Below, one piece after another: positions 1 to 64,000 of a stretch of 64,000 nucleotides of DNA. Both the position numbers and the translations under genes were made by a program. Where the stretch lies: the NCBI GenBank assembly GCA_948909305.1, contig CAQWRG010000005.1, positions 4,716 to 68,715 on the forward strand, read 5' to 3'. The stretch is from an uncultured Lachnospiraceae bacterium (lineage in GTDB: Bacteria > Bacillota > Clostridia > Lachnospirales > Lachnospiraceae). The notes under the pieces were generated by a model, which saw only the letters and a list, made by a program, of their open reading frames with translations, had not been told where the DNA came from and made no database searches. How positions within the stretch are numbered: position 1 is the first letter of the stretch; each line of letters opens with the position of its first letter.

Positions 1-106
1 CTTTTTTCACAAGGCCGATAATTTCTTTTGCATCTGCGGAAGGTGTGGGAATTTCATCTAATGTGTTTGCGGCAAAAGAAATGCCGGTATTTTCTTCTAA
101 GTTCAT
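1..106 (-). CDS. Hypothetical protein, N-terminal 35 aa only (gene continues past the window start)
   Basis: ATG at complement of 104-106 preceded by AGGAGG (complement of 115-120) with 8-nt spacing. Frame stays open to position 1 (MNLEENTGISFAANTLDEIPTPSADAKEIIGLVKK). The track ORF 54..428(-) is in a different frame and overlaps the SseB-like gene. Confidence 0.4.
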   Translation of the reverse strand, partial: MNLEENTGISFAANTLDEIPTPSADAKEIIGLVKK

Positions 107-346
107 GTTTAATTCCTCCTTTCGACATTAGTTTGTGAAGGAAATAGGGAAAATATGACTGGAAAATCTTTGGGTCGGCTTGCTGAATAAACGGCTGGAA
201 TTTGTAACTTGTGTTGTGTGGAATTGAATTGTAAAGATGTTTAAAATATTTTTTAATATGAAAAAAATAAGGAGTGACGGAAGATAGGATACATGCTATA
301 ATAAATATATTGTAAAAAAGAAAAACGGATAGATATGGAGAAAGGT

Positions 347-1303
347 ATGAACAGTAAAGAAGTAGAAAAAACAGAGCAGTTAATTCAGTATTATAAAGAA
401 GATTCAGCTCAGGAGAATCTTCAGGCATTAGTGCATCAGATGAAAAAGACGGTGTTTTTGATTCCGGCTATGCTTCCGGACACGCCGGAGATTAATGAGA
501 TTAAACAGAAGGTGAAGGAAAATCCGGGGGTAAAAATTAATCTGCCGAAAGGGACGGCGCCTATGCCGGCGATTTTGACGAATCAGAATGGGGGGAAATT
601 TTTTCCGGTCTATTCTTCAAAAGAGCAGGTTCCAAAGGAGCCGAAGTTTGACTTATTGATGAATATGCCGTTTGGGGCATGTTGTTCGTTTGCTTTAGAT
701 GAAAGGCTGGAGGTGGAGGGGATTGCCGTAAATCCATTTACGGACAACCTTTTATTTAAAAAACCGCTGTTAGAAGCGATTAAGAAAGCGGAAGAAGAAT
801 CGAAAAAAGGCGTGAATCAAATCCAGATGTCTCCGAAGCAATTTCAGATTATGATGCGTCAGAGGGCGGAGCTGCATGAGTTTCCGGCTTTGGCTTTTCG
901 GGAAGGGGCGCAGTTTATCCAGCGTCTGAGTGATGAGAAAGAAGCGGTTGTAAATGAGATATATTCGAAATCGTTTCAGAAGCAGGAATTGTATCCTTTT
1001 GAGGAAAGCAGTTTTTCTGTGATGGCTTTGAATATCAGTGAGGAATTATTGTTGGTGCGGGTGGACTTGCCGCCGGTCCGTGAAGCGGCGCAGTTGTGTT
1101 ATCGTGTTTATGTGACATTAAACCCGAAGTCCGGGGAAATTCATTATTTTACGATTGAACGCGGCCGCGGGAAGGACGAGCGGAATCTTTGCGGCGTTGG
1201 GAAAGATGGAAAACATATTGAGTATGGGGAAGCTCCCGTGGAAGGCGTGGAGATTCAAAGGATTATTGATATTATTTCAGGGGAAAAAGAGATTGGGAAT
1301 TAA
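347..1303 (+). CDS. SseB-family protein (alternative start at 335)
   Basis: Motifs typical of SseB N- and C-terminal domains (TVFLIPAML..., FFPVYSSKEQ..., MPFGAC, AVNPFTDNLLF). GAGAAAGG lies just upstream of the ATG at 347. Confidence 0.5.
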   Translation: MNSKEVEKTEQLIQYYKEDSAQENLQALVHQMKKTVFLIPAMLPDTPEINEIKQKVKENPGVKINLPKGTAPMPAILTNQNGGKFFPVYSSKEQVPKEPKFDLLMNMPFGACCSFALDERLEVEGIAVNPFTDNLLFKKPLLEAIKKAEEESKKGVNQIQMSPKQFQIMMRQRAELHEFPALAFREGAQFIQRLSDEKEAVVNEIYSKSFQKQELYPFEESSFSVMALNISEELLLVRVDLPPVREAAQLCYRVYVTLNPKSGEIHYFTIERGRGKDERNLCGVGKDGKHIEYGEAPVEGVEIQRIIDIISGEKEIGN

Positions 1304-1321
1304 ATCTGGCTGTTTTTAAAG

Positions 1322-1385
1322 AAACGCCGCTTATATCTGTTCGCCCGATGGAGCGGGCTCTATGACGATAAGCGGCGTTTTTAAG
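1322..1385. terminator. Bidirectional hairpin terminator between convergent genes
   Basis: AACGCCGCTTAT (1323-1334) pairs with ATAAGCGGCGTT (1367-1378), followed by TTTTT. An A/T run also lies on the opposite side. Confidence 0.5.
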
Positions 1386-1409
1386 ATCTATGGATTTGGT
1401 TTTTGCGCG

Positions 1410-2318
1410 TTATTTCCGAATTGCTTTTAATACATCATTAGGAATCACAAATTCTCTGCATCCCATATACATCGGAGCTACATCGCCTTCGTTAAAGCAG
1501 ATAACAACTTCCCCGTTATTATTGAGGTAAAACTGTGTTTCGTCCGTAATTTTTTCAAAATTTAATTCCGGCATATCTTTGTTATCGACCCAATAGAATA
1601 AATTTTCATCTTTAGCCATCTGCTCTTTCATCTGCTGTTTGATATTTTCACTGATTGCCGTAATATAGTCGCTGTCTTCTGTAAATAAGCCGCTTAACTT
1701 TAAGCGTTCCCCTGTTTCTAAGTCAATCGTGTAAAAATAATTCCATTCCGCGCCGCTTCCGGAAGCTTGGTAGCAGTTCAGTTTTAAAGTGAAATACTGT
1801 TCTGTAGTGGCAATGACCTCGGAGTCTACATGAACGTCTTGGTACCCTTCTTGATCTTCGGCAAATTCCTTAAATTCTTTAATTAGCTGATCCGTAATCG
1901 TTTTGATCTCCGCATTGATTTCTTCCGCAGTTTTCTGGACTTTTTTCTGCGCGGCATCAGTTTGTTCCGTCCCGTTGGCTGTTTCTGTCGGAATCTGGGG
2001 AACAATTTCCGGCACTTGAATGTCGGCGTTATTTCGCTCGCTTTCGTACTTGTAATCCCGAAAGGTCACTACCTCGACCCATTTCGAAAGAATTGGAATC
2101 CGGCTCATCGCATAGGCAAGATCGCCGGAGGCGTTTGGCAGGACGGTAAGCAGTAGAACAACTGACGCGGCGGCGGCCGCAATCGTTTTAAATACTTTGC
2201 GGTTGCTTTTTTTTGCTTTTTCAATCGTGGCTTTCAGATTTTTAATTTGTTCCGGTGACATATTTGGTTTTTGGTAATCCTGTTTCATTTGATTCAATTC
2301 TTCTTTCCTATTACGCAT
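1410..2318 (-). CDS. Anti-sigma factor, RsiV-like (N-terminal anti-sigma region, one TM, extracytoplasmic DUF3298/DUF4163-like domain)
   Basis: Start was re-chosen at the ATG at 2316-2318, preceded by AGGAGG at 6 nt. It overlaps the upstream sigma-factor stop by 8 nt (ATGCGTAA), so the two are translationally coupled. A TM segment AAAAASVVLLLTVL is present. The domain architecture matches RsiV-type anti-sigma-V factors. Confidence 0.6.
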   Translation of the reverse strand: MRNRKEELNQMKQDYQKPNMSPEQIKNLKATIEKAKKSNRKVFKTIAAAAASVVLLLTVLPNASGDLAYAMSRIPILSKWVEVVTFRDYKYESERNNADIQVPEIVPQIPTETANGTEQTDAAQKKVQKTAEEINAEIKTITDQLIKEFKEFAEDQEGYQDVHVDSEVIATTEQYFTLKLNCYQASGSGAEWNYFYTIDLETGERLKLSGLFTEDSDYITAISENIKQQMKEQMAKDENLFYWVDNKDMPELNFEKITDETQFYLNNNGEVVICFNEGDVAPMYMGCREFVIPNDVLKAIRK

Positions 2319-2838
2319 TGAGAACCTCCTGATTTGTGCTTTCTGTATATATCCATTCTCCTTCAATCATCACCTTTAATTTCTTTAGGCTTCGGTAAAG
2401 ACGGCTTTTTACGGTATTGATGTTTTCTTCTAGAATGTCTGCGATTTCCTCTAGTTTCATATCCTCAAAATATTTTAATTCTACAATCATGCGGTCATTT
2501 TCGGGTAAATGTTCCAGCGCCCGCTTTAAGTCAAGGTCTTCGTAGGAATCTTCCGCATAAGTTTCTTTAGCATCTTCTAATGAAAGTGTTTTTTGCTGTC
2601 TGCAATATGTAAAAATTTCATTTATGACGATACGGTACAGCCAAGTAGACGCAAAATTTTCCTGTTTTAATGAGCCGCTGTTTTTAATTGCTTTATAAGC
2701 GGCGTTTTGGACAATGTCGTAAGCGTCATTTTCATTGTGGACATAACTGTATGCCAAACGGTAATACTGATTGTAGTTTGTAAGAAGAAGCGTTTCCACC
2801 GCTTTTTCTTTCGTCTTTTGCCTTGATAATCGTTTCAA
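2311..2838 (-). CDS. ECF RNA polymerase sigma factor (SigV-like), TTG start
   Basis: Sigma-70 region 2 (YRLAYSYVHNENDAYDIVQNAAYKAI) and region 4 HTH (LPENDRMIVELKYFEDMKLEEIADILEENINTVKSRLYRSLKKL). AGGAGG lies 8 nt upstream of the TTG at 2836-2838. Confidence 0.85.
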   Translation of the reverse strand: MKRLSRQKTKEKAVETLLLTNYNQYYRLAYSYVHNENDAYDIVQNAAYKAIKNSGSLKQENFASTWLYRIVINEIFTYCRQQKTLSLEDAKETYAEDSYEDLDLKRALEHLPENDRMIVELKYFEDMKLEEIADILEENINTVKSRLYRSLKKLKVMIEGEWIYTESTNQEVLNA

Positions 2839-3086
2839 GTTTTTCGCCTCCTGTTTTTCGTTTTCTAATAATTAGACGTAAGGCGTAACGGAAAAGTTTC
2901 AAACAAAATAAAAAATTTTACTATTTTTCATTTTTTACTGTATGCAGTCTTTGGAAGTCTTGGAATTTGGAGTACAGAAAGAAAAACCCCTGTTCCAGTT
3001 CAGATTCTGCGTTTCAAAGAGCGGCGGTTCTGAATGGAATAGAGGTTTATGATAAAAGATTGCGTTTTTGGATTGAAAAACAGGGT

Positions 3087-4427
3087 TTATTTATTGCTCC
3101 TGCGCCAAATCTTTAATTTCTCCGCTTCTGTAATTAATTCATCGCGGAAATCAGGATGCGCAATCGAAATTAAGGCTTCTGCGCGCTGCCATGCGGAAAG
3201 TCCTTTTAAATTGACTTTTCCGTATTCCGTTACAATGTAATGGACGTTTGCGCGTGTGTCCGTTACAATCGATCCGGGATTTAACGTAGGTAAAATACGG
3301 GATTTTAACTGCCCGTCTTTGGTTTTAAAGGAAGAAGAACAGCAGATGAAGCTTTTCCCGCCATTGGAAAGATAAGCTCCCAGCACAAAATCAAGCTGCC
3401 CGCCTGCTCCGCTGATATGTTTCGTTCCGGCCGACTCGGCATTGATCTGGCCAAATAAATCCAAATCCACTGCGTTGTTAATGGAAATAAAGTTATCCAA
3501 AGCGGAAATGGAGCGTATGTCATTTGTATAGCTTACTGGGGCGCTGAGGAGTTCCGGGTTGTCGTCTATATAGTCGTACATTTTTTTCGTTCCGCATCCA
3601 AATGCAAAGGCTTGGCGGAAACGATCGATATTTTTCTTTGACCCATTAATTTTTCCGGCTTTTGCAATGTCGACAAAAGCGTCAACGTACATTTCCGTGT
3701 GAACGCCGAGGTCTTTTAAATCGGATTCTGCAATCATAGAGCCGACTGTATTTGGCATGCCGCCAATGCCAAGCTGTAAACATGCGCCGTTTGGAATTTC
3801 TTCTACGATTAATTTTGCAACTGCAATATCGACGTCGGTTGGCGCGCCGCCTGAACCTAATTCTCCGATAGGCGGGTTTTCCCCTTCGACAATAAAGTCA
3901 ACGTCTGAAATATGGACGCTGTTTTCAAAACCGCCAAGACAGCGCGGCATATTTTGGTTGACCTCAACAATGATTTTTTTAGAGGTTTCGCATACCGCCA
4001 TCATATGGGAAGCGTTTGGCCCGAAATTGAAATATCCATGCGCATCCATTGGAGAAACCTGAAACATCGCTACGTCGTCAGGCGTGTCTGATTCACGGTA
4101 GTAACGCGGCAGTTCGGAATATCGGATTGGCGCATAATATGCGCAGCCGCGGGCAATTAATTTACGTTCAATGCCGGACATATGCCATGAGTTCCATGTA
4201 AAATGCTCTCCTGAATCTTCCCGTTCAAAAACGGCGGGCGTCTTTAGGAGAATACCGCCCCTTAGGTTAATGTCTTTCAGCTCGTCCGTCCGTTTAGCTA
4301 ATGCTTTGTCCAAAGCGTCTACGGTTGCGTTACACCAGCCGTAATCGACCCAGTCGCCGGATTTAATGACTTTTACTGCTTCTTCTGCGCTTACAAGTTT
4401 CTGCTCATATTCTTTTGCGTAATCCAT
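3087..4427 (-). CDS. but: Butyryl-CoA:acetate CoA-transferase (acetyl-CoA hydrolase/transferase family)
   Basis: N-terminus [67 protein letters not shown] is near-identical in pattern to the But enzymes of Roseburia/Eubacterium rectale. AGGAGGTT RBS lies upstream. Confidence 0.85.
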
Positions 4428-4473
4428 AATAACCTCCTATAAATGTTATATTTGCTGTCTCCTAATAGTAACA

Positions 4474-6144
4474 TTATATATTAAATTTGTCTACAAGGCT
4501 TACCATCGATTCTACTTGGGCTTTCTGTTCTTCGCTGACGGCGGCTGTTTCTTCTGAGGTTGCAGAGTTGTTGTCTACGATTTCTGCAACGCGGACGATG
4601 TTTTCATTGATCCGCTGCATATTGCTGACGTCGTTGGTAAGGTTTTGTGAAGTCTGCTCCATTTTTTCCGTTGCCTGTTTTGCGCCTTTCATAACTTCCG
4701 TCATATTTTCGGCTGCTTCATCTGCGATGGCAATGCCTCTTTCAACGGCAAGAATCGTCCGTTCGATCAGTTTGTTTGTCTCTCCGGCTGCTTTTGCGGA
4801 TTCGTCGGCAAGATTTTTGACTTGTCCGGCAACAATGGCAAATCCCCTTCCGGCTTCTCCGGCGCGCGCGGCTTCAATCGATGCATTCAGGGAAAGCAGG
4901 TTTGTTTCAGAAGCAATGGCTTCGATTGCGCCAATGATTTCCCCAATTTCTTCTGAGCATTTGCTGATTTCTCCAATCGCATCTTTTAATTCCTGCATTT
5001 TGGCGTTTCCGGCAATAAGGACTTGGCTTGCGCTTGATGCAAGATTTACAGTGGCGGTCGCTTCGCGCGCGCTGTTTTCCATGCTTTGGTAGAGAACGTC
5101 CATTAGGTTGACTAAGTCGGATACTTTGCCGGCCTGTTCTGTGCTTCCTTCTGCTAAATCAACGGCGGCGCAGGCAAGTTGTTCTGAGCCGCTGTCAATT
5201 TGCTGGGACACTTCCCGTATCGTCACCATGGTTTCACGCATTTTTGCGCTGATTTTTAAGAAAGATTCTCTAATCTGCCCAAATTCCCCGACGTATGCCT
5301 GATGCATTTCAAAACAGTAGTTGCTGTCGCCCATCTGTTCTAAGATGTCGGAAATTTCAAGTATCATGCCAATGATGTTTTCTTTCATTTGGGCAATGGC
5401 GCCGACCATTTTGCCGACTTCACTTTCGTTGATTTCCATTTCAAAATCTGCATGGAAATTCCCCTCGGAAAGCAGGATCATCTGATCGGACACGCTTATA
5501 ATCGGCTCAAGCAGCTCTTTTCTGGAAAATTTTACTATTTTTATAATCTGGAAAATTAAGTAGGCGAAGGAAGCGATATACATTAGTTCAACGATAATCT
5601 GGAACAGACGCAGCCGTAATTTGGATTTGCTTACTCTGTTTTGGATTTGGTCGATGGCGTTGTCTGTCAGTGAGCTGATGGTTTGGATAGAGCTTTCATA
5701 TTCGTCTCCGAACACATACGAAATGGCGGATTTGGTATTGCCGGATTTTGCCTGTTCTAAAGCTTGTTCTTCCAAAGGGACAAGGCTGTTAGAAAGATCT
5801 GCGATTTGGTTTAACAAGGTCCATTCTTCTTCTTTTATGTCATTTTTTTCAAGCCCTGCCCATGCGATGTCACGGGTTTTGTCCTCATTGAGTTCTTTCA
5901 TGTAGGCATCGTAGCAGGTCTGGTTTGCAGTGACGGCATAGGTCTGTACGGCGGCGGTTAAAGCTTTCGAACCCAGACGGTATTGGTTTAGAAAAGTAGT
6001 TGTTTCAAGTTCTTCGTCCGTCACATGGCTCATAAAGAGATTTGTCCCGACAGACGCTAGCAGTAAAATTGCTCCCGCGATAATTGCAATTACGGATTGC
6101 CGGATAATTTTTTTTAACTGATAAGATTGGCTTTTTGTTTCCAT
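4474..6144 (-). CDS. Methyl-accepting chemotaxis protein
   Basis: N-terminal TM, periplasmic sensor, second TM and HAMP, then the MCP signalling domain with the highly conserved [31 protein letters not shown] hairpin motif. RBS AGAGGGGAG. Confidence 0.9.
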
Positions 6145-6191
6145 AATTCTCCCCTCTGTACTTCTTATATTTGTTAAAAATATCTAGTTAT

Positions 6192-6220
6192 ATCTTACTT
6201 TATGTTACCAGATTCGTCAA
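6192..6220 (-). promoter_or_regulatory. Putative sigma-A promoter for the minus-strand MCP (TTGACG-17-TAAGAT)
   Basis: Reverse complement of 6192-6220 reads TTGACGaatctggtaacataaagTAAGAT. Confidence 0.4.
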
Positions 6221-6345
6221 GTTAAACAATAAGTTGTAATGGAAATCCATTTCTTTTACAGCCGCTTTGGCGGAGCATGGATTTACAGGGTTATTTCCAT
6301 ATAAAAAGGGCGGGAAGGATTTTTAGAATAGGTAATTCCTGACTG

Positions 6346-6375
6346 TTTACAAGAGAGCGGATCGTGTGTTACAAT
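6346..6375 (+). promoter_or_regulatory. Putative sigma-A promoter for the plus-strand MCP (TTTACA-18-TACAAT with extended TG)
   Basis: TTTACAagagagcggatcgtgTGtTACAAT lies about 45 nt upstream of the RBS GGAGGGG of the 6424 gene. Confidence 0.4.
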
Positions 6376-6423
6376 AAGAAACAATCTCAATCACGGAAAT
6401 AGGAAAGCAGGAGGGGCAGTTGG

Positions 6424-8106
6424 ATGAAAAAAGCGATGAATCAGTCGGTTTTAACTTTTATTTTGAATGGAGTATCGATCCTTTCAATGGTATTTATGGC
6501 AGTTTCCCTTTCGATTTACGGAAAAGTAAACCGGGACTTAAACGCTGCGAATAAAGAACGGTATGAGCTGACATATAATGCGAACCGTTTTATGAATGGT
6601 TCTTCTTATTTGACAAACGAAGTCAGGGCGTTTTCGGCAACCGGAAAGCAGGAGCATTATGACAATTACTGGAACGAGATAAATACTCTAAAGAACAGGG
6701 ATTTAGGCATTGAAGCCATGCAGGAAATTGGAATTACGCAGGAAGAACAAAAGATGATTGAGGAAATGTCTGCGATTTCAAACTCTTTAGTTCCGTTAGA
6801 AGAACAGGCAATGGAAAAGGCGCAGCAGGGAAATGGCGCTGAAGCGGTGAATTATGTCTATGGAGATGCTTATAATCAATCCATCGGTGAAATCACTGCA
6901 TTGAAGAATCAGTTTTTAGAGACGCTTGACAACAGGACATTAAGCAGGGTTGAGAGGCTGCAAAACGAGACGGGCATTCTGCGTATCGCGATGATTGTCG
7001 CAGTTTCGTTAGTGGGAATTTTACAGTTGATCAATATGATTTATACCAAAAGAAAAATACTCCGTCCGGTGATTGCCGTGAAAAACCAGATGGGGAAAAT
7101 TGCGGACGGGAATCTTTCCTCAGAGTTTTCTTTAGAATCCGATACTTCTGAAATGGGTATGCTCGTTTCCTCAATCCACGAAACAAAACGGGAATTGAAA
7201 AAATACATAAATGACATTGACCAGAAGCTGGCGGAAATGGCAAAAGGGAATATGGATCTGTCTATTGACATTGATTACCGTGGGGAATTTTTGCCGATTC
7301 AAAATGCGCTTTCCCAGATTTTAGATGCTTTAAATCAGGCGCTGTTCCAGATTAACCGGACGGCAGGGCAGGTGACGCAGCAGTCAGAACGCATGACAAG
7401 CGCAGCGCAAGTGCTCTCAAACGGAGTTGTTTCACAGGCATCGGCTGTGGAGGAGCTTTCGGCAAGCATTAAGGATATTTCATTCCAGTTAGACACTACC
7501 TCAGAAGATGCAAACATTGCAAAAGACGCTTCAGCAGATGCGATGAAACATCTTCAGCTTAGCAGTGGAAAGATGACAGAGCTGACGTCAGCGATTATGG
7601 ATATTTCGGAATCTTCCAATAAAATTGGCGGCATTATTAAGACGATTGAGGATATTTCATTCCAGACGAATATCCTTGCGCTTAACGCTTCCGTGGAAGC
7701 CGCGCGCGCGGGTGAGGCGGGAAAAGGATTTGCCGTTGTTGCGGGTGAAGTGCAAAATCTTGCCAATAAGAGCGCGGTGTCTGCGCAGGACATTACAGAT
7801 TTGATTGAGAAGTCAATTAAACAAGTGGAATATGGGACGGCTCTTTCCAAGGATACGACAGAGGCTTTGACCGCATTGGTGGGAAGCGCGCAAGTGGCTA
7901 CGGAAAAGATTGAGAAAATTGCTGATTCTGCTATGCAGCAGTCGCATTCACTCCAGCAGTTAAAGTTAGGCATGGAACAGATTTCAGATGTCGTACAGAC
8001 AAATGCGGCTACGGCTCAGGAATCTGTCGCTTCCGCGCAAGAGCTGAACCGTCAGGCAGAAGAATTGAAAGTGGCTGTACATAGATTCCGGTTAAGGCGT
8101 TCCTAA
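6424..8106 (+). CDS. Methyl-accepting chemotaxis protein (paralog of 4474..6144)
   Basis: Signalling domain [34 protein letters not shown]. The periplasmic sensor shares the [11 protein letters not shown](L/M)E(Q/K)A..GN...YV(F/Y)GD.Y..SI block with the divergent neighbour. Confidence 0.9.
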
Positions 8107-8220
8107 ATTTACAGTGTTGGCAGACAGCAAAACGTTTGTTGGCTGTTTTAAGGGGATTCGCATATAAAATATCCCGTGGCATAGTTCCGTCGATACGGAT
8201 CTTGCCGCGGGATATTGTTT

Positions 8221-9654
8221 TTATTGACGGATATCTACATAGCCTGTTTCAAGCGCAGAATCTGTAAATTCGCAGCCGCCAGAGGGGTTTAAGCTGATAA
8301 ATAATGTTTCAAGCTCATCTTCCATGACAATCCAAGCCATATGGACAACTGCCGTTTCGCCGGGGTTTATGCGCGCAATATAATTATTTCCCCGTTCTCC
8401 TCCATGTACGTCATAATAAATCATTTCCCACATATAGGACAATCCATGATTGACAATTCTGTCCCAGTCTCCCTTTTCCGTGGAGTCTTCTTCTGTTAAA
8501 ATCTGCATTTGCCCGTCATTTTCATGAATGCGGGGCATATCCCCAAAAAATAGGACGTCTGTGAGCGGCTCTTCACCGGTATTCGTATATTCCACTGTGG
8601 CATAAACCAGTTTTTGTCTGGCTTGACGGGTCTTTACTTCTTCGCTCAGGGAATCGGCGTCTCCATCTTTTATATATTGTATCGTAGCCGGACGCAGGCT
8701 GCCATTTTCGTCTGTTTCATTTCGGAGGGTTTCATCTGTCTGGGCGGCGTCTAACAGGCTGATCGTATCGGATATTTCTACATTAGATATTTTTGCTAAG
8801 AGGGTGGAGCCGTCTATTGGAAAACTTTCGCCGATTGCGTGAATGTTTTTCATATCTTCTTTAGAGATAGAAGTAATGGTTTTAGCTTCTTCCCCTTCGG
8901 CTTGCTCTTTTTGGTTATTCAGGCAGTCGCTCCAGTTTTCAGCAATTACAAACGCATCTTTCTCCGAATCTTTGGCCGGGATTAAATTTATATTTTCCGC
9001 GATTTTCATGGCTTCTTCTTTGCTGACGTCTGAAGCGGCATATAACTCCATTACATAATGAACGTCTGTATATGCGACATAGATTCTCTGGTTAAAAGTA
9101 ATCTCATCCGGGTATAAGTTGGGGTAGGTTAGGTAGATCCCTTTGCGTCCATTCGCAGTAAATTCTTCACTGGACAGCACATCGTCATGTTCCGCTTCAA
9201 ATGCGTCATCTCCGGTATCCATACGGTAAAATCTCATGCTTATGCCGCCCTTATTCAGGGAATCTTCAAAACTGTATTTCCCCCTTTCCGTTTCCATCAT
9301 GCCATCTGGAAGATAGCCGATTTCCAATTTTACATTCGGGATAGAAAGGGCTTTCCCGTTGCTTTTTGTATCGTCTGTGGCATTTTCTGAATTACGCTCA
9401 TCGCCTGTCACTGAGACACTGACGCCATGCGTCCCTGTCTGTTTTTGCTGTAGTTGGTAGATGCTTACTCCGGCAAATACCGTAGTTCCGCAAAACAGGA
9501 TTGCCGCTAAAGAGGCGGCAATGGTTTTGCCCATGCGTCTGCCTTTATAGGAAGTCTGTTTCGTTTGCAGTTGTTTTTTCACTTCTTTTTCCACCATAAT
9601 TTTCATCTCCTCCGGCATTTTTGGAAAATCATATTTTAAATTTTCAAATTCCAT
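8221..9654 (-). CDS. Putative anti-sigma factor / membrane protein with a large extracytoplasmic domain
   Basis: Lies immediately downstream of an ECF sigma gene (38-nt gap). It has a cytoplasmic N-terminus, a single TM (IAASLAAILFCGTTVFAGV) and a ~390-aa extracytoplasmic region. GGAGG RBS. Confidence 0.5.
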   Translation of the reverse strand: MEFENLKYDFPKMPEEMKIMVEKEVKKQLQTKQTSYKGRRMGKTIAASLAAILFCGTTVFAGVSIYQLQQKQTGTHGVSVSVTGDERNSENATDDTKSNGKALSIPNVKLEIGYLPDGMMETERGKYSFEDSLNKGGISMRFYRMDTGDDAFEAEHDDVLSSEEFTANGRKGIYLTYPNLYPDEITFNQRIYVAYTDVHYVMELYAASDVSKEEAMKIAENINLIPAKDSEKDAFVIAENWSDCLNNQKEQAEGEEAKTITSISKEDMKNIHAIGESFPIDGSTLLAKISNVEISDTISLLDAAQTDETLRNETDENGSLRPATIQYIKDGDADSLSEEVKTRQARQKLVYATVEYTNTGEEPLTDVLFFGDMPRIHENDGQMQILTEEDSTEKGDWDRIVNHGLSYMWEMIYYDVHGGERGNNYIARINPGETAVVHMAWIVMEDELETLFISLNPSGGCEFTDSALETGYVDIRQ

Positions 9655-9691
9655 AGTTGTTCCTCCATTTCTTTCTATTCGGATACGCTTC

Positions 9692-10159
9692 TTACGTCAC
9701 TGCCTGTCCGAGTTCCCTGCGCATCCGGTTTCTTGCCCGCGCAAGACGGTTTTTTACGGCGCTTTCCGTAATTCCAAGCATTTTTGCCGTTTCTTTCACG
9801 CTGTATCCTTCCAGATAGTATAAAATGATACAGATTCGAATGTCTGTTGGAAGCTGTCTGACTGCTTCATACAAATCAGAATAATCTTCCGGTTCTTTGG
9901 CAGTTTCATGGTATTCTTCTAAAGATACAAGGCGCTTTTCCCGACGCATAAGGGCATAGCATTCATTAATCAGTATTTTTATCAGCCATGTCTTTGCGTA
10001 GGAATCTTGCCGAAGCGTATGAAGTTTAGTAAACGCTTTGACAATGCTTTCCTGTATCGCATCTGCGCAGTCTGCGTCATTGCCCAGAAGTGTTTTTGCC
10101 ACATGGTATAACGTATCCTCAGAGGCAAGAATGAGTTCTCCTAATTGTTCTTTATTCAT
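9692..10159 (-). CDS. ECF RNA polymerase sigma factor
   Basis: Region 2 (LYHVAKTLLGNDADCADAIQESIVKAF..KTWLIKILINE) and region 4 (LPTDIRICIILYYLEGYSVKETAKMLGITESAVKNRLARAR). Start was chosen at the ATG at 10157-10159 (MNKEQLGELI...) with GGAAAGGA upstream. The track ORF extends to 10231. Confidence 0.8.
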   Translation of the reverse strand: MNKEQLGELILASEDTLYHVAKTLLGNDADCADAIQESIVKAFTKLHTLRQDSYAKTWLIKILINECYALMRREKRLVSLEEYHETAKEPEDYSDLYEAVRQLPTDIRICIILYYLEGYSVKETAKMLGITESAVKNRLARARNRMRRELGQAVT

Positions 10160-10681
10160 AGTATCCTTTCCGCCGGCCAGCTTTTTTGCATTTACACTAA
10201 TTAGATGATTGAGGAAGGGAAATGGTCTCATATCTTTTTAAAAAATATAATCAGTTCGAATGTTTTTATGAATTGACAATGTTCCCATGTCGATTTTTGT
10301 GTTGATAAACGCTTCTATGTCAAGCGTACTTTAAGTGAGAGAAAACGTAACATTTTGTTTCGTATTGATATGCAGTTTTAAACACAGTATTCTTAAAGGA
10401 AATGGTTCGGCGCTTCAATTTTAACAGATTTTTATAAATCCAGCAGGGATTGGACGAATATGTTTATGGGATAAATCCCTTTTTTTACCAAATAGATTCG
10501 TGTTTTAAACATTGCATTTAAGGTATTGGAAGCATTGTGGAACAAAAATGTTCGTTCCTATTGGCGGGGCAGGCAGGAAGATCATGGCAAATGATTGAAT
10601 TATGAATGAATGGCTGGAAGCTTTACTGCTTGTAATCACTAATTTATTTGTATGTCAGCATTCAAAAAAACAAGAAAGTTC

Positions 10682-10713
10682 TTGACAGCTAATCTATGTT
10701 AGTATATACTAAC
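10682..10713 (+). promoter_or_regulatory. feo operon promoter (TTGACA-17-TATACT) overlapped by a perfect 16-bp palindrome GTTAGTATATACTAAC (10698-10713), a putative metalloregulator operator
   Basis: The -35 is at 10682-10687 and the -10 at 10705-10710. The palindrome is self-complementary over all 16 positions and lies 37 nt upstream of feoA. Confidence 0.45.
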
Positions 10714-10749
10714 TACAAAGATAAAGAGAAAATGAACTGAGAAAGGGGG

Positions 10750-10965
10750 ATGCGTATGCCGTTATCTATGGCGCAGGAAGGGGAATGCAATATAATCCGC
10801 AAAGTAGGAGGAAAAGAGGAGACGAGGCGGTTTTTGGAAAAGCTTGGCTTTGTTGCCGGGGGTTCGGTGACGGTGGTTTCGGAAATAGGTGGGAATATAA
10901 TAGTGAATGTGAAGGATTCCAGAATTGCAATCGGAAAGGATATGGCGAATAAAATTTTGGTATAA
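10750..10965 (+). CDS. feoA: FeoA-family ferrous iron transport protein
   Basis: 71 aa in the FeoA/SH3-like family (..GECNIIRKVGG..RRFLEKLGFVAGGSVTVVSE..GGNIIVNVKDSRIAIGKDMANKILV). RBS AAAGGGGG. Alternative start at 10756. Confidence 0.85.
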   Translation: MRMPLSMAQEGECNIIRKVGGKEETRRFLEKLGFVAGGSVTVVSEIGGNIIVNVKDSRIAIGKDMANKILV

Positions 10966-10973
10966 GGAGGGGC

Positions 10974-11195
10974 ATGATGACATTACGGGAAATGGAATGT
11001 GGCAAGGCGGTAAAGGTGAAAAAGATTTCCGGCGAAGGTCCGGTGAAAAGGAGGATTATGGATATGGGAATTACGAAAGGAGTGGATATTCTTGTAAGGA
11101 AGGCTGCGCCTCTTGGGGATCCTCTGGAAGTTACTGTAAGGGGATACGAATTATCTTTGAGAAAAGTGGATGCAGAGCTGATAGAGGTGGAGTAA
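10974..11195 (+). CDS. feoA: FeoA-family ferrous iron transport protein (second copy)
   Basis: 73 aa (..MECGKAVKVKKISGEGPVKRRIMDMGITKGVDILVRKAAPLGDPLEVTVRGYELSLRKVDAELIEV). RBS GGAGGGG. Confidence 0.85.
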   Translation: MMTLREMECGKAVKVKKISGEGPVKRRIMDMGITKGVDILVRKAAPLGDPLEVTVRGYELSLRKVDAELIEVE

Positions 11196-11361
11196 ATTTT
11201 TTTTCATAGAAAGTTAGTTTTGACTAATATTTGATAGCGTAAACATACCGACACAGAGAAGAAAAAGTGGCGGACGTTTTGGGTGGCATAAGTTTTATTT
11301 GCAGCTCTGCCGCTAACCGGTGAAGCTGCTGTGTAAATTGATCAAAGAAAGGAATCAGGTT

Positions 11362-13539
11362 ATGGGTGTAAAAATAGCGTTGGCAGGAAATCCAAACTGT
11401 GGGAAAACGACATTGTTTAATGCGTTGACCGGATCGAACCAATTTGTCGGAAACTGGCCGGGAGTTACGGTAGAAAAGAAGGAGGGCAAATTAAAGGGCG
11501 CGAAAGATGTGACAATCGTGGATTTGCCGGGGATATACTCTCTTTCTCCGTATACGTTAGAAGAAGTTGTTGCAAGAAATTATCTGATTACAGAGAGGCC
11601 GGACGTCATTTTGAATATTGTAGACGGCACGAATTTGGAGCGGAATTTGTATTTGTCCACACAGATTATGGAGCTTGGCATTCCGGTTGTACTGGCAGTG
11701 AATATGATGGATTTAGTGGAAAAAAACCAAGACCAGATCCATATAGATAAACTGGGGAAGAAAATGGGCTGTGAGGCAGTGGAAATTTCTGCTTTAAAGG
11801 GAACTGGGATTGAAAAGGCGGCAAATAAAGCGGTTAGCCTGGCAAAGAAAAAAGAGAAAACGGCTAGGGTATGTCAGTTTCAAGAACAGGTGGAAAAAGC
11901 GGTTTTGTCTGTTGAAAAAAAACTTGGATCTGAAATACCGGAGGGACAGAAGCGTTTTTTCGCAATAAAACTGTTGGAGCGGGACGATAAAATTGGCGGG
12001 CAGATTAGCCGCCTTCCCGATGTGGCAAAGGAAATTGAAACGCTGATGCAGGCGTTTGACGACGATGTGGAAAGCATTATTACAAATGAGCGGTATGAAT
12101 ATATCTCCTCGGTGATCGGGGAATGCTATACGAAAAGCAGGACGCAATCCTTGACAATTTCAGATAAAATTGACAGAATTGTAACGAATAGAATTTTAGC
12201 TCTGCCGATTTTTGCGGCCATTATGTGGCTGGTGTATTATGTGTCTGTGTCGACTATCGGGTCATGGGCGACAGATTGGGTGAATGACGGCGTATTTGGC
12301 GATGGGTTTTCTCTATTTGGCATGGAAGCGGCAAGCGTTCCAAAGCTTGTGGAAGGGGCGCTTGATGCGGTAAATTGCGCGGGCTGGCTAAAAGGGCTTG
12401 TTTTAGACGGAATTGTAGGCGGCGTGGGCGCAACGCTTGGATTTACGCCGCAAATGTTTGTCTTGTTTTTCTTCCTCGCGTTTCTGGAAGGGTGTGGATA
12501 TATGGCGCGGGTTGCATTTATAATGGATCGCATCTTCCGTAAATTTGGGCTGTCGGGAAAATCTTTTATTCCTATGTTGATTGGAACAGGATGCGGCGTT
12601 CCCGGCATTCTGGCGTCAAGGACGATTGAGCAGGACAGAGACCGTAAAATGACTGTAATGACGACAACGTTCATTCCATGCGGAGCAAAGCTTCCGATTA
12701 TTGCGTTAATTGCAGGGGCGTTTTTCCATAATTCCGGCTGGGTGTCGTTTAGCGCATTTTTCGTGGGGATTGCCGCAGTCATTTGTTCCGGCGTAATACT
12801 GAAAAAAACAAAAATGTTTTCCGGCGAGCCGGCGCCATTTGTGATGGAGCTTCCGGCTTACCATATGCCGTCACTGAAAAATGTATTGCGGAGTATGTGG
12901 GATCGCGTCTATTCGTTTATCAAAAAAGCCGGAACGGTCATTTTGCTGTCCGCTGTCGCGCTTTGGTTTTTACAGGGATTTGGCTGGGTGGACGGTTCCT
13001 TTGCCATGTTAGAGGCAGACCAGCTTGAAAGCAGTATTTTGGCAGCGCTTGGCGGCTTGGCGGCGCCGCTCTTTACGCCGCTTGGCTGGGGGGATTGGAA
13101 AATGGCGGTGGCAACATTTACCGGACTGATAGCAAAAGAAAATGTAGTGATGGCTTTTGGGACGCTTTTCGGTTTTGCGGAAGTGGCGGAAGACGGAAGG
13201 GAATTTTGGCAGGCGCTTTCGGCAAGTATGCCGGCAGTGGCGGCGTACTCCTTCTTAGTGTTTAATCTGCTTTGCGCGCCTTGTTTTGCGGCAATGGGGG
13301 CGATGAAAAGAGAGATGAATAACGGGAAATGGTTCTGGTTTGCGGTATTCTATCAGACGGCATTCGCATATCTTGTGTCGTTTTGTATCTATCAAATAGG
13401 CGCAATGGTTACAACAGGGGCATTTGGCGTTGGGACAATTTTGGCAGTGGCATTGATTGCAGGGTTTTTGTATCTTTTGTTCCGTCCGTACCGAAAGAGC
13501 GGGAGTTTCGGATTGAAAATGGCTGTTAAGGCAAAATAA
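11362..13539 (+). CDS. feoB: Ferrous iron transporter FeoB (N-terminal G-domain plus polytopic membrane domain)
   Basis: G1 motif GNPNCGKTTLFNALTG and DLPGIYSL, followed by a multi-TM gate domain. Start was re-chosen at the ATG at 11362 (RBS AAAGGA). The track ORF begins at 11320. Confidence 0.9.
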   Translation: MGVKIALAGNPNCGKTTLFNALTGSNQFVGNWPGVTVEKKEGKLKGAKDVTIVDLPGIYSLSPYTLEEVVARNYLITERPDVILNIVDGTNLERNLYLSTQIMELGIPVVLAVNMMDLVEKNQDQIHIDKLGKKMGCEAVEISALKGTGIEKAANKAVSLAKKKEKTARVCQFQEQVEKAVLSVEKKLGSEIPEGQKRFFAIKLLERDDKIGGQISRLPDVAKEIETLMQAFDDDVESIITNERYEYISSVIGECYTKSRTQSLTISDKIDRIVTNRILALPIFAAIMWLVYYVSVSTIGSWATDWVNDGVFGDGFSLFGMEAASVPKLVEGALDAVNCAGWLKGLVLDGIVGGVGATLGFTPQMFVLFFFLAFLEGCGYMARVAFIMDRIFRKFGLSGKSFIPMLIGTGCGVPGILASRTIEQDRDRKMTVMTTTFIPCGAKLPIIALIAGAFFHNSGWVSFSAFFVGIAAVICSGVILKKTKMFSGEPAPFVMELPAYHMPSLKNVLRSMWDRVYSFIKKAGTVILLSAVALWFLQGFGWVDGSFAMLEADQLESSILAALGGLAAPLFTPLGWGDWKMAVATFTGLIAKENVVMAFGTLFGFAEVAEDGREFWQALSASMPAVAAYSFLVFNLLCAPCFAAMGAMKREMNNGKWFWFAVFYQTAFAYLVSFCIYQIGAMVTTGAFGVGTILAVALIAGFLYLLFRPYRKSGSFGLKMAVKAK

Positions 13540-13564
13540 TATTAAGATAGAAAGAAGGTATGGC

Positions 13565-13696
13565 ATGGGAACGTTTTTCGTGGGATGCATAGTGTTATGT
13601 TGTGTGGGAGCCGCGGTCAGGAGCGTGGTTTTAGGGAAGAAAAAAGGAAAAGGATCTTGCGGCGGAGACTGTGGGAGGTGTAAGGGCTGCCATTAG
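13565..13696 (+). CDS. FeoB-associated Cys-rich membrane protein (43 aa); absent from the ORF track because it is under 60 aa
   Basis: ATG at 13565 with GAAGG RBS. Product is MGTFFVGCIVLCCVGAAVRSVVLGKKKGKGSCGGDCGRCKGCH: one TM plus a C-terminal CxxxCxxCxxC cluster, the typical small gene that trails feoB in Firmicutes. Confidence 0.7.
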   Translation: MGTFFVGCIVLCCVGAAVRSVVLGKKKGKGSCGGDCGRCKGCH

Positions 13697-13846
13697 GCGG
13701 GGCTTTTGCATATGCGTTGCATGATTGGTTATATGGTTTCTGCCTGACAGGCGCTTATGGCTTGTCAGGAAAAAATCATATCTTAGAATTGCGTAAAATG
13801 CCGTAAAACGTTTTCCGGCATTTTTTTGTTTTGGGAGGGAAAATAG

Positions 13847-14494
13847 ATGTATGATACGATACTGTTTGACTTAGACGGAACGTTAGTGGATTCTGGCTTA
13901 GGGATTACAAATTCCGTTGCGTATTCCTTGAAACGGTTTGGGATTGAGGTGTGGGACCGGACGGAATTGTACCGTTTTATCGGGCCGCCTCTGCATGAAT
14001 CCTATGAGAATTATTATGGTTTTTCTCCAGAGAAAGCAAAAGAGGCAGTAGAGGTTTATAGAGAATATTACCGGAAAAAGGGGATTTATGAGAATAAAGT
14101 TTATGATGGGATCTTGGACTTGCTTATGCGCCTTTACCATGCGAAAAAGAAGCTGATTGTCGCAACTTCTAAGCCGGAAACGTTTGCAAAGCAGATTTTG
14201 CGGCATGTAAGGCTGGAGGAATATTTTTCGTATATTGCGGGCTCAAATCTGGACGGGAGCCGGACGAAAAAAGAGGAGGTGATTTCTTATGCGCTTGCGG
14301 CAGGCGGCGTGACGGATTTAAAAAAGGCGGTAATGGTTGGAGACAGGGAGTATGACATATTAGGGGCGAAAAAAGCCGGGATAGACGGCATTGGCGTTTT
14401 ATTTGGCTATGGGAGCAGGGAAGAGCTGTGTAAATCGGGGGCAGTTTTTACTGCGGATTGCCCAAGAGATATTTTTTCGTTTCTTATACAATAG
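13847..14494 (+). CDS. HAD-superfamily hydrolase (phosphoglycolate-phosphatase-like, subfamily IA)
   Basis: Motif I FDLDGTLVDS, motif II (V)ATSK, and motifs III/IV K...VGDREYD. Confidence 0.8.
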   Translation: MYDTILFDLDGTLVDSGLGITNSVAYSLKRFGIEVWDRTELYRFIGPPLHESYENYYGFSPEKAKEAVEVYREYYRKKGIYENKVYDGILDLLMRLYHAKKKLIVATSKPETFAKQILRHVRLEEYFSYIAGSNLDGSRTKKEEVISYALAAGGVTDLKKAVMVGDREYDILGAKKAGIDGIGVLFGYGSREELCKSGAVFTADCPRDIFSFLIQ

Positions 14495-14567
14495 AATCCT
14501 TATGAATTTACCGGTTTTTGCCGATGTAACAGGTAAAAGCGGCAGAGGCATAAGGAGGGGCAAAGAT

Positions 14568-15428
14568 ATGAGCTTATCAGTTAAGAGTGATAATAACGGC
14601 ATTTCGGCTGGTATGTCTAGCCATATGGCAGGGGTAAAGAACAGGGAAGAAACCGTGCAGAAATGGCGGAAACGGAATGAAAAGAAGAAAATGATAAAAA
14701 GGAGCCTAAACTATAATCCAAGGGAAATTGCAAACCAATTAGTTCAGGCCTCAAAGTCCAGAGTGGCGGCGGTTGTTTTAATTCGGGCGAAAGGGAAACT
14801 GGTATCTTTGCAGCAGGCGTATGTGTCGGAACAGTATGATCAGGCGGAAGTGCGCACAGCGTTAGCCCATGCAAAGCGCATGGTTGAGTGTTCCAGATTA
14901 AAGGTGCGTAATTTAAAGGAAGAAGAACAGTTAAAAACCCGCAATGACAAAGGGGAAGATGACGGGAAGATCAAGCGCAGGAGAGAAGTGCGTAAACGTG
15001 TGAAGAAAAAAGAGCAGGAATTGAAAGTGAAGCTTGCGATAGAGGAGGGGCATCGGGTTTTAAAGGAAAAACAGCGCCAGCAGGAGCTTAGGCAGAAACG
15101 CCGTTTGCACAGGAATGAGGAGCTTGGCAAAATATCGGAAGCGGACATGAAGTATATGGAAGACAAGTTGAGGGAAAGAGAAAACAGCCATTCCGTGGAC
15201 GACAATGGCGTAGTTTTGGAATTAAGCGGCGCAAGCGCGCAATTAACAGAGTTAAAGATGATGGAACAGCAAGTAGAGCAGCAGGTGGAAATGGAAGTGG
15301 AAATGAGTATGTCTGCGGCAGACTTTGGCGGATCGTCCCTGTCATCGGCAGATTTGGGAACTGCGTCCGGCGGGGGAAGTGTGGGAGTATCTGAGATGGC
15401 GGCGGCAACAGTAGACGTGTCGGTGTAA
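14568..15428 (+). CDS. Hypothetical protein, highly charged with a coiled coil (K/R/E-rich centre, Gly/Ser-rich C-terminus)
   Basis: Start was re-chosen at the ATG at 14568 behind AAGGAGGGG. The track ORF 14391..15428 begins inside the HAD gene. No recognisable domain. Confidence 0.5.
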   Translation: MSLSVKSDNNGISAGMSSHMAGVKNREETVQKWRKRNEKKKMIKRSLNYNPREIANQLVQASKSRVAAVVLIRAKGKLVSLQQAYVSEQYDQAEVRTALAHAKRMVECSRLKVRNLKEEEQLKTRNDKGEDDGKIKRRREVRKRVKKKEQELKVKLAIEEGHRVLKEKQRQQELRQKRRLHRNEELGKISEADMKYMEDKLRERENSHSVDDNGVVLELSGASAQLTELKMMEQQVEQQVEMEVEMSMSAADFGGSSLSSADLGTASGGGSVGVSEMAAATVDVSV

Positions 15429-15472
15429 AACTGTTATACTGGTATTCAAATAAAGTATATGGAGGCGTAGCG

Positions 15473-16279
15473 ATGGACATTAAGATTCAAAATGATTCAG
15501 CGTCGGCAGTTTGCCAGACGTTTGGGGCGGAATTATTATCTTATCAAACGAAAGACGGAAAAGAATATATGTGGCAGAAAGATCCGGCCTATTGGGCGAA
15601 AACTTCTCCGGTGCTGTTCCCTTATATTGGCCCGGTGTTAAGTCCGGTCCAGATTCACGGAAAAGCGTATGATATGCCGCGTCATGGTTTTGTAAAGGAT
15701 GCGGAGTTTGAAATTGCCGCGCAAGGAGAGGATTTCGTGACGCTTAAAACGGAATCTAACCCGAAAACGCTGGCGGTTTATCCGTATGAGTTTACATTTA
15801 CGGTTACATTCCGGTTAAATGGCGCGGCTCTTGACGTAATTTACGGCGTAGTGAACCGAAGCGGGGAAGAACTGCCTTTTTTGGTTGGAGGGCATCCGGC
15901 GTTCTTTTGCCCGATGGAACAGGGAGAGAAATTTACGGAATACCTGCTGCATTTTGAAGACAATGACAAAGAGGACGTGGCGTTAAATTATCCGCTGTTT
16001 GATAACGATGCAATCCTGTTTGAAGATTTTAAGGTAAGGACGGTAAAACTAATCCATCAGGAAACGAAACGCGGCATCCAGTTTGATTTTCCGGATTATC
16101 CGTCCATTGCCTTTTGGACGCCGATTGGGAAGGAGGCGCCGTTTCTTTGTCTGGAGCCATGGTGCAGTGGGACATTAGATCAGGCGCCAAATACGAACCT
16201 TTTGGAAAAAAAGTATGCGCAGACGCTTTCGGCAGGGGAATCAAAGGATTACCGCTTTACGGTTGCGCCGTGTAAATGA
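15473..16279 (+). CDS. Aldose 1-epimerase (galactose mutarotase-like) family protein
   Basis: Length and motifs (..FPYIGP..HGF..GGHPAF..LEPW) match the YihR/aldose-epimerase fold. Confidence 0.65.
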   Translation: MDIKIQNDSASAVCQTFGAELLSYQTKDGKEYMWQKDPAYWAKTSPVLFPYIGPVLSPVQIHGKAYDMPRHGFVKDAEFEIAAQGEDFVTLKTESNPKTLAVYPYEFTFTVTFRLNGAALDVIYGVVNRSGEELPFLVGGHPAFFCPMEQGEKFTEYLLHFEDNDKEDVALNYPLFDNDAILFEDFKVRTVKLIHQETKRGIQFDFPDYPSIAFWTPIGKEAPFLCLEPWCSGTLDQAPNTNLLEKKYAQTLSAGESKDYRFTVAPCK

Positions 16280-17394
16280 GGGCGGGAATGATTCGGTATA
16301 TTATGTTTGCGGCGGCGCTTTTGTGTTTGCTTTTTTGTTATTTGTTTTTCCGCATTCGAAAACTGCTTCGGTTTTATGGGGCGGATTTAGAGAAAAAATG
16401 GGTGAAAGCAGTAAATGCGCTGCTTGCAGCAGGGATTTCCGCGTCTTGTCTGGCAATTTTTTGGACAGGCGCGGTTGTCGCGCTTTATGCGGTGGGTTGT
16501 TCTGTCATATTAGATCTGATTGTATTTATGGGACGTAAGGCAGGCGGAGCGGGTTTGTGGGCCGGGAAGGGATTTTTCTATAAACTGTATCAGAGCGGGC
16601 TTTTGCCGGTATTGTTTGCGGCGGCAGTGTTTGTGTACGGCTGGCAGAATATGCGTCAAATCCGGCTGACCGTTTATCAGGCGCAGACAGAGAAAGACGT
16701 TACGCCGTACCGGATTGCGCTTTTGACGGACGTGCATTATGATTCCGTTCAAGACAGCAGTGTTTTGAAAGATAAAATTCAGGAAATAAACGAACAGAAT
16801 GTGGATATTGTGGTTCTGGGCGGGGATATTGTGGAGGAAGGCACTTCGAAGGAGAAAATGCAGGAAGCGTTTCAGCTTCTGGGCGGGATTAAAAACCGGC
16901 ATGGAGTGTATTATGTGTATGGAAACCATGACAGGCAGCCGTATACAAACCACCGGACGTATACCGATGAGGAGTTAGAGCAGGCAATACTGGCAGGCGG
17001 AATTGAGATTTTAGAGGATTCATTTGTGGAAATCGGCGGCGATTTGATTTTAGCAGGCAGGAAAGACGCGGCTTGGGGACAGACGAAACAAAGGGCGTCC
17101 GTCGGCGAGATTTTGGAAGGCGCAGACAGGGAAAAGTATGTGATTATGGCAGACCACCAGCCAGTCGATGCAGAGGAAAATGCCGCGCAGGGCGTGGACT
17201 TAGAGCTGTCAGGGCATACGCATGCCGGGCAGATTTGGCCGATGGGCGTATTGTCGGAATGGTTTGGCGCATTAAATTATGGGGAATACGAAAAAGACGG
17301 ATGTAAGGTAATCGTTTCTTCCGGCGTGGCAGGCTGGGCTTATACGATACGGACGGGAAAGCATTGTGAGTATGTAATCGTGGAATTAAGCTAG
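16276..17394 (+). CDS. Membrane-anchored calcineurin-like metallophosphoesterase
   Basis: Four N-terminal TM helices, then the phosphoesterase motifs LLTDVHYD, VLGGDIVEEG, YYVYGNHD and GHTHAGQ. Confidence 0.8.
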   Translation: MRAGMIRYIMFAAALLCLLFCYLFFRIRKLLRFYGADLEKKWVKAVNALLAAGISASCLAIFWTGAVVALYAVGCSVILDLIVFMGRKAGGAGLWAGKGFFYKLYQSGLLPVLFAAAVFVYGWQNMRQIRLTVYQAQTEKDVTPYRIALLTDVHYDSVQDSSVLKDKIQEINEQNVDIVVLGGDIVEEGTSKEKMQEAFQLLGGIKNRHGVYYVYGNHDRQPYTNHRTYTDEELEQAILAGGIEILEDSFVEIGGDLILAGRKDAAWGQTKQRASVGEILEGADREKYVIMADHQPVDAEENAAQGVDLELSGHTHAGQIWPMGVLSEWFGALNYGEYEKDGCKVIVSSGVAGWAYTIRTGKHCEYVIVELS

Positions 17395-17449
17395 GCTTTG
17401 CATTTTATGAAGCATTTTTATGTAAACATTTTATAGAAAAAAAATTATC

Positions 17450-17477
17450 TTGACAGATATGCGGGATATGATATACT
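17450..17477 (+). promoter_or_regulatory. Sigma-A promoter TTGACA-16/17-TATACT driving the cobalamin riboswitch
   Basis: TTGACA at 17450-17455 and TATACT at 17472-17477. The riboswitch begins about 20 nt downstream. Confidence 0.5.
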
Positions 17478-17494
17478 TTGAGAAACAAAAGAAA

Positions 17495-17705
17495 GAACAT
17501 TCCGGTGTCAGGACAATGTTGTCATTGGTACTGGTGAAAAGGGAAACAGGTGGAAGTCCTGTACGAACTCGTCACCGTGATTAGGGAGTGAAGGCTGATA
17601 AATCACTGGGAAACTGGGAAGATAGCCTAAGCGTGGATCTTTGAGTCGGGAGACCTGCCGGAATGTGTACAGAAACGATAGTTTCAGGCCACGAGTGATT
17701 GGTTG
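17495..17705 (+). ncRNA. Cobalamin (B12) riboswitch
   Basis: Conserved core GGGAAACAGGTGGAAGTCC (GGGAAnnnGGTGnAAnTCC), CACTGGGAAACTGGGAAGATAGCC, and the B12 box GAGTCGGGAGACCTGCCGG (AGYCMGGAGACCKGCC). Confidence 0.8.
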
Positions 17706-17711
17706 TACATG

Positions 17712-17744
17712 AAAAACCGCAGGTTCTTGCGGGATTTTTGGACG
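17712..17744 (+). terminator. Riboswitch expression-platform intrinsic terminator
   Basis: CCGCAGGttcTTGCGGG hairpin followed by ATTTTTGG. Confidence 0.6.
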
Positions 17745-17820
17745 ATTTTAAATGTGAACCCTTTGCCTGTAATTAGGAGAGGGTTTTTTTATGCAGTGTT
17801 GAGATGGGAGAAAAGCCAAG

Positions 17821-18081
17821 ATGGAGCATTCGTACCGTTTTTTTGAAAACAGGGATTGTGAATATTTTCCCTGCCATCAGGGACTTACTGAGTTGAACTG
17901 CCTGTTTTGTTACTGCCCGCTTTATGGTTTGGAACATTGTTTCGGGGAGGGGGAATTTGTGGAGCAAGACGGAAAACGGGTAAAAGACTGTTCAAACTGC
18001 GTGTTTCCGCATAAGCCAAAACATTACGATGCGTTAGTTTTGGCATTGCGCGCGCAGAATAAAAAGAGAGAAAACACATAG
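17821..18081 (+). CDS. Cysteine-rich small-domain protein (putative metal-binding), first gene under the B12 riboswitch
   Basis: 86 aa with ten cysteines arranged as CEYFPCH..CLFCYCP..HCF..DCSNC. RBS GGGAGAAAA. Confidence 0.6.
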   Translation: MEHSYRFFENRDCEYFPCHQGLTELNCLFCYCPLYGLEHCFGEGEFVEQDGKRVKDCSNCVFPHKPKHYDALVLALRAQNKKRENT

Positions 18082-18104
18082 AAATCGAAAGGGAGATAAA
18101 AATA

Positions 18105-18548
18105 GTGAATAAGAAGAATAAAACGTTTCAGAGGGTATCAGTTTTGCTGTTGTTTTCATTTTTGCTGGCAGTGGCAGGATGCGGCAAAGACACAACCCCA
18201 AAAACCGTCCCGGAGACAGAAACGGCTTCTGATTTGTCAGAAGGCGGCGTGATTGGGGAAGGCAGCAGGGAATTTGCGTTTACGGTTGTGGAAAAAGATG
18301 GGAAAGAAACGGAATTTGAGGTGCATACGGAGAAAGAAACCGTTGGGGAAGCGCTTTTGGAGCTTGGGCTGATTTCAGGGGAAGAAGGCGAATACGGGCT
18401 TTATGTGAAAACAGTGAATGGCGTAACGGCGGATTTTGACGCTGACGGCGTATACTGGGCATTTTATATCAATGACGAATATGCGCAGACCAGCGTGGAT
18501 ATGACGAAAATTGAAGATGGGGCTAGTTACTCCTTTCGGATAGAATAG
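18105..18548 (+). CDS. DUF4430-type lipoprotein (candidate extracytoplasmic cobalamin-binding protein)
   Basis: Lipoprotein signal peptide with lipobox LAVAGC. The DUF4430-like globular domain is commonly found beside ECF-type B12 transporters. Confidence 0.55.
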   Translation: MNKKNKTFQRVSVLLLFSFLLAVAGCGKDTTPKTVPETETASDLSEGGVIGEGSREFAFTVVEKDGKETEFEVHTEKETVGEALLELGLISGEEGEYGLYVKTVNGVTADFDADGVYWAFYINDEYAQTSVDMTKIEDGASYSFRIE

Positions 18549-18550
18549 CA

Positions 18551-19069
18551 TTGAAGCTTACGACGAGGGAAATTGCCGTTTTTGCAATGCTTGGCGCCGT
18601 GATGTATGTTTCAAAGATGATTATGGAACTTGCCCCAAATATTCATCTGCTTGGCGTTTTTACGGTTGCTTTTACAGTGGTGTACCGCAAAAAAGCGTTG
18701 TATCCGATCTATGCCTATGTATTGTTAAATGGATTATTTTGCGGGTTTGCCGGATGGTGGATTCCATATCTGTATGTATGGACGTTTCTTTGGGGCGTTG
18801 TCATGCTTTTGCCAAGACAGATTCCGAAACGGGTTCGGCCGTTTGCATATATGACGGTTTGCGCGATACATGGATTCTTGTTTGGAACGCTCTACGCTCC
18901 GGCGCATGCGGTTTTGTATGGGTTAAGCCTAAAGGGCATGATTGCATGGATTGTGGCGGGCCTGCCTTTTGATTTTATACATGGCGTAAGCAATTTTTTC
19001 TGTGGGATACTGGCTGTGCCGATTATATCTGTATTGCGCTATGCGGAAAGGAATGCAAATCAGGAATAA
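18551..19069 (+). CDS. ECF-transporter substrate-specific (S) component, CbrT-like (cobalamin)
   Basis: 172 aa with 5-6 TM helices, lying under a B12 riboswitch and next to DUF4430. No A/T components are in the operon, so the shared ECF module is presumably encoded elsewhere. Confidence 0.6.
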   Translation: MKLTTREIAVFAMLGAVMYVSKMIMELAPNIHLLGVFTVAFTVVYRKKALYPIYAYVLLNGLFCGFAGWWIPYLYVWTFLWGVVMLLPRQIPKRVRPFAYMTVCAIHGFLFGTLYAPAHAVLYGLSLKGMIAWIVAGLPFDFIHGVSNFFCGILAVPIISVLRYAERNANQE

Positions 19070-19176
19070 ATATTTTATGACAAAAAGCATAGAATTGATT
19101 ACATGGAAACTTAAGTGTCATTGGAAAAAGTCGATATTTATAGTATATCGACTTTTTTTGACGGTTTGGAGGAGCT

Positions 19177-19878
19177 ATGTTAAAAATCGCAGTTTGTGAC
19201 GATGACAGTTTGATACGGGAGATTGTGCGCGCGGCAGTGGAGCGGACAGTGAATGCCAAAACAGATTTCTATGAGAGCGGGGAAGATTTGCTTTCTTCTG
19301 AGACGGCCTATGACATTGTTTTTCTCGATATTTGTTTTGGGGGAGAAGGGGATACGCAAAAGCAAAATGGCATGGAGACTGCGAGAAAGTACCGGAGCCG
19401 TTCAGATGGCCTGATTATTTTTATAACGGCTTTGCGGGAATATGTATTTGAAGCCTATGACGTAGAGGCGTTTCATTATCTGACAAAACCGCTTGATGAA
19501 GAAAAATTATGCAGCGTCATCAAACGCGCGGCGGCAAAGGCAGAGGAAAAAATTGTCGTTCCGGTCTTGTCGGTGAAGGCAAATGGGAAATGCCTTCAAA
19601 TAAAGACGCCAGATATTTATTATGCTGAAAATGACGGAAGGAAAGTGGCGCTGCATACGAAAAATGGCGTTGTTTCCTACTATGAGAAAATGGAAGCGCT
19701 GCAGCAGGAATTAGGGGAGGGGTTTTACCGCTCACACAGGGGCTATCTTGTCAATTTGAATGAAATTGCAGGATATGACCGCACAAGCATTACTTTAAAA
19801 TGCGGGGATACCGTGTTCTTAGCAAAGTTAAAATACAATGATTTTGTGGCGGCATATATGGATTATTTAATGAAATAA
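19177..19878 (+). CDS. LytTR-family response regulator
   Basis: Receiver domain (MLKIAVCDDD...D53-like FLDI) and a C-terminal LytTR DNA-binding domain (..ALHTKNGVVSYYEKMEALQQELGEGFYRSHRGYLVNLNEI). Confidence 0.85.
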   Translation: MLKIAVCDDDSLIREIVRAAVERTVNAKTDFYESGEDLLSSETAYDIVFLDICFGGEGDTQKQNGMETARKYRSRSDGLIIFITALREYVFEAYDVEAFHYLTKPLDEEKLCSVIKRAAAKAEEKIVVPVLSVKANGKCLQIKTPDIYYAENDGRKVALHTKNGVVSYYEKMEALQQELGEGFYRSHRGYLVNLNEIAGYDRTSITLKCGDTVFLAKLKYNDFVAAYMDYLMK

Positions 19879-19889
19879 TTAGGACGGGA

Positions 19890-21368
19890 ATGGAAATGAA
19901 AAATGTAATCTATGCTTGTCTGGACATTGCAGAATCAGCGGCTTTAGGAGGTCTGTTGGTTTATCTGATGAAAGGAATGCTGCCGGAGCGGTTTGTCTGG
20001 AAGGGGAAAATCCACGCTTCTTTCTTTTTTTGGCTGCAGTTTGTGGCGGCGCGTGAATTTTTGTCGTATTCAAACTTGGTGAAACGTCTGATTTACGGGG
20101 AGGGAATGCAGATTGCAAGCAGCAGGCAGAGCATAGCTCCTGTACTGGCAAGCTTGTGCATAACGCTTTTGGCGGGATTCCTATTGTATCGGGGAAGCCG
20201 CATAAAAGCAGTCTCTCTTGTGGCGGCGTTTTATGCTTTTTTGGAGCTGATACGGTTCTTTATGTATCCATTTGCGGTCTGGTGCATTGGCAGATGGGTG
20301 GATTGGTATACGGAGCGAAATTTTGTGGCAGAAAATGGCGATCTCGCTTTATATTATGCGGGAATTGAGCGGGTGGAGCTGTTTTGGAATGTGTCTCATG
20401 CTTGTCTGGCGTTTGCAGGGGTTTTAACGTGTGTTTTTTTGTATAAACGCGCGCTGGCGTCTGGCGGGACGGCATACCGGCCGGAAGAAGCGGCTGTTTT
20501 GTGCGTGCCGGAGCTGATGGGGCTGTCATTTACGGTAATGTTAAGGAGTATTTTGTTTTATTATGAAAAGGAAGTCTATAATCTGGTGGATCATTATCCG
20601 GAATTGAATGGAATGATCCCCTGTGTGGCGTTTCTTTGCATTGCATCTATTCTTTTAAATGTGAAAATGCTTGGAAAGGTGGAAAGAGAGCATGAGAAAA
20701 GGCGGCGGGCCGAGTTGTGCCAAAGCCGGGCGGAGGAGCTGTATGCGCATGTCAAAGATTTGGAAAGCGTAAATTTAAAAATACGGGGAATGAAGCATGA
20801 TTTAAAACATTATACGGCGGATATCCAGGCGCTTCTTTTGAAAATTGAATCTGGTGATATGTGGGCAAAAGAGGAACTGCGCCATTATGTGGATTCGATG
20901 CATCTGTCCTTAGAGCGGCTTGACAGTAAATGCCAGACGAACCACCCAGTTACAGACGTGATTATAGGGCGGTATGAGCGGCTGATGGAGCAAAAGCAGA
21001 TTTCATTTTCCTGTGATTTTATTTATCCAAAGCAGTTTGGCATTGATGTTTTTGATTTGAGCGTAATTTTAAACAATGGATTGGAAAACGCCTTAGAAGC
21101 GTGTGAACGGGAACCGGGAAAAGCAAAGGCTTCCATTCTGTCGAAACAGAAAGGGAATATGTTTTTTATTACGATTGAAAATACATGTTCAAAGCGGATG
21201 CGCTGGGGAGAGGAATTTCCTATTTCAGAGAAGCGCGAAAACGGACATGGGCTGGGCTTAAAAAATATAAAGGACTGCGCGGAACGGTATTTTGGCAGAG
21301 TATGCGTACAGATATTGGATAATCGGTTTATTTTGACGGTTATGCTTCAGGGGCAGTCTGTTCCATGA
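19890..21368 (+). CDS. Sensor histidine kinase, AgrC/LytS-like (HPK10-type, polytopic N-terminus, GHKL ATPase)
   Basis: Six or more TM helices, an H-box MKHDLKHY, and N/G boxes LENALEAC...ENGHGLGLKNI. Confidence 0.8.
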   Translation: MEMKNVIYACLDIAESAALGGLLVYLMKGMLPERFVWKGKIHASFFFWLQFVAAREFLSYSNLVKRLIYGEGMQIASSRQSIAPVLASLCITLLAGFLLYRGSRIKAVSLVAAFYAFLELIRFFMYPFAVWCIGRWVDWYTERNFVAENGDLALYYAGIERVELFWNVSHACLAFAGVLTCVFLYKRALASGGTAYRPEEAAVLCVPELMGLSFTVMLRSILFYYEKEVYNLVDHYPELNGMIPCVAFLCIASILLNVKMLGKVEREHEKRRRAELCQSRAEELYAHVKDLESVNLKIRGMKHDLKHYTADIQALLLKIESGDMWAKEELRHYVDSMHLSLERLDSKCQTNHPVTDVIIGRYERLMEQKQISFSCDFIYPKQFGIDVFDLSVILNNGLENALEACEREPGKAKASILSKQKGNMFFITIENTCSKRMRWGEEFPISEKRENGHGLGLKNIKDCAERYFGRVCVQILDNRFILTVMLQGQSVP

Positions 21369-21468
21369 CAAAAATAAGGTTATTTGTTACAAAGGACTGT
21401 ACATTCAAAAAGAGATTGCCGATACTAATAATACATCGTAAAAAACAGATTGCACAGGAGGGATTTTT

Positions 21469-22149
21469 ATGCGTATTACAAATCAGATGTTAGCCAGAAC
21501 AGCCCAAAAAAGCGGGATTCCACTACAGCAGACGTCTTTACTGGATATTATGAATAAGAAATCGGCGTCCGCTTCAGATTGGGCGTCTTCTCTGGGAAAT
21601 ACGAAAAATACAAATTCACTTCTCCAGAATTTAAGCGATAAGGAGAATAAAAAGTTAGGAGAGGCGGCAAAAAATTTAAGCGGTTATGCGGCAGGTCTCT
21701 TAGGAGACGGAGAAGATTCCCTGTTTGCGGAAGCGGAAAAAACGGGGGACACGAAAGAACTTGTGGATCACATTTCAGGCATGGTGGATTCTTATAATAA
21801 AACAATCAAACAGTTAAAAGGATCTGATTCAGCGCTGAATGGTTTTTATCTTCAGGAACTGAAAAACTATGCGGCAGAAAACGAAGATGCGTTAAAAGCG
21901 GCAGGCATTACGAGAAATAAGGACGGCAGCTTAAGCGTCGACAAAGATACGTTAAGCGCGGCAGGGCTTGACGTATTGAAAGCGGCGTTTGGGGGCGCTT
22001 CCGGTTTTACGGAAAAGGTAGGCTATGTCAGCGGCAGAGTGGCGGAAAATGCATCTGCGTACAGCAACAGCATTTTAAGCGGCTACAACAGCGCCGGAAA
22101 GGAAGCTCTTAGTTCCTACGCGAAGAATATGTACAATTTCTGGGGATAG
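21469..22149 (+). CDS. Hypothetical Ser/Gly/Ala-rich protein with a flagellin/FlgL-like N-terminal motif (MRITNQM)
   Basis: The N-terminus MRITNQMLARTAQ resembles the conserved start of the flagellin/HAP3 family. The rest has no flagellin D0/D1 signature. Confidence 0.35.
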   Translation: MRITNQMLARTAQKSGIPLQQTSLLDIMNKKSASASDWASSLGNTKNTNSLLQNLSDKENKKLGEAAKNLSGYAAGLLGDGEDSLFAEAEKTGDTKELVDHISGMVDSYNKTIKQLKGSDSALNGFYLQELKNYAAENEDALKAAGITRNKDGSLSVDKDTLSAAGLDVLKAAFGGASGFTEKVGYVSGRVAENASAYSNSILSGYNSAGKEALSSYAKNMYNFWG

Positions 22150-22566
22150 GTGAGGCTTATGGTAGGAAATGTAGGTCAGATTGTTGAGTCGATGAATGCG
22201 GCGAATAATGCGCGATCGGGGCAAAATACAGCGAATGCGGCGTCGCCGGATTTTAAGGATTATCTGGAAACGGCTCTGTTAAGTTCAAGAAACGGTCTGT
22301 TTTCCAGCGGATTGGGAGGCGGTTATTCGTACTTAAATCCGTTATCCGGCTCCGTCTGGCAGATAGCAATGTTAGAAGCTCTGCGGGACGAACTGAAAAA
22401 GGGACGTAAGTCAGAGGAGAAGGAAGGCGAAACCTTGAAGGAAGACGTTTCTTCTTCCCAGACGGAACAGACGAAAAAGGAAGACTGGGTCAGTATCCGC
22501 GTGATTCGGCGGTATCAGTCTCCACATAAGGAAGAAAGCGGCGGAAACGTCCGTGTTTTGGTTTAA
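22150..22566 (+). CDS. Hypothetical protein
   Basis: Tightly follows the previous gene (stop and start adjacent). No recognisable domain. Confidence 0.4.
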   Translation: MRLMVGNVGQIVESMNAANNARSGQNTANAASPDFKDYLETALLSSRNGLFSSGLGGGYSYLNPLSGSVWQIAMLEALRDELKKGRKSEEKEGETLKEDVSSSQTEQTKKEDWVSIRVIRRYQSPHKEESGGNVRVLV

Positions 22567-22603
22567 ATAATTTCATATGCGGTTCAAGTATCGGTAAAAA
22601 AGG

Positions 22604-22645
22604 GACAGACTATCATTGTAAATCAAGATAGTCTGTTTTTTGTTG
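22604..22645 (+). terminator. Intrinsic terminator
   Basis: ACAGACTATC and GATAGTCTGT form a 10-bp stem with a 12-nt loop, followed by TTTTTTGTTG. Confidence 0.65.
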
Positions 22646-22695
22646 TGTAAATTCTTCCATAATAATTTGTATCACAAAAAACAAAGGAGGAGAAT

Positions 22696-23313
22696 ATGGG
22701 AAACATATACGGATATGCACGTGTCAGTACGAGAGAGCAAAACGAGGACAGGCAGTTAATCGCATTACAGGAAGTTAGGGTGCCAAAACAAAATATTTAT
22801 TTGGATAAGCAGTCGGGCAGGGACTTCAACCGTCCGATGTATCTGCGCTTATTAAAAAAACTAAAAAGGGAGGATCTTCTTTATATACAGAGCATAGATC
22901 GCCTTGGAAGGAATTATGATGAAATTTTAGAGCAATGGAGAATCTTAACGAAAGAGAGAAAAGTGGATATTTCAGTGCTGGACATGCCCCTGCTGGATAC
23001 GAGGAGGGGGAAAGATTTAATGGGAACGTTTTTGAGTGACATTGTGCTTCAGGTATTGTCTTTTGTGGCGGAAAATGAGAGGAAATCAATCCGGCAGAGA
23101 CAGAGAGAAGGAATAGAAGCGGCCAAACTGCGCGGCGTGCAGTTTGGCAGGCCGAAACTGCCGATGCCGGAAAATTTTTTGGAAGCTTATGCAAGGTGGG
23201 TTTCAAAAGAAGTGTCGGGGGCAAAAGCGGCGGAACAATGCCATATGACAATGTCGACTTTTTACAGATGGGCGAATCAAAGAAAAGAGCAGGAAAGCAG
23301 GGAAGAAAAATAA
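22696..23313 (+). CDS. Small serine recombinase (resolvase/invertase family, Hin/Gin-like) with a C-terminal HTH
   Basis: N-terminal catalytic motif YGYARVSTREQNEDRQ (Ser nucleophile) and C-terminal HTH MTMSTFYRWANQ. An IR-flanked invertible segment starts 11 nt downstream. Confidence 0.85.
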   Translation: MGNIYGYARVSTREQNEDRQLIALQEVRVPKQNIYLDKQSGRDFNRPMYLRLLKKLKREDLLYIQSIDRLGRNYDEILEQWRILTKERKVDISVLDMPLLDTRRGKDLMGTFLSDIVLQVLSFVAENERKSIRQRQREGIEAAKLRGVQFGRPKLPMPENFLEAYARWVSKEVSGAKAAEQCHMTMSTFYRWANQRKEQESREEK

Positions 23314-23323
23314 AATAGATTTC

Positions 23324-23348
23324 CAGAAAGTGTACCTTTTGCAAAAAT
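23324..23348. repeat. Left inverted repeat of the invertible segment (core AAAGTGTACCTTTTG)
   Basis: Positions 23327-23341 are the perfect reverse complement of 23450-23464. Flanking bases extend the match imperfectly to about 21-25 bp. Confidence 0.75.
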
Positions 23349-23443
23349 CTGTAACATACATACTTTTAATTATTTTAATATAAAATCGACAAAAAGGCAA
23401 TAGAATTGACATTATTTTTGGGATTTGGAGCGTGGAGAGCTGG
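23349..23443. promoter_or_regulatory. Invertible DNA segment (inverton) carrying a promoter currently pointing leftward (OFF for the downstream operon)
   Basis: The segment between the inverted repeats contains, on the minus strand, TTGCCT (23395-23400) - 17 nt - TAAAAT (23372-23377). Inversion would aim it at the 23601 operon. Confidence 0.6.
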
Positions 23444-23468
23444 TTTTCAAAAGGTACACTTTTTGAAA
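23444..23468. repeat. Right inverted repeat of the invertible segment
   Basis: CAAAAGGTACACTTT (23448-23462) is the reverse complement of the left core. Confidence 0.75.
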
Positions 23469-23600
23469 AATGAAGTGAGTAAATTAGAAAAAATAGTCCA
23501 TTTAGAGTTGCAAAATAGATGAAAGAGAGGAGGAGTAACGGAAGCGGTTCTTATGATGCAACAGATTATATCAAATAAAAATGTTTAAGGAGAGGATACA

Positions 23601-24056
23601 ATGGCAAAGGAAATTAAATCGTTTAAAGTACATCCTGATTATGAAGAAGCGGAAATAAATTTTCGAAGAAAAGTGGGGTGGGAATTTATAAGCACACAAG
23701 AAATTTATAACAAAGACACCCATATGGAAGGAGGTATTTTCACTGATACTGTAACGAGTGTAACTGAGACAACGCATTTTGTAAAACTTACATTCCAGAG
23801 GGAGACGGAAAATGTAAACCCAGAGTTAATATCTTTGGAAAGGCAGATAGATAATATGCGTCCTCCAGAGGAACCACATACTTGGGGAACCATGGCTTTG
23901 ATTGTAGGGTTTATGCTCTATGTGCTTCCGGGAATATTTATGATGTCATCTAATAAAAAGAAGAAGCAGGAATATGAGCGCGTTTATTCTGAATATCAAA
24001 ATGAGTTCAGGCGGCTGCTTGCCCGTGTAGATGAACTTCAAATGGTGAAATCTTAA
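23601..24056 (+). CDS. Hypothetical membrane protein, first gene downstream of the inverton
   Basis: RBS AAGGAGAGG. One TM segment (WGTMALIVGFMLYVLPGIFMM). No known domain. Confidence 0.5.
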   Translation: MAKEIKSFKVHPDYEEAEINFRRKVGWEFISTQEIYNKDTHMEGGIFTDTVTSVTETTHFVKLTFQRETENVNPELISLERQIDNMRPPEEPHTWGTMALIVGFMLYVLPGIFMMSSNKKKKQEYERVYSEYQNEFRRLLARVDELQMVKS

Positions 24057-24076
24057 AGAAAGATAAGGAGAGCGCA

Positions 24077-24955
24077 ATGGAAAACAAAAAATATGCCCAG
24101 ATTCAGTATGATCCGGAAGATTTGCATAATGCCGCAGTCAAAGAAGTGACAGATCAGGGGGCAGAGGAATCTTTACTTGTCAACGAACTGGCGGAACAAG
24201 TTAAAGAGATGGCGCAAAGCGTGGAAATTCATTCAGAAAAAGAGGAAAAGAAAGCCCCTGATGTAATGGACGTGTTTGCGGGGGAAGCTGTGGCAGTGGA
24301 AGAATTTCCGGCAGAAATGGAGACGGAACTAGAAAAAGAGACGGAAGCAGAAAAGAAGACGGCGCCAGAAAAGGAGATGGAACTGGAAAAAGAGCGCGTT
24401 TCCGGTGAAAAAGAGCCGACGCAGGAAAGCGTTTTATATGAAGAATCGGATATTAAGAATATAAAAGAGGATATTGCATGTATTTATGGCGTAATGCGTC
24501 GTTTGGAGAAAAAATTTGAAGCGGAGATACTGGATTCGCAGAATAAGGCGGAAGCGGTCAAGAGTATCTATAAAGAGCTCAATGAGTATAAAGCGGGCCT
24601 TGTAGAAAAGGCGTTAAAAAATGTCCTTTATGACATCATTGACATGCGTGAAATGATGTTTTCTAAAGTGAAATTTGTCCGGGAGAAAGAAGGAAAAGAT
24701 ATGATTCCGCTAGAGGAGTTTGAATCTTATGCGGACGATATTGGAGATATTTTAGAAAAGCATGAGGTAACGATTTATAAAGGTGAGACGGGGGTGGAAA
24801 ATACAGCAGTCAGACAGAAGATTGTCCGAAAAGTAGAGACTGCCGACGCATCAATGGTAAAAAAAGTAGCGGAAAGCTTGAGTTATGGATATGAGTACAA
24901 TGGTAAAATCATTTACCCAGAAAAAATTAGTATTTATGTAAAAAGTAAAGAGTAA
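24077..24955 (+). CDS. GrpE-like nucleotide-exchange-factor homolog (acidic coiled-coil N-terminus, GrpE-type C-terminal domain)
   Basis: The C-terminus (..LEKHEVTIYKGETGVENTAVRQKIVRKVETADASMVKKVAESLSYGYEYNGKIIYPEKISIYVK) follows the GrpE pattern L.K.GVe.i...G..FDP..H.A.......g.V.ev.qkGY.l.drvlRPA.V.V.K. The N-terminus is Glu-rich. Confidence 0.55.
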   Translation: MENKKYAQIQYDPEDLHNAAVKEVTDQGAEESLLVNELAEQVKEMAQSVEIHSEKEEKKAPDVMDVFAGEAVAVEEFPAEMETELEKETEAEKKTAPEKEMELEKERVSGEKEPTQESVLYEESDIKNIKEDIACIYGVMRRLEKKFEAEILDSQNKAEAVKSIYKELNEYKAGLVEKALKNVLYDIIDMREMMFSKVKFVREKEGKDMIPLEEFESYADDIGDILEKHEVTIYKGETGVENTAVRQKIVRKVETADASMVKKVAESLSYGYEYNGKIIYPEKISIYVKSKE

Positions 24956-24969
24956 AAGAGGTAGATATT

Positions 24970-26718
24970 ATGGAAAATAAAGCATTTGGCATTGACCTTG
25001 GAACGACCTATTCTTGTATTAGTTATGTAGATGATATTTCAGGAGAGCCGGTTGTAGTAGATAACAGTGAAGGGACTAATGTAACGCCGTCCATTGTGTG
25101 TTTTGAAGATGAGGACACTATTGTTGTCGGCAACGTTGCAAAAGAAACGGCAGTGGTATCGCCGGAAGCCACCTGTGAATTTGTGAAGCGCAGAATGGGG
25201 GTGGATAAGGTAGCGATTACATATAATGGAACAGATTATTCCCCAGAGCAGATTTCTTCTTTGATTTTAAAAAAACTGGTGAAAGATGCGGAAGAAGCCC
25301 TAGATACAAAAATCAAGGATGTTGTAATCACCTGTCCCGCTTATTTTGGGATTGCAGAGAAAACAGCGACGGAAAATGCCGGGAAAATGGCAGGTTTAAA
25401 TGTGCTTGAAATTATCAATGAGCCGACGGCGGCCGCGCTTTGTTATGGAAGCCTCCGCGACGTAGAAGACAAAACGATACTAGTCTATGACTTGGGCGGC
25501 GGCACGTTTGATGTAACGATTATCCGCGTTACTCCGGAAGAAATTGTCGCAATCGCAACGGACGGCGACCATCAGTTGGGCGGAAAAGACTGGGACACGG
25601 CAGTGATGAACTGTGTGGAGGAAGTATTTCGTGACCAAAAATCGTTTGACGATGAATTTGATTTAGAAGCCCAGCAGGATTTGCGTCTGCGGGCGGAAAA
25701 AGCAAAACAGCAGCTTACAGGGAGGCCGAAAACAAAAGTAATCGTACAGGCTTCCGGCGCAAAGGCAAATATAGAATTTACAAGAGATGAGTTTGATGAA
25801 ATCACAAGCGCGCTCCTTAGCCAGACATTAGATAAAACAAAAGCTGCGATTGAAGCGGCTGAAAAAAAAGGCGTGACAAAAATAGATGAAATTATTTTAG
25901 TGGGCGGTTCCTGTAAAATGCCTCAGGTACGCGCGGCAGTGGAAGGCGCTTATCCTGATATTCCGGTTAAGATGTTCGAGCCGAATACGGCAGTTGCAAA
26001 AGGCGCTGCGCTTCATGCGGAGGCATTGTCTAAAGGACACGTCGAGTTACAAAAATGGCGGGATGAACTAAAAGAAGCGGTGGAAAACCTGAATAAAGAC
26101 AGGGCGCAGGAAGATAAAATTGATATTGACACACTGACGGAGGATACGATTTCCAAGGAGGACATGGAAGCGATCAAGAAAGAAGTGGAAAAGAACGGCG
26201 GCGATGCGCAGAAGGTGAAATTTGCCATTGGCGGGAAAGCCAGAGAAGGCGGCAAACAAGGCCCCGTGTTAAGAAATATCACATCGAAAAGTTTTGGCGT
26301 CCAGATCGTAAGAGATGAAATGGTAGACGGTAAAATGGAAATGGTGTATAAGATTGCGAATTTAATCCAAAAACAGGATGCTGTGCCTGTAACAGTGACA
26401 CAGGAATTTGGAACGGCATATGCCAATATGGAAAATGCGGAAATCGTTGTGTTTGAAACAGAGGTGACGGAAGAAGTCTATGACGTAGGATCGAATAGGG
26501 CTTTGGGCGCAGCAGTTTTAAATCTTCCGCCCAATTTGCCGGAAGGGGCGCCAATTCAGATTACATTCAGTTTGTCGACCGACGGCCTGTTAAGTATGAA
26601 AGGCGTGGATATGACTTCTAATCAGGAAGTGAAAACGATCTTAAAGACGGGTAGTATTTTGACAGAGGAAGACGTGGCGGCGCAGACGCAGGCGTTAAAG
26701 GGAATCCGCCTGAATTAA
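24970..26718 (+). CDS. Non-canonical Hsp70-family ATPase (DnaK-like nucleotide-binding domain, divergent C-terminal region)
   Basis: Hsp70 signatures IDLGTTYSCI, ITCPAYFGIAEKTATENAGKMAGLNVLEIINEPTAAALCYG and VYDLGGGTFDVTII. The C-terminal ~200 aa is unlike the canonical substrate-binding domain and lacks an EEVD tail. Confidence 0.85.
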   Translation: MENKAFGIDLGTTYSCISYVDDISGEPVVVDNSEGTNVTPSIVCFEDEDTIVVGNVAKETAVVSPEATCEFVKRRMGVDKVAITYNGTDYSPEQISSLILKKLVKDAEEALDTKIKDVVITCPAYFGIAEKTATENAGKMAGLNVLEIINEPTAAALCYGSLRDVEDKTILVYDLGGGTFDVTIIRVTPEEIVAIATDGDHQLGGKDWDTAVMNCVEEVFRDQKSFDDEFDLEAQQDLRLRAEKAKQQLTGRPKTKVIVQASGAKANIEFTRDEFDEITSALLSQTLDKTKAAIEAAEKKGVTKIDEIILVGGSCKMPQVRAAVEGAYPDIPVKMFEPNTAVAKGAALHAEALSKGHVELQKWRDELKEAVENLNKDRAQEDKIDIDTLTEDTISKEDMEAIKKEVEKNGGDAQKVKFAIGGKAREGGKQGPVLRNITSKSFGVQIVRDEMVDGKMEMVYKIANLIQKQDAVPVTVTQEFGTAYANMENAEIVVFETEVTEEVYDVGSNRALGAAVLNLPPNLPEGAPIQITFSLSTDGLLSMKGVDMTSNQEVKTILKTGSILTEEDVAAQTQALKGIRLN

Positions 26719-26743
26719 ATTAAAACAATGTGGGGGAAATGAA

Positions 26744-28840
26744 ATGAGAGTAGGAATAGATCTTGGAACAACATACTGCGCAATCGCTTATATTGACCCT
26801 AAAACGGGGAAGGCGAAAGTGATTCAGAACAGCGAAGGAAAATCCATCACGCCTTCCGTACTCTATTTTGATCCAAATGGGTCAGTTTTGCATGGAGAAG
26901 AAGCGAAAGCCTATGTGGAAGAAGGGTCTGACCGCACAGCGAATTATTTTAAATATTATATGGGTGACGAAACGTATGCGATCTGCCAGAATGGCAGAGA
27001 TTATACAGCGGTTGATCTTTCGGCTGAACTTTTAAAGGGCATTGTAAAAGAGGCGGAACAGGAAACGGGAGAACATATAGGGGAAGCGGTGATAACAGTT
27101 CCGGCGTATTTTAACCACCTTCAGCGTCAGGCGACGATGCGCGCGGGGCAGAACGCAGGCCTTACTGTTTTAAATATCATTAGTGAGCCGACAGCGGCCG
27201 TGTTCGCTTATGGGATACACGGTTCAGGGATAAACCAGACGGTTTTAGTCTATGACTTGGGCGGCGGCACATTTGACGTGACAATCGCCCGTATTACAGA
27301 CGATAGGATCGATGTGTTAGGTACGGACGGGGATCATAGGCTTGGCGGGAAAAACTGGGACGACGCTCTTTCAAATTACCTCGCAGATTGTTTTTATGAT
27401 GAATTTGGCATAGACGTTGGCAAAGATACAGAAAGAAATATTATGCTTCAGGCAATTTCCGAAAATACAAAAAAACAGCTTACGGAAAAGAAAAGCGCTA
27501 AAGCAGTGATTTACTGTAAGGGATGTAGAGGCGCGTATGAAATTACAGACGAGATTTTTGCAGAGATTACGTCCTATAATTTAAACCGGACAAAAGACAT
27601 TATACAAAAACTCTTTGATGAGCTTCAAATAGGCTGGGAGCAGATTGACGGCGTACTGCTTGTGGGCGGCTCTACACGCATGAAGCAGGTGAAAACATAT
27701 CTAACGGATATGTGTGGAAAACCTCCAATGAACGGCGTTAATGTAGATGAAGCTGTCGCGCTTGGAGCCGCAATCCGCGCTAATATTGACCGCAATGGCT
27801 TGGCGGCGCCGGTTGAATCAGGCAGTTTGTTTTCGATTGGCGGTTCTGTCTCAAAACCGCAGTTTTCCATTGCTGGAGCGAAGAAAATAAGCGATGCCAC
27901 GGCGCACAGCATGGGAATGATTGCTGTCAGCCAAGACGGGGAACGGTTTGTCAACAGCATAATGATAAAAAAGAATTCCAAGATTCCGTCGGAAGTTACA
28001 AAGTCATATGAGCTTGGCGTTTCTAAGAAACAGGAAAACCGTTTGGAGGTATACATGCTTCAGGGAGAGGAGGAAACGCTTGTATGGCCGCTAAATTGTA
28101 CAGTTCTTGGAAAGTATGTTTTTACAGGCATACAGGCAGGCGGGCAGAGAAAAGAAACGATCGATGTAACTTTTTATTATGATGAAAATAATATAGTCAA
28201 TGTCACGGCAAGGCAAAAAAGGACGGGGAGCCTTTTGGATTTGAAGATTGAACAGGCAGAAGATGACATGGACTGGGTTGTGGGAAACCCAAAAAACAGG
28301 GAAGGAACTTCTATGCCGCCCGAGCTGGCAGTTCTTTTAGCGGTCGATTTATCTGGGAGCATGGAAGGCGAAGGGATTACGGAAGCAAGAAAGGCGGCAG
28401 TCAGCTTTGTCAGGCAATTTGATATGGAGTATACAAAAATTGGGATTATCAATTTTGCAAACCAGTCGATTTTATATCAGCCATTGACTGATGACAGAAA
28501 CAGGCTGATTGTAAAAATCCAAGATTGGGAGATTAATGGAGACAATATTGGATATGGGACAAGCGCGGAACCCTTCACGCTTGCGTATGAAGTGCTAAAT
28601 TCCTATGAAACGGATATGAAATACGTCATTGTTTTAACGGACGGGTTTTGGAAATTTCAGGATCTTGCGATAGCGGCTGCGAAAAAATGTCATAAAAATA
28701 ATATGGAAGTGATTGCGCTTGGATTTGCGGATGCAAATACAGAATTTTTGGATGCAATCGCTTCCAGAAAAGATTTTTCAGCGTTTACAGATCTTTCTGA
28801 ATTAGAGACAACGCTGACCGGCATTGCGAAGATGATGTAA
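26744..28840 (+). CDS. Non-canonical Hsp70-family ATPase fused to a C-terminal von Willebrand factor A (vWA) domain
   Basis: Hsp70 motifs IDLGTTYCAI, ITVPAYFNHLQRQATMRAGQNAGLTVLNIISEPTAAVFAYG and VYDLGGGTFDVTIA. The C-terminal vWA has the MIDAS LAVDLSGSM...VIVLTDGFW. Confidence 0.85.
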   Translation: MRVGIDLGTTYCAIAYIDPKTGKAKVIQNSEGKSITPSVLYFDPNGSVLHGEEAKAYVEEGSDRTANYFKYYMGDETYAICQNGRDYTAVDLSAELLKGIVKEAEQETGEHIGEAVITVPAYFNHLQRQATMRAGQNAGLTVLNIISEPTAAVFAYGIHGSGINQTVLVYDLGGGTFDVTIARITDDRIDVLGTDGDHRLGGKNWDDALSNYLADCFYDEFGIDVGKDTERNIMLQAISENTKKQLTEKKSAKAVIYCKGCRGAYEITDEIFAEITSYNLNRTKDIIQKLFDELQIGWEQIDGVLLVGGSTRMKQVKTYLTDMCGKPPMNGVNVDEAVALGAAIRANIDRNGLAAPVESGSLFSIGGSVSKPQFSIAGAKKISDATAHSMGMIAVSQDGERFVNSIMIKKNSKIPSEVTKSYELGVSKKQENRLEVYMLQGEEETLVWPLNCTVLGKYVFTGIQAGGQRKETIDVTFYYDENNIVNVTARQKRTGSLLDLKIEQAEDDMDWVVGNPKNREGTSMPPELAVLLAVDLSGSMEGEGITEARKAAVSFVRQFDMEYTKIGIINFANQSILYQPLTDDRNRLIVKIQDWEINGDNIGYGTSAEPFTLAYEVLNSYETDMKYVIVLTDGFWKFQDLAIAAAKKCHKNNMEVIALGFADANTEFLDAIASRKDFSAFTDLSELETTLTGIAKMM

Positions 28841-28858
28841 TGGTAAGAGGAGAGAGAA

Positions 28859-31800
28859 ATGGGAAGAGGAGCGGACAACTTTTATCTGATTTTAGGGCTG
28901 GATTTCTTAAAGCCGGAATCTGACCAGAAAGTCATACTAAAACGCCTTAATGAAAAACAGAAGTTTTGGGATAAAAATAGGGAGCACAGGGAAAAGGGAC
29001 CTAAATATCGGCAATATAGCCAGTGGGTGCCAATTATCGCAAGCACGATGGCAAAGGAATCCTCACGCAATGCAGAAGCGAACGACGCGAGGGCATATGT
29101 GCAGCAGCGTCTGAGTGAAAATAAAAGGCATTTAGGCGGAAAGCAGAAGATTGATTCCTCTACGGCAGAGGCGATGATGGAGCTGTGTGGGCTTAGCGTA
29201 GAATTAAAAGATTTGTTTGAAAAGCTGGCGAATGTGCAAATATCGGATGAGAACGAAGAAATAAAAAAAGAAGATCCAAATCCGAAGCCAACTGGATTTG
29301 CAAGATTTTCCAAGTTAAAAGGTTCAGAGAAATATTTGTCCGTATTGAGAAAAACAGATTTATATCATTTTTTGGCGGACAGTGAAGAACAGGCAGATCA
29401 AATCGGAATCAGAAACCTGTCCGGAAAAGATTTGCTGGAAAAACATTTAGCGCCCATTAAAAAGGCATTTGAACATGACCGTGGAAATGAGGGTACGGCA
29501 GTCAAAGAGTTAGCATCTCTTTGCGAAGATATATTTGATCCTGCCCATCCAGAAAGGAAGGAAGAATACGACCTCTATTTAATCTGGAAGCAAAAAGATG
29601 AGATCATAACGAAAATGGTGGCTTTTTCCGGTAAAAACAGAAAACTGGAGCAGGGACAGCAGGAACCTTTTGTTGATGCCCTGACCCAGATTTTGAAAGA
29701 CAGGGAATCGGCGGTAAAAGTTTTTCAGCAAATTTGCATATTTAAAGACATTTCGTTTTCTTCTGTACAGGAGAACAAAAACAGGGTGGCGTGCGGGCAC
29801 TGTTTTGCGATGGTGGACATTTCCCATGGAGAGCGTAAATGCTCAGTCTGCGGCAGTGACTTATACATCAAATGCCCGAACCCGGATTGTAAGAAAGAAG
29901 TCCTTGCATCTTCGAGAGCCTGCGGCTACTGCGGGACGGATATGAATTTAGCGCAAAAGGCGGAACAGCTTTGCAATATGGCAAAGGCGGCGATTGCCAG
30001 TATGGATATTGCAAAAGCAAGGGGCGCCCTTGTGAGGGCGGAACAGCTTTTGAAGGGATATGCTAAAACGGTAAAGTTAAGCGCTGAACTTGAGAAATTG
30101 GAACGGTCGTTTTCGAAGGAACTCGAAAATTTGGATGCATTGATTGCAAAAAAAGAATTTTATCACGCGAATGATGTATTAAAAACAATTTTGCAAAAAG
30201 CGCCGACAGCGCAGATTGCTCAGGCTGTCTTGGTGGAAAATGCAGTCAAAGAAGCGGAAAATCTTTATCAATCAGCGCTTACAAAGAAAACGGAAGGTGA
30301 ATTGATTCAGATATGTTCCCAGATTGTCAACTTGTGTGTGGATTATCCGGGAGTAGAGGCTCTGATTTTAAAATTTCCTCCGAAACCTGTTTCTAATATT
30401 AAAATTTTGGCGGATACAGCTACATGCGTTAATACATTGACATGGGATAAAAGCCCGTCAGAAGGAGAGATTTGCTATAAAATTATCCGAAAAGAAAATA
30501 CTGCGGCCGCATCGGTTGGAGATAAAAGCGCGGAAGAAATTGGAGAGGCGGGGATTCCCCGTTTTGTAGATGAACATGTAAGAGCCGGAGTGGATTATTA
30601 TTACAGTATTTATACAATCCGCGCAGGAGCCGCATCGGAGCCTGCGTTTGCCCATGCAGTAAATTTGGCGGAAGCGAATTTAATCCGGACGGAAGAAGGA
30701 GATGGTTATGTCAGGGCGGAATGGAAACCGTTAGGAGGACATGCCGCCGCGGAAGTCTGGCGGATAGAAGGCGAGACGCCGCCGTGTCGCGGTGAAGGCG
30801 AAAGAATTACATCGGGCAGTAATTATTTTATGGACGACGCCGTAGAAAATGACCGCGCATACAGTTATCTTATTACGGTGAAATACCAGACTGGTGGAAA
30901 AAGCGTTTTTACGAATGGGGTTTCCATTACGCTGTTCCCATCTTCTGTCCCAGAGCCGGTAGAAGATTTGACGGTTTCCAATGTGGAGGATGATATCTTT
31001 GAAGCGGTTTTTTCGTATGAAGGTGAGGAAAAAGTGTCGCTTTACTGCGCAGAGCAGAGAACCTCATTTCAGTATGGAGATATAGTCGGCATGGATAAGG
31101 TGACGGCAGCTTTAAAGCCGCTTGAGATTCTTTCATCGTCGAAAAACAGCGTAAGGTTCCGTTTAAAAGACAATAAAAAATATGTCATTGTGCCGGTAAG
31201 CATTAAACATAATACTGCGGTCATCGGGGAATGCGCCGCTGTAGCCAAAATGGAAAAAATCCAGATAAAAGGTATGGAATGGGTTAATTCCACGCTGCAT
31301 ATCCGCATGGAATGGCCAAAAGAAGCCGTTTTAGCGATTGCTCTTTATGGAACAGACAGTTATGCCAAAAATCTGGAAGACCGCGCAGGCAAAACGTCTC
31401 GGAGCGTCAGTAAAAAACAATTTGAAGCGGACGGCGCGCTTTTACTGAAAAACATAGAGAAAAAAGATTATTTTATTACGTTATTCTCCGCATGCAGAGT
31501 CAATGGGGAGCTTGTCTATTCAGATGGCGCACGGCTGACTTTTACAAATAAGGAAAAGACGGATATCCACTATACGATCAGGCGGAAAGGCTTTCTCAAC
31601 AAACAGGTAGAAATTGAATTTAAAAGCACAGTAAAAACGTTTGCCCTGCCAGAGATTGACCTGATTTCAAAACAACATGCCGTTCCGGTTTATGCAAATT
31701 CAGGAAACCTTGCGCGACACATTGCGGCTCAGGAAGTCTGTGGAAGCCACATTGAGCTGTTTGAAGCAAAATCTTTTCCCAAAGACAGTTATATCAAAGC

Positions 31801-31876
31801 GTTTTTTACAGATGAAGATATAAATGACAAATTAAGCCTGCGTCCGGCGTATGGCACGGATTTTAAAGTAAATTAA
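28859..31876 (+). CDS. Large multidomain protein with an N-terminal degenerate J-like domain (HPD motif lost), two zinc ribbons, a helical region and FN3/Ig-like beta domains
   Basis: The N-terminus NFYLILGLDF..ESDQKVILKRLNEKQKFWDKN aligns to J-domain helices II/III (DYYEILGV...KAYRKLAMKYHPDKN) with HPD replaced. Zinc ribbons CGHC...CSVCG and CPNPDC...CGYCG. The C-terminal half predicts all-beta. Confidence 0.55.
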   Translation: MGRGADNFYLILGLDFLKPESDQKVILKRLNEKQKFWDKNREHREKGPKYRQYSQWVPIIASTMAKESSRNAEANDARAYVQQRLSENKRHLGGKQKIDSSTAEAMMELCGLSVELKDLFEKLANVQISDENEEIKKEDPNPKPTGFARFSKLKGSEKYLSVLRKTDLYHFLADSEEQADQIGIRNLSGKDLLEKHLAPIKKAFEHDRGNEGTAVKELASLCEDIFDPAHPERKEEYDLYLIWKQKDEIITKMVAFSGKNRKLEQGQQEPFVDALTQILKDRESAVKVFQQICIFKDISFSSVQENKNRVACGHCFAMVDISHGERKCSVCGSDLYIKCPNPDCKKEVLASSRACGYCGTDMNLAQKAEQLCNMAKAAIASMDIAKARGALVRAEQLLKGYAKTVKLSAELEKLERSFSKELENLDALIAKKEFYHANDVLKTILQKAPTAQIAQAVLVENAVKEAENLYQSALTKKTEGELIQICSQIVNLCVDYPGVEALILKFPPKPVSNIKILADTATCVNTLTWDKSPSEGEICYKIIRKENTAAASVGDKSAEEIGEAGIPRFVDEHVRAGVDYYYSIYTIRAGAASEPAFAHAVNLAEANLIRTEEGDGYVRAEWKPLGGHAAAEVWRIEGETPPCRGEGERITSGSNYFMDDAVENDRAYSYLITVKYQTGGKSVFTNGVSITLFPSSVPEPVEDLTVSNVEDDIFEAVFSYEGEEKVSLYCAEQRTSFQYGDIVGMDKVTAALKPLEILSSSKNSVRFRLKDNKKYVIVPVSIKHNTAVIGECAAVAKMEKIQIKGMEWVNSTLHIRMEWPKEAVLAIALYGTDSYAKNLEDRAGKTSRSVSKKQFEADGALLLKNIEKKDYFITLFSACRVNGELVYSDGARLTFTNKEKTDIHYTIRRKGFLNKQVEIEFKSTVKTFALPEIDLISKQHAVPVYANSGNLARHIAAQEVCGSHIELFEAKSFPKDSYIKAFFTDEDINDKLSLRPAYGTDFKVN

Positions 31877-31905
31877 AGAGGATTGCTATTTAGGAGGAAG
31901 AAGAA

Positions 31906-33144
31906 ATGGCAAAAAAATACACATGTCCCTATTGTTTTAAAGAGCATGAATTTGAAGATGTGGAATTTCGGTGTGTCAATGGGTTTTGCAGTGAGAAAAC
32001 GCAAGATGAAAAATACGCCCAGTATTTGGGGTTAAAGAAGGAATCAATGCCGCTGACAAACGCGACATTTTGCGCGAAAACGGTTTTGCCGAAATTGTTC
32101 CGCGGCCGTTATATGCCGATGTGGGAGAATTGCCCGTTTTGTGAAACAAAGACGTCAATCCGGGTTTGCCCGGACTGCCATAATGAGCTTCCGGAAGGAA
32201 TCCAAGATAATGAAGATATGATAATCGCGATTGTAGGGAGCCGTGATACGGGAAAAACGCATTTTATTTCTGTATTAATCAATGAACTGCAAAAGAGGAT
32301 ATGCCCTACGGTTTTCAATGGAATTTTTAATCCTATGAATGACGCGGTGCATAATCATTATATGGATCATTTTTACAACAGGGTTTATATACAAAAACAG
32401 TTACAGGATTTAACGGCGACAGCAAACCAGAGAGGGGAAATATCCGTAAGGAAGCCGTTAATTTATGAAATGATTATTCCGTTGGACGACAAAGGGAAGC
32501 GTGTCCGCAAGTTTACATTTGTATTTTACGATACCGCGGGTGAAGATTTAAAAAGTGAAGCGGTGATGAAGACGGTAAACCGTTATATCTGTAAAGCGGC
32601 GGGAATTATCTTTTTGCTTGACCCGCTTCAGATTATGGAGCTGCGGAACAATATGGATGAAGATGAAATCAAAACGTCTTCTTCTATTCTGGAAAATGAG
32701 ATTGTATCGCAAGAAATGGTTTTACAGAGAATTGCAAATGTAATCCGTGAGGATAAAGGAATGAAAAAATCGCAGAAAATCAATGTGCCTACAGCAATCG
32801 CGTTTTCGAAATTTGATGTGTTAAAACGTTTCTTCCCAAAAGGCAGCATAGTATTGGAGCCTTCGAGTTATCTGCGGGAAGGGCAGCTTGATAAAAGCGA
32901 ATGGTTTACTGTAAGCAATGAGATAGAAGCGATGCTCAATGAGTGGGGAGCGGGCGGATTTGCCACACAGGTAAAAATGACGTTTGACAGGTATACATAT
33001 AGCGCCGTATCGGCTTTGGGGCAGCGTCCGATATTGTCGAAATCGGGAGGGGCGAAAGAAATTGCAAGCCAGCCGATGCCGCATCGGGTAGAAGATCCGT
33101 TTTTATGGCTCTTAAAAGAAAACCGGGTTATCAAAGAAAAATAG
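31906..33144 (+). CDS. Double zinc-ribbon protein fused to a Ras-like small GTPase / P-loop domain
   Basis: Zinc ribbons CPYC...C..C and CPFC...CPDC. G1 IAIVGSRDTGKTHF, G3 FVFYDTAGED (DTAGQE-like), G4-like FSKFD. Confidence 0.55.
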   Translation: MAKKYTCPYCFKEHEFEDVEFRCVNGFCSEKTQDEKYAQYLGLKKESMPLTNATFCAKTVLPKLFRGRYMPMWENCPFCETKTSIRVCPDCHNELPEGIQDNEDMIIAIVGSRDTGKTHFISVLINELQKRICPTVFNGIFNPMNDAVHNHYMDHFYNRVYIQKQLQDLTATANQRGEISVRKPLIYEMIIPLDDKGKRVRKFTFVFYDTAGEDLKSEAVMKTVNRYICKAAGIIFLLDPLQIMELRNNMDEDEIKTSSSILENEIVSQEMVLQRIANVIREDKGMKKSQKINVPTAIAFSKFDVLKRFFPKGSIVLEPSSYLREGQLDKSEWFTVSNEIEAMLNEWGAGGFATQVKMTFDRYTYSAVSALGQRPILSKSGGAKEIASQPMPHRVEDPFLWLLKENRVIKEK

Positions 33145-33156
33145 GGAGGAAAAGAA

Positions 33157-35436
33157 ATGGGGATAAATCAGGCGCTTTTTACTTCTTCTGCCCGTGGAAT
33201 CAGTAAGGGCGGGGGATTGGGCTTACATAGTTATAACAGGACATGCAGTGACATGGAACTGAGGGAATTTGAGCAGGGGTTCTGCCACTATTCCTATCAG
33301 GGCGACAGCAGCGAAATACCGAATCTGCCCAAAAAAATGCTGTATAAGAAAATTGATGGAGATCGGTATCTATTGGCAAGCGTGACTTATTTGGGAAAGG
33401 ATTATCTCAAGGAGCAAGGGCGTATGGGAAACCTTCTTAGCCATATGTATTCTTTTGAGAGAAAAGACCTTACGAAATATCCGATGGAATTTTGCGCAAG
33501 CCCTGATTTCCGTTATGAAATGGAATCTGATGAAGTGGACGGCAGCAGGCGCGTAGAGTATCTTTCTGAAGTAAGCGGCGTTAGGACGGGGACGAAAGTC
33601 ATGCGTGAAACTGTACAGGCATTTTTAGAAGCAGAGCCTTGGAGAATTGATTTTTTCAGAAATCTTTTAGCGGCGGTTTTTCATAGGGATGCAGTCCATA
33701 AAGTAATCCTTTCCGACAGCCATGAACATATTTTGATGTGGCTTGCGGCGGTTGAATTTGCTCTGCCATTGCAGTGCGCAATAGAACTTTCTTTCTCCAG
33801 TTATGAAGAAAATCCAATGATTTCGGAGTTTGATATCCGCGGCATGGCATCTGGGCTTAGCGTGGGAAGTTGTGAAGAATACGCCGCAAGCGGGCAGTAT
33901 TATGTATTTGACGGGAATCATCAGGCTTATCCCAAATTTGATATAACGGAGGGTTATTTTCAGTATGGAATTTTATTTGGCATAGACAGTATTCAGGGGT
34001 TTTGTGATTTTATGAAATCATATGGATATTATAGCGTAGATATGGATATTTGCGCCGGATACAATCTCTACCAAATGGTACAGGGAGGAATGGATCTTCT
34101 GGGAGAAAAGGAGTTTCAGGATGCAGTTTCATTTGAAAGCAAGTATGGAGATCGCGCCACATACAGGCAGATTTTAGAAAACCAGTTTGAAAAAATAGAA
34201 GGAAATTACACACCAGATCTTTCAGTGTTAAAAAGCATTTATGTCTGGCTGATTGGGTATTTTCAGAAACCGCTTACGATAAAAGACTTGGAGTTTGCGG
34301 TCGCATACGCTGTTCGGCTGGAGCGGTATGGAAAGGACAATACTAAACTTGTAAATGCAAGAAAGCAGATGTGGGAATTTATCTATGAAACGATGGTGCA
34401 GAGCAAACAGAAAACGGCGCTTGCTTTTTTGCTTGAGAAGTTAAAAGAGGCGGGATTGTATGAACATATTGGAGAGTTTAGCCGTTATCTGATCCAGTTT
34501 GCAAACGAAGATACGGCTGCAAAAAGGCTTGGCCGTCTGTTCACTATGCTGTGGGAGGCTGTGCCGCAGACAGAATACCGGTATTTCGATGCGGTTGTTG
34601 AGACAGAAGCGGACCGGCTTGCCGCATATGATGGAAAAGAGCAGTACAGGGAAGCGCTGCTTGCTTTTTTGAAAGTTCAGGAACTGGGATATGGGCAGGT
34701 GCATGGGAAGGGAATGGAAAAGCTGATAGCCTTTCTATCGTGCGGAACAAATTTCGAAGATTTAAAACCCAGAAAACAGGGGCTGATTCATAGAAAAAAA
34801 GAAAACCGTGACGAGCTGGAACAGCTTCAGGCAAAAGCCGCATTTGAAGCGTTTAATTATGCGCAGAAGCATAACAAAAATATATCTATTGCAAACATCA
34901 GGCTTTTGCATTTAGGCAAGTGCATCCAAAATGCGTTTGAATTGGAAAAACCGCTGGAAAAGGTTAAAACGCTCCGGATTTATTCGGATTATCCGGTGGA
35001 TATGGAACGGATTTCGCATGATGAATTTGAGTTTTATTTGGATATTCTGTGTGAGACGATTTTTACAATGCAGTTAGATAAGTCGGATTATATGCAGCTT
35101 TTGACGTATTGGATTTTGGAAAAACGGCAGAAAAGCATATTAATGCAAAAATTTTTGTCCGGTGAAATGAACAGCGTAAAAAAGGATAGTGAAGCAGGCG
35201 GGCTTATAAGTCTTCTGTCAGCGCTTAAGAATCTGAATGATGAGGAATATACAGAAGCGTTTCAAAAGAATCTCTTTTTGCTTAAGGAATCACAGCGCGT
35301 TAGGGCGGCGGATTTAATGAAAAAAGAGTATGGAGCGGACAATGAAGGCTATCGGTTTTGGCGGCAGTTAATACGCGGAGAAAAACCGACTGAAAAAAGT
35401 CTGACAAAGAAATTTCCGAAATTTGGGAAAAGGTAA
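33157..35436 (+). CDS. Hypothetical 759-aa protein, predicted cytoplasmic and alpha-rich
   Basis: A 12-nt gap with an RBS couples it to the GTPase gene. No recognisable motif. Confidence 0.5.
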   Translation: MGINQALFTSSARGISKGGGLGLHSYNRTCSDMELREFEQGFCHYSYQGDSSEIPNLPKKMLYKKIDGDRYLLASVTYLGKDYLKEQGRMGNLLSHMYSFERKDLTKYPMEFCASPDFRYEMESDEVDGSRRVEYLSEVSGVRTGTKVMRETVQAFLEAEPWRIDFFRNLLAAVFHRDAVHKVILSDSHEHILMWLAAVEFALPLQCAIELSFSSYEENPMISEFDIRGMASGLSVGSCEEYAASGQYYVFDGNHQAYPKFDITEGYFQYGILFGIDSIQGFCDFMKSYGYYSVDMDICAGYNLYQMVQGGMDLLGEKEFQDAVSFESKYGDRATYRQILENQFEKIEGNYTPDLSVLKSIYVWLIGYFQKPLTIKDLEFAVAYAVRLERYGKDNTKLVNARKQMWEFIYETMVQSKQKTALAFLLEKLKEAGLYEHIGEFSRYLIQFANEDTAAKRLGRLFTMLWEAVPQTEYRYFDAVVETEADRLAAYDGKEQYREALLAFLKVQELGYGQVHGKGMEKLIAFLSCGTNFEDLKPRKQGLIHRKKENRDELEQLQAKAAFEAFNYAQKHNKNISIANIRLLHLGKCIQNAFELEKPLEKVKTLRIYSDYPVDMERISHDEFEFYLDILCETIFTMQLDKSDYMQLLTYWILEKRQKSILMQKFLSGEMNSVKKDSEAGGLISLLSALKNLNDEEYTEAFQKNLFLLKESQRVRAADLMKKEYGADNEGYRFWRQLIRGEKPTEKSLTKKFPKFGKR

Positions 35437-35451
35437 GGCGGAGATATAAAT

Positions 35452-36495
35452 ATGGCGTTTAAAAGAGCGAATCGGGAGATTGTTCAAAACATAAAAAAGG
35501 GATATTACTACCGGAAAATGCCGCCTGCGCTTCAAAAAGGCTATGAAATTGCGGCAGAGGGGATTCTTTCTTTTCAGAAAAAAGTAAAGATAGCGGATTG
35601 CTCTGGCAAGGAAGAAATGGAGCGGATTATCCGCGCTGTCCTTATGGAACATCCTCAGTTTTTTTATTTGAATGCAAAAGATATTGGCGTTGTAAATGCG
35701 GGGGAGTCATTTTCGTTTTCCTTTCATTATTTGTATGACAAAAAAGAAGCCATTCAGCTATTGCAGCAGATAGACAATCGGGCAGACTATATTTTGTCAG
35801 AAATCATTACGGACGGCATGACGGATTATGATAAATGCGTGGCAATTCATGATTATGTTACAAATCATATCCGTTACAATTTTTCTGCGGCGGCAGTTTC
35901 CTATATTTACGATGCATTTACGATAGAAGGCCCTATCCTAAAAAATCAGGCGGTTTGCGAAGGGATTGCAAAGACCATCGCTTATTTACTGGACAAGCTT
36001 TCTGTCAATCATTTAATTGTGGCAGGTTTTAGTGACATTGATGGGGTTCATGCGCCGCACGCATGGAATATGGTGGAGTTAGAAGGAAGTTATTATCATA
36101 TCGATGCGACATGGGATTTACAGGAAATCAATCATTTTACGAACTGCTCTCATATGTATGTAAATTTAGACGATGACTCCATGCTTGAAAACCATGATTG
36201 GGAATTGGGGGACTATCCGTCTTGTGATAAACGGGCAGAGAACTATTATGTAAAAGAAGGGCGTTTTTTCCGGTCAATGCGAAGCTTTGAATTGTATGCG
36301 CAGAAATTTTTACAGGAGGGGCAGTCTTTTATGGACGCCAGGTTTGAAGATGTATTGGATTTGCCTGATGAGAATGGGAATTATTTGGCGGAAATAATTC
36401 AGAAAAGCGCTGTGTATGCCGGGAAAAGATGTCAGGTATCTTTTGTCTTCCATCCATGCAATTATGTGTTTCAGGCGAATGTGATGTATGGATAA
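35452..36495 (+). CDS. Transglutaminase-like superfamily cysteine protease/transglutaminase
   Basis: Cys-His-Asp core AVCEGIAKTIAYLL ... HAWNMVEL ... YHIDATWD. Confidence 0.75.
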   Translation: MAFKRANREIVQNIKKGYYYRKMPPALQKGYEIAAEGILSFQKKVKIADCSGKEEMERIIRAVLMEHPQFFYLNAKDIGVVNAGESFSFSFHYLYDKKEAIQLLQQIDNRADYILSEIITDGMTDYDKCVAIHDYVTNHIRYNFSAAAVSYIYDAFTIEGPILKNQAVCEGIAKTIAYLLDKLSVNHLIVAGFSDIDGVHAPHAWNMVELEGSYYHIDATWDLQEINHFTNCSHMYVNLDDDSMLENHDWELGDYPSCDKRAENYYVKEGRFFRSMRSFELYAQKFLQEGQSFMDARFEDVLDLPDENGNYLAEIIQKSAVYAGKRCQVSFVFHPCNYVFQANVMYG

Positions 36496-36519
36496 TTAGG
36501 AAATAGGAAGAAGGACGAG

Positions 36520-37296
36520 ATGAAATTTTCAAATTATAGAAAACAAGATGTATATAAGATGCTGTTAAAGGCGGCAGTGGCATTCGTGATTCTGATTGTG
36601 GCTTTGTTTACAGTTTACAGGATTGCAAAGCCAAAAGTGGATATGTGGCTTTTAGAGAGGAAAGAGGCTAAAGAAAAAAGAGAAGCGGAAGAAAAAAAGG
36701 AAGCGGAAGAAAAAGCGGAAAGGGAATCCGAAGAACAAAGAATGCAGGAACTTGCGGAAGAATCGGATCGGATAAGCGACGGGCAGGAACAGAAAGATTC
36801 TGAATATGAGGAAGAATCAGAAACGGAAGAACCGGAAACGGAAGAATCGTCTATTCATCGGTATGAGTATGTAGTGGAAGATTGTACATGGCAGGAAGCG
36901 TTTGAAACATGCAAGTCAAAAGGGGGCTGTCTTGTCAATATCGACGACGAAGCGGAGTTTGCCTATATTACAGCGGAAATTGAAAAAAACGGTATGAAAG
37001 AGATCTTGTTTTATTTGGGAGCATCACAGGATTCGGAACAAAATTACCGTTGGCGGTCGGCAGAAGGCGCGTTTAGCGGGGGTATCCTAAATGGAGTGGG
37101 ACATTCTTGGCACAGCAGATATTGGATGCAGGGAGAACCCAGTTATTATGACGGAGAAATAGAAGAAAATGTACTGGCTATGCAGTTTTTTGAAAAAGAA
37201 GCGAGATGGGTATTCAATGATGTGCCGGGGGATATTGTGGGAAATTTTTCATATCTCAGTGGAAAAATAGGCTATATCTGTGAATACAGTGAGTAG
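36520..37296 (+). CDS. Type-II membrane protein with an extracellular C-type-lectin-like domain (CTLD), paralog 1
   Basis: Conserved N-terminus MKFSNYRKQD..KMLL, one TM, a Glu/Lys-rich stalk, then the CTLD (CTWQEAFETCKSKGGCLVNID...WRSAEG...WMQGEPS...WVFNDVPGD...YICEY). Confidence 0.7.
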   Translation: MKFSNYRKQDVYKMLLKAAVAFVILIVALFTVYRIAKPKVDMWLLERKEAKEKREAEEKKEAEEKAERESEEQRMQELAEESDRISDGQEQKDSEYEEESETEEPETEESSIHRYEYVVEDCTWQEAFETCKSKGGCLVNIDDEAEFAYITAEIEKNGMKEILFYLGASQDSEQNYRWRSAEGAFSGGILNGVGHSWHSRYWMQGEPSYYDGEIEENVLAMQFFEKEARWVFNDVPGDIVGNFSYLSGKIGYICEYSE

Positions 37297-37326
37297 GCAG
37301 GGAAATTTATCGGGAGAAGATAAGGT

Positions 37327-38589
37327 ATGAAATTAAAAAAGGCGCTGGCAGTTAGTTTGTGTATGTTGTTTTGCGTTTTGCTGGGATATGTGTTTGGAGA
37401 ATGGAAAGCGGGAAAAGAAAGTGTGGCGCGTCCTAAAAAAAAGTCCATAGAACAAACGGCATCGGAGGAAAAAGAGAAAGAGCCGCTGTCTGTAACGGAA
37501 AGTGTGGAATCGCTTCCGAAAGAAGACGCAAAGGAAACATGGATTCGTGAAAAGCTGTCTGAGATGACAGAGGAACAGAAGGCGGCTCAGTTATTTGTGA
37601 TTTTGCCGGAAGCGTTGACCGGGGTAAGACAGGTAATCCGGGCTGGAGAAACTTCAAGGCAAAGTCTGTTATCGTATCCGGTCGGAGGCTTGATTTATAT
37701 GTCCGGAAGCCTGAAAAGTCCGGAGCAGACAAAAGAAATGCTTGGAAATATGATGGAGTTTAGCCAAAATGATACGGGCATACCGCTGTTTTTATGCGTT
37801 GATGAGGAAGGCGGTAAGGTGGCGCGGGTGGCGTCGAATCCGGCATTTGGCGTACAGAATGTTGGGAATATGAGGGAAATTGGAGATTCTGGCGACATTA
37901 GAAGGGCTTATGCGGCAGGAAAGGAAATGGGGGCGTATTTAAAAGACCTTGGCTTTAATGTGGATTTTGCGCCTGTAGCGGATGTTTTGACAAATCCACA
38001 GAACGAGCTATTGCAAAACAGAAGTTTTGGGTCAGATGCTGAATTGGTGCGGGGCATGGTAGAACAGGCGGCAAAGGGAATTGAGGAATCTGGCGTATTT
38101 TCCTGCGTCAAGCATTTTCCGGGTCATGGGAATACAAATGAAGATTCGCATAATGGCTATGCGACGACGCAAAAGACTTTAGAGGAAATGCGTCAGACTG
38201 AATTTATCCCGTTTCAAGATCAGATTGAAAAAGGGATTTCGTTTGTTATGGCAGGGCATATTTCCGCGCCGAATGTGATGGGAGATCAGACGCCTTCATC
38301 TTTATCCGGCATTATGCTGACAGATATTTTACGCAATGAGCTAAAGTTTGACGGAATTATTATTACTGATGCATTAAATATGGGAGCGGTTACAAGCCAT
38401 TATTCTTCTGGGGAAGCTGCGGTTATGGCTTTTTTGGCCGGGGCGGATATGCTTTTGATGCCTCAGGATTTTCATAGCGCATACAATGCAATTTTAGAAG
38501 AAATTCATCAGGGCAGGATTACAAAAGAACGTTTGGATGCATCGGTTGGGAGGATATTAAGTGTGAAGTATCAGTTACTACAAAAATAA
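37327..38589 (+). CDS. Glycoside hydrolase family 3 beta-N-acetylhexosaminidase (NagZ-like), membrane-anchored
   Basis: N-terminal TM anchor. GH3 signature KHFPGHGNT..DSH and GIIITDALNMGA. Confidence 0.8.
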   Translation: MKLKKALAVSLCMLFCVLLGYVFGEWKAGKESVARPKKKSIEQTASEEKEKEPLSVTESVESLPKEDAKETWIREKLSEMTEEQKAAQLFVILPEALTGVRQVIRAGETSRQSLLSYPVGGLIYMSGSLKSPEQTKEMLGNMMEFSQNDTGIPLFLCVDEEGGKVARVASNPAFGVQNVGNMREIGDSGDIRRAYAAGKEMGAYLKDLGFNVDFAPVADVLTNPQNELLQNRSFGSDAELVRGMVEQAAKGIEESGVFSCVKHFPGHGNTNEDSHNGYATTQKTLEEMRQTEFIPFQDQIEKGISFVMAGHISAPNVMGDQTPSSLSGIMLTDILRNELKFDGIIITDALNMGAVTSHYSSGEAAVMAFLAGADMLLMPQDFHSAYNAILEEIHQGRITKERLDASVGRILSVKYQLLQK

Positions 38590-38603
38590 ACGGTGGAGAA
38601 AAA

Positions 38604-38873
38604 ATGACGATTTCAAATTTTAGGGGAAAAGATAAAAAAAGGATGCTGCTGATTGCCGGGAGTTTAGCGGGAATTGGATTGATTCTGGCATTGGCGGCAA
38701 TCATCGCAGGAGTACGGTTTTTGGGGCCGGTTGTGTTGGATACAGTGGACTGGATTGTTCAGAATGAAAATGAAGTGAAGGGCTGCCTATTGGTTTTCGT
38801 TGGTATCCCTTGCTTTATAATTATAATGTTTCGGAAAAGAAAACGTGAAAAAGAAAGGAAAAAACAAAAGTAA
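38604..38873 (+). CDS. Anchor-only paralog of the CTLD membrane-protein family (89 aa: N-terminal motif plus TM, no lectin domain)
   Basis: MTISNFRGKDKKRMLL plus a TM helix, then a short basic tail. It looks like a truncated copy immediately upstream of a full-length paralog. Confidence 0.4.
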   Translation: MTISNFRGKDKKRMLLIAGSLAGIGLILALAAIIAGVRFLGPVVLDTVDWIVQNENEVKGCLLVFVGIPCFIIIMFRKRKREKERKKQK

Positions 38874-38922
38874 AAAATATGGAACGTTGTATATTGTTTG
38901 GAAAAAATGGTGGAAAAGAAAA

Positions 38923-39975
38923 ATGAAGTTTTCAAATTTTAGAGGAAAAGATGCAAAGAAAATATTTCTTGTAATGGCGGCAATTTCTTTTGCAGTTGCC
39001 ATTGTGGCGATAATTGCAATTAGTCAGGCAGTCCGGTTTTTTAGGCCGAAAGTGGAAGAAGTGTTTTCGGAGTTTAAAGAAACAAGGGAAAAAGAGAGAT
39101 TGGAACGGATAGAAAAGGAAGCATGGGAAAAGGAAATGGATATACCGTATTCCGCATTAGAATATAATGGACACTATTACTATGTATATGACGATGCCGA
39201 GTCGTGGGAAGATGCAGAATGGAAATGTGAGCAGCTTGGAGGGCATCTGGCAACGATGACGACGTCTTCTGAAGATAAAGCGGTTTATAAGTATGTGTCT
39301 TCTAAAGAGTATGAATATGTTTTTTTCGGATTGTATATGGATATGGAGCAAATTAGTTGGAATTGGATTATCACAGAAGGGACGGAGTATGCGAACTGGA
39401 CAGAAGGGGAGCCGGATCTTGGAAGTGACAAAGATTGTATGTATGGGTCATATTACCGTTATGATCAGTCGAAATGGAGGGCCATTTCTACTAATGACAC
39501 TTCATCTTATGTATGTGAATGGGATTCAAAAGAGCAGGGCAGGAAAAACAGAGAAAGAATTGAAGCAGATAATGAAGAAACAGGCTATTTAAATCCGATT
39601 GATCCGGTTCTTACATATAAATCGCGTCGTTATATGATTTTAGAAGGTGAAGCAACATGGGAAGAAGCAAATGAAAGATGCGAAAGTCTGGGTGGGCATC
39701 TTGCTGTGATAAATAACAAAAAAGAAAATAAAGCTCTATATAAATATATGATAGAACGAGGCTACGAGAGTGTGAATTTTGGATATACGGACCAAAAAGA
39801 AGAAGGAAAATGGGTTTGGGCAGAAGGCTATGAATCTGATTATACAAATTGGGGAAAGAATCAGCCGGATAATTTTCAGGGAGATGAAGATTATGCAGCC
39901 TTTTATGCAGATGCAAAATATAAGTGGAATGACAGCATATGGAGCGGCGTTTATTTTTGTGAGTGGGAAAAATAA
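38923..39975 (+). CDS. Type-II membrane protein with two tandem CTLDs, paralog 2
   Basis: Start was re-chosen at MKFSNFRGKDAKKIFL (38923). Two CTLD repeats: WEDAEWKCEQLGGHLAT...EPD...YVCEWD and WEEANERCESLGGHLAV...KWNDSIWSGVYFCEWE. Confidence 0.7.
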   Translation: MKFSNFRGKDAKKIFLVMAAISFAVAIVAIIAISQAVRFFRPKVEEVFSEFKETREKERLERIEKEAWEKEMDIPYSALEYNGHYYYVYDDAESWEDAEWKCEQLGGHLATMTTSSEDKAVYKYVSSKEYEYVFFGLYMDMEQISWNWIITEGTEYANWTEGEPDLGSDKDCMYGSYYRYDQSKWRAISTNDTSSYVCEWDSKEQGRKNRERIEADNEETGYLNPIDPVLTYKSRRYMILEGEATWEEANERCESLGGHLAVINNKKENKALYKYMIERGYESVNFGYTDQKEEGKWVWAEGYESDYTNWGKNQPDNFQGDEDYAAFYADAKYKWNDSIWSGVYFCEWEK

Positions 39976-40004
39976 GCAGGCTTGAAAGAAAGGGGAGAGA
40001 TCAA

Positions 40005-40595
40005 ATGTCAGATACATATGGCGTGTTTTTGGCAAGAATGCAGCCTGTCCATAATGCGCATCTGTTCTTAGTGGAGAAAGCGTTAGAGGAAAATGACAAA
40101 GTATTTATTATGCTTGGCAGTGAGAACAAACTGGACATGCTTAGAAATCCGTTTGACATCTCATTGCGGGAAAGGATGCTGCGAGAGTGTTTTGATGAAA
40201 AACAGAATAGAAGAATAAAGGTAGATACATTGCCGGATTGGTCTATGGAATCCGATTTAGAAGGCGCAAAAATCTGGGGACGATATTTTTATTATAATGT
40301 CGTGTCCAGAATCGGGCAGAAAAGATTTTCGCTGTACTATTCAGATAATCCGCAGATATTAGACAGTTGGTTTTTGGATACGGAGGTCTATTCCTTTATT
40401 AGATACCGGAATTTCGAACGAAACTGTATTTTTGAAGGCCTGTCTTCGACAAAAATCCGGAAAGCGTTTATGGAACGGGATTTGGCGTATATTATCCGCT
40501 ACTGTCCACAATCGGTTGTAAACAGGTTTGAATATTTGTCTTCTTATTATAAAGAGGTGACGGAAGATCCAAAAGAGGATTTTTCTATGGAATAA
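40005..40595 (+). CDS. NadM-type nicotinamide-nucleotide adenylyltransferase-like nucleotidyltransferase (HxGH superfamily)
   Basis: YGVFLARMQPVHNAHLFLVEKALEENDKVFIMLGSENK matches the G.F.GRFQPFH.GHL motif of archaeal/bacterial NMNAT. Start was re-chosen at 40005 (RBS AAAGGGGAGAG). Confidence 0.55.
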   Translation: MSDTYGVFLARMQPVHNAHLFLVEKALEENDKVFIMLGSENKLDMLRNPFDISLRERMLRECFDEKQNRRIKVDTLPDWSMESDLEGAKIWGRYFYYNVVSRIGQKRFSLYYSDNPQILDSWFLDTEVYSFIRYRNFERNCIFEGLSSTKIRKAFMERDLAYIIRYCPQSVVNRFEYLSSYYKEVTEDPKEDFSME

Positions 40596-40663
40596 AAGAG
40601 AAAATTTTTTATTTGCCAATGACAGAAATGATAGGAATGACAGAAAATAGATGAGGTGAAAGT

Positions 40664-41074
40664 ATGAGCGCAAAGAAAAAAGCAATTATTGCAATTATAG
40701 TTGGGGCAGTTATTGGAGCAGTTATTGGAATTTATATGATGACTTATGTAAGGCAATATGGGGAGATGATCGGAGAATCACAAACCGGGCTTACAGTACA
40801 GAGCTTTTTGATGGTTCCATGTTGTATGTTATATGCGTTTGGTTACGCATTTGGCTGGAAAAGATGCAAAGGATTTTTAGCCGGCGCTGCAAAAGTCAGC
40901 GCGGATATTAGCTTTTTCTATCTTATCGTGCATTTGATAACGGGAAAGGGAATTGGGAAAGGGCTTTTTATCGCAATGTTTGTATTTAGTTTTGCGGTTG
41001 GAGTGGTTTGGGTTCCGGGAGTTGTCTATGGGATAAAAGATTTGATGCGCGAACGCCAAGAGGCTTGCGCGTAA
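40664..41074 (+). CDS. Hypothetical integral membrane protein (4 TM)
   Basis: The sequence is mostly hydrophobic. No recognisable domain. Confidence 0.45.
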   Translation: MSAKKKAIIAIIVGAVIGAVIGIYMMTYVRQYGEMIGESQTGLTVQSFLMVPCCMLYAFGYAFGWKRCKGFLAGAAKVSADISFFYLIVHLITGKGIGKGLFIAMFVFSFAVGVVWVPGVVYGIKDLMRERQEACA

Positions 41075-41136
41075 GGAAAAGCGGCGTTGTTTTCTGTCAT
41101 TGGTGAATAAAAGAATTTTGAAAAGGCGAAACTGGC

Positions 41137-42030
41137 ATGGGAGATCGGTTATATAGGGGGAGGAAACTTTTAAACAGTGGCAAGATCCTTCAGAATAGAT
41201 ATTGTATAAAAAAAATGATTGGGCAGGGCGGTTTTGGGATTTCTTATCTTTCGGTAGATTTTGCGCAGGATAAGGATGTCGTGATTAAGGAGTATTTTCC
41301 ATATGGAAAAGCATACCGCGGTGAAACGTCTCAGGTTTTTTTCAAAAATAACAGCGGCAAATATGACATGTTTATCCATGAAGCATCTATTCTGGAAAAA
41401 TTAAAAAATATTGAGGGGATTGTTAAAATCCAGGACTTTTTTTTGGAAAATAATACGGCTTATATCGTTATGGGGCGCTGTAAGGGCATGACGTTACGCG
41501 AGATGGTTCAGAAAAATGGAAGAATGGAAGCGAAAGAATCTTATGTACTGATGGAATCCCTTCAAAAAAGTTTGGAGCAGATACATAGACATGGAATTAT
41601 CCATAGGGACATTTGTCCTGACAATATTATTGTTACAGAAGCAAAAGAAGTGGGACTGATTGATTTTGGATCTGCATTGGATTTAAACAGCCGAAAACAG
41701 CAGCTTGAAGAACCAACTTACCGAACCGGCTTTAGCCCGCCGGAACAATATGAAAAGGGAGGCATGTATGGCGTATGGACGGATATCTATGCCTTTTATG
41801 CGACATGGTATTTTTGTCTGGCAAACGCTGCGCCTCCGGGGGCGGAGGAGCGGTTGGATTGTGACGTGTTTTCCTGCCGCCTGCGTACAGAATTGGAGGA
41901 AAAAAGCGGCTTGATGGAATTACTGGAGAGAGGAATGGCTCTGGATTATAAAAAGAGAAACATTTGGAAAGGGGGTGAATGTTATGGCAATGACAAAAGA
42001 AGAAAAATTTGCTTTACAGAGTATGCTTGA
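41137..42030 (+). CDS. Hanks-type Ser/Thr protein kinase, kinase domain only
   Basis: Kinase domain: Gly-rich loop GQGGFGISY, the VIKE Lys, HRHGIIHRDICPDNII (HRD) and DFGSA (DFG). No PASTA or TM. The 3' end overlaps the RiPP precursor gene by 47 nt. Confidence 0.8.
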   Translation: MGDRLYRGRKLLNSGKILQNRYCIKKMIGQGGFGISYLSVDFAQDKDVVIKEYFPYGKAYRGETSQVFFKNNSGKYDMFIHEASILEKLKNIEGIVKIQDFFLENNTAYIVMGRCKGMTLREMVQKNGRMEAKESYVLMESLQKSLEQIHRHGIIHRDICPDNIIVTEAKEVGLIDFGSALDLNSRKQQLEEPTYRTGFSPPEQYEKGGMYGVWTDIYAFYATWYFCLANAAPPGAEERLDCDVFSCRLRTELEEKSGLMELLERGMALDYKKRNIWKGGECYGNDKRRKICFTEYA

Positions 42031-42157
42031 CGTCTGTGAAAAGAAATTCGGTGAACTTTCAATCGAAAACATCGTAATTTCCAGCGCTTGCGATTCCTGT
42101 TCCGGAAGCTGCAAAGGACATGGGATTTCTGTGTGGACAGCCTGTGATGTGAGGTAA
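41984..42157 (+). CDS. Cys-rich RiPP precursor peptide (58 aa) for the adjacent radical-SAM/SPASM enzyme
   Basis: ATG at 41984 behind AAAGGGGG. Leader-like MAMTKEEKFALQSMLDVCEKKFGELSIENIVI, then core SSACDSCSGSCKGHGISVWTACDVR. It is immediately followed by the rSAM gene. Confidence 0.55.
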   Translation: MAMTKEEKFALQSMLDVCEKKFGELSIENIVISSACDSCSGSCKGHGISVWTACDVR

Positions 42158-42238
42158 GAGGAAACGGCATTACAGAAAAATGCAGGAAAAGAGAAGTCTT
42201 TTCCTGCATATTTGCAAAGAAACGGGGGCGATAGAGGT

Positions 42239-43327
42239 ATGTTAAAAGAAGTCATGCTGATCTTGACAGAAGGCTGCAATCTGTCATGTTCTTATTGTTT
42301 TGAACATTATAAATCGGATAAGAGAATGAAATTTGAGACGGCAAAAAAGATTATCGATGCGGAAATGTCAATGGAAGACGGCGCGGACGAATGCAGGTTT
42401 ACATTGTTTGGCGGCGAGCCATTTTTAGAAAAGCAGATAATTAAAGAGATTTATGGCTATATTGAGTCGAATATGCCAAAGTGGCGAAAAAAGGCAGTTA
42501 TTTTTGTGAATACAAATGGAACATTGCTTGACGCGGAAATGAAGCAGTGGCTTAGAGAGCGGAAGGAACACATCTACTGTGGAATCAGCCTAGATGGGAC
42601 AAGAGAAATGCACAATCAGAACCGTTCGGATTCTTTTGACCGCATTGATTTGGATTTTTTTAGGGAATGCTGGCCAGGACAGAATGTGAAGATGACTGTG
42701 TCAAAAGAGACGCTTCCCAGTCTGGCAGAAGGCGTTATCTTTATCCATGAAAAAGGGTTTCCATGTGGGTGTACGTTTGCATATGGTCTGGAATGGAGCG
42801 ATGATTTAATACACGGGCTAAAAGGACAGCTTGATAAATTAGTGGCGTATTATACTGAAAATCCAAACCTTCCTTTATGCCAGATATTAAATATTGATTT
42901 GACTGGAATCCTGAAAAAACCAGACGCCGGGTTTAAGCGATGTGGGGCTGGAGAGTTGATGAAAGCGTATGACACGGAAGGAAAGTTATATCCCTGCCAT
43001 TCCTTTAGCCCGGTCGGGCTGGGAGAGGAAGCGGGGAAATTTGTGGATTATAAATTGCCTGCAGCGGATATTCACGAAGAAAAACGCTGCGTGGAATGTA
43101 AGTATCATTTTGTCTGCCCGACTTGTTACGGGGTGAATTATATTTATACAGGCTCTGTTTCGAACAGAAGCAAGTGGCTGTGTGAATTTTTCAAATTATG
43201 TGTACAAGCGTCGGCGGTGATTCAATTACGAAGGCTTGAGACAAAGGGGGCAGAGAGATTAGACCAACATGATTATGGGACGCTTCTGGCGATACAGTCT
43301 TGTATTCAGGGGGAAAGCATTTCATAA
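42239..43327 (+). CDS. Radical SAM peptide maturase with a SPASM domain (sactipeptide/ranthipeptide-type)
   Basis: CxxxCxxC as TEGCNLSCSYC. C-terminal auxiliary-cluster cysteines CGAGE...C.......CVECKYHFVCPTCYG. Start was re-chosen at 42239. Confidence 0.7.
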   Translation: MLKEVMLILTEGCNLSCSYCFEHYKSDKRMKFETAKKIIDAEMSMEDGADECRFTLFGGEPFLEKQIIKEIYGYIESNMPKWRKKAVIFVNTNGTLLDAEMKQWLRERKEHIYCGISLDGTREMHNQNRSDSFDRIDLDFFRECWPGQNVKMTVSKETLPSLAEGVIFIHEKGFPCGCTFAYGLEWSDDLIHGLKGQLDKLVAYYTENPNLPLCQILNIDLTGILKKPDAGFKRCGAGELMKAYDTEGKLYPCHSFSPVGLGEEAGKFVDYKLPAADIHEEKRCVECKYHFVCPTCYGVNYIYTGSVSNRSKWLCEFFKLCVQASAVIQLRRLETKGAERLDQHDYGTLLAIQSCIQGESIS

Positions 43328-43344
43328 AATAGGGGGAGAAACAC

Positions 43345-44744
43345 ATGAATCTCATTTATTCCAGACAGGAAATGGAGAAAATCTGTAGGATAATTCTTAA
43401 CTACTGCGAAAAAATACTCAGGGACAACTACGGGGAGGTTTATAAGTGGAGTTTTGGGGAAGAAGTTCCTGTGAAAGTTATAGAGGGCGCGTTGTATAAA
43501 ATCGGAAATGTAAAATATAAATATCCATCTCTAAAAAAAGAAGATATTTTTATTATTGTATCTTCAAGTAACGGCAAAGAAGGAATGGTATTTGGCTTTG
43601 ATGGTATCTATTATAAAGCGGGCGCCTTCCATGAAGCGCAATTTGAGAAGTATGAGGATTGCATCAGTGTAGATTCGTTTACAGATCTGGGCACAGACGC
43701 TAATTATATTTTTAATACGGGCGCAGTTAATGAAATGTTTGCGCAGATACAAAGCGCGCTTCATGGAGATATTCCTGTTAAAGTGAAGAATTATAGCCAG
43801 ACAAAGAGCGATTATGGAAAACATATTGAGAATCCTAAGATTCAGGAAGCGTTTTTGCGTTTTTTAGAAAAAGAGGAGAAAAAGTCAAATGAAGCGGCGC
43901 GGCATTATTGGGAAGAAGCATTTCAACTGACGGATACGGATAAAAAAATAAAGCTTTTATTACTGGGAGTAAAGGAAGGGGATGCTTTAAGTTCGCAGGA
44001 ATTGGGCGAGATGTATATAAAAGGGGAAGAAGTTCCAAAGGACTTAAAAAAGCGGAAGAATATCTCCGGTTTCCTGCAGAATGCGGCTATTCAGAATCCA
44101 TGTATTTTTTTGGCCTGATTTGTATGCAGAAAGGCGATAAAGAAGATTGTTTGGACTGGCTGTGCAAAGCTGCCGTTAAAGGAGATGGAAATGCCTTTAT
44201 GACGCTTGCCAAATATGCGGCAGAGGATACGGATAAAGATTTGATAGAAGCGCGTTTATCAGTATATTTCCGGGAAGTATGCGAGAACGAACAGAATGAT
44301 TATAAAACCAACCGTTTCCTTGGCTGGTGCTATATGACGGGTATTTGCTGCGCGCAAAATTTTGGGCTGGCAAAAATGTATTGGAAAGCCGGAGCGGATC
44401 AGGATGACGTCCGGTGTAAGGTTTATTTGGATATTTGTGGGTTAAACAGAAATGGGGAAGCGTTACAGGCGAAAACTGCGGAAACGGCATCTTCTGATTT
44501 AGAGAGTGCAGAGGAGAATGTTCAGGGCTTTGGGCAGGAAAGAGAAGCAGAGGAGAATAGAGTAAATGGAAAAGCAGTGGCGGCGGTAGTTTTAGGCGTG
44601 TTGTCTTTTCGGGGAGTTTTATGGATGGCTGTTCTTGGATTGATTCTGGGCGTGAGAGCCAGAAAGGAGCAGGGAGGGGCTTTGGCGCTTGTGGGTATTA
44701 TATTGAATACAGCAGTTCTAATGCTTTTTATATTCGCTCTTTAA
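43345..44744 (+). pseudogene. Sel1/TPR-repeat membrane-anchored protein interrupted by a -1 frameshift at a T7 tract (44105-44111)
   Basis: ORFs 43345..44118 and 44100..44744 overlap at a run of seven T. Inserting one T fuses them in frame (..NPCIFFGLICMQKGDKE..). Sel1 repeats span the junction, and a C-terminal TM pair follows. Confidence 0.6.
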
Positions 44745-44774
44745 GCGGCTGGCGCTTGGAATAAAGTAAGGAGA

Positions 44775-45821
44775 ATGAGGTTGAAGTTATCAAATTACAG
44801 AAAACAGGATATGAAAAAAATGCTGCTTGCGATGGCGGTATTTGCCGCAGTGGCGGCGGCAGTGATTGCGGCGGGGGTCCGCTATGGGATAAAAAAATTG
44901 AAACCGAAAGTGGAAACTGCATTAGCGGAATCAAAAGAGCAAAAAGCAGAGCAGAAGCGCATGGAAGAAGCAAAACAGCAATCGGAGGCAGAACAGCAGA
45001 GCCAAAAGGAAGATGAGTGGGAAACTAAACAGGAAAACAAACAGAATGAAACGGAAAGCCTCCATATACCTACGGATTGTTTCGAATATAAGGGGCACAG
45101 CTATTATTATTTTGAACAGGCTGGCGGCATTACATGGGAGGAGGCGAAAGAAAAATGTGAAGAAAGAGGAGGGCATTTGCTTACCATTGCCTCCAAAAAA
45201 GAACAGAAAGCAGTCTATGGATATATCAATCAATATGTGGGATTTGACTGTGATCTTTGGATAGGCATTCGGGAGCCATGGGAAACATGGGTGACGGGAG
45301 AGCCTGTTTCTTATACGAATTGGGGAGAAGGGGAGCCTGATGGAAGTTATGGACAGTGCTACGGGGCAATCTGTAATGGAGAAAGGAGCGGGTATGGTTA
45401 TCGGATTGATGAAGGGCAGTGGGACGACCTTGGGAATGATGATGAAACAGTAAGCAGGGGCGGATATATCTGTGAATGGGATACGACAGTGGAAGGAAGC
45501 CAGCCTGTGAAAGTGACGAAAGAAACAAAACGGCAGGAAAAAGAGAAAGATTATATAATTCCGGACAGTGGCGCACGGTATCTGGACAGATCGGATATAG
45601 AGGGGTTAGGAAAAGAGGAGCTTCGTTTGGCTAGGAATGAAGTCTATGCGAGGTATGGGCGGTTGTTTGATGATGAAGCGCTGCAAAATTATTTTGATGA
45701 AAAAGATTGGTATCATGGTTCTATTAAGCCGGAAGATTTTAAAGACAGCTTGTTAAATGAATATGAGAAGCAGAATTTGTATCTGATTCTCGATTATGAG
45801 GAAGAAATGGGTTATCGGTAG
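44775..45821 (+). CDS. Type-II membrane protein with a CTLD and a C-terminal YARHG domain, paralog 3
   Basis: MRLKLSNYRKQDMKKMLL plus TM, a Q/E/K-rich stalk, the CTLD (WEEAKEKCEERGGHLLT...EPD...YICEWD) and a YARHG motif NEVYARYGRLFDD. Confidence 0.7.
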   Translation: MRLKLSNYRKQDMKKMLLAMAVFAAVAAAVIAAGVRYGIKKLKPKVETALAESKEQKAEQKRMEEAKQQSEAEQQSQKEDEWETKQENKQNETESLHIPTDCFEYKGHSYYYFEQAGGITWEEAKEKCEERGGHLLTIASKKEQKAVYGYINQYVGFDCDLWIGIREPWETWVTGEPVSYTNWGEGEPDGSYGQCYGAICNGERSGYGYRIDEGQWDDLGNDDETVSRGGYICEWDTTVEGSQPVKVTKETKRQEKEKDYIIPDSGARYLDRSDIEGLGKEELRLARNEVYARYGRLFDDEALQNYFDEKDWYHGSIKPEDFKDSLLNEYEKQNLYLILDYEEEMGYR

Positions 45822-45837
45822 AAAGGGGAAAGTGATT

Positions 45838-47988
45838 ATGAAAAAAAGGATATTATTTGTTGCGTTGCTTGCGGTTCTTATGTTTTTTTCTGGGACAGAG
45901 ATGGTGAATGCAGAGGAGACTGTCAGGGAAGAAACTGTGGAAATGGCGAAAGGAAACGGCGTATTTGGTTTTTGGCAATATAAAGAAGGAGATTATTCCA
46001 ATATTGTTATAACAAAATATACAGGAGTAGAAGAAAATGTAGTGATTCCAAGCATGATAGCCGGAAAAAAAGTAACGGCGATTGGTAATTGGGCTTTTGA
46101 ATATAATGATTGGGTGATATCTGTTAATATACCGGATACGGTTACAAGTATCGGTTACGGTAGTTTTCAGAGCTGCGGAAATCTGACAGCTATTTATGGA
46201 ATGAAAAATGTAGTGTCTATAAGTAGGTACGCTTTTTCTAATTGTGGAAATTTGCGAAGCGTTTCTCTTGGAACTGCGCTTACGTCAATAGGATATTATG
46301 CTTTTCAAAATTGTGTAAAGTTAAACGGCTGTGTTTTTCCGTCAACGCTTACATATTTAGGCATAGGTAGCTTTGAAAATACAGGATTAACAAGCGTCAA
46401 TGTTGCGGCATCTGTTGAAATGGACAGAAGTGCTTTTAATAATTGTCAAAATTTAGTAAGTGCATCTGTTCATACGTCTATATCCGGATATGCTTTTGCA
46501 GGTAATAAGAATCTAACGACGGTTTCCATTGGGGCAAATGCCAATATTGGTTATAACGCATTTGAGCAGTGTTCTTCATTAAAAAATGTTTCGATTGCAA
46601 ATGGCAATACCGGAATTTCAATTGGCACGGAAGCATTTAGCGGCTGTTCTAGTTTGGTAAAAGTTACACTTCCATCAAGCGTAAGGTATTTGGAAGAGTC
46701 TTCATTTGCAGGATGTACGTCTTTAAAGCAGATAGGTTTATCAAATCGTTTGTTAAAGATTGGAAGAACCGCTTTTTCTGGATGCAGTTCTCTTATAAGC
46801 GTTGCAGTTCCAAATACGGTTACACAAATTGAATATGCGGCGTTCAATAGTTGCAATGCCCTAAGCAGCATTTTGATTCCGAACAGCGTAATAAATATGC
46901 AGGATCATTATTATCAAATATGCAGTAATGAAGTGACGATAAAATGTTATGCCGGATCAGAAGCCGAAAAATATGCGTCAGCGAAAGGGAATCCCATTGT
47001 TTTATTAAAAGCAGTTCCAAGTTCCAGCATTAAATTTTCTGCGGGAACGATTTATATGAATGTAGATGATACGCGGCTGCTGACTTATGCCATTACGCCG
47101 GCGAATACAACCGACGCAGTTATATAGGAAAGTTCCAATACTGGCATTGCGGAGGTGAACAGCATTGGGGAGGTAACGGCAAAAGGAGTGGGAAGTGTTA
47201 CCATTATTGCGAAGACGACAAGCGGCAGGCGAGCTACAGTTAATATCGCAGTGTCACATAAGCCAAAAGAGATTTCATTTTTAAAATCAAGCGTTACAAT
47301 TATGGCAGGGGAATCTATGACGCAAAAAGCGGTAGTCAAAGACGATGCGGGGGTACGCAATGATATAAAACCGTCATACAGCAGTTCCAATCCCAAAGCA
47401 GCGTCTGTATCCGCATCGGGCGCAGTGTTAGGAATTGCGCCGGGAGTGGCGGTAATTACTGCAAAAACTGGAAAATTATCCGCTTCTTATAAAGTGACCG
47501 TTGTATCCAACCAGCCAAAATCAATTACATTTTCAAAAAAGAAAAAAACGCTGGTAGCCGGGCATACCTTGACGCAGAAAGCTTCCGTTATGGGTTCCCT
47601 TGGAAAAATTACAAGCTTAAAGCCAATTTACAGCAGTTCTAACCCTAAAGTGGCGTCCGTATCCCCTTCCGGGCAGATAAAAGGATTAAAGGAAGGCTCT
47701 GTGACAATTAAAGCTGTAATTGGGAAACTAAAAGCGACCTATCAAGTGCAGGTGGTAATGGCAAAAATTTCAAAAAAGGGAAAAACGTTAAAAATAACAA
47801 CAGTTCCAAACGCAAGAGTTAAAGTCAGGGCAAAGAAATCGTTCCTTGGGAAATCTTCTAAAACTGTAAAAGCAGACAAAAAAGGAAATGCAAAAATTAA
47901 GTTTAGAAAGAAGCTAAAAGGCATTACGGTCAAAGCGCAGATTAAAAAATCGGGATATAAAAAGAAAACAATAAAAAAGAAATTTTAA
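45838..47988 (+). pseudogene. Secreted BspA-type leucine-rich-repeat plus Big_2 surface protein with an in-frame TAG (47125-47127) inside a Big_2 domain
   Basis: Signal peptide MKKRILFVALLAVLMFFSG. About 14 LRRs follow (..IGNWAF..NCxNL..). ORFs 45796..47127 and 47155..47988 are in the same frame, separated only by a TAG that splits a Big_2 domain (YAITPANTTDAVI*ESSNTGIAEVNSIGEVTAKGVGSVTIIAK). Confidence 0.6.
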
Positions 47989-48012
47989 TGGAATCGCATA
48001 AAAATAAGTCAT

Positions 48013-64000: not shown

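Follow-up and report, generated by a model that had tools for sequence, protein, structure and literature searches.

A probable promoter inverton of a Sin-like serine recombinase family upstream of a predicted GAP1-N2/DO-GTPase/HSP70 conflict system in an uncultured Lachnospiraceae bacterium

A short segment bounded by inverted repeats in an uncultured Lachnospiraceae bacterium is probably a promoter inverton that is run by the adjacent serine recombinase and parked in its OFF orientation before an operon that apparently encodes a GAP1-N2/DO-GTPase/HSP70 predicted conflict (defence) system. All coordinates refer to the window, which is the whole stretch of 64,000 nucleotides that was analysed (Table 1). 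The same recombinase-plus-switch module was found in dozens of species and occurs in flipped form in two sets of relatives, which bears out the original prediction of an invertible promoter bounded by inverted repeats next to a recombinase gene.

The proposed mechanism is that recombinase dimers would bind the two 26-bp sites, each made of 12-bp half-sites around a central GT, and that their synapsis would form a loop of only 124 bp, equal to 12 helical turns. Cutting at the central dinucleotides, strand rotation and religation would then reverse the DNA between 23333 and 23456. The single sigma-A promoter assigned to the segment would, as sequenced, be directed at the recombinase gene from its 3' side, and the operon would be OFF or only leaky, since the segment promoter faces the recombinase and the leader upstream of the first cargo gene appears to hold no promoter of its own. 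In the inverted state, transcription would begin some 177 nt before the ATG at 23601 and part of the cell population would have the operon ON, with the segment promoter presumably acting as its main promoter.

Table 1. Features of the candidate inverton and its surroundings in window coordinates
Feature	Coordinates	Strand	Description
Hairpin	22605..22641	+	10-bp stem and 12-nt loop, then T-run; repeat search and sequence reading
Small serine recombinase gene	22696..23313	+	205 aa; Pfam PF00239, 95.7 bits, residues 4-148
Proximal (left) recombination site	23320..23345		TTTCCAGAAAGT-GT-ACCTTTTGCAAA; putative crossover dinucleotide GT 23332-23333
Invertible segment interior	23346..23443		98 bp between arms; 124 bp between crossover centres
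Switch promoter	23372..23400	-	TTGCCT-17-TAAAAT; predicted, aligns in register with the conserved family promoter
Second promoter-like site	23386..23415	+	TCGACA-18-TG-n-CATTAT; faces operon as sequenced
Distal (right) recombination site	23444..23469		TTTTCAAAAGGT-AC-ACTTTTTGAAAA; putative crossover dinucleotide AC 23456-23457
Leader	23470..23600	+	131 nt; ends in ribosome-binding site of first cargo gene
Cargo	23601..37296	+	Nine tightly spaced genes (Pfam, NCBIfam, gene spacing); products: two of unknown function (151 and 292 aa), HSP70-like (582 aa), HSP70-vWA (698 aa), zinc-ribbon protein (1005 aa), DO-GTPase-like (412 aa), GAP1-N2/GAP1-M (759 aa), transglutaminase-like (347 aa), TM/lectin-like (258 aa)

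Recombinase, recombination sites and promoters

The translated recombinase, aligned to Sin, retains the catalytic motif GYARVSTREQ (with Ser11) and the DRLGR motif (SIDRLGRNY). Its nearest solved relative is Sin/Bin3 (2r0q; E = 7.6e-30, 107 bits), and the same query matched Tn3 resolvase at 70 bits and the Gin structures 4m6f and 3uj3 at 53-55 bits (E about 1e-13). The description of the enzyme as Hin-like thus holds for site architecture and mechanism class, whereas in sequence the protein is closer to Sin/Bin3 than to Gin. The alignment with full-length Sin spans residues 4-191 of 205, but no Pfam helix-turn-helix model scored for the protein. Against the NCBIfam Mpi model NF009949 the protein reached 47.8 bits, below the cutoff of 272. 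The gene is intact and under purifying selection, with 19 synonymous and 3 nonsynonymous changes among 13 haplotypes of the same species. The hairpin upstream of it is likely the terminator of the preceding LytTR/histidine-kinase gene block, in which case a separate promoter for the recombinase gene would be located in 22640-22690. Another hairpin, at 23122-23148 inside the recombinase gene, was considered as a conserved terminator of antisense transcripts and rejected, being absent in relatives.

The two 26-nt arms identified by a repeat search are complementary at 23 positions (88%), leaving three arm-to-arm mismatches, and the extended left arm begins 6 nt past the recombinase stop codon. 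They share a perfect 15-nt core, AAAGTGTACCTTTTG, at 23327-23341 on the plus strand and 23448-23462 on the minus strand. With up to two mismatches allowed, these are the only two matches in the 64 kb; the chance expectation is 0.13 matches, and two or more were obtained in none of 100 shuffles. The 15-bp core, its left position and its inverted copy had all been correctly described beforehand, but the right copy had been placed 2 nt off, at 23450-23464, and the interval between the cores is 106 bp on recount rather than 108 bp. The arms, the unique core and the PF00239 reading frame together confirm that a repeat-bounded segment lies beside a serine recombinase gene.

Each arm is in itself a 12-2-12 palindrome, a property on which the original prediction did not remark. 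Two 12-nt halves around a central GT (left) or AC (right) are the layout of a serine-recombinase crossover site. The left site matches the consensus of the family described below, and both arms keep all of its invariant positions (A8, A9, G11, T12 and the central GT). Among the 13 haplotypes, the arms hold one variable site in 52 nt, with no such site in the distal arm, as against seven in the 98 nt of the interior. For the window element the flipped junctions are predicted to read …CCAGAAAGTGTACCTTTTGAAAACCAGCTC… and …GTTACAGATTTTTGCAAAAGGTACACTTTTTG…, and further junction strings of the version flipped in silico are …CCAGAAAGTGTACCTTTTGAAAACCAGC… and …ACAGATTTTTGCAAAAGGTACACTTTTTGAAAAATG…; no open reading frame spanning the junctions of the flipped sequence was long or plausible enough to serve as a handle for protein searches.

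The minus-strand promoter reported earlier is present, reading from 23400 to 23372 and facing away from the operon. The promoters aligned with it in the family are, for instance, TTGATT-17-TAGAAT in locus L007 and TTGAAA-17-TATAAT in locus L071. With 9 of 12 consensus positions and no TG, the window promoter is weaker than most of the family promoters. Its description as the only good promoter of the segment did not stand, as the plus-strand site in Table 1 obtained an equal score in a simple scan, even though relatives do not conserve it. Because the window promoter is weaker than most and an equal-scoring site faces the operon, the OFF/ON assignment rests on homology; the alignment with the family promoter supports the view that the sequenced orientation is probably OFF, and the plus-strand site suggests that the OFF state may be leaky. 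No promoter-like site and no Rfam match were found in the leader, and an Rfam scan of 22500-24000 detected no riboswitch or leader family, with one spurious match to a miRNA model upstream of the recombinase.

A family of recombinase-associated switches in Clostridia

Relatives of the recombinase were found in at least 592 loci and more than 7,700 protein clusters, all of them in Clostridia-type gut bacteria. A pair of consensus sites follows the recombinase stop codon in 45 of the 75 relatives with enough downstream sequence, in 42 of them within 80 nt, as compared with 3 of 76 upstream regions of about 4 kb that were used as a control. As a rule for recognising such pairs, AAAnGTGTACnTTT and AAAnGTACACnTTT would be separated by 105-240 bp and lie no more than 80 nt from the stop codon of a PF00239 gene. 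The family consensus is TTaCAgAAAgGT-GT-ACcTTTcTGtAA; in 35 of 36 modules the central GT is invariant and its inverted arrangement is retained. The centre of the left site lies 19-32 nt past the stop codon in 33 of the 36 modules (56 nt in L007 and 75 nt in L022). Centre-to-centre distances fall into clusters of 113-117, 124-128, 134-139 and 145-147 bp with a best period of about 10.8 bp (Rayleigh R = 0.65), and none of 20,000 random sets was as periodic. Such helical phasing is to be expected if two sites have to face each other across a tiny loop, and the 124 bp of the window element are in phase within the 12-turn class. No accessory site or other conserved extra motif was recognised in the poorly conserved interior of the aligned family segments.

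Inversion itself was observed among the relatives. Between loci L071 and L075 a segment of 149 nt is reverse-complemented while the outer half-sites are unchanged, and the flanks, 99.5% identical, stay collinear over 3.4 kb on the upstream side and 415 bp on the downstream side. The same pattern separates L024 and L027 from L025, at an identity of about 90-92%. Two independent sets of relatives have the segment flipped while its flanks are collinear, which indicates that the family does invert, and the fixed outer half-sites of L071 and L075 are the reason for placing the crossover, in the window as well, at the central dinucleotides. A strong, conserved sigma-A promoter, TTGAAA/TGGAAA-17-[TG]TATAAT, occupies a constant offset within the relatives' segments, and almost every locus has a co-directional gene after the distal arm, with a plus-strand gene starting within roughly 450 nt of it in most. 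The cargos include surface proteins (SLH/vWA, BspA-LRR and InlB-repeat proteins), Eco57I/MmeI-type methylases and a PLD-SNF2 helicase, all typical phase-variable functions. The possibility that the relatives' cargo is homologous to the window operon was rejected.

Orientation of the window element and its cargo operon

The sequenced, probably OFF, orientation was found in all 27 consensus assemblies inspected, a type of data in which an ON minority of cells would go unnoticed whether or not it exists. These comprise the window and 26 assemblies from NCBI MAGs, ENA, JGI and Logan that were reached by matching, as exact proteins, the recombinase, the neighbouring gene product and six forms that are alleles or variants, and they are a minority of 476 contigs. 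The predicted ON junction had no match in JGI metagenome contigs, a collection too thin to inform, as it holds only two copies of the locus (both in the sequenced orientation). As 10 of 36 family modules have the cargo-facing orientation, the uniform orientation of the window element is a real bias, which may be strong and possibly arises because the promoter in its OFF state is antisense to the recombinase gene. We infer, rather than observe, that this copy still switches.

The alternative that deserves most consideration, even if it is rather unlikely, is a locked or decaying switch, descended from an inverton that no longer flips, with the operon transcribed, if at all, by read-through or from the plus-strand site. 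Besides the uniform orientation, a promoter below the family norm, the competing TCGACA-18-TGnCATTAT site and the three arm mismatches would fit such decay. However, the recombinase is intact and shows purifying selection, the arms vary less than the interior between them, the invariant site positions and the in-phase spacing are retained, and a minority orientation would be invisible in the assemblies.

It is very improbable that the 26-bp boxes are operators which regulate the recombinase or the operon without rearrangement, for example with the recombinase as a mere repressor. Single 12-2-12 palindromes are typical binding sites of dimeric helix-turn-helix proteins and inversion has not been seen in this species, but homologous box pairs bound an inverted segment in relatives, the catalytic serine and the DRLGR motif are retained, and the non-palindromic GT/AC centre, inverted almost throughout the family, matters for the directionality of recombination and not for repression. 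Equally little probability attaches to a transposon or plasmid resolvase with res-like sites, or to terminal repeats that delimit a small mobile element, in either case with no bearing on operon expression: the kinship with the Sin/Bin3 resolvase of Tn552, the occurrence of the module in unrelated genomic contexts and the change of cargo between strains at the distal arm would agree with it, yet no transposase or replication gene lies near the recombinase, the sites are inverted rather than direct and come after the gene, they enclose a conserved promoter that reads outward, and the rearrangement seen in relatives is inversion. A reading of the arms as MITE-type terminal repeats was likewise considered and rejected.

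The cargo of the probable inverton had been described as a 13-kb operon starting at 23601. Co-directional, tightly spaced genes are indeed present, but the length is uncertain, as this spacing continues to about 42030, including a Ser/Thr kinase gene at 41137-42030, and no clear terminator was found after the nine cargo genes as far as about 42 kb. The 759-aa product matches PF20013 (GAP1-N2, 40.2 bits) and PF20014 (GAP1-M, 27.3 bits), with a cutoff of 24 for each. The 412-aa product scored 21.8 bits against DO-GTPase2 and 17.5 bits against DO-GTPase1, both below the Pfam cut-off of 27; the place of its gene directly upstream of GAP1 agrees with the published description (PMC7159879). Two proteins score 324 and 334 bits for HSP70 nucleotide-binding domains, and one of the two also carries a fused vWA.

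These features resemble the HSP70 theme of the GAP1-N2 conflict systems (Kaur, Burroughs, Iyer and Aravind 2020, PMC7159879), in which HSP70, a second protein with only the HSP70 ATPase domain, GrpE and an FNIII-repeat protein fused to DnaJ or TPR were described. The likeness concerns the cargo only, and consists of a protein with GAP1-N2 and GAP1-M, a candidate GTPase encoded before it, two proteins with the HSP70 ATPase domain of which one is vWA-fused, and a Firmicute host. Unlike the described systems, the window operon has no match to GrpE, FNIII, DnaJ or TPR in Pfam and NCBIfam, and its GTPase matches stay below the cut-offs. PADLOC recognised no defence system for any operon protein or the recombinase. 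The paper on these systems makes no mention of inversion.

Some other strains of the species carry an unrelated cargo on the same module, with homology stopping 2 nt beyond the distal arm. Since no significant protein similarity was found, the idea that this cargo is a diverged allele of the window genes was rejected. A speculative and rather improbable extension of the inverton reading is that the recombinase and the 150-bp switch form an autonomous, portable phase-variation cassette that has spread through gut Clostridia, in which cargo would be acquired or swapped at the distal site by the invertase itself. Several lines of evidence would agree with this: relatives have only the recombinase, the switch and a short leader in common (about 300 nt besides recombinase and switch in L007 and L008), their cargos span surface proteins, restriction-modification systems and a conflict system, and one species has two unrelated cargos on one module. 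Such a cassette would imply that a loop of 11-14 helical turns suffices for inversion with no Fis-type enhancer involved, and an OFF bias produced by the antisense position of the OFF-state promoter.

Promoter invertons are a well-known bet-hedging device of gut bacteria and their kind is not new. The element described here belongs to a very large and coherent Clostridia family, in which a Sin-like serine recombinase is combined with 12-2-12 sites centred on GTGTAC and with a segment of about 115-147 bp that shows helical phasing, and no description of the family or its repeat motif was found in the literature searched, including supplements of the hCom2 inverton survey. The simple sequence rule given above may allow the annotation of hundreds of switches, while read-based tools have charted mostly Bacteroidota. 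As the GAP1-N2/DO-GTPase/HSP70 system is so far a computational prediction only, the switch may offer an experimental handle, in that locking it ON would reveal how the conflict system acts. If the cargo is phase-variable and OFF in nearly all cells, such control would fit an immunity function that is costly or toxic. The tiny phased loop would also make a good minimal substrate for work on how serine recombinases invert DNA without a Fis-type enhancer.

Comparison with known systems

The site layout is that of hix, in which the inverted 26-bp sites each consist of a pair of 12-bp A-tract half-sites separated by a non-palindromic core of 2 bp. The likeness to Hin/hix of Salmonella (and to Gin/gix, Cin and Pin) thus includes a small serine recombinase acting on inverted 26-bp sites of 12-bp half-sites and a 2-bp core, and the Hin invertible segment also has an outward-reading promoter. 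The differences are that the window enzyme lies nearer in sequence to Sin, at 107 bits, than to Gin, at 55 bits, that its gene lies outside the segment, and that the segment measures about 124 bp from centre to centre as opposed to about 1 kb in Hin. Enzymes of the Hin type require an enhancer bound by Fis, and Fis is not known in Firmicutes.

The beta recombinase catalyses inversion as well as resolution, helped by an HU-like protein, and similar help suggests how the 124-bp loop could be bent. Beta (pSM19035) and Sin (Tn552/pI9789; structure 2r0q), both from Firmicutes, are the closest characterised or solved sequence relatives of the window enzyme. Unlike the window family, with its two simple inverted sites flanking a promoter, they are plasmid or transposon resolvases that act on res sites with accessory subsites.

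The capsular invertons of Bacteroides fragilis are similar in that Mpi is a serine recombinase of roughly 200 aa encoded outside short, promoter-bearing invertible regions. These regions act as on/off switches for operons that encode surface structures (Coyne et al. 2003, as cited in PMC11602134). In contrast, the window protein fails the Mpi model, the repeat consensus differs and the host belongs to another phylum; the window family has one recombinase per switch, 19-32 nt away in most loci, whereas Mpi is a global enzyme with many sites.

With fimS and FimB/FimE of E. coli and the PhaseFinder-type invertons of gut bacteria, the element would share a short invertible promoter, adjacent recombinase gene(s) outside it and ON/OFF control of what lies downstream; as with fimS, the orientation of the switch could possibly affect the neighbouring recombinase gene. 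The Fim system and most catalogued invertons of Clostridia and Bacteroides are associated with tyrosine recombinases, unlike the window family with its serine recombinase. Inverton group 139, which comprises elements of 230-257 bp linked to tyrosine recombinases (PMC11892184), was rejected as the family of the window element, being larger and tyrosine-recombinase linked. The hCom2 survey also reported novel repeat groups in Firmicutes_A (PMC11892184), and the inverton concept and the classes of cargo agree with the surveys of gut bacteria (PMC11892184, PMC11602134).

The site pair and its recombinase

The segment adjoining the recombinase gene is bounded by two 26-nt arms, 88% complementary with 98 nt between them in the inverted-repeat search, and core AAAGTGTACCTTTTG within them had no third match across the 64-kb window with two mismatches allowed (0.13 expected by chance). 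The inverted repeat is real, and chance does not account for it. The perfect 15-bp core with a reverse-complement copy was thus borne out, although the right-hand copy lies 2 nt away from the 23450-23464 of the original prediction and the cores are separated by 106 bp instead of ~108 bp. A feature absent from that prediction is that every arm is itself palindromic, with a 2-nt centre between 12-nt half-sites, TTTCCAGAAAGT-GT-ACCTTTTGCAAA in one and TTTTCAAAAGGT-AC-ACTTTTTGAAAA in the other, which is the crossover-site layout of a dimeric serine recombinase. Inversion requires the non-palindromic centres to be inverted relative to each other, as GT and AC are in the two sites.

For the recombinase, the closest solved structure was Sin/Bin3 of Tn552 (2r0q, E = 7.6e-30, residues 4-191), followed by the Tn3 and gamma-delta resolvases, with Gin invertase at just ~1e-13; the protein met no NCBIfam equivalog, the Mpi model scoring 47.8 bits where 272 are needed. 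The earlier label "Hin-like" therefore holds for the mechanism class and not for the subfamily. Upstream lie genes for a LytTR response regulator and a GHKL histidine kinase and two unknown genes, followed by a hairpin with a T-run. Two other copies of the locus, L087 (GCA_948739425.1) and L088 (ERZ28664733), have an identical switch, but some of their genes are called in pieces or in altered form (the histidine kinase and the 292-aa gene are each split, and the recombinase variants are 181 and 207 aa long at 83-88% identity); these are probably assembly frameshifts, not real alleles.

Coordinates of features in the window and, where a locus handle is given, in loci of recombinase relatives
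Feature	Position	Strand	Description
Hairpin and T-run	22605-22641		upstream of recombinase gene
Recombinase	22696-23313		205 aa; PF00239, 95.7 bits; motifs GYARVST (Ser11), DRLGR
Hairpin in recombinase gene	23122-23148
Left (proximal) arm	23320-23345		26 nt
Core, left copy	23327-23341	+	15 nt, perfect
Second promoter-like site	23386-23415	+	TCGACA-18-TGnCATTAT
Right (distal) arm	23444-23469		26 nt
Core, right copy	23448-23462	-	15 nt, perfect
Candidate leader ORF	23552-23587		11 codons, ATGATGCAACAGATTATATCAAATAAAAATGTTTAA
Lectin-domain gene	36520-37296		C-type lectin, weak
Lectin-domain gene	38845-39975		C-type lectin
Lectin-domain gene	44775-45821		C-type lectin with YARHG domain
Second inverted repeat	40601-40628, 41091-41118		28 nt, 86% complementary, 462 nt apart
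Membrane-protein ORF	40664-41074		136 aa, no Pfam match
Third inverted repeat	43628-43645, 43750-43767		18 nt, 89% complementary, 104 nt apart
ORF around third repeat	43345-44118
TnpB/Cas12f-like ORF	L030:4865-6217		PF07282
TnpB/Cas12f-like ORF	L032:4816-6210		PF07282
Erm(B) gene	L071:5792-6529		23S rRNA methyltransferase
Upstream site pair	L073:3688-3826
Upstream site pair	L079:3652-3790
Upstream site pair	L058:1522-1637

The module family and its promoter

At least 592 relatives of the recombinase were identified in a scan of one genome per species, and more than 7,700 clusters of the protein database matched the enzyme at E <= 1e-60. The best 80 of the at least 592 were retained (67-77% identity, Lachnospiraceae/Oscillospiraceae-type MAGs and isolates), and the same module was identified by a simple inverted-repeat search in 36 loci, the window counted. 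The consensus site pair (AAAnGTGTACnTTT and its reverse complement, 105-240 bp apart) was located 3' of the stop codon in 45 of the 75 loci with enough downstream sequence (within 80 nt in 42 of these), against just 3 of 76 control upstream regions of ~4 kb. The family site consensus is TTaCAgAAAgGT-GT-ACcTTTcTGtAA, with the central GT kept in 35/36 modules and the left centre 19-32 nt past the stop codon in 33/36 (56 nt in L007, 75 nt in L022). At L073, L079 and L058 the pair lies upstream, not downstream, of the recombinase gene, ending ~175 nt 5' of the start codon in the first two, which suggests an alternative module arrangement.

Centre-to-centre distances fall into classes of 113-117, 124-128, 134-139 and 145-147 bp, with a best period of ~10.8 bp (Rayleigh R = 0.65, equalled by 0 of 20,000 random sets, for 28 distinct elements that share ancestry, so that their independence is somewhat overstated); the 124 bp of the window belongs to the 12-turn class. 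As the rest of the segment interiors is mostly unalignable across the family, length appears to have drifted with helical phase retained, which is expected if the two sites must synapse over a very small loop.

The relatives carry a strong sigma-A promoter (TTGAAA/TGGAAA-17-[TG]TATAAT and variants) at segment offset 54-88 that reads out through one arm, facing the cargo in 10 modules and the recombinase in 26, the window counted. When segments were oriented by promoter and aligned, the window minus strand fell in register (TTGCCTTTTTGTCGATTTTATATTAAAAT vs TTGATTTTTTGACGATAATATAATAGAAT in L007), so that homology lends support to the predicted promoter and to the OFF assignment. Were the segment flipped at its central dinucleotides, transcription would start ~177 nt before the ATG of the operon (23601). 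The putative promoter was described as the only good one in the segment; however, a plus-strand site has the same score in a simple scan. That site lacks conservation in the aligned relatives, and, as it faces the operon in the sequenced orientation, the OFF state may be leaky.

Inversion in relatives and orientation of the window copy

Inversion within the family is directly evidenced by two independent sets of relatives. L071, from a Ruminococcus turbiniformis isolate, and L075, from a MAG, are collinear and 99.5% identical over 3.4 kb upstream and 415 bp downstream, and the 149-nt segment between the sites aligns solely on the opposite strand. At base level the outer half-sites are unmoved and the whole interior is reverse-complemented, so strand exchange fell within the arms, in agreement with a crossover at the central dinucleotide. 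In the second case, L024/L027 vs L025, a 150-nt segment is inverted between loci of ~90-92% identity that are collinear for kilobases on both sides and have a PLD-SNF2 helicase cargo in common. The isolate locus (CLA-AA-H200, contig NZ_JAJEQX010000031.1), with its switch facing the recombinase, also carries an Erm(B) gene ~1 kb downstream of the switch (565 bits, NCBIfam cutoff 525); at the near-identical MAG locus, where the switch is flipped, an alanyl-tRNA-synthetase-like ORF was recognised by eye beyond the shared downstream sequence.

For the window's own copy, the sequenced orientation was found in all 26 further assemblies of the exact locus inspected (27/27 with the window), which comprise NCBI MAGs, ENA, JGI and Logan assemblies of separate runs reached via the recombinase, its neighbour and six allelic/variant forms; the JGI contigs searched did not contain the predicted ON junction. 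As 10 of the 36 family modules face their cargo, this uniformity reflects either a true bias to OFF or a switch that is locked. Locking or decay in the window species, although it would account for the single orientation, is unlikely, given 19 synonymous vs 3 nonsynonymous changes in the recombinase among 13 haplotypes, variable sites of 1 per 52 nt in the arms vs 7 per 98 nt in the interior, and arms that retain all invariant consensus positions with spacing in phase. Consensus assemblies give the majority orientation only, and a rare ON subpopulation, the expectation for a costly conflict system, would be invisible in them. It is plausible that an OFF bias arises because the switch promoter would, in the OFF state, be antisense to the recombinase gene, whose stop codon, across most of the family, is no more than ~30 nt from the switch. 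The E. coli fim switch is a precedent for orientation-dependent recombinase control. A hairpin in the recombinase gene was considered as an antisense-RNA terminator and dropped, as it is not conserved in relatives.

Cargo and comparison with known systems

In the window, a 131-nt leader without a promoter-like site in the promoter scan or an Rfam match precedes a tightly packed plus-strand gene array, the products of which are two unknowns, HSP70-like, HSP70-vWA, a 1005-aa zinc-ribbon protein, a weak DO-GTPase match, GAP1-N2/GAP1-M, transglutaminase-like and TM/lectin-like proteins. A short leader ORF may lie directly before the RBS of the first cargo gene. The proposed 13-kb operon was recovered as a packed array, but since co-directional genes, a Ser/Thr kinase among them, run on to ~42 kb with no convincing terminator between, 13 kb is a minimum estimate. 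The operon matched no PADLOC model. Among the GAP1-N2 GTPase-centric conflict systems that Kaur et al. 2020 (PMC7159879) predicted, its gene set appears to correspond to those of the HSP70 theme.

Further 3' of the GAP1 operon, several lectin-domain genes are interleaved with GH3 hydrolase, cytidylyltransferase-like, Ser/Thr kinase and radical-SAM genes, and may be co-transcribed with it under control of the switch. C-type-lectin-domain proteins are unusual in bacteria. The second inverted repeat encloses a membrane-protein ORF, has a direct repeat (AATGACAGAAA x2) in its left-arm region and no adjoining recombinase, and is a candidate operator pair, small mobile element or further invertible unit; the third, within an ORF, may have arisen by chance or be invertible DNA inside a gene.

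For most module loci, a plus-strand gene starts ~450 nt or less past the distal arm. The relatives' cargos showed no homology to the window operon and are a classic phase-variable repertoire of surface proteins (SLH/vWA, BspA-LRR, InlB-repeat, vWA), Eco57I/MmeI-type methylases, PLD-SNF2 helicase and SPFH-zinc-ribbon proteins. At L030 and L032 the first ORF beyond the switch is TnpB/Cas12f-like; either an IS element may have inserted ahead of the cargo, or the switch may control a TnpB gene. L007 and L008 have in common just the recombinase gene, the switch and ~300 nt, with homology beginning 11 nt 5' of the start codon. Four same-species Logan assemblies (L091, L095, L096, L098) carry the same recombinase allele and switch with a different downstream cargo, namely a 139-aa protein and then one with a weak M26-peptidase-N-like region, and the first proteins of the two same-species cargo types were unrelated in comparison. 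Between L091 and L092 homology stops 2 nt past the distal arm. These breakpoints point to a module that travels, or exchanges its cargo, as one piece with the distal site as its border. At L091, 14 nt of the arm's outer flank (TGAAAAATGAAGTG) recur ~165 nt beyond the end of homology.

The invertible-promoter interpretation is supported by inversion, a shared module and promoter homology in relatives, with the window copy in one orientation throughout. Surveys of gut invertons report mainly Bacteroidota motifs, plus a Clostridia group with tyrosine recombinases and larger segments (PMC11892184). No description of the present serine-recombinase family or its motif was found in the literature searched, and either may have been catalogued previously. 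Other gut bacteria are known to have phase-variable defence and restriction-modification systems, and the paper defining GAP1-N2/HSP70 systems (PMC7159879) makes no mention of a phase-variable one. The mechanism would be serine-recombinase promoter inversion of the Hin/Mpi type, the recombinase being encoded outside the invertible segment, like those of the Mpi and Fim systems; by sequence, however, the enzyme is no member of the Hin/Gin or Mpi subfamilies, its nearest characterised relatives being the Sin/beta group. Such a mechanism is ordinary, and it is the family-level regularities and the cargo that merit follow-up.

Follow-up and report, generated by a model that had tools for sequence, protein, structure and literature searches.

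A Lachnospiraceae Hsp70/GrpE operon as a probable variant of the GAP1-N2-type DO-GTPase systems

Here, we analysed an operon from a mouse-gut Lachnospiraceae bacterium that encodes a GrpE-type factor, two Hsp70 paralogues, a zinc-ribbon GTPase and a transglutaminase-like protein. The locus is probably a Lachnospiraceae variant of the GAP1-N2-type DO-GTPase systems with an Hsp70/GrpE theme, which were predicted to act against invaders by Kaur et al. 2020. This assignment is made because the GAP1-N2/M domains, the DO-GTPase, the zinc ribbons, the FNIII repeats, both Hsp70s and GrpE all match the published class. Domain identities, a conserved gene order, intact catalytic motifs, a patchy accessory distribution and fast evolution of the C-terminal half of GAP1 were observed directly. 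The anti-invader reading is adopted because of the patchy accessory distribution, the differing flanks and the conflict-type neighbours (CHAT, NADase_transloc, HerA-like), while the abundant surface-protein neighbours fit an envelope role equally well.

Results and Discussion

Organisation of the operon

An open reading frame check of the window, that is, the whole 64-kb stretch of DNA analysed, placed eight + strand genes at exactly 23601-36495:

23601..24056, + strand: 151-aa protein with a single C-proximal TM helix (residues 97-115, hydropathy scan)
24077..24955, + strand: GrpE-type nucleotide exchange factor, 292 aa; variable acidic N-terminal region, conserved GrpE domain at ~125-292
24970..26718, + strand: Hsp70 paralogue A; NBD 6-355, charged insert of ~100 aa, SBD-beta ~464-570, no lid
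26744..28840, + strand: Hsp70 paralogue B-vWA fusion; NBD 3-349, SBD-beta ~403-505, vWA with MIDAS 530-688
28859..31876, + strand: 1005-aa scaffold protein; HPD-less J-like domain 1-95, helical region, double zinc ribbon 312-359, coiled coil, FNIII-type repeats ~506-1005
31906..33144, + strand: two N-terminal zinc ribbons and DO-GTPase2 (PF19993; TRAFAC GTPase, Walker B DxxGE)
33157..35436, + strand: GAP1 (GTPase-associated protein 1), 759 aa; GAP1-N2 3-125, GAP1-M 154-224, variable C-terminal half
35452..36495, + strand: cytoplasmic transglutaminase-like Cys-His-Asp protein (PF01841, 2e-5)

The initial annotation had described eight genes with strong ribosome binding sites (RBS) and gaps of 12-25 nt. 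The coordinates and a GGAG-like RBS at each gene bear this out, while the gaps (20, 14, 25, 18, 29, 12 and 15 nt) range from 12 to 29 nt, one of them being 29 nt. With this tight spacing, an RBS per gene and an order conserved across species, the eight genes form one conserved operon, as had been proposed.

The close gene spacing carries on beyond 36495, where the initial annotation had stopped. A scan of 35400-49000 on the + strand gave no convincing terminator that would mark the 3′ boundary of the operon. The first two genes of this continuation are:

36520..37296, + strand: N-terminal TM anchor (14-32), acidic linker and C-type-lectin-fold domain (Lectin_C, 2e-5)
37327..38589, + strand: membrane-anchored GH3 (NagZ-like) glycosidase (PF00933, 1e-74; TM 6-24)

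The lectin gene has its own RBS, lies 24 nt after the transglutaminase gene and is a probable additional member of the operon; a Lectin_C gene also follows the transglutaminase gene in the loci L002, L004, L009, L011 and L012. The GH3 gene, with orthologues at the equivalent position only in L011 and L012, is a possible accessory gene. Together, TM-anchored Lectin_C, GH3, 2TM and Lectin_C genes follow the operon in an unbroken run with gaps of 14-30 nt, and the lectin-like neighbours noted earlier are indeed present. No long repeat pairs of the template/variable-region type were found for the lectin genes and no reverse transcriptase occurs among the scanned ORFs, and a DGR acting on them was rejected. 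Lectin/YARHG, BspA-LRR and Big_2 proteins are encoded further downstream in the window, which also encodes a CHAT protein, a PD-T4-6-like kinase and a viperin-like rSAM core.

The 151-aa product has the one TM segment expected of it, residues 97-115, and gave no Pfam, NCBIfam or PADLOC match; its orthologue in L011/L016 is 70% identical, and a 160-aa gene occupies the equivalent position in L004/L017. All core proteins except one were cytoplasmic in the TM scan, and the core genes include no secretion component. Comparison with the orthologues showed every enzymatic motif of the operon to be intact, and no obvious toxic effector was seen in the locus. No meaningful PADLOC match was returned for the eight proteins, which are therefore not tied to any defence system defined by experiment.

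GTPase, GAP1 and transglutaminase-like protein

On sequence grounds, the GTPase is a DO-GTPase2, a family that the initial annotation had missed. PF19993 was the best family in 7/7 orthologues (E down to 6e-9); on its own, the window protein scored 21.8 bits, under the gathering score of 27. The fusion of a double zinc ribbon to a GTPase was recognised correctly: two CxxC...CxxC ribbons, CPYC...C..C and CPFC...CPDC, are kept in all orthologues, and the motifs GSRDTGKT, DTAGE and SKFD are conserved along with the 4 CxxC, DTAGE being invariant. With 75-86% identity, the GTPase is the most conserved component.

The 759-aa protein, previously listed as unknown, was identified as GAP1 by PF20013 (4e-10, over the gathering score of 24) and PF20014 (4e-6; 27.3 bits against a gathering score of 24). 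Its homologues form 35 clusters, all carrying the same Pfam pair, and GAP1 lies directly downstream of the GTPase in all loci, here after a gap of 12 nt. It is the fastest-evolving component, with 40-57% identity in the loci of conserved gene order. Conservation falls from 0.71 in the N-terminal half to 0.48 in the C-terminal half, and the variable residues 225-759 gave no Pfam match; GAP1-C is a further domain of the published class.

The transglutaminase-like call also held. In addition to PF01841 (2e-5), the protein matched the NCBIfam MAG6410 transglutaminase-related model (6.5e-20) and PDB 9crn (8e-15), and the Cys-His-Asp triad is conserved in the orthologues. The hydropathy scan gave no TM segment for this protein, and each of the five full-size orthologous loci has its gene.

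GrpE and the two Hsp70 paralogues

The window 292-aa protein itself had no Pfam match. PF01025 was matched by the C-terminal domains of 3/6 orthologues (best E 5e-6) and is annotated in 4 database homologues. In the AlphaFold model (pLDDT 84.6), the top 12 Foldseek matches in the PDB were all GrpE, with E 7e-7 and TM 0.66/0.74 against 1dkg_B and no other significant fold. This confirms the GrpE-like call and supersedes a collinear hhalign match of the profile to E. coli GrpE (E 0.043).

The two Hsp70-family ATPases, one with a vWA domain and intact MIDAS, were likewise borne out. The NBDs of A and B matched PF00012 at 2e-96 and 3e-99, respectively, and are 41% identical, while the vWA domain matched PF00092 at 1e-15. 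The motifs DLGTT, DLGGGTFD and VGGS are conserved in the orthologues, the ATPase motifs being invariant, and the MIDAS motifs DxSGS (DLSGS) and LTDG are kept. The earlier view of the Hsp70 C-termini as having no relation to a substrate-binding domain was wrong, as residues 464-570 of A align to DnaK SBD-beta 391-494 (i-E 1e-7) and residues 403-505 of the vWA fusion to DnaK 413-510 (i-E 1e-5). Only the alpha-helical lid is missing from both proteins. The interdomain linker positions read VLRN and KKIS in place of the VLLL of DnaK, a degenerate form of the hydrophobic linker.

The FNIII scaffold and its N-terminal domain

The 1005-aa protein carries FNIII repeats, which had been overlooked: residues 506-713 matched fibronectin structures in the PDB (E 8e-4), its full-length homologue P0060 matched fn3 (PF00041) at 1.3e-6, and many homologues have precomputed Fn3_SaeA matches. 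The name SaeA of these Pfam families led to nothing relevant in the literature. Within the family defined by the N-terminal domain, fn3 is present in 8/50 sampled members.

The N-terminal domain had been described as J-like without HPD. The absence of HPD stands, with EHREKG at this site in the window protein, N-H-P-[T/K]-K-G as the family consensus and HPD present in 1/150 family members and absent from the other 149; the likeness to a J-domain is at most one of fold. No significance was reached in Pfam searches with the N-termini of six orthologues, in a profile search of the PDB or in an hhalign comparison with the J-domain of E. coli DnaJ. The domain defines a separate, large HPD-less family (689 representative clusters), and its J-like assignment is weak. 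Direct fusions to Hsp70 NBDs occur in 4/50 sampled members, and because the J-like assignment is weak and HPD, which is required for stimulating Hsp70, is absent from 149/150 members, it is from these fusions only that docking of Hsp70 is suggested.

Distribution of the locus

The order GrpE-Hsp70-Hsp70vWA-scaffold-GTPase-GAP1-(HerA-like ATPase)-transglutaminase-lectin is conserved in L002/L010, L004, L009, L011 and L012. The neighbourhood comparison called for at the outset therefore turned out positive: at least five further species of Lachnospiraceae/Eubacterium share the gene order, which there reaches the membrane-anchored C-type-lectin gene. In L006/L007, a reduced version consists of Hsp70, an FNIII-tail protein, DO-GTPase2 and GAP1. 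Among 185,579 species representatives, a pattern-limited scan found 6 loci, all in Lachnospiraceae/Eubacterium, and the Hsp70/GrpE genes were always linked to GAP1 and DO-GTPase.

The flanking genes vary between species. A CHAT protein lies immediately downstream in L002 and NADase_transloc in L004, and L004/L009/L012 have an inserted HerA/mad8-like ATPase gene. The conflict- or host-interaction-type role raised by the initial annotation remains in keeping with this patchy, accessory gene set, which is best read as conflict-type or envelope-associated.

Upstream recombinase and candidate invertible element

Two features precede the operon:

22696..23313, + strand: small serine recombinase of the resolvase/invertase type, 205 aa (PF00239 Resolvase, 3.5e-27)
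23320..23469, no strand: candidate invertible element; 26-nt inverted repeats at 23320-23345 and 23444-23469, 98 bp between them, arms 88% complementary

The repeats begin 7 nt past the resolvase stop codon. Their 15-mer core, AAAGTGTACCTTTTG, occurs in the 64 kb only as the repeat pair, and 0/100 shuffles reached 2 matches. Promoter-like hexamers lie inside the element on both strands. The sister-species locus L016 has an equivalent 205-aa recombinase gene at the matching position and a 29-nt inverted repeat (86%, 94 nt apart) with an interior better conserved than its flanks, while no such recombinase precedes L017 or L018.

Judged by sequence layout, the recombinase, inverted repeats and promoter-like hexamers make up a candidate invertible-promoter switch. 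Of the phase-variable promoter proposed earlier, the recombinase-flanked element is upheld but phase variation is not: the element has the same orientation in all four assemblies compared (window, L014, L015 and L016), a very small sample of assemblies rather than reads in which L014 and L015 are metagenome contigs and L016 is the sister species. In a search of JGI metagenome contigs for the inverted switch, only two matched, both in the assembled orientation.

Comparison with known systems and alternative readings

GAP1-N2-type DO-GTPase systems with the Hsp70/GrpE theme are computer-predicted conflict systems (Kaur, Burroughs, Iyer, Aravind, eLife 2020; PMC7159879). The searched literature contained no experimental characterisation of the GAP1/DO-GTPase class, the conflict role being a published prediction. 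In that paper, the theme is built on a TRAFAC GTPase that has a Glu in Walker B and begins with two zinc ribbons, followed directly downstream by a GAP1 containing N2 and M domains. It further comprises GrpE, Hsp70 and a second paralogue of the latter, as well as an FNIII-repeat protein whose N-terminal domain resembles an Hsp70 cofactor; the hosts are Firmicutes, and membrane-proximal components occur. All of these recur here. The published FNIII repeats are described as rapidly evolving, and the FNIII protein as fused to a DnaJ domain or TPR, whereas the N-terminal domain here is without HPD and below Pfam DnaJ significance. In a subset of the published theme, the second Hsp70 gene encodes an NBD only, without a peptide-binding domain, whereas both Hsp70s here keep SBD-beta. 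The Hsp70-vWA fusion, the conserved transglutaminase-like protein, the TM-anchored C-type lectin, the optional HerA-like ATPase and the recombinase-flanked invertible element upstream in two species are further differences, being unmentioned in the text on this theme.

A rather unlikely alternative is a dedicated phase-variable machine for cell-envelope or surface assembly with no immune role. In this case, Hsp70, GrpE and the GTPase would build or remodel a membrane-proximal, cytoskeleton-like FNIII scaffold that positions or controls surface proteins (C-type-lectin, GH3, LRR and Ig-like) through which the cell would interact with host glycans or with other cells. The unbroken run into TM-anchored genes speaks for it, as do the conservation of Lectin_C as a neighbour in five loci (GH3 in two), the lectin/YARHG, BspA-LRR and Big_2 proteins further along and the candidate switch, as invertible promoters in gut bacteria typically control surface structures. 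However, L017 and L018 lack the recombinase switch, the core proteins are cytoplasmic but for one and include no secretion component, the distribution is very patchy with flanks differing between species, the C-terminal half of GAP1 evolves fast, and the recurrent CHAT, HerA-like ATPase and NADase-type neighbours are typical of conflict loci.

That the system is truly undescribed, as the initial annotation had claimed, and resembles known ones only superficially, is very improbable. The components unmentioned in the text of PMC7159879 on this theme (Hsp70-vWA, transglutaminase, TM-lectin, optional HerA-like ATPase and invertase switch) and the lack of PADLOC matches would agree with novelty, but both signature proteins match the Pfam models of the class (GAP1-N2/M and DO-GTPase2), and the FNIII protein, two Hsp70s, GrpE and the GTPase with two zinc ribbons fit the description in that text item by item.

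Two other systems show partial likeness. The MoxR-vWA 'ternary' conflict systems, also presented in PMC7159879, share the logic of an NTPase chaperone with a vWA co-chaperone and variable partners, and have CHAT/caspase-type effector classes nearby; the NTPase here is an Hsp70 fused to vWA rather than an AAA+ MoxR, and no VMAP or iSTAND component is present. CoCoNuT type III (CnuD; Bell et al., eLife 2024; PMC11090510) likewise brings an Hsp70-like NBD/SBD into a predicted defence operon that includes a GTPase; its extended versions add vWA and FtsK/HerA-like ATPases. In contrast to the TRAFAC GTPase here, however, its GTPase is a McrB-type AAA+, its CnuD has degenerate Walker motifs and predicted RNA binding, unlike these Hsp70s, and its HEPN nucleases and coiled-coil McrC homologues were not found here.

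Finally, there is practically no chance that this is the ordinary heat-shock dnaK/grpE locus of the clade: the GrpE and Hsp70 genes share with canonical DnaK-DnaJ-GrpE an NBD with all ATPase motifs, SBD-beta, a GrpE-fold exchange factor and possibly a J-like fold, but there is no hrcA or dnaJ, no HPD and no lid on either Hsp70 (one carrying vWA), the linker is degenerate, the DnaK equivalog (NCBIfam) scores of 331-345 bits are far under the cut-offs of 648-822, and the set occurs in only 6 species representatives of the scan, always linked to GAP1 and DO-GTPase, so that this candidate was rejected, in agreement with the initial annotation.

Proposed mechanism

For the GAP1-N2-type DO-GTPase variant, we propose that the zinc-ribbon GTPase and GAP1 make up a nucleotide switch whose two parts co-evolve. 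GAP1 would bind the GTPase with its conserved N2/M half and may use the variable C-terminal half to sense the trigger or select a partner. This switch would control assembly of the 1005-aa FNIII scaffold, whose HPD-less J-like domain may dock both lidless Hsp70s. The Hsp70s would cycle on ATP and be reset by the dedicated GrpE, and Hsp70B could also hold a ligand via the MIDAS site of its vWA domain. The predicted result is the regulated formation of a multimer close to the membrane, where the TM protein of 151 aa and the lectins with TM anchors would lie. Execution would probably fall to the transglutaminase-like thiol enzyme, through cleavage or cross-linking. Expression is probably gated by the recombinase-driven invertible segment in the source species and one sister species.

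A bolder version, which we regard as quite unlikely, is a phase-variable trans-envelope machine in which TM-lectins report an event outside the cell, for example phage adsorption or glycan contact. The cytoplasmic GTPase-GAP1 switch would then license the lidless Hsp70s (J-like docked, GrpE-reset, one with a vWA clamp), leading to polymer-like FNIII assembly and activation of the thiol enzyme. If true, the Hsp70 cycle would have a new role in prokaryotic immunity, that of a motor for assembly, under population-level ON/OFF control by a DNA invertase.

Significance

GAP1/DO-GTPase systems are a large predicted class, to which this locus adds a well-delimited, cross-species variant in gut commensals (mouse-gut and rumen Lachnospiraceae). 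Since all enzymatic motifs are intact, the biochemistry is testable, including GTPase-GAP1 binding, GrpE-stimulated exchange on the lidless Hsp70s and ligands of the vWA MIDAS. The scaffold N-domain family, recurrently fused to Hsp70 yet HPD-less, prompts one to ask how an Hsp70 can be recruited when the canonical stimulation by a J-domain is missing. In addition, a candidate DNA-invertase switch tied to a GAP1/DO-GTPase system would give a natural ON/OFF handle on its function.

Composition of the operon

The ORF listing of the window recovered the same eight + strand genes as the initial annotation, each preceded by a GGAG-type ribosome-binding site. The successive gaps measure 20, 14, 25, 18, 29, 12 and 15 nt, six of them within the 12-25 nt originally given and one, of 29 nt, outside it. 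Because the packing continues equally tightly past 36495, with gaps of 24, 30 and 14 nt into the downstream genes, the right-hand boundary drawn there is arbitrary. Locus L008 is 100% identical to the window, and the source MAG is MGBC163558, an uncultured mouse-gut Lachnospiraceae (also locus L001).

Proteins of the operon at 23601-36495 (+), in gene order, with Pfam matches and identity of orthologues to the window
151 aa: small protein with a TM helix, the only one among the eight
292 aa: GrpE, no Pfam match of its own
582 aa (Hsp70A): Hsp70 NBD, 2e-96; Hsp70s 64-79% identical
698 aa (Hsp70-vWA): Hsp70 NBD, 3e-99; vWA domain at residues 530-688, 1e-15
1005 aa (scaffold): double zinc ribbon; 50-66% identical
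412 aa: DO-GTPase2/1, weak match; 75-86% identical
759 aa (GAP1): GAP1-N2, 4e-10; GAP1-M, 4e-6; 40-57% identical
347 aa: Transglut_core

These results bear out the small TM protein, the two Hsp70-family ATPases and the transglutaminase-like enzyme, whose Cys-His-Asp triad is kept across orthologues. The 759-aa protein, previously listed as unknown, carries the GAP1-N2 and GAP1-M domains. Its homologues form 35 clusters at 38-57% identity, all 35 with the N2+M pair, and conservation is 0.71 in the N-half and 0.48 in the variable C-half. The 412-aa protein had been read as a double-zinc-ribbon Ras-like GTPase; the two CxxC...CxxC ribbons and the GTPase motifs (GSRDTGKT, DTAGE as Walker B with its Glu, and SKFD) are conserved, and the finer family is DO-GTPase2, the best family in 7/7 orthologues (best E 6e-9).

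Comparison with GTPase-centric systems

In the published description (Kaur, Burroughs, Iyer, Aravind, eLife 2020, PMC7159879), GTPase-centric systems have two defining features, a DO-GTPase and GAP1. The former is a TRAFAC GTPase with a Walker B Glu and often one or two N-terminal zinc ribbons, the latter is composed of N, M and C domains and encoded downstream of the GTPase, and the GAP1-N2 type has an additional FNIII-repeat protein. Against this description, the window locus matches the GAP1-N2 type item by item. We therefore no longer regard it as the undescribed system initially proposed, and we are highly confident that it belongs to the published class. The literature searched contained no other papers under the DO-GTPase/GAP1 names and no experimental studies of the class.

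Hsp70 pair, GrpE and scaffold

The ATPase motifs of both Hsp70s and the DxSGS/LTDG motifs of the vWA domain are kept across orthologues, in agreement with the intact MIDAS noted earlier. In contrast to the earlier view that the Hsp70 C-termini are unrelated to a peptide-binding domain, both proteins retain SBD-beta: residues 464-570 of Hsp70A align with DnaK 391-494 (i-E 1e-7), and residues 403-505 of Hsp70-vWA align with DnaK 413-510 (i-E 1e-5). Both are devoid of the helical lid. Hsp70A, in which a charged insert of ~100 aa separates the NBD from SBD-beta, stops after the latter, and in Hsp70-vWA the vWA domain occupies the place of the lid.

The GrpE domain PF01025 was matched by three of six orthologue C-domains (5e-6) and is carried by four database homologues of the 292-aa protein. 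In Foldseek, the 12 best matches to the AlphaFold model of residues 120-292 (pLDDT 84.6) were all GrpE (E 7e-7 to 3e-3; TM 0.66/0.74 to 1dkg_B), and no non-GrpE structure reached significance. The family matches and the predicted fold thus confirm the GrpE assignment. The GrpE-like protein of one other species (L002, 117-1754, and L010) reaches 545-612 aa through long N-terminal low-complexity repeats, Q/G/P-rich with 'NQAD(T/A)...GKK' units; its GrpE domain is conserved, and the N-terminal region is hypervariable family-wide.

The scaffold had been described as a J-like N-domain without HPD followed by two zinc ribbons. Pfam recovers the ribbons as a double zinc ribbon. The FNIII-type repeats had been overlooked: residues 506-713 match fibronectin in the PDB (E 8e-4), one full-length homologue gives an fn3 match at 1.3e-6, and there are precomputed Fn3_SaeA matches. 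The N-domain profile matched 689 representative clusters among 1.84 billion, 195 of them at E<=1e-10. The family has invariant N7, L12, L14, I26 and W37, and a loop of consensus N-H-P-[T/K]-K-G at the HPD position of J-domains; HPD itself occurs in 1/150 members. In a sample of 50 members, four have the domain joined to an Hsp70 NBD; DZR, fn3, Lcl_C, TPR, TIR or PKD domains occur in others, and one gives a weak PF00226 match. The fusions and the fold support, but do not prove, a divergent HPD-less J-like domain functionally tied to Hsp70.

Distribution and neighbours

Five other Lachnospiraceae/Eubacterium loci share the order GrpE, Hsp70A, Hsp70-vWA, scaffold, GTPase, GAP1, [HerA/FtsK-like ATPase], transglutaminase and TM-Lectin_C, often followed by a GH3 gene. 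The optional HerA/FtsK-superfamily ATPase (~1050 aa; L004, 12285-15446; also L009 and L012) lies between the GAP1 and transglutaminase genes in three of these five operons and is absent from the window; it matches DUF87 (1e-13), PADLOC mad8 (1e-20) and HerA (6e-20). A reduced form (L006/L007/L013) has a single Hsp70 and a shorter FNIII-tail protein beside DO-GTPase2 and GAP1.

A scan limited by its patterns found six loci among 185,579 species representatives, all in this Lachnospiraceae/Eubacterium clade, and the flanking genes vary between species; the operon therefore behaves as an accessory island. Conflict-type genes are frequent neighbours, including a CHAT protein directly 3' of the lectin gene in L002, NADase_transloc proteins in L004, and ClpP-like and TraG-like proteins. 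The window itself contributes a second CHAT protein (52203-54875) and, at 41137-43327, a PD-T4-6-like kinase with a radical-SAM protein whose core is viperin-like.

Upstream recombinase and inverted repeats

Upstream of the operon, a 205-aa serine recombinase is encoded up to position 23313. The 26-nt inverted repeats that begin 7 nt further on (88% complementary, with a 15-mer core that is a unique pair within the window) flank 98 bp carrying promoter-like hexamers on both strands.

Candidate promoters in the 98-bp segment
on the - strand: TTGCCT-17-TAAAAT
+ strand: TCGACA-18-CATTAT

In the sister species (L016), the recombinase and repeat (29 nt, 94 nt apart) are kept between diverged flanks, and the interior is especially conserved. 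The - strand pair, as TTGC[C/T]T-17-TA[A/G]AAT, is common to both species; if this is the real promoter, the operon would be OFF in the assembled orientation. L016 and two metagenome contigs show the orientation of 23320-23469 seen in the window, so that all four assemblies agree; the inverted form would read across GTGTACCTTTTG[A/C]AAACCAGCTCTCCACGC. The recombinase, repeats and hexamers agree with the phase-variable, invertible promoter first proposed, but inversion itself was not observed. Since the recombinase is absent upstream in two other species (L017 and L018), the switch lies outside the core system.

Other genes of the window

17486-17676 (+): cobalamin riboswitch (RF00174, 97 bits, E 6e-23), upstream of genes starting at 18105
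19177-21368 (+): 233-aa ORF, then a multi-TM GHKL histidine kinase (HATPase_c_5, 9e-19), ~2 kb upstream of the recombinase
38845-39975 and 44775-45821 (+): two C-type-lectin paralogues with TM anchors; the second also has a YARHG domain
41137-43327 (+): Ser/Thr kinase (best PADLOC matches mad6 and PD-T4-6, 1e-37 to 1e-35), followed after ~180 nt by a radical-SAM protein
48022-48148: intergenic region upstream of the chaperone and TraG-like genes, in which an A/G-rich unit of 22-23 nt (AAAGACAGCGAAAGAAAAG-like) occurs five times in tandem
48232-48747 (+): TY-Chap1/YbjN-type chaperone
48648-50060 (+): TraG/VirD4-type coupling-protein ATPase (PF02534, 1.5e-36)
50035-50628: ClpP-like protease
52203-54875: 890-aa CHAT (caspase-like) protein
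54887-57280 (+): 797-aa protein matching the Major Vault Protein shoulder domain (PF11978, 5e-21) and, weakly, a Vault_3 repeat

The riboswitch is unrelated to the operon finding. The 19177-21368 genes look like a sensing pair of the Agr/LytTR type, and they are not conserved in L016, L017 or L018 in the region upstream of the system. The lectin paralogues share short conserved DNA stretches (repeat pairs D8, D11 and D16). A search of the window for DGR-like template/variable repeat pairs found none. In L004, too, genes for YARHG and Lectin_C proteins lie after the homologous system. For the radical-SAM protein, the match to models of prokaryotic viperins (pVip, 2e-14) lies in the N-terminal core and is confined to the radical-SAM core; with the kinase, this protein may form a kinase-associated viperin-like defence pair. 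As no further conjugation genes were recognised near the TraG-like ATPase, which follows the chaperone, this ATPase may have been recruited and need not belong to a conjugative element. An MVP-like protein directly 3' of a CHAT protease is unusual in a Firmicute; a ClpP-like protease is encoded nearby.

Functional interpretation

A housekeeping dnaK operon, already discounted initially, is rejected, the Hsp70s scoring 331-345 bits against NCBIfam DnaK cut-offs of 648-822. The main rival to a conflict function is a non-immune role in the envelope or surface assembly; the neighbouring lectin, GH3, LRR and Ig-like proteins speak for it, as does the invertase-type control. We consider the conflict function the somewhat likelier reading.

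The domain identities, their conservation and the intact motifs are established; the mechanism that we infer for such a conflict function is held with less confidence than the function itself. The GTPase and GAP1-N2/M would form a co-evolving switch, with the variable GAP1 C-half sensing or selecting. The FNIII scaffold would dock the two lidless Hsp70s via its J-like domain, the private GrpE would reset them, and the vWA MIDAS site may clamp a ligand. A regulated assembly close to the membrane would be the output, and the transglutaminase-type thiol enzyme would provide its executing activity.

Compared with the text of the class description (PMC7159879), the variant differs in its Hsp70-vWA fusion, in the SBD-beta retained by both Hsp70s and in the candidate invertase switch; the transglutaminase and the TM-lectin are further, conserved differences, and the HerA-like ATPase is an optional one. 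The locus is thus a variant, specific to its lineage, of a known kind of system that was predicted computationally, and it offers an experimentally tractable entry to that class.

Follow-up and report, generated by a model that had tools for sequence, protein, structure and literature searches.

The window (the whole stretch of DNA analysed, 64,000 nucleotides from an uncultured Lachnospiraceae bacterium) encodes a 1005-residue protein with two tandem J-like domains at its N-terminus, neither containing the His-Pro-Asp (HPD) tripeptide, directly downstream of two Hsp70 paralogs in which the position of DnaK R167 is no longer arginine. We consider it probable that this protein is the FN3 component of a GAP1-N2-type Hsp70/GrpE-theme system, in which the HPD-less J-like domains dock dedicated Hsp70s. 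Few features of the chaperone cycle are as well conserved as the HPD motif and the arginine on Hsp70 that receives it. In canonical Hsp70 the HPD aspartate captures DnaK R167, freeing it from D393 and D481 (PMC7289447). The cluster that encodes the protein is arranged as follows.

23601-24056, forward strand: small protein with one hydrophobic segment, 151 aa, first of the co-directional block
24077-24955, forward strand: GrpE-family nucleotide-exchange factor, 292 aa, assigned by transitive homology
24970-26718, forward strand: Hsp70 paralog a, 582 aa (Pfam HSP70, E 2e-96)
26744-28840, forward strand: Hsp70-vWA paralog, 698 aa (Pfam HSP70, E 3e-99)
28859-31876, forward strand: FN3-repeat ('SaeA-like') component, 1005 aa
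31906-33144, forward strand: P-loop GTPase, DO-GTPase-like, 412 aa
33157-35436, forward strand: GAP1 protein with GAP1-N2 and GAP1-M, 759 aa
35452-36495, forward strand: transglutaminase-like protein, 347 aa, end of the cluster

The ORF of the 1005-residue protein lies right after the two Hsp70 genes, as the initial annotation had it; it starts 18 nt past the second of them and is preceded by an AGGAG ribosome-binding site 8 nt 5′ of its ATG. Among its neighbours, the second Hsp70 carries a C-terminal vWA domain (Pfam E 1e-15), and the GAP1 protein matches PF20013 (40.2 bits) and PF20014 (27.3 bits), both over the cut-off of 24. The GTPase matches Pfam DO-GTPase2/1 weakly (21.8 bits for DO-GTPase2 against a cut-off of 27), and PF19993 is present on its orthologs at two related loci (L001, L019). 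The GrpE-like protein has a faint NCBIfam GrpE match of its own (E 0.023); phmmer links it to the upstream ORFs of six distant loci (E 1e-8 to 1e-28), and on five of these ORFs Pfam finds GrpE (PF01025). The transglutaminase-like protein is assigned from Pfam Transglut_core (E 1.9e-5) and from synteny (L003, L006-L010, L016), and the 151-residue small protein is conserved at two loci (L005, L006). A promoter and terminator scan performed at chance level and yielded no operon boundaries.

This arrangement is conserved well beyond the window. The protein has 26 close homologs. A related-loci search with the close-homolog alignment returned 10 loci, and the cluster order is maintained in L013 and in the Lachnospiraceae relatives L003 and L006-L010. 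In six distant relatives (L015-L020, 20-28% identity) Hsp70 lies immediately upstream in all six and Pfam GrpE is found in five. Overall, Hsp70 is directly upstream in 15 of 16 distinct loci whose upstream sequence could be read, nine distant ones among the 15, although the sampled loci are not phylogenetically independent. Both J-like domains are retained at two loci that have a single Hsp70 (L016, L019). No simple one-domain-per-paralog rule therefore applies, and on this ground we rejected a model in which each Hsp70 paralog is served by a J-like domain of its own. A Chloroflexi relative, P0026 (L001/L002), also has both domains, but no Hsp70 gene lies in roughly the 4 kb upstream or in the 10 kb downstream; a linked Hsp70 is thus not needed for J-like domains to persist, and this locus counts against the docking explanation.

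GAP1-N2 GTPase-centric systems with an Hsp70/GrpE theme were described computationally by Kaur et al. 2020 (PMC7159879, section 29), who also reported a FNIII-repeat protein fused to DnaJ. Because the gene order here matches that description, we assign the cluster to this theme. Three of its hallmarks are found: a GAP1-N2 domain in the GAP1 protein (ORF 33157-35436), FNIII repeats fused N-terminally to DnaJ or TPR (here an FN3 profile match and J folds), and linked Hsp70s with a GrpE, the latter by transitive homology; the linked GTPase scores under the DO-GTPase2 cut-off. Both systems share the neighbourhood of Hsp70, second Hsp70, GrpE, GTPase and GAP1-N2, as well as a long FN3-repeat protein with an N-terminal DnaJ-type domain, and both occur in Firmicutes. 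They differ in that the published fusion is named a 'DnaJ domain', HPD being mentioned nowhere in PMC7159879, whereas here we find two tandem HPD-less J folds; in addition, the second Hsp70 has a vWA domain and a beta-subdomain-like region here and is 'sans peptide-binding domain' in the published system. The initial annotation had called the domain content an unusual combination, a view that has to be given up in light of the published Hsp70/GrpE theme with its FNIII-DnaJ fusion and of 11156 cluster representatives among the homologs (E<=1e-3; 50% identity clusters). A literature search found no experimental work on the GAP1-N2 Hsp70/GrpE-theme system. Following the proposal of Kaur et al. 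2020, the biological role would be that of a conflict or sensing system.

Within the 1005-residue protein the domains run from the two J-like domains through a double zinc ribbon and a helical region to an FN3 array.

28871-29134, forward strand: J-like domain 1, residues about 5-92 (hhalign, PDB profile, AF2 and Foldseek)
28970-28978, forward strand: HPD-equivalent site of J-like domain 1, D38-K39-N40 (HMMER and hhalign alignments)
29147-29245, forward strand: small beta-alpha-alpha-beta subdomain after J-like domain 1, residues 97-129 (AF2 secondary structure)
29351-29593, forward strand: J-like domain 2 (more distinct J fold than domain 1), residues about 165-245
29471-29479, forward strand: HPD-equivalent site of J-like domain 2, E205-H206-D207 (hhalign alignment, column counts)
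29792-29935, forward strand: double zinc ribbon, residues 312-359 (Pfam DZR and invariant Cys columns)
29936-30358, forward strand: helical spacer, residues 360-500 (read from sequence and alignment)
30371-31873, forward strand: FN3-like beta-sandwich array, residues 505-1005

The zinc ribbons and FN3-like modules proposed earlier are both present. All eight zinc-ribbon cysteines (312, 315, 328, 331, 339, 344, 355 and 358) are conserved, and Pfam DZR matches residues 312-359 at E 1.2e-3, under the curated cut-off, with better scores on homologs (e.g. E 1.7e-7). The following stretch (residues 360-500) is probably a coiled-coil spacer, judging from its sequence. A profile of the last 500 residues matches tandem fibronectin FN3 structures in the PDB at E 1.1e-7, and also titin and RPTP-F. 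Precomputed Pfam matches on homologs include Fn3_SaeA_2nd to 6th (PF25832-PF25836) and fn3; these SaeA matches, scored on the homologs, are weak or faint, and a literature search for SaeA found nothing relevant. As a lead only, saeA-C are reportedly Mycobacterium smegmatis genes required for ESX-1 secretion. The small subdomain at residues 97-129 gives a weak homeodomain-like profile match (E 0.05). A scan of the protein against Pfam, NCBIfam and PADLOC returned the zinc ribbon and neither DnaJ nor a known defence system.

The initial annotation had recognized a J-like region at residues 7-40 only, thereby picking the weaker of a tandem pair and overlooking the second. In J-like domain 2, helix I (168-173), helix II (189-203), a loop (204-209), helix III (210-225) and helix IV (from 231) are accompanied by conserved residues L168, Y169, F171, L172, L192, L218, F226, K/R234, Y237, D238 and L241. 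hhalign sets its 'AFEHDRGN' against 'KYHPDRNQ' of the J domain, and column counts over 148 relatives reveal that this HPD-site loop varies across the family. A homolog search queried with the alignment of this domain returned nothing.

J-like domain 1 comprises helix I (8-12), helix II (23-39), a loop (40-46), helix III (47-65) and a long helix IV (67-92), with a family signature of N7, L12, L14, K33, W37, R70 and A77. Its register, N7-F8-Y9 on D-Y-Y and W37 on the pre-HPD aromatic, is close to that first proposed, and the fold is supported by Foldseek. The sequence match is marginal: Pfam DnaJ gave no match to the protein at E<=0.1 or to six homologs at E<=1, a J-domain HMM made from 10 sequences gave the N-termini of the family about 3 bits only, and a shallow N-terminal profile of 17 close homologs matched nothing in the PDB or the J-domain alignment. 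The signal emerged only with a deeper and more diverse profile. With 41 sequences, hhalign aligned query positions 3-70 to J-domain positions 9-70 (62 columns, Prob 46.8%, E 2e-4), and the PDB search gave the J domains of DNAJB8 (E 0.079) and DNAJB2 (E 0.79). By sequence, therefore, J-like domain 1 is weakly supported and lies at the detection limit; the support from its fold is better.

These figures bear on a reading that we regard as rather unlikely, namely that only residues about 165-245 form a J fold and that the N-terminal stretch is an unrelated small helical bundle with a chance likeness. It draws on the missing Pfam match, the hhalign probability below 50%, the best PDB sequence E-value of 0.079, Foldseek E-values that are all at least 0.23 and a comparison of the two J-like profiles that is not significant (Prob 5.5%). 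Against it, three independent methods arrive at J domains, in one consistent register along the whole domain, and the conserved residues sit on J-fold structural positions. Moreover, among 350,542 PDB chains the nine best Foldseek matches are all J domains, so the absence of any J-domain match or fold in residues 1-90, which would have undone the initial reading, is not what we found.

Neither J-like domain has HPD between helices II and III in any of 148 diverse relatives (column counts), and the loss is therefore a family trait rather than an error. HPD in homologs at the aligned position, which would point to a local sequencing error, was found in none of the 148, and a sequencing error or pseudogene is ruled out by the intact ORF, its ribosome-binding site and the lack of HPD in all homologs. 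The absence of HPD was thus rightly noted at the outset and, with a J fold detected and HPD missing from every homolog, the initial reading is unrefuted in this respect. Its register, with FW-D in place of the motif, comes close; the HPD site aligns to D38-K39-N40, with a family consensus of S-K/R-x. A shifted HPD within W-S-K-x-R-N-H-P-T-K-G was also considered and dropped, as the alignments place HPD right after W37 and HPT is limited to part of the family.

Taken together, the N-terminal third would consist of two tandem J-fold domains that keep the structural residues of the fold and lack its catalytic motif. The conserved residues of both map to J-fold structural positions, including the D/N-Y-Y-x-x-L-G-L start, the pre-loop aromatic and the K/R-x-x-Y-D end. 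Like canonical J domains (PF00226; DnaJ, Ydj1, Tid1, HscB), they fold into four helices, with II and III forming an antiparallel hairpin, and are genetically linked to Hsp70 and GrpE. Unlike them, they lack HPD, score below the curated PF00226 threshold, so that the similarity is at profile level only, have a much longer helix IV and adjoin partner Hsp70s without R167. HPD-less J-like proteins are known elsewhere, Pam16/Tim16 being one. Pam16/Tim16, NdhU and mL77 are eukaryotic or organellar and single-domain, whereas here a tandem pair is carried on a bacterial zinc-ribbon/FN3 protein and adjoins dedicated R167-less Hsp70 paralogs.

The partner Hsp70s were compared at the R167 site with E. 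coli DnaK and the literature as the housekeeping reference. Paralog a consists of an NBD (6-353), an acidic helical insert and an SBD-beta (464-570), with no lid. Its residue at the R167 position is E147 (nt 25408-25410), and that of the Hsp70-vWA paralog is N144 (nt 27173-27175). Across the family, arginine occurs here in 0 of 15 paralog a sequences and 1 of 12 vWA paralogs (1/27 overall), and E, Q, S, G, N, C and H are found instead. The remainder of the allosteric triad (R167/D393/D481, DnaK numbering) is likewise incomplete in both: position 393 is N in 11/15 paralog a sequences and D in 14/14 vWA paralogs, and position 481 is D/E in 13/15 and N in 13/14, respectively. The ATPase residues K70, E171, D194, T199 and D201 are 100% kept, and because every one of them is retained the partner Hsp70s are predicted to be probably active ATPases. 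This combination of a lost R167 with a complete set of ATPase residues is apparently a new detail, and so, it seems, is the paired loss of the J-domain/Hsp70 trigger from J-like protein and Hsp70s alike. At the level of sequence, the loss of R167 argues against a canonical J-stimulation mechanism. The view of the initial annotation, that J-like proteins without HPD would fail to stimulate Hsp70 and would act as scaffolds or regulators, is a sensible extrapolation from canonical systems; given the loss of R167, a remodelled, non-canonical J-like/Hsp70 coupling is as likely as simple inactivity.

In the explanation that we favour, both J-like domains would be docking modules that tether the zinc-ribbon/FN3 array to the pair of upstream Hsp70 paralogs, at the surface of NBD, linker and SBD-beta where J domains normally bind. 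The canonical trigger would be gone from both sides, the J-like loops lacking HPD and the Hsp70s lacking R167, with one of the two partner aspartates (D393, D481) neutralised in each paralog and the ATPase residues all kept. We infer that the proteins bind physically and that classical stimulation is absent: the J-like domains would give proximity and specificity instead of the classical ATPase kick. The Hsp70s would be recycled by the operon's GrpE and insulated from housekeeping DnaJ/DnaK, and control may pass to the GTPase/GAP1 switch and to vWA/FN3 ligands. In its strongest form, this would be a natural Hsp70 machine with the HPD/R167 trigger removed from both partners: the J fold would serve as a mere address tag, and GTPase/GAP1 or vWA/FN3 ligands would gate the ATPase cycle in the two Hsp70s. 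As a complete account we judge this quite improbable.

Alternatively, the J-like domains could activate the ATPase fully by way of another trigger, making an orthogonal J/Hsp70 pair in which K33/W37 and S/K 38-39 of domain 1, or the D/T/N-rich loop of domain 2, contact the altered residue 167 (E, Q, S or N) and the remaining aspartate. Several observations are consistent with this idea. The intact Hsp70 catalytic residues and the operon's own GrpE imply a real ATPase cycle; N7, K33, W37 and R70 are kept in 86-95% of relatives, perhaps beyond the need of a mere scaffold; position 167 is charge-reversed to Glu in 8/15 paralog a sequences; and the loop start of domain 1 is often basic (R/K at position 39 in 86/148). 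R167H suppresses DnaJ D35N in E. coli, so that the HPD-R167 contact can be re-paired (PMC7289447). We nevertheless find it doubtful, since the loop of domain 2 and position 167 both vary and no conserved replacement contact is evident. It is highly doubtful that the J-like domains never touch Hsp70 and instead serve as structural or oligomerisation modules or bind the GTPase, GAP1 or another partner, for although the Chloroflexi locus has both domains with two flanking GTPases and no neighbouring Hsp70, and NdhU (chloroplast NDH) and mL77 (mitoribosomal), J-like fixed complex subunits, are among the best structural matches, Hsp70 adjoins in nearly all readable loci and the parallel loss of R167 from the very Hsp70s concerned points to a history shared with the HPD-less partner.

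Because the overall architecture was already published (Kaur et al. 2020), our results refine known work rather than reveal a new system. They describe a large bacterial family (more than 11,000 representatives after clustering at 50% identity) in which both halves of the trigger have been dropped, while the J fold, GrpE and the ATPase site of Hsp70 remain. The family thereby offers a natural experiment on the role of the J fold apart from firing hydrolysis, on the insulation of an Hsp70 pair from the housekeeping DnaK/DnaJ network and on how a GTPase switch may be coupled to a chaperone cycle in the 'conflict systems' that Kaur et al. proposed. Should the quite improbable strongest form of the docking account hold, this would be an orthogonal, J-trigger-independent bacterial Hsp70 system for sensing or defence.

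The 1005-aa ORF at 28859-31876 (+), with an AGGAG site 8 nt before its ATG, lies in a run of genes that all point the same way, with intergenic gaps of 12-30 nt:

23601-24056, +, small protein, 151 aa
24077-24955, +, GrpE (by transitive homology), 292 aa
24970-26718, +, Hsp70 (paralog a)
26744-28840, +, Hsp70 fused to vWA (vWA paralog)
28859-31876, +, the target, 1005 aa
31906-33144, +, P-loop GTPase
33157-35436, +, GAP1-N2/GAP1-M protein (both domains above Pfam cut-offs)
35452-36495, +, transglutaminase-like protein
36520-37296, +, membrane-anchored C-type-lectin-like protein
37327-38589, +, GH3 (NagZ-like) hydrolase

This cluster matches the second theme described for GAP1-N2 systems, which covers ~14% of neighbourhoods, occurs in Actinobacteria and Firmicutes, and includes GrpE along with one or, sometimes, two Hsp70 genes (Kaur et al. 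2020, PMC7159879). The initial annotation had called the combination of a J-like domain with zinc ribbons and FN3-like modules unusual, a view that is not supported, as the architecture was previously published there. Six Lachnospiraceae/Eubacterium relatives and the related locus L013 share this gene order, and parts of it are found in locus L004 and the Thiotrichaceae locus L011. The window is ~99.8% identical to a contig of the uncultured Lachnospiraceae MAG MGBC163558. Synteny of the three genes after GAP1 (35452-38589) extends to several Lachnospiraceae relatives (L005-L010), and their products may be envelope-directed effectors. Three related loci carry an FtsK/DUF87-type ATPase gene (~1050 aa) between GAP1 and transglutaminase (L003 16561-19728, L016 12541-15678 and L020 13969-17172); the window lacks it, the transglutaminase gene directly following GAP1. 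A promoter and terminator scan of the window gave only chance-level results. Elsewhere in the window are a cobalamin riboswitch at 17486-17676 (+), upstream of genes from ~18551 (Rfam RF00174, 97 bits, E 6e-23), and three large ORFs in succession (890, 797 and 1390 aa) at 52203-61467 (+).

In the target, standard libraries recognise nothing beyond a double zinc ribbon (residues 312-359); no DnaJ match appeared at E<=0.1, and PADLOC returned nothing. Because of this library match, the invariance of the eight ribbon cysteines among homologs, and the structural matches of the C-terminal 500-residue profile to tandem fibronectin FN3 (E 1.1e-7), titin and RPTP-F, both the zinc ribbons and the FN3 modules proposed earlier are confirmed. 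Pfam 'Fn3_SaeA' families also give weak precomputed matches on homologs; SaeA itself was not traced in the literature searched.

The N-terminal region, initially aligned to J-domain helices, is probably a strongly diverged J fold. A shallow N-terminal profile revealed nothing J-like, but with a 41-sequence profile residues 1-135 matched the J-domain alignment over 62 columns, the whole J domain (hhalign Prob 46.8%, E 2e-4), and against the PDB it matched the DNAJB8 (E 0.079) and DNAJB2 (E 0.79) J domains in the same register. In this register N7-F8-Y9 corresponds to D-Y-Y, W37 to the W of 'RWHPDKN' and D38-K39-N40 to HPD. The AF2 model (pLDDT 81.9) places helices at 8-12, 23-39, 47-65 and 67-92 and, beyond them, a small beta-alpha-alpha-beta unit. 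This domain could be a chance look-alike, given the weak sequence signal and Foldseek E-values of just 0.2-1.7; against this, the best nine matches among 350,542 PDB chains were J domains without exception, Tid1 reaching prob 0.99 and TM 0.60 on target length.

A second and clearer J fold, absent from the initial annotation, occupies residues ~165-245. Its motif set, read from the alignment, is L168-Y169-x-F171-L172 ... F226 ... K/R234-x-x-Y237-D238-x-Y-L241. J domains topped its profile matches in the PDB (DNAJA3, E 0.001 and 0.0036; E. coli DnaJ, 0.026; Sis1, 0.03), J proteins forming the majority among the 34 matches listed. By hhalign it scored 79.9% (E 1.4e-5, 73 columns), with 'AFEHDRGN' set against 'KYHPDRNQ', and its AF2 model has a pLDDT of 95. 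Here E205-H206-D207 takes the HPD position, in a loop variable across the family.

The proposed HPD loss proved to be family-wide. An initial search found 26 close homologs, and a profile run against 1.84 billion cluster representatives yielded 11,156 matches at E<=1e-3, of which 1,136 reached E<=1e-30; 148 relatives from the best matches (19-46% identity to the query) were aligned. Within the first 320 residues HPD appeared in a single relative, at position 294, outside both loops. Since HPD is missing from both loops throughout this set, a sequencing error is excluded. The first domain has a signature of its own in these relatives, comprising N7 (141/148), W37 (139/148), R70 (135/148) and A77 (133/148), along with L12, L14 and K33. 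One or other J-like domain is missing in some relatives.

The partner Hsp70s were compared by aligning 27 of them (15 of paralog a and 12 of the vWA paralog with the region present) with E. coli DnaK, whose 'VKRIINEPT' motif and residue numbering were as expected. K70, E171, D194, T199 and D201 (DnaK numbering) are invariant. At R167, paralog a has E (8), Q (3), S (3) or G (1), and the vWA paralog has S, N, C, G, H or K, with one Arg only; the window encodes E147 and N144, respectively. Each paralog also has one of the two R167-pairing aspartates neutralised. In paralog a, N replaces D393 in 11/15 sequences and position 481 remains D/E in 13/15; in the vWA paralog, D393 is retained in 14/14 and N replaces D481 in 13/14. 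In DnaK, changing R167 raises basal activity and impairs J stimulation, and R167H suppresses DnaJ D35N (PMC7289447). Paralog a keeps an SBD-beta region (residues 464-570 versus DnaK 391-494). Between it and the NBD lies an acidic, helical insert of ~70-90 residues (residues ~355-440; window 25990-26290), in place of the short hydrophobic DnaK linker region and kept in Lachnospiraceae relatives. A MAG record nearly identical to the window, L005 (54 SNPs over 23 kb), has TAG at position 8618 in the Hsp70-vWA gene versus CAG at window 27476, a premature stop that could reflect strain-level inactivation or assembly error.

The J fold, ATPase site and GrpE are retained, but neither half of the canonical trigger remains. 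In the simplest reading, the two J-like domains would tether the zinc-ribbon/FN3 protein to dedicated Hsp70s but not give the classical push to ATP hydrolysis, and trigger loss would also shield the pair from housekeeping DnaJ/DnaK. Alternatively, an orthogonal trigger may have been re-paired between the J-like domains and Hsp70s. The J-like domains might instead make no Hsp70 contact at all, as suggested by a Chloroflexi locus (P0026; L001 1-8094) where a relative with both domains lies between two DO-GTPase2 genes plus a 794-aa protein. The sequence covered at this locus contains neither Hsp70 nor GrpE, the single exception to Hsp70 linkage. Among six distant relatives (20-28% identity, picked from the representative list), Hsp70 is directly upstream in all, with a Pfam GrpE gene in five and Hsp70-vWA in four. 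Part of the initial observation is confirmed, and part of its interpretation is supported.

Our literature search found no experimental study of the GAP1-N2/Hsp70 system, and HPD is not mentioned in PMC7159879. Under the published hypothesis, the cluster would serve in conflict or sensing, its FN3 array acting as the sensor. The tandem J-like arrangement, the family-wide HPD absence and the matching R167 loss in the partners appear to add new detail to the published architecture that is both specific and testable.

Follow-up and report, generated by a model that had tools for sequence, protein, structure and literature searches.

Why do four genes of a mouse-gut Lachnospiraceae bacterium, encoding membrane proteins with different C-terminal parts, open with almost the same short peptide, and what might this peptide engage? 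The DNA comes from the Lachnospiraceae MAG MGBC163558 (100% match). The four co-directional open reading frames (ORFs), which we call tagA to tagD, were all present in the window, i.e., the whole 64,000-nucleotide stretch of DNA analyzed:

36520..37296, + strand: tagA, 258 aa; tag at aa 1-16 (36520-36567), transmembrane (TM) helix at about aa 17-36, acidic helical stalk to about aa 110, and a single C-type-lectin-like domain (CTLD) at about aa 111-258 with EPS...E...ND
38604..38873, + strand: tagB, 89 aa; a hairpin "stub" with, in order, the tag, TM1, a loop of ~22 aa, TM2, and a basic tail (KRKREKERKKQK)
38923..39975, + strand: tagC, 350 aa; tag, TM, helical stalk, and two CTLDs joined by a linker, CTLD1 at about aa 76-201 (EPD) and CTLD2 at about aa 228-350 (QPD...WND)
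44781..45821, + strand: tagD; tag, TM, E/K/Q-rich stalk, CTLD (EPD...WDD), and a YARHG domain (about 45546-45800)

All four genes open with the motif M-K-[FL]-S-x-[YF]-R-x-x-D-x-K-K-M-x-L, hereafter the tag, with a TM helix straight behind it. The near identity of these N-termini, noted in a first-pass annotation of the region, was confirmed by a gap-free alignment in which M1, S4, N5, R7, D10, and L16 were invariant. When a tag HMM was searched against every six-frame ORF of the window, only these four N-termini matched (E, 1e-9 to 1.5e-7) and no other ORF did so up to an E of 10, so that the match is not due to chance. The gene starts at 36520, 38604, and 38923 were retained as first assigned, but that of tagD should be moved, since ATG 44775 lies only 1 nt past the AAGGAG ribosome-binding site (44768-44773), whereas TTG 44781 has normal spacing and brings the motif into register as MKLSNYRKQD; the TTG is thus taken as the true start. 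GTG or TTG starts were found in 7/24 homologues. The reading of the motif as followed by one TM helix holds for tagA, tagC, and tagD, but a second TM was predicted in tagB, whose product, first described as an anchor-only stub, is actually a hairpin of tag, TM, loop, and TM.

The three longer copies carry a stalk and one or two CTLDs, as first proposed. Lectin_C of Pfam matched tagC (E, 3e-24; two domains), tagD (E, 1.5e-10), and, partially, tagA (E, 2.3e-5), and the YARHG domain of tagD was recovered at an E of 2e-25. The CTLD fold was confirmed for tagA and tagC, with Foldseek TM-scores of 0.76-0.78 between tagA and mannose-receptor CRD4, DCIR, and langerin. The sugar-site motifs, EPD/EPN and WND...CEW, are less uniform than initially described: WND is kept in domain 2 of tagC (QPD...WND, with EPN/WND in orthologues), but domain 1 has EPD without WND, tagD has EPD...WDD, and tagA has EPS...FND and a terminal CEY instead of CEW.

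An N-in/C-out orientation is favored, because the flank of the TM helix is more positively charged on the N-side (+4 to +5) than on the C-side (-1 to +4) and because relatives bear kinase, TIR, sigma, or Zn-ribbon modules N-side of the TM; the orientation first suggested is therefore upheld. The type-II-like order of short tail, TM, helical stalk, and CTLD also stood, AF2 models showing one unbroken helix over residues 6-86 in tagA and 8-71 in tagC. Animal type-II lectins (CD23, DC-SIGN, langerin, and Dectin-2) share the cytoplasmic tail, single TM, helical neck, and C-terminal CTLD, and the homology of the CTLD is true in sequence and fold. However, C1-C4 is the sole conserved cysteine pair of the bacterial CTLDs, the tagged tails lack any ITAM, hemITAM, or internalization motif, and the partners are a bacterial GTPase/Hsp70 set. 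Related CTLDs occur in other Firmicutes: those of the same ectodomain subfamily (P0141-P0150, P0079, P0099, and P0117) are likewise N-in/C-out and follow a single TM whose N-side bears a Hanks-kinase, TIR, sigma-70, or Zn-ribbon module, an arrangement in which CTLDs already serve as the ectodomains for modules in the cytoplasm. The tagA-type CTLD is 32-44% identical to those of Zn-ribbon-TM-CTLD proteins, e.g., one annotated in Faecalicatena acetigenes. These proteins have a folded cytoplasmic domain where the tagged ones have a 16-residue tag, and the tagged genes sit in a GTPase locus, consisting of the following:

24970..28840, + strand: two Hsp70-family genes, the second (26744-28840) fused to vWA with an intact MIDAS motif, DLSGS (DxSxS)
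28859..31876, + strand: a 1005-aa FN3-like protein that has Zn-ribbon motifs and occupies the place of the FNIII-repeat component
31906..33144, + strand: a DO-GTPase-like protein with two N-terminal zinc ribbons, P-loop GSRDTGKT, and DTAGE
33157..35436, + strand: a GAP1 protein with GAP1-N2 and GAP1-M (Pfam, 40.2 and 27.3 bits, both above the cut-off of 24 bits)
35452..36495, + strand: a transglutaminase (TGase)-like thiol enzyme, always immediately upstream of the first tagged gene, with an invariant Cys-His-Asp triad (Cys169, His203, and Asp218)
50630..54875, + strand: u337, u193, and a CHAT peptidase

This GTPase/Hsp70 context went unnoticed in the first-pass annotation. We compared the synteny of the window with that of loci L001-4, L005-8, L010, L011, L012/L021, L017-19, and L020. 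Each locus has one to five tagged genes behind the TGase-like gene, in the same orientation and 20-340 nt away; a tagA orthologue comes directly after it in every lineage, and wherever the contig is long enough, the TGase-like gene is preceded by Hsp70-vWA, the FN3-like protein, DO-GTPase, and GAP1-N2. This core is common to 7-8 Lachnospiraceae lineages, usually with a CHAT peptidase following as well, although the apparent co-occurrence is inflated because these related lineages of one family share ancestry. The u337/u193/CHAT trio lies directly behind the lectin genes in L005, L011, L012, and L021; in the window, its order differs and inserted genes part it from them. The DO-GTPase-like protein is 77-88% identical across lineages, with DO-GTPase1/2 Pfam matches below threshold, and the GAP1 assignment is also backed by the synteny. 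The 1005-aa protein itself had no Pfam match, and its orthologues gave faint Fn3 and weak DZR matches; its N-terminus looks J-domain-like by eye only. No TM segment was predicted in the Hsp70s, FN3-like protein, GTPase, GAP1, TGase, CHAT, u337, or u193.

The locus is a GAP1-N2 GTPase-centric system of the kind described among conflict systems, with an Hsp70 theme, by Kaur, Burroughs, Iyer, and Aravind (eLife 2020; PMC7159879). It shares with that theme, in Firmicutes, the DO-GTPase with two Zn ribbons, then GAP1 (N2 and M), the large FN3-like protein with Zn-ribbon motifs, and two Hsp70-family genes; it differs in that one Hsp70 is fused to vWA and no GrpE gene was recognized in the window. 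A membrane-proximal location was predicted for GAP1-N2 systems, along with variable TM components bearing extracellular ligand-binding domains, but the main text mentions a lectin only for the FGS domain and a transglutaminase only for VMAP systems (PMC7159879). CTLD, YARHG, and NPCBM arms, the constant TGase-like gene, the CHAT/u337/u193 trio, and the shared N-terminal tag are absent from that description.

The tag is conserved under protein-level selection. The motif reaches beyond the paralogues of the window, a point on which the first-pass annotation had made its reading depend: across 24 tagged genes from several Lachnospiraceae lineages, M1, S4, R7, and D10 are invariant. Arg7 is nevertheless encoded by five different codons from both codon families and Ser4 by three, so that it is the peptide, rather than the DNA or RNA, that is under selection. 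In 30 within-locus paralogue pairs, identity was 58% for the tag, 24% for the TM, and 31% for the remainder; the tagC orthologues (P0004-P0009), which are 36-56% identical, keep the tag, and that of tagD (L010:14768) is 59% identical. The ectodomains behind the tag are unrelated (CTLD, 2xCTLD, CTLD+YARHG, YARHG alone, CTLD+NPCBM, and two unknown domains), and it also heads hairpin stubs. In a profile scan of 1.84e9 representative proteins, the tag occurred in only 15 clusters, and every one with recoverable context lay within a GAP1-N2/TGase-type locus. All placeable tagged genes thus occur in this locus type alone and within a narrow clade, for which the earlier "expanding family" was too broad a term.

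Since the constant partners of the tagged genes are predicted cytoplasmic core proteins, these genes appear to provide a GAP1-N2-type conflict system with its variable, membrane-spanning arm rather than to be a free-standing adhesion or kinase-signaling module. In this arm, tagA, tagC, and tagD would be single-pass and tagB a hairpin N-in/C-out protein, and CTLD and YARHG would be displayed on helical stalks at the cell exterior as glycan- or cell-wall-binding modules. The otherwise cytoplasmic DO-GTPase/Hsp70 system, which includes the TGase-like enzyme and the CHAT peptidase, could reach only the 13-16 cytoplasmic residues M-K-h-S-x-[YF]-R-x-x-D-x-[KR]-K-M, because its core has no predicted TM. 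Moreover, the tagged proteins are the only membrane-spanning parts of the cluster, so the tag is probably how the machinery holds the lectins. We consider it somewhat better than an even bet that the tag is a docking or recognition peptide of this system, or a processing handle, through which one cytoplasmic component may engage a changeable set of ectodomains. We infer that the tag binds a core component; the prime candidates would be the always-adjacent TGase-like enzyme and the vWA of Hsp70-vWA, whose MIDAS could ligate the invariant Asp10. The arm might pick up a signal from outside (glycan, wall damage, or phage contact), or the core might control or process the surface proteins. To our knowledge, GAP1-N2 systems have no experimentally established function, which we count against the docking explanation. 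Few tag residues remain for specific recognition, given that position 6 can be either Y or F and that positions 8 and 9 are not fixed. EADs with their GAAD adaptor also use a shared small module to mark interchangeable components as belonging to one system (PMC7159879), but EADs are globular, helical, and homotypic, with one copy on a core protein, whereas the tag is a 16-residue peptide beside a TM helix. As the HMM search found no copy on any core protein of the window, the homotypic logic is inapplicable.

The tag, being short and basic, might do no more than set the topology by a strong positive-inside effect, or it might be a sorting signal. In the latter case, it would be the n-region motif of a specialized secretion or sorting signal, such as YSIRK/GS or KxYKxGKxW of Gram-positive bacteria, perhaps cleaved and without GTPase contact, which we regard as rather unlikely. 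Like those signals, it is a basic motif found at the extreme N-terminus of several surface proteins with a hydrophobic segment straight after it, its [YF]-S-x-x-R-K flavor is reminiscent of YSIRK, and possible small-residue cleavage sites can be read in tagB, tagC, and tagD (SQA|V and AAG|V). However, the YSIRK and KxYKxGKxW models of NCBIfam gave no match, no cleavage motif is conserved across paralogues, tagA having none, and a conserved KPK[VI] stands behind the TM. The hydrophobic segment, 21-23 aa long, continues in the AF2 models into the long stalk helix, as in an uncleaved anchor, and a signal peptide would be senseless for hairpin stubs. Furthermore, the GH3 and LRR proteins, ordinary secreted products of the same locus, use plain MKK-type signals, and the tag, far from occurring genome-wide on many surface proteins, stays within a single locus type and few clusters.

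It is also unlikely that the tag is a substrate site, cleaved or cross-linked by the activated TGase-like enzyme or CHAT, with the release, degradation, or clustering of the lectins as a regulated output, e.g., wall remodeling with GH3/GH25, or aggregation. The adjacency and intact triad of the TGase-like enzyme, the position of CHAT directly behind the lectin genes in four lineages, and the GH3 and GH25 wall hydrolases interspersed among the tagged genes of L018 are consistent with it, as is the proposal of peptidase-released effectors by Kaur et al. (PMC7159879). However, cutting off the 13-16 available residues would leave the TM anchor in place, and the lack of conservation of Gln9 and Lys8 speaks against classical Gln-Lys cross-linking. 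Moreover, such processing is one form of core-component recognition and not a true alternative to it.

The first-pass annotation had proposed a glycan-sensing or adhesion module next to a GH3 hexosaminidase and a stand-alone Hanks kinase; such a module would work with the former and signal through the latter, and both genes lie where they were described:

37327..38589, + strand: untagged NagZ-like GH3 protein, limited to the N-terminal domain and carrying an ordinary signal/anchor sequence
41137-42030: Hanks kinase

Kinase-TM-CTLD fusions in other Firmicutes (P0079, P0092, and P0120) and the invariant Ser4 of the tag, a potential phosphorylation site, would suit this proposal, but it is largely refuted by the synteny, and we hold it to be very improbable. 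GH3 is a frequent, not universal neighbor, occurring in four lineages (window, L001/L010, L018, and L020) and missing from L005, L011, and L012. Outside assemblies of the window's own species (L023), neither this kinase gene nor those of the radical-SAM, u257, and Sel1 proteins were seen, and all are missing from L001, L005, L010, L011, L012, and L018, the other-lineage loci whose sequence extends past the tagged genes.

That the shared N-terminus is a functionless leftover of recent tandem duplication, as clustered paralogues limited to a narrow clade might suggest, is contradicted and scarcely credible, given that tag DNA is only 68-78% identical among the four copies and Arg7 uses five codons, and that conservation of the tag, 2-3 times better than that of the TM and ectodomain, extends to genes with non-homologous ectodomains and to lineages in which the TGase-like proteins have diverged to 50-67% identity. 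The tagB architecture was seen again in an 88-aa gene at L001:19745, and hundreds of public contigs carry the tagB sequence unchanged or nearly so.

Four plus-strand genes of the window, here called tagA to tagD, encode proteins that share a 16-residue N-terminal tag followed by a transmembrane (TM) helix:

36520-37296, plus strand: tagA, 258 aa
38604-38873, plus strand: tagB, 89 aa
38923-39975, plus strand: tagC, 350 aa
44781 (corrected TTG start; annotated ATG at 44775), plus strand: tagD

All four genes described in the first-pass annotation as having a near-identical N-terminal motif were present, with the start of tagD requiring a correction. An AAGGAG ribosome-binding site at 44768-44773 lies 1 nt before the annotated ATG and 7 nt before the TTG at 44781, from which the protein reads MKLSNYRKQD in the same register as the other three. 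Given this spacing and register, TTG 44781 is almost certainly the real start. The four N-termini aligned without gaps, with M1, S4, N5, R7, D10, and L16 invariant, and the tag was followed by a hydrophobic segment and then a P-x-V motif. When every six-frame ORF of the window was searched with an HMM of the tag (first 18 residues), these four N-termini were the only matches (E 1e-9 to 1.5e-7), with no further ORF up to E=10; the shared tag is thus real and its match far beyond chance. None of the NCBIfam or Pfam models covered the tag in a scan of the four proteins.

We gathered homologous loci (L numbers) from contigs encoding relatives of the tagC and tagA proteins and by a genome scan with the TGase-like protein encoded upstream of tagA. 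They represent seven to eight lineages:

Window species, Lachnospiraceae MAG MGBC163558; L009 is a 100% match
L001-4
L010, MGBC128780
L005-8
L011, MGBC000145, isolate B94_19_ER_BP, deposited as an isolate and not as a MAG
L012, L021, and L022, MGBC104031
L017-19, GCA_964548675.1
L020

At all these loci, a tagA orthologue was found 20-340 nt after the TGase-like gene, and additional tagged genes were present at every locus except L011. GAP1-N2, the GTPase, an FN3-like protein, and Hsp70-vWA were encoded upstream wherever the contig was long enough. The genes for a CHAT peptidase and two unannotated proteins, u337 and u193, directly followed the lectin genes in L005, L011, L012, and L021; in the window, this trio lies at 50630-54875, beyond a block of variable genes. 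L018 had five tagged genes with GH3 and GH25 genes interspersed. Identity to the window protein was 77-88% for the GTPase, 70-76% for Hsp70-vWA, 50-67% for the TGase-like protein, 53-66% for the FN3-like protein, 41-57% for GAP1, and 34-59% for the tagged proteins, a ranking that marks the surface arm as the fastest evolving. The two loci that a metagenome scan with the GTPase alignment yielded each belonged to the L012 type. The distant TGase-like homologues at L013-L016 (23-35% identity) were accompanied by neither tags nor GAP1 and were uninformative on the system.

The genes 5′ of tagA encode, in order, an Hsp70, an Hsp70-vWA protein, a 1005-aa Zn-ribbon protein, a GTPase, GAP1, and the TGase-like protein. 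The two HSP70 matches of the window (E 2e-96 and 3e-99) are conserved in L010, L012, L021, and L022; the second is a vWA fusion with an intact MIDAS motif, DLSGS, and no GrpE was recognised in the window neighbourhood. The 1005-aa protein has many Zn-ribbon motifs, an N-terminus that is J-like by eye only, and the position of the FNIII-repeat component, with no Pfam match for the window copy and only faint Fn3_SaeA matches for its orthologues. The GTPase, encoded just upstream of GAP1, has two N-terminal CxxC...CxxC ribbons, a P-loop, and a DxxG motif, and scored 21.8 bits for DO-GTPase2 and 17.5 bits for DO-GTPase1, below the 27-bit Pfam cut-off. GAP1 scored 40.2 bits for PF20013 and 27.3 bits for PF20014 (cut-off 24 bits), and it was also above the cut-off in L001, L005, and L018. 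The TGase-like protein has no predicted TM helix, and its Cys169, His203, and Asp218 are invariant; its solved relatives consist of one uncharacterised entry, 9crn.

GAP1-N2 GTPase-centric systems of the Hsp70 theme have been described by comparative genomics alone; in this theme (theme 2), an FNIII-repeat protein is fused to DnaJ or TPR, and the Hsp70 genes occur with GrpE (Kaur et al. 2020, PMC7159879). The window shares with them the GAP1-N2 and M domains and the Hsp70 genes; the GTPase features are also present, although with sub-threshold Pfam scores, and the FNIII component is faintly supported. The core thus fits a GAP1-N2-type GTPase-centric system of the Hsp70 theme. Kaur et al. 2020 use "lectin" in the main text for the FGS domain only and "transglutaminase" for VMAP systems only (PMC7159879), and Lectin_C, Transglut, and Lachnospiraceae are absent from the entries of one supplementary file, taken by itself. 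A search of one literature collection found no later papers on GAP1-N2 systems. When the core proteins were compared with the PADLOC 2.0 defence models, only CHAT showed a weak similarity, to BovA (E 5.6e-7), and the nine other proteins matched nothing; PADLOC includes no model of GAP1-N2 systems. TagA to tagD make up the lectin arm, marked by the tag, of a GAP1-N2 system, whose kind is experimentally uncharacterised.

A Kyte-Doolittle scan placed the TM helix at aa 14-34, directly after the tag, in each protein. The N-side flank carried a charge of +4/+5 and the C-side flank one of -1 to +4, and this more positive N flank favours an N-in orientation. TagB has a second TM helix and a basic C-terminal tail, suggesting a hairpin with both ends on one side. 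In related Firmicutes proteins, the C-type-lectin-like domain (CTLD) lies C-terminal to a single TM helix, behind Hanks-kinase, TIR, sigma-70, or Zn-ribbon modules, an arrangement that puts the CTLD outside the cell and the N-terminal modules in the cytoplasm. Proteins of this kind include P0099, P0079/P0092/P0120, and P0117, with TIR, Hanks-kinase, and sigma-70 modules; judging from such architectures, the CTLD appears to serve Firmicutes in general as a sensor module outside the cell, including in a likely conflict protein (TIR).

The CTLD assignment proposed earlier for the C-terminal domains was borne out for tagA, tagC, and tagD by Pfam Lectin_C (PF00059, cut-off 22.6 bits), with scores of 86.2 bits for tagC (E 3e-24, two domains), 42.2 bits for tagD (E 1.5e-10), and 25.5 bits for tagA (E 2.3e-5, partial), and the CTLD fold itself was confirmed for tagA and tagC by AlphaFold2 (AF2) models and Foldseek. 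TagD additionally has the YARHG domain ascribed to one copy (Pfam, E 2e-25), and tagB had no Pfam match. Family profiles matched single animal CTLDs in the PDB at E 1e-23 (tagC) and 7e-11 (tagA). The AF2 models had a mean pLDDT of 82 (tagA) and 87 (tagC), exceeding 90 across most of the domains, and showed a single unbroken helix running from residue 6-8 through the TM segment into the stalk (6-86 in tagA, 8-71 in tagC), followed by one CTLD in tagA and two in tagC. PDB structures matched by Foldseek were mannose-receptor CRD4, DCIR, Dectin-2, langerin, and CD23 for tagA (target TM-score 0.76-0.78), collectin-11, SRCL, and CD23 for the single tagC domains (0.73-0.85), and mannose-receptor-family pairs for the tagC tandem. 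The likeness to CD23 or DC-SIGN drawn in the first-pass annotation extends to domain order and CTLD homology, whereas the cytoplasmic motif and partners differ.

The sugar sites, said to be conserved as EPD/EPN with WND, varied more than that when read from the sequence. TagC domain 2 has a complete QPD..E..WND, tagC domain 1 has EPD without WND, tagD has EPD..WDD, and tagA has EPS..E..ND, which is invariant in the tagA subfamily. The tagC orthologues vary between QPD/WND (P0004, P0005), EPN/WND (P0007), and QPD/WTT (P0006), and this switching suggests that sugar specificity shifts between lineages. The tagA-type CTLD was also found more widely, there behind a Zn-ribbon and a TM helix. True PF00059 CTLDs with Gal-type/Man-type site variation are an addition to the surface repertoire of gut Firmicutes.

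The motif was kept beyond the paralogues of the window. Among 24 tagged genes at eight loci, M1, S4, R7, and D10 were invariant, and K2, [YF]6, K13, M14, and L16 were nearly so. Arg7 was encoded by AGA, AGG, CGG, CGT, and CGC and Ser4 by three codons, indicating conservation at the peptide level. Within-locus paralogue pairs (n=30) were 58% identical in the tag, 24% in the TM helix, and 31% in the remainder, and the ectodomains behind the tag were non-homologous: CTLD, 2xCTLD, CTLD+YARHG, YARHG alone, CTLD+NPCBM, two related unknown domains, and two hairpin stubs. A word-index search with the N-terminal profile alone retrieved only tagB and one fragment, and an exhaustive profile scan was needed; this HMMER scan, with a 55-position profile against 1.84 billion representative proteins, returned 15 clusters only, and every placeable cluster belonged to the GAP1-N2/TGase-like locus type.

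No TM segment was found in the Hsp70s, the FN3-like protein, the GTPase, GAP1, the TGase-like protein, CHAT, u337, or u193. If the tagged proteins and the core are partners, to which their strict synteny points, the 13- to 16-residue tail is the only part of the tagged proteins accessible to the core. The most likely role of the tag is that of a system-specific docking or recognition peptide, which would couple the cytoplasmic switch to a varying array of outer-surface modules that read glycans or the wall. YARHG is one such module, hypothesised to be peptidoglycan-binding (PMC3355149). NPCBM modules bind carbohydrates, and wall glycans are the substrates of GH3 and GH25. Candidate partners would be the TGase-like thiol enzyme, whose gene always adjoins the tagged genes, and the vWA MIDAS site, which might bind Asp10.

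A rival explanation holds that the tag is a protease or transglutaminase substrate site. Another takes it for a YSIRK-like sorting signal; however, the YSIRK/GS and KxYKxGKxW models did not match any of the four proteins (NCBIfam, E<=0.01), and no conserved cleavage motif accompanies the tag. The kinase/GH3 model of the first-pass annotation fails on synteny. A simple residue of duplication fails against the codon and conservation data; recent duplication or gene conversion was rejected in view of DNA divergence and synonymous codon variation.

Several other candidates were rejected. The tag seems to resemble a T7SS-like YxxxD/E signal, but half of the sequences have Phe at position 6, the motif sits at the N-terminus directly before the TM helix, and no TM helix is predicted for the linked FtsK/DUF87 ATPase. 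An effector-associated (homotypic adaptor) domain was dismissed since the tag HMM, when searched against every six-frame ORF in the window and at the loci, matched membrane-protein N-termini only, with no copy in the core. Pilin-like or pseudopilin leader models gave only sub-threshold matches driven by the TM helix, without the G|F-x-x-x-E motif. A variable protein of a DGR was excluded by the lack of long direct repeats and template/variable repeats in 30000-52000, by the absence of an RT among the 38 window ORFs scanned (about 19-64 kb plus two upstream genes), and by the domain being PF00059 and not of the FGE-sulfatase type. A plasmid or phage origin was rejected, there being no close matches and a T4CP-like gene that has no TM helix and is replaced by an FtsK/DUF87 ATPase in other lineages. 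Promoter and terminator scans gave counts at chance level and were uninformative, and Rfam had no match in the tagged-gene region.

It is conceivable, although we consider it rather unlikely, that the locus is a bacterial counterpart of lectin-receptor immunity, in which exchangeable glycan or peptidoglycan readers (Gal-/Man-type CTLD, YARHG, NPCBM) with the shared 16-residue motif would relay outside events, for instance phage contact, wall damage, or neighbouring cells, to the GTPase/Hsp70-vWA switch, and from there to outputs of the thiol-peptidase or caspase-like (CHAT) kind. If true, it would be the first time that a sensing arm working outside-in was assigned to a GAP1-N2 system. For systems known from comparative genomics only, the Lachnospiraceae version offers a concrete, testable handle: the lectin-type proteins are the sole membrane-spanning parts, and the tag with its four invariant residues is their sole cytoplasmic feature. 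Docking of the tag to vWA, the TGase-like protein, or GAP1 would reveal how an NTPase switch in the cytoplasm connects to the cell surface and how extracellular specificities are swapped on a common signalling stub, as in animal C-type lectin receptors. Experiments should be possible, since MGBC000145 (L011) is an isolate deposit.

Other features of the region were as follows. In most public assemblies of the window species, unrelated sequence breaks into tagD after roughly codon 198, and the product is then 200 aa long, with ...AICNR as its end; the breakpoint corresponds to about 45377 in the window, between the EPD and WDD motifs, and the window itself carries the intact 346-aa allele. The corresponding stretches are 19925-19974 in L009 and 6598-6719 in L023. 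The interrupted form was seen in 24/24 contigs read, with 607 index blocks listed. The contigs end about 45-120 nt past the break, as expected of a repeated mobile element. A small multi-TM gene, TM136 (40664-41074 in the window), is flanked in three lineages by an inverted repeat with the core TTGCCAAYGRCAG, the arms being at 40601-40628 and 41091-41118 in the window, 11054-11072 and 11573-11591 in L001, and about 14210 and 14720-14732 in L010. All arm mismatches are G.U wobbles on the mRNA strand, and the repeat looks like a long-range RNA stem (ORF processing/isolation) rather than a DNA inversion site.

The unannotated genes u337 and u193 (50630-51643 and 51644-52225) adjoin CHAT in L005, L011, and L012, and u337 is also present in L021, where the contig ends. 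An HxxxCxxC motif in u193 (HMADCDRC), like that of zinc-binding anti-sigma factors, and a weak sigma-70 match of u337 (E 1e-3) suggest that the system may have a transcriptional output. Directly after the CHAT gene, 54887-57280 encodes a 797-aa protein with a match to the major-vault-protein shoulder domain (E 5e-21); this gene was not seen at the other loci examined. After the lectin block, 48232-50628 holds a T3SS-chaperone-like gene (TY-Chap1), a gene for a T4CP/TraG-like ATPase without a TM helix, and a ClpP gene. Chaperone-like and T4CP-like genes are present in L010 too, up to the end of its sequence. In other lineages, GAP1 and the TGase-like gene are instead separated by a gene for an FtsK/DUF87 ATPase (about 1055 aa), in which no TM helix is predicted (L005 4346-7507; L018 2367-5534). 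The T4CP-like "conjugation" gene may therefore belong to the system and not mark a mobile element.

A cobalamin riboswitch at 17486-17676 (plus strand; Rfam, 97 bits), upstream of the genes at 18105-19069, is unrelated to the tagged genes. Between the Big_2 and TY-Chap1 genes, at 48022-48148, an A/G-rich unit about 22-23 nt long (AAAGACAGCGAAAGAAAAG...) occurs in five tandem copies. A BspA-type LRR gene (45796-47127), whose ORF starts inside the end of tagD, and the Big_2 gene (47155-47988) are back to back and may be parts of a single surface-protein gene that a frameshift has divided. In L001, L005, and L010, too, the system is followed by LRR_5 proteins.

Follow-up and report, generated by a model that had tools for sequence, protein, structure and literature searches.

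Gene content of the locus

The window analyzed here is a stretch of 64,000 nucleotides from a contig of an uncultured Lachnospiraceae bacterium (CAQWRG010000005.1, assembly GCA_948909305.1). Within it, a kinase-only Hanks-type protein kinase gene, a short gene for a Cys-rich peptide, and a gene for a radical SAM (rSAM)/SPASM enzyme follow one another on the same strand, with a hairpin in the spacer between the last two and a Sel1-repeat protein gene after them (Table 1).

Table 1. Features of the kinase, precursor peptide, and radical SAM locus (positions in the window)
Feature	Position	Strand	Evidence or remark
Kinase-only Hanks-type Ser/Thr protein kinase, 297 aa	41137..42030	+	Pfam Pkinase, E = 3.8e-30
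Shine-Dalgarno sequence of the precursor gene, AAAGGGGG, within the kinase ORF	41968..41975	+	Read off the sequence; 8 nt to ATG 41984
Precursor peptide gene, 57 aa	41984..42157	+	Nine orthologous ORFs of 57-58 aa; dN/dS about 0.19
13-bp stem-loop in the precursor-rSAM spacer, followed by a weak U-tract	42180..42209	+	Hairpin in all nine clade spacers
Radical SAM/SPASM peptide maturase, 362 aa, no N-terminal RRE	42239..43327	+	Motifs, profile scores, AlphaFold fold match
rSAM CxxxCxxC motif	42275..42298	+	Part of the 42239..43327 gene
SPASM Cys cluster	about 42941..43183	+	Part of the 42239..43327 gene
Sel1-repeat protein with C-terminal membrane anchor, frameshift-split (ORFs 43345..44118 and 44100..44744)	43345..44744	+	Recurring neighbor

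A conserved precursor peptide gene

The peptide encoded from ATG 41984 (MAMTKEEKFALQSMLDVCEKKFGELSIENIVISSACDSCSGSCKGHGISVWTACDVR) had been described in a first-pass annotation of this DNA, which placed the ORF and its ribosome-binding site correctly and rightly took it as coding; the product, given there as 58 aa, is 57 aa long. Approximately residues 1 to 33 form a leader, which is predicted to be helical and carries the conserved motif L-x2-M-L-x2-C-x2-K-[FY]-G-[DE], and approximately residues 34 to 57 form a core of 24 residues (SSACDSCSGSCKGHGISVWTACDVR). The closest relatives of the locus form a clade of nine loci with rSAM enzymes that are 64 to 80% identical to the enzyme of the window. 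The RiPP reading in the first-pass annotation hinged on conservation of the small ORF in homologous loci, and an ORF of 57 to 58 aa lies directly upstream of the rSAM gene in 9/9 of these. All nine cores share the pattern C-x2-C-[ST]-G-[SG]-C-x-G-H-G-x-S-[VI]-W-x-x-C-D-[VI]-[KR], in which the four Cys residues, the GHG turn, and the S-V/I-W...C-D tail are invariant, H46, W51, and D55 among them. Where dS is unsaturated, the small ORF has a dN/dS ratio of about 0.19, indicating purifying selection. Because both length and sequence are kept in nine loci under such a ratio, the small ORF is more than a chance reading frame. Five independent contigs from metagenomes also carry this junction and its overlap with the kinase gene.

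No NCBIfam or Pfam model matches the precursor. A search of 5.8 billion proteins returned three precursor relatives, and a profile search of 1.84 billion representatives gave five matches, three of which are true precursor-like peptides; since small ORFs are under-called, this rarity is only suggestive.

The spacer between the precursor and rSAM genes contains a hairpin of 12 to 17 bp in all nine clade loci (z = -2.3 to -6.1), and the stem sequences differ in L083, L084, L088, and L089. The stem-loop of the window, which the first-pass annotation had missed, is probably a leaky terminator or an mRNA stabilizer.

The radical SAM/SPASM enzyme

The best start of the rSAM gene is ATG 42239, 81 nt past the precursor stop, rather than TTG 42212, because the resulting 362 aa fits the lengths of the homologs (359 to 366 aa). 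The CNLSCSYC motif and the C-terminal SPASM Cys cluster recorded in the first-pass annotation are both present: the former occupies residues 13 to 20, followed by GGEP at residues 58 to 61. Across 34 homologs, C13-x3-C17-x2-C20, G58-G59-E60, and the seven-Cys SPASM motif (C235-x12-G-x4-C253...C284-x2-C287-x5-C293-x2-C296...C315, including G248) are invariant. The Pfam Radical_SAM model scored 44 bits (cut-off, 29.5), and the Pfam SPASM model did not fire on the protein, although the seven-Cys motif and the fold are present. Thus, the CxxxCxxC and GGE motifs, the SPASM motif (general form, C-x9-15-G-x4-C...C-x2-C-x5-C-x2/3-C...C) and fold, and the adjacent conserved short precursor gene place the enzyme in the rSAM/SPASM superfamily. 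The protein has no RRE; the rSAM motif begins at residue 13, and there is no counterpart to residues 1 to 96 of CteB.

Four NCBIfam maturase models aligned over the full length of the enzyme or were otherwise scored against it, i.e., PapB-type (NF047865, full-length alignment; 150.2 bits, cut-off 340), CXXX-repeat (TIGR04115, full-length alignment; 108.6 bits, cut-off 350), SCIFF (TIGR03974; 82.6 bits, cut-off 425), and sulfatase maturase (TIGR03942; 60 bits, cut-off 349), and no curated maturase family cut-off in NCBIfam was reached. The cyclophane-forming SPASM maturases YhhB, XyeB, GrrM, and AmcB are detectable relatives with lower scores. The AlphaFold model (pLDDT, 93.4) superposes over about 360 columns on CteB (5WGG; TM 0.75, the best fold match) and on the anaerobic sulfatase-maturing enzyme anSME (PDB 4K36-4K39; TM 0.68, the next best), and SuiB is also among the fold matches. 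By sequence and fold, the enzyme is therefore nearer to peptide maturases than to anSME, and the SCIFF score bears out the earlier statement that the system is not SCIFF. The sactipeptide/ranthipeptide layout that had been proposed stands as a RiPP reading; its class label is a working analogy, since no curated cut-off was reached and there is no RRE. Those classes are defined by the mature product, in which a Cys sulfur is bonded to the alpha carbon (sactipeptides) or to a beta or gamma carbon (ranthipeptides) of another residue.

Comparison with known systems

The best-scoring curated model describes PapB, which acts on PapA to make freyrasin and, like the window enzyme, is a SPASM rSAM protein whose gene lies beside that of a Cys-rich short precursor. 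PapB forms thioethers between Cys and Asp/Glu (PMC9413430, PMC10739248), recognizes a C-x3-D/E substrate motif (PMC9413430, PMC12715619), and has an N-terminal RRE at residues 1 to 85 (PMC12715619). In contrast, the window enzyme lacks an RRE, and the window core lacks C-x3-D/E. We know of no kinase partner reported for PapB. The best solved sequence relative and structural match is CteB, the SCIFF-type ranthipeptide synthase acting on CteA (thermocellin), which shares the rSAM barrel and the two-cluster SPASM domain; identity is only 22 to 24%, CteB has an RRE of about 95 residues, and the window precursor lacks the SCIFF signature, SCIFF peptides being of the six-Cys-in-45 kind. As no maturase cut-off was reached, the chemistry of PapB or CteB is not transferable to the window enzyme. 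The CXXX-repeat maturases, the second-best model, resemble it in lacking an RRE, and their Cys spacing recalls the wider-family precursors, which have a Cys every four residues. A bona fide member from Anaerococcus prevotii pAPRE01 is only 27% identical, is a 729-aa fusion protein, and has a different precursor (CKLMCVHTCRYSC). The precursors of that family are CXXX tandem repeats, and the window core has a single C-x3-C step.

For the kinase, the class III/IV lanthipeptide synthetases LanKC and LanL offer a parallel, where Ser/Thr residues of a precursor peptide are the targets of a Hanks-type kinase domain. Only their kinase region matches the window protein, which has no lyase or cyclase domain, and no gene for a lanthipeptide lyase or cyclase was found in the 39.9- to 47-kb region. 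The LanL kinase region scored 104 bits (cut-off, 650) and LanKC scored 73 (cut-off, 575); the LanL match is no better than that of PknB-type kinases (115 bits) or defense kinases. In the literature on kinase-associated rSAM/SPASM RiPPs, CXXX repeats, and Lachnospiraceae thioether RiPPs, we met no account of this system. The enzyme-peptide pairing is a known kind of system, and the enzyme family, the peptide, and the kinase partner are uncharacterized.

A wider family without RRE

A genome scan revealed that the RRE-less family comprises at least 524 loci in Clostridia, Bacteroidales, Planctomycetota, Parcubacteria, and methanogens, and no NCBIfam model captures its rSAM enzymes. At the protein level, a search gave 318 clusters of homologs. 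Most of 83 distant loci contain a small Cys-rich ORF of the CxxxC type directly upstream or downstream of the enzyme gene, with a helical leader of similar outline. Only Cys residues spaced by small residues are constant across the cores of the wider family, many of which have no aromatic residue. Four loci (L006, L011, L003, and L009) have a protein of about 285 aa in common, for which Pfam returned nothing; our guess is an ABBA-type prenyltransferase.

Linkage of the kinase to the cassette

The kinase contains the catalytic motifs GQGGFG, VVIKE, HRDICPDN, and DFG, with K51, E82, D158, N163, and D176 invariant in six orthologs, and its best solved relative is the kinase domain of PpkA (5HNV; E = 1e-28). 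It lies directly upstream of the precursor gene in six of the nine clade loci (the window, L083, L084, L086, L087, and L089, counting as adjacent a kinase fragment at a contig end in L084) and within 4 kb in seven of them; in L081/82, an inserted 1,077-aa gene (3.2-kb insertion) separates the two, and the kinase gene lies 3.4 kb upstream. No kinase is present in the locus DNA examined for L085 and L088. Conservation of the kinase in homologous loci, raised in the first-pass annotation, extends to direct adjacency in 6/9.

The last 20 or so codons of the kinase gene run into the ribosome-binding site and start of the precursor. This overlap of 47 nt is real, as had been reported, and both explanations then offered for it, coupled expression and a misplaced precursor start, can be set aside. 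The overlap is peculiar to the element of the window, in which the C-terminal helix and the stop of the kinase have been lost, whereas a spacer of 55 to 83 nt separates the two genes in L083, L086, L087, and L089; designed translational coupling was rejected on these grounds. The conserved feature is the adjacency of the kinase, not the overlap.

Whether this adjacency reflects function bears on a rival account, in which the peptide and rSAM genes form a RiPP cassette and the kinase is an independent, stand-alone Ser/Thr kinase of a defense or signaling kind (PD-T4-6-like or Stk-like) that only accompanies the cassette within the shuffled cargo islands of the conjugative elements. We regard this as a tenable though minority possibility. 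The island around the module is indeed rich in conflict-system genes (an HSP70 pair with vWA, GAP1/double-GTPase, CHAT, and MVP-shoulder), and the kinase is separable from the cassette, both by the insertion in L081/82 and by its absence from L085 and L088 and from almost every distant relative; the wider family functions without it. Several PADLOC profiles (110 to 121 bits) for PD-T4-6, a phage defense type consisting of a single Ser/Thr kinase gene, and mad6 (127 bits) match across its whole domain; these models lack cut-offs, and similarity of this level would be expected of any Hanks kinase. Against independence, the kinase is retained beside the cassette in six to seven of the nine loci while all other neighbors vary from locus to locus, and pairwise identities of kinase and rSAM co-vary (Spearman 0.72; 15 non-independent pairs), even though the kinase diverges much faster (37 to 44% identity versus 64 to 76% for the rSAM). 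Furthermore, in a second subclade (L006 and L011), an unrelated Hanks kinase gene independently came to abut the rSAM gene, here downstream at its 3' end. The adjacency within the close clade could derive mostly from a single ancestral arrangement.

Among the remaining distant loci, any Hanks kinase occurs within 6 kb in 1 of 81. A kinase in L055 was rejected as linked; it is 2.3 kb from the rSAM gene, contains a transmembrane segment, and is separated from it by unrelated genes. When JGI metagenomes were searched with a profile built from the six clade kinases, 65 loci were retrieved, one of which is the element of the window; the other 64 (24 to 47% identity over the best segment) lack a neighboring rSAM or precursor gene. 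These loci lie outside the clade itself, about which the search therefore says little. The nine of them that were inspected encode large multidomain kinases, several beside PP2C-like genes.

Nature of the modification

The similarity to thioether-forming enzymes suggests that the rSAM protein links Cys sulfurs in the core. The invariance of W51, H46, and D55 in nine precursors would also suit a different chemistry, namely, a C-C or cyclophane link through Trp51 or His46 (of the StrB/SuiB or XyeB/GrrM type) or epimerization, with Cys residues that form disulfides or bind metal. The detectable similarity to cyclophane-forming maturases and the SuiB fold match point the same way. We nevertheless consider this chemistry unlikely, since the top matches in both sequence and fold are thioether formers (PapB-type and CteB) and only the Cys spacing is constant in the wider-family cores, many of which lack aromatic residues. 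It is very improbable that the enzyme is anSME-like and oxidizes Cys or Ser (to formylglycine or similar) in a full-length protein, with the small ORF unrelated or nonfunctional, despite the shared layout (rSAM motif at the extreme N terminus, no RRE, and SPASM domain) and the second-best fold match, because the sulfatase-maturase score is far below its cut-off, no sulfatase was found among the scanned window genes, and the enzyme is consistently flanked by small Cys-rich ORFs across phyla, the one here being under purifying selection in 9/9 loci.

Genomic context and proposed function

The Sel1-repeat gene, split by a frameshift in the window, is intact (424 aa) where the same element was recovered from four other samples, and homologs are neighbors of the module in L084, L086, and L088; Pfam matches of the protein to Sel1 and DUF4190/TM2 are below or near the cut-off. 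This protein is a possible fourth component. A plasmid collection gave no nucleotide match for the 39.9- to 50.1-kb region and only distant relatives in a protein search, and in viral collections both an rSAM protein scan and a search with the degenerate DNA pattern for GHG-x-S-x-W-x2-CD were empty.

The best explanation of these observations is a compact RiPP module with a thioether-forming enzyme, in which the kinase is a component specific to the lineage, located within the cargo region of a conjugative element of Firmicutes; we assign this reading as a whole a probability of about 0.7. Gene content, conservation, synteny, and the fold and motifs of the enzyme are observed, and the thioether chemistry, the ring pattern, the substrate of the kinase, and the biological role of the peptide are inferred. 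The 57-aa product would be the substrate, its leader of about 33 residues being recognized without an RRE. Hydrogen abstraction from residues of the core by the rSAM/SPASM enzyme would most likely lead to bonds between Cys sulfurs and acceptor carbons, giving intramolecular thioether bridges, which could plausibly be nested as a hairpin about the GHG turn. The stem-loop in the spacer may stop or stabilize most transcripts at that point, which would yield peptide in excess over enzyme. Such an excess is common in many RiPP operons. As a conserved third component, the kinase would most likely act by phosphorylating the peptide, with the invariant S49 or S/T40 as candidates; alternatively, it may control the module. 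Taken as a whole, the proposal that the kinase is a tailoring enzyme and that the product is a phosphorylated, rSAM-cross-linked peptide is one we hold to be rather doubtful, and we found no literature report of a peptide with both modifications. The module contains no leader peptidase or exporter gene and hence gives no evident sign of a secreted product. Given this absence and the conflict-system island of a conjugative element in which the module lies, the modified peptide might act intracellularly, for instance by regulating the element or serving as its effector, rather than as a secreted bacteriocin.

Pairs of rSAM/SPASM enzymes and Cys-rich peptides are well known to yield cross-linked peptides. 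Large surveys, however, have drawn on enzymes that contain an RRE; one set of 14,695 enzymes was limited to RRE-associated rSAMs (PMC10288494). The lineage described here adds a precursor of the form C-x2-C-x3-C-x-GHG-x-SVW-x2-CD and a conserved Hanks kinase, and the absence of an RRE together with a still-conserved leader motif bears on how such enzymes recognize their substrates. If the kinase modifies the peptide, the module would represent a new combination of tailoring chemistries and a simple three-gene system for reconstitution.

A conserved precursor gene and spacer hairpin

A kinase-only Hanks protein, a Cys-rich precursor and a radical SAM (rSAM) enzyme with a C-terminal SPASM Cys cluster lie where the first-pass annotation had placed them (see the table), except that the small ORF encodes 57 rather than 58 residues. 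Its ATG lies 8 nt downstream of AAAGGGGG. The most probable start of the rSAM gene is the ATG 81 nt beyond the precursor stop, since the resulting length falls within that of its homologs (359 to 366 aa).

Surroundings of rSAM homologs 64 to 80% identical to the window's gave nine distinct loci (the window, L081 with its identical copy L082, and L083 to L089). A 57- to 58-aa ORF lies directly upstream of the rSAM gene in all nine, with an invariant leader (L11, M14-L15, C18, K21, [FY]22, G23, and [DE]24) and an invariant core (C36-x2-C39-[ST]-G-[SG]-C43-x-G-H-G-x-S49-[VI]-W51-x-x-C54-D55-[VI]-[KR]). The dN/dS ratio was 0.11 to 0.39 (median, 0.19), taken from the pairs with unsaturated synonymous sites, as these sites were saturated in most pairs. 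The small ORF is a real gene, and the RiPP interpretation initially proposed for the cluster stands on this conserved precursor and the maturase-like rSAM. Peptide relatives are very few in protein libraries; two more distant ones retain only C-x2-C-x-G-x-C-x-GHG.

The precursor-rSAM spacer contains a stem-loop absent from the initial description. Hairpins of 12 to 17 bp occur in the spacers of all nine loci (z = -2.3 to -6.1), and their stems are of unrelated sequence in four, which fits a conserved structural element. The hairpin is probably a leaky terminator or a stabilizer that would increase the peptide-to-enzyme ratio.

Features of the module, its surroundings, and related loci
Locus	Feature	Position	Remarks
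Window	Conflict-system-like cargo	24970..36495	
Window	Fourth lectin-domain ORF	36520..37296	
Window	ORF with lectin N-terminus alone	38604..38873	89 aa
Window	C-type-lectin protein	38845..39975	
Window	CTP_transf_like gene	39963..40595	
Window	Hanks kinase	41137..42030	297 aa; complete catalytic domain, nothing else
Window	Match to contig L090	41444..42302	859 nt, 100% identical
Window	Precursor peptide	41984..42157	+ strand
Window	Spacer stem-loop	42180..42209	13 bp
Window	rSAM/SPASM enzyme	42239..43327	+ strand; 362 aa; start predicted
Window	Stretch missing from L159 to L162	43343..43455	113 nt
Window	Sel1-repeat/TM gene, frameshifted	43345..44118 + 44100..44744	Downstream of rSAM
Window	C-type-lectin protein	44775..45821	
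Window	TraG/VirD4 coupling protein	48648..50060	Same-strand array
Window	Conflict-system-like cargo	52203..57280	
L006	Variant system	3317..6749	
L011	Variant system	4777..8094	
L081	CTP_transf_like gene	9287..9877	
L085	CTP_transf_like gene	3257..3847	

An uncurated, RRE-less maturase family

An alignment of 34 homologs (40 to 78% identity) shows no variation in CxxxCxxC (residues 13 to 20), GGEP (58 to 61), or a seven-Cys SPASM pattern. The enzyme aligned end to end with two NCBIfam models, the PapB-type ranthipeptide maturase (150 bits; cutoff, 340) and the CXXX-repeat-target maturase (109 bits; cutoff, 350). Both outscored the anaerobic sulfatase maturase (60 bits; cutoff, 349); the SCIFF maturase model gave 83 bits (cutoff, 425). 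All scores lie below the cutoffs, and membership in a curated NCBIfam family was not found. The CxxxCxxC motif stands at the extreme N terminus, and residues 3 to 129 match CteB residues 97 to 225; therefore, an N-terminal RRE is absent. A confident AlphaFold model built from the 34-sequence alignment (pLDDT, 93.4; pTM, 0.90) has CteB as its best solved structural neighbor (TM, 0.73 to 0.75), followed by anSME (0.64 to 0.69), ChlB (0.66 to 0.67), TigE (0.63), and SuiB (0.57 to 0.60). Motif, fold, and context thus identify a SPASM peptide maturase of an uncurated, RRE-less family. A bona fide TIGR04115 enzyme, from Anaerococcus prevotii pAPRE01, is a 729-aa fusion, only 27% identical to the window rSAM, with a dissimilar precursor.

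Scanning GTDB with each species represented by a single genome confirmed at least 524 loci with relatives of this rSAM. The best 80, all at most 42% identical to the window enzyme, range across Clostridia, Bacteroidales, Planctomycetota, Anaerolineae, Parcubacteria, Spirochaetia, and Methanosarcinales. In most of them, a small ORF adjoins the rSAM gene, upstream or downstream; its leader (L-x2-L ... E-x-G) is predicted to be helical, and its core consists of Cys separated by small residues (e.g., CSGSCSGTCSGGC); three further loci (45 to 47% identity) show the same pattern. ORF clustering revealed few recurrent neighbors, ABC exporters in 9 loci being the exception; thus, the two-gene cassette is the core unit of the family. 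None of six family representatives reached any NCBIfam cutoff. This cassette of an RRE-less rSAM and a CxxxC-repeat peptide is very widespread, and long precursors occur, reaching ~240 aa and carrying dozens of C-x3-C repeats (e.g., L060).

Kinase linkage

The window kinase matches Pfam Pkinase (E = 3.8e-30), and its Gly-rich loop, catalytic Lys, alpha-C Glu, HRD-x4-N, and DFG are invariant among six orthologs. A kinase directly precedes the precursor in six of the nine clade loci: it is a kinase-only protein of 245 to 317 aa in the window, L083, L086, L087, and L089 and a C-terminal fragment, cut by the end of the contig, in L084. In L081/L082, a 1,077-aa surface protein intervenes, with the kinase further upstream. 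The precursor is preceded by a truncated copy of that surface protein in L085 and by a Sel1/TM protein in L088, and kinases were not found in the 8.6 kb examined and within 6 kb, respectively. The remaining neighbors vary between loci. Kinase identities (37 to 44%) are far below rSAM identities (64 to 76%) in the clade; the two co-vary (Spearman, 0.72; nominal P = 0.0025), which is only suggestive because the 15 pairs are non-independent.

Among 83 more distant loci, a Hanks-kinase HMM detected three kinases within 6 kb of the rSAM gene. A membrane-anchored kinase in L055 was rejected as a linked partner, lying 2.3 kb away with unrelated genes between. In L006 and L011 (Lachnospiraceae/Tyzzerella MAGs), a different Hanks kinase, ~26% identical to the window's, abuts the 3' end of an rSAM gene whose product is ~40% identical to the window's, with a distinct precursor ending in SGCAS-x-x-C-x-AWD. 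In the clade and in this variant, the kinases belong to different subfamilies and lie on opposite sides of the rSAM gene; these two arrangements argue for a functional link and are silent on the kinase's role. Upstream in this variant system is an uncharacterized ~285-aa protein, also present in L003 and L009, without a Pfam hit; we guess that it is a candidate ABBA-type prenyltransferase.

Similarity scores do not discriminate between candidate roles of the window kinase (NCBIfam PknB-type, 115 bits; LanL kinase domain, 104; MADS6, 98; PADLOC mad6, 127; PD-T4-6, up to 121), and its best solved relative is PpkA. A reverse search of JGI metagenomes retrieved only the window element and more distant kinases, none of the latter beside an rSAM gene; the nine inspected are all large multidomain proteins.

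The first-pass annotation had also remarked on a 47-nt overlap of kinase and precursor, possibly reflecting coupled expression. The overlap is present, and five metagenome contigs that sample this element independently show the identical junction. In L083, L086, L087, and L089, the kinase ends in a C-terminal helix (...KR-W-x-x-x-E-L-L...) and stops 55 to 83 nt ahead of the precursor, which rules out the overlap as a conserved design. In the window, alignment is lost just past KKRNIW, and the ORF continues through the precursor ribosome-binding site to a stop within the precursor gene. The overlap is thus real, and it is a lineage-specific deletion rather than designed coupling. An independent metagenome contig, L090 (OFFH01008516.1), matches the window until the identity breaks off sharply within the rSAM gene, just past CSYCF; this break could reflect chimeric assembly, or another strain may carry a rearrangement or an insertion here.

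Genomic context

The module region is cargo of a conjugative element, within a long same-strand array that includes TraG/VirD4 (directly followed by ClpP), BspA-type LRR and Ig-like surface proteins, and several C-type-lectin proteins; sister loci have the same repertoire in changed order. A leader peptidase and a dedicated exporter were not found near the module. Beside it, the window, L084, L086, and L088 all encode a Sel1-repeat membrane protein. The window copy changes frame near 44044-44050 (TTAAAAAAGCGG, read as DLKKRKN versus DLKKAEEYL); in four other samples of the element (L159 to L162; 99.6 to 99.8% identical), one indel in this stretch yields an intact 424-aa gene.

Two cargo stretches of this array resemble NTP-dependent conflict systems. 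One encodes a pair of HSP70-family proteins (one a vWA fusion), a 1,005-aa protein without a Pfam hit, a GAP1-N2/GAP1-M protein paired with a weak double-GTPase hit, and a transglutaminase; further along, a CHAT protease adjoins an MVP (vault) shoulder-domain protein. Two lectin proteins share a similar N-terminal anchor (SNFRGKD-KK, then a hydrophobic segment), and because an 89-aa ORF bears this N terminus alone, the sequences suggest a duplicated or recombining paralog family. Three loci carry, close to the module but on differing sides of it, a nicotinamide-nucleotide adenylyltransferase-like gene (CTP_transf_like; ~77% identity to the window copy), which is probably co-resident cargo outside the module.

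Proposed mechanism and significance

Beyond the observed enzyme class, motifs, fold, and conserved precursor, hairpin, and kinase synteny, we infer with moderate confidence that the rSAM would cross-link core Cys to carbon acceptors as thioethers, because its nearest characterized relatives form thioethers and Cys alone is constant among the family cores. The window core does not fit the C-x3-D/E rule of PapB (PMC9413430), so acceptor residues are not predictable. More speculatively, the cross-links may be nested as a hairpin around GHG, and the kinase might phosphorylate S49 or S/T40.

The system combines a SPASM maturase from an uncurated family lacking the RRE with a new type of precursor and a Hanks kinase partner that is conserved; the literature yielded no account of this combination. 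The largest published rSAM-RiPP compendium covers RRE-associated enzymes only (PMC10288494) and would therefore exclude this family. The chemistry of the system is probably conventional; what could turn out to be new is the kinase link.
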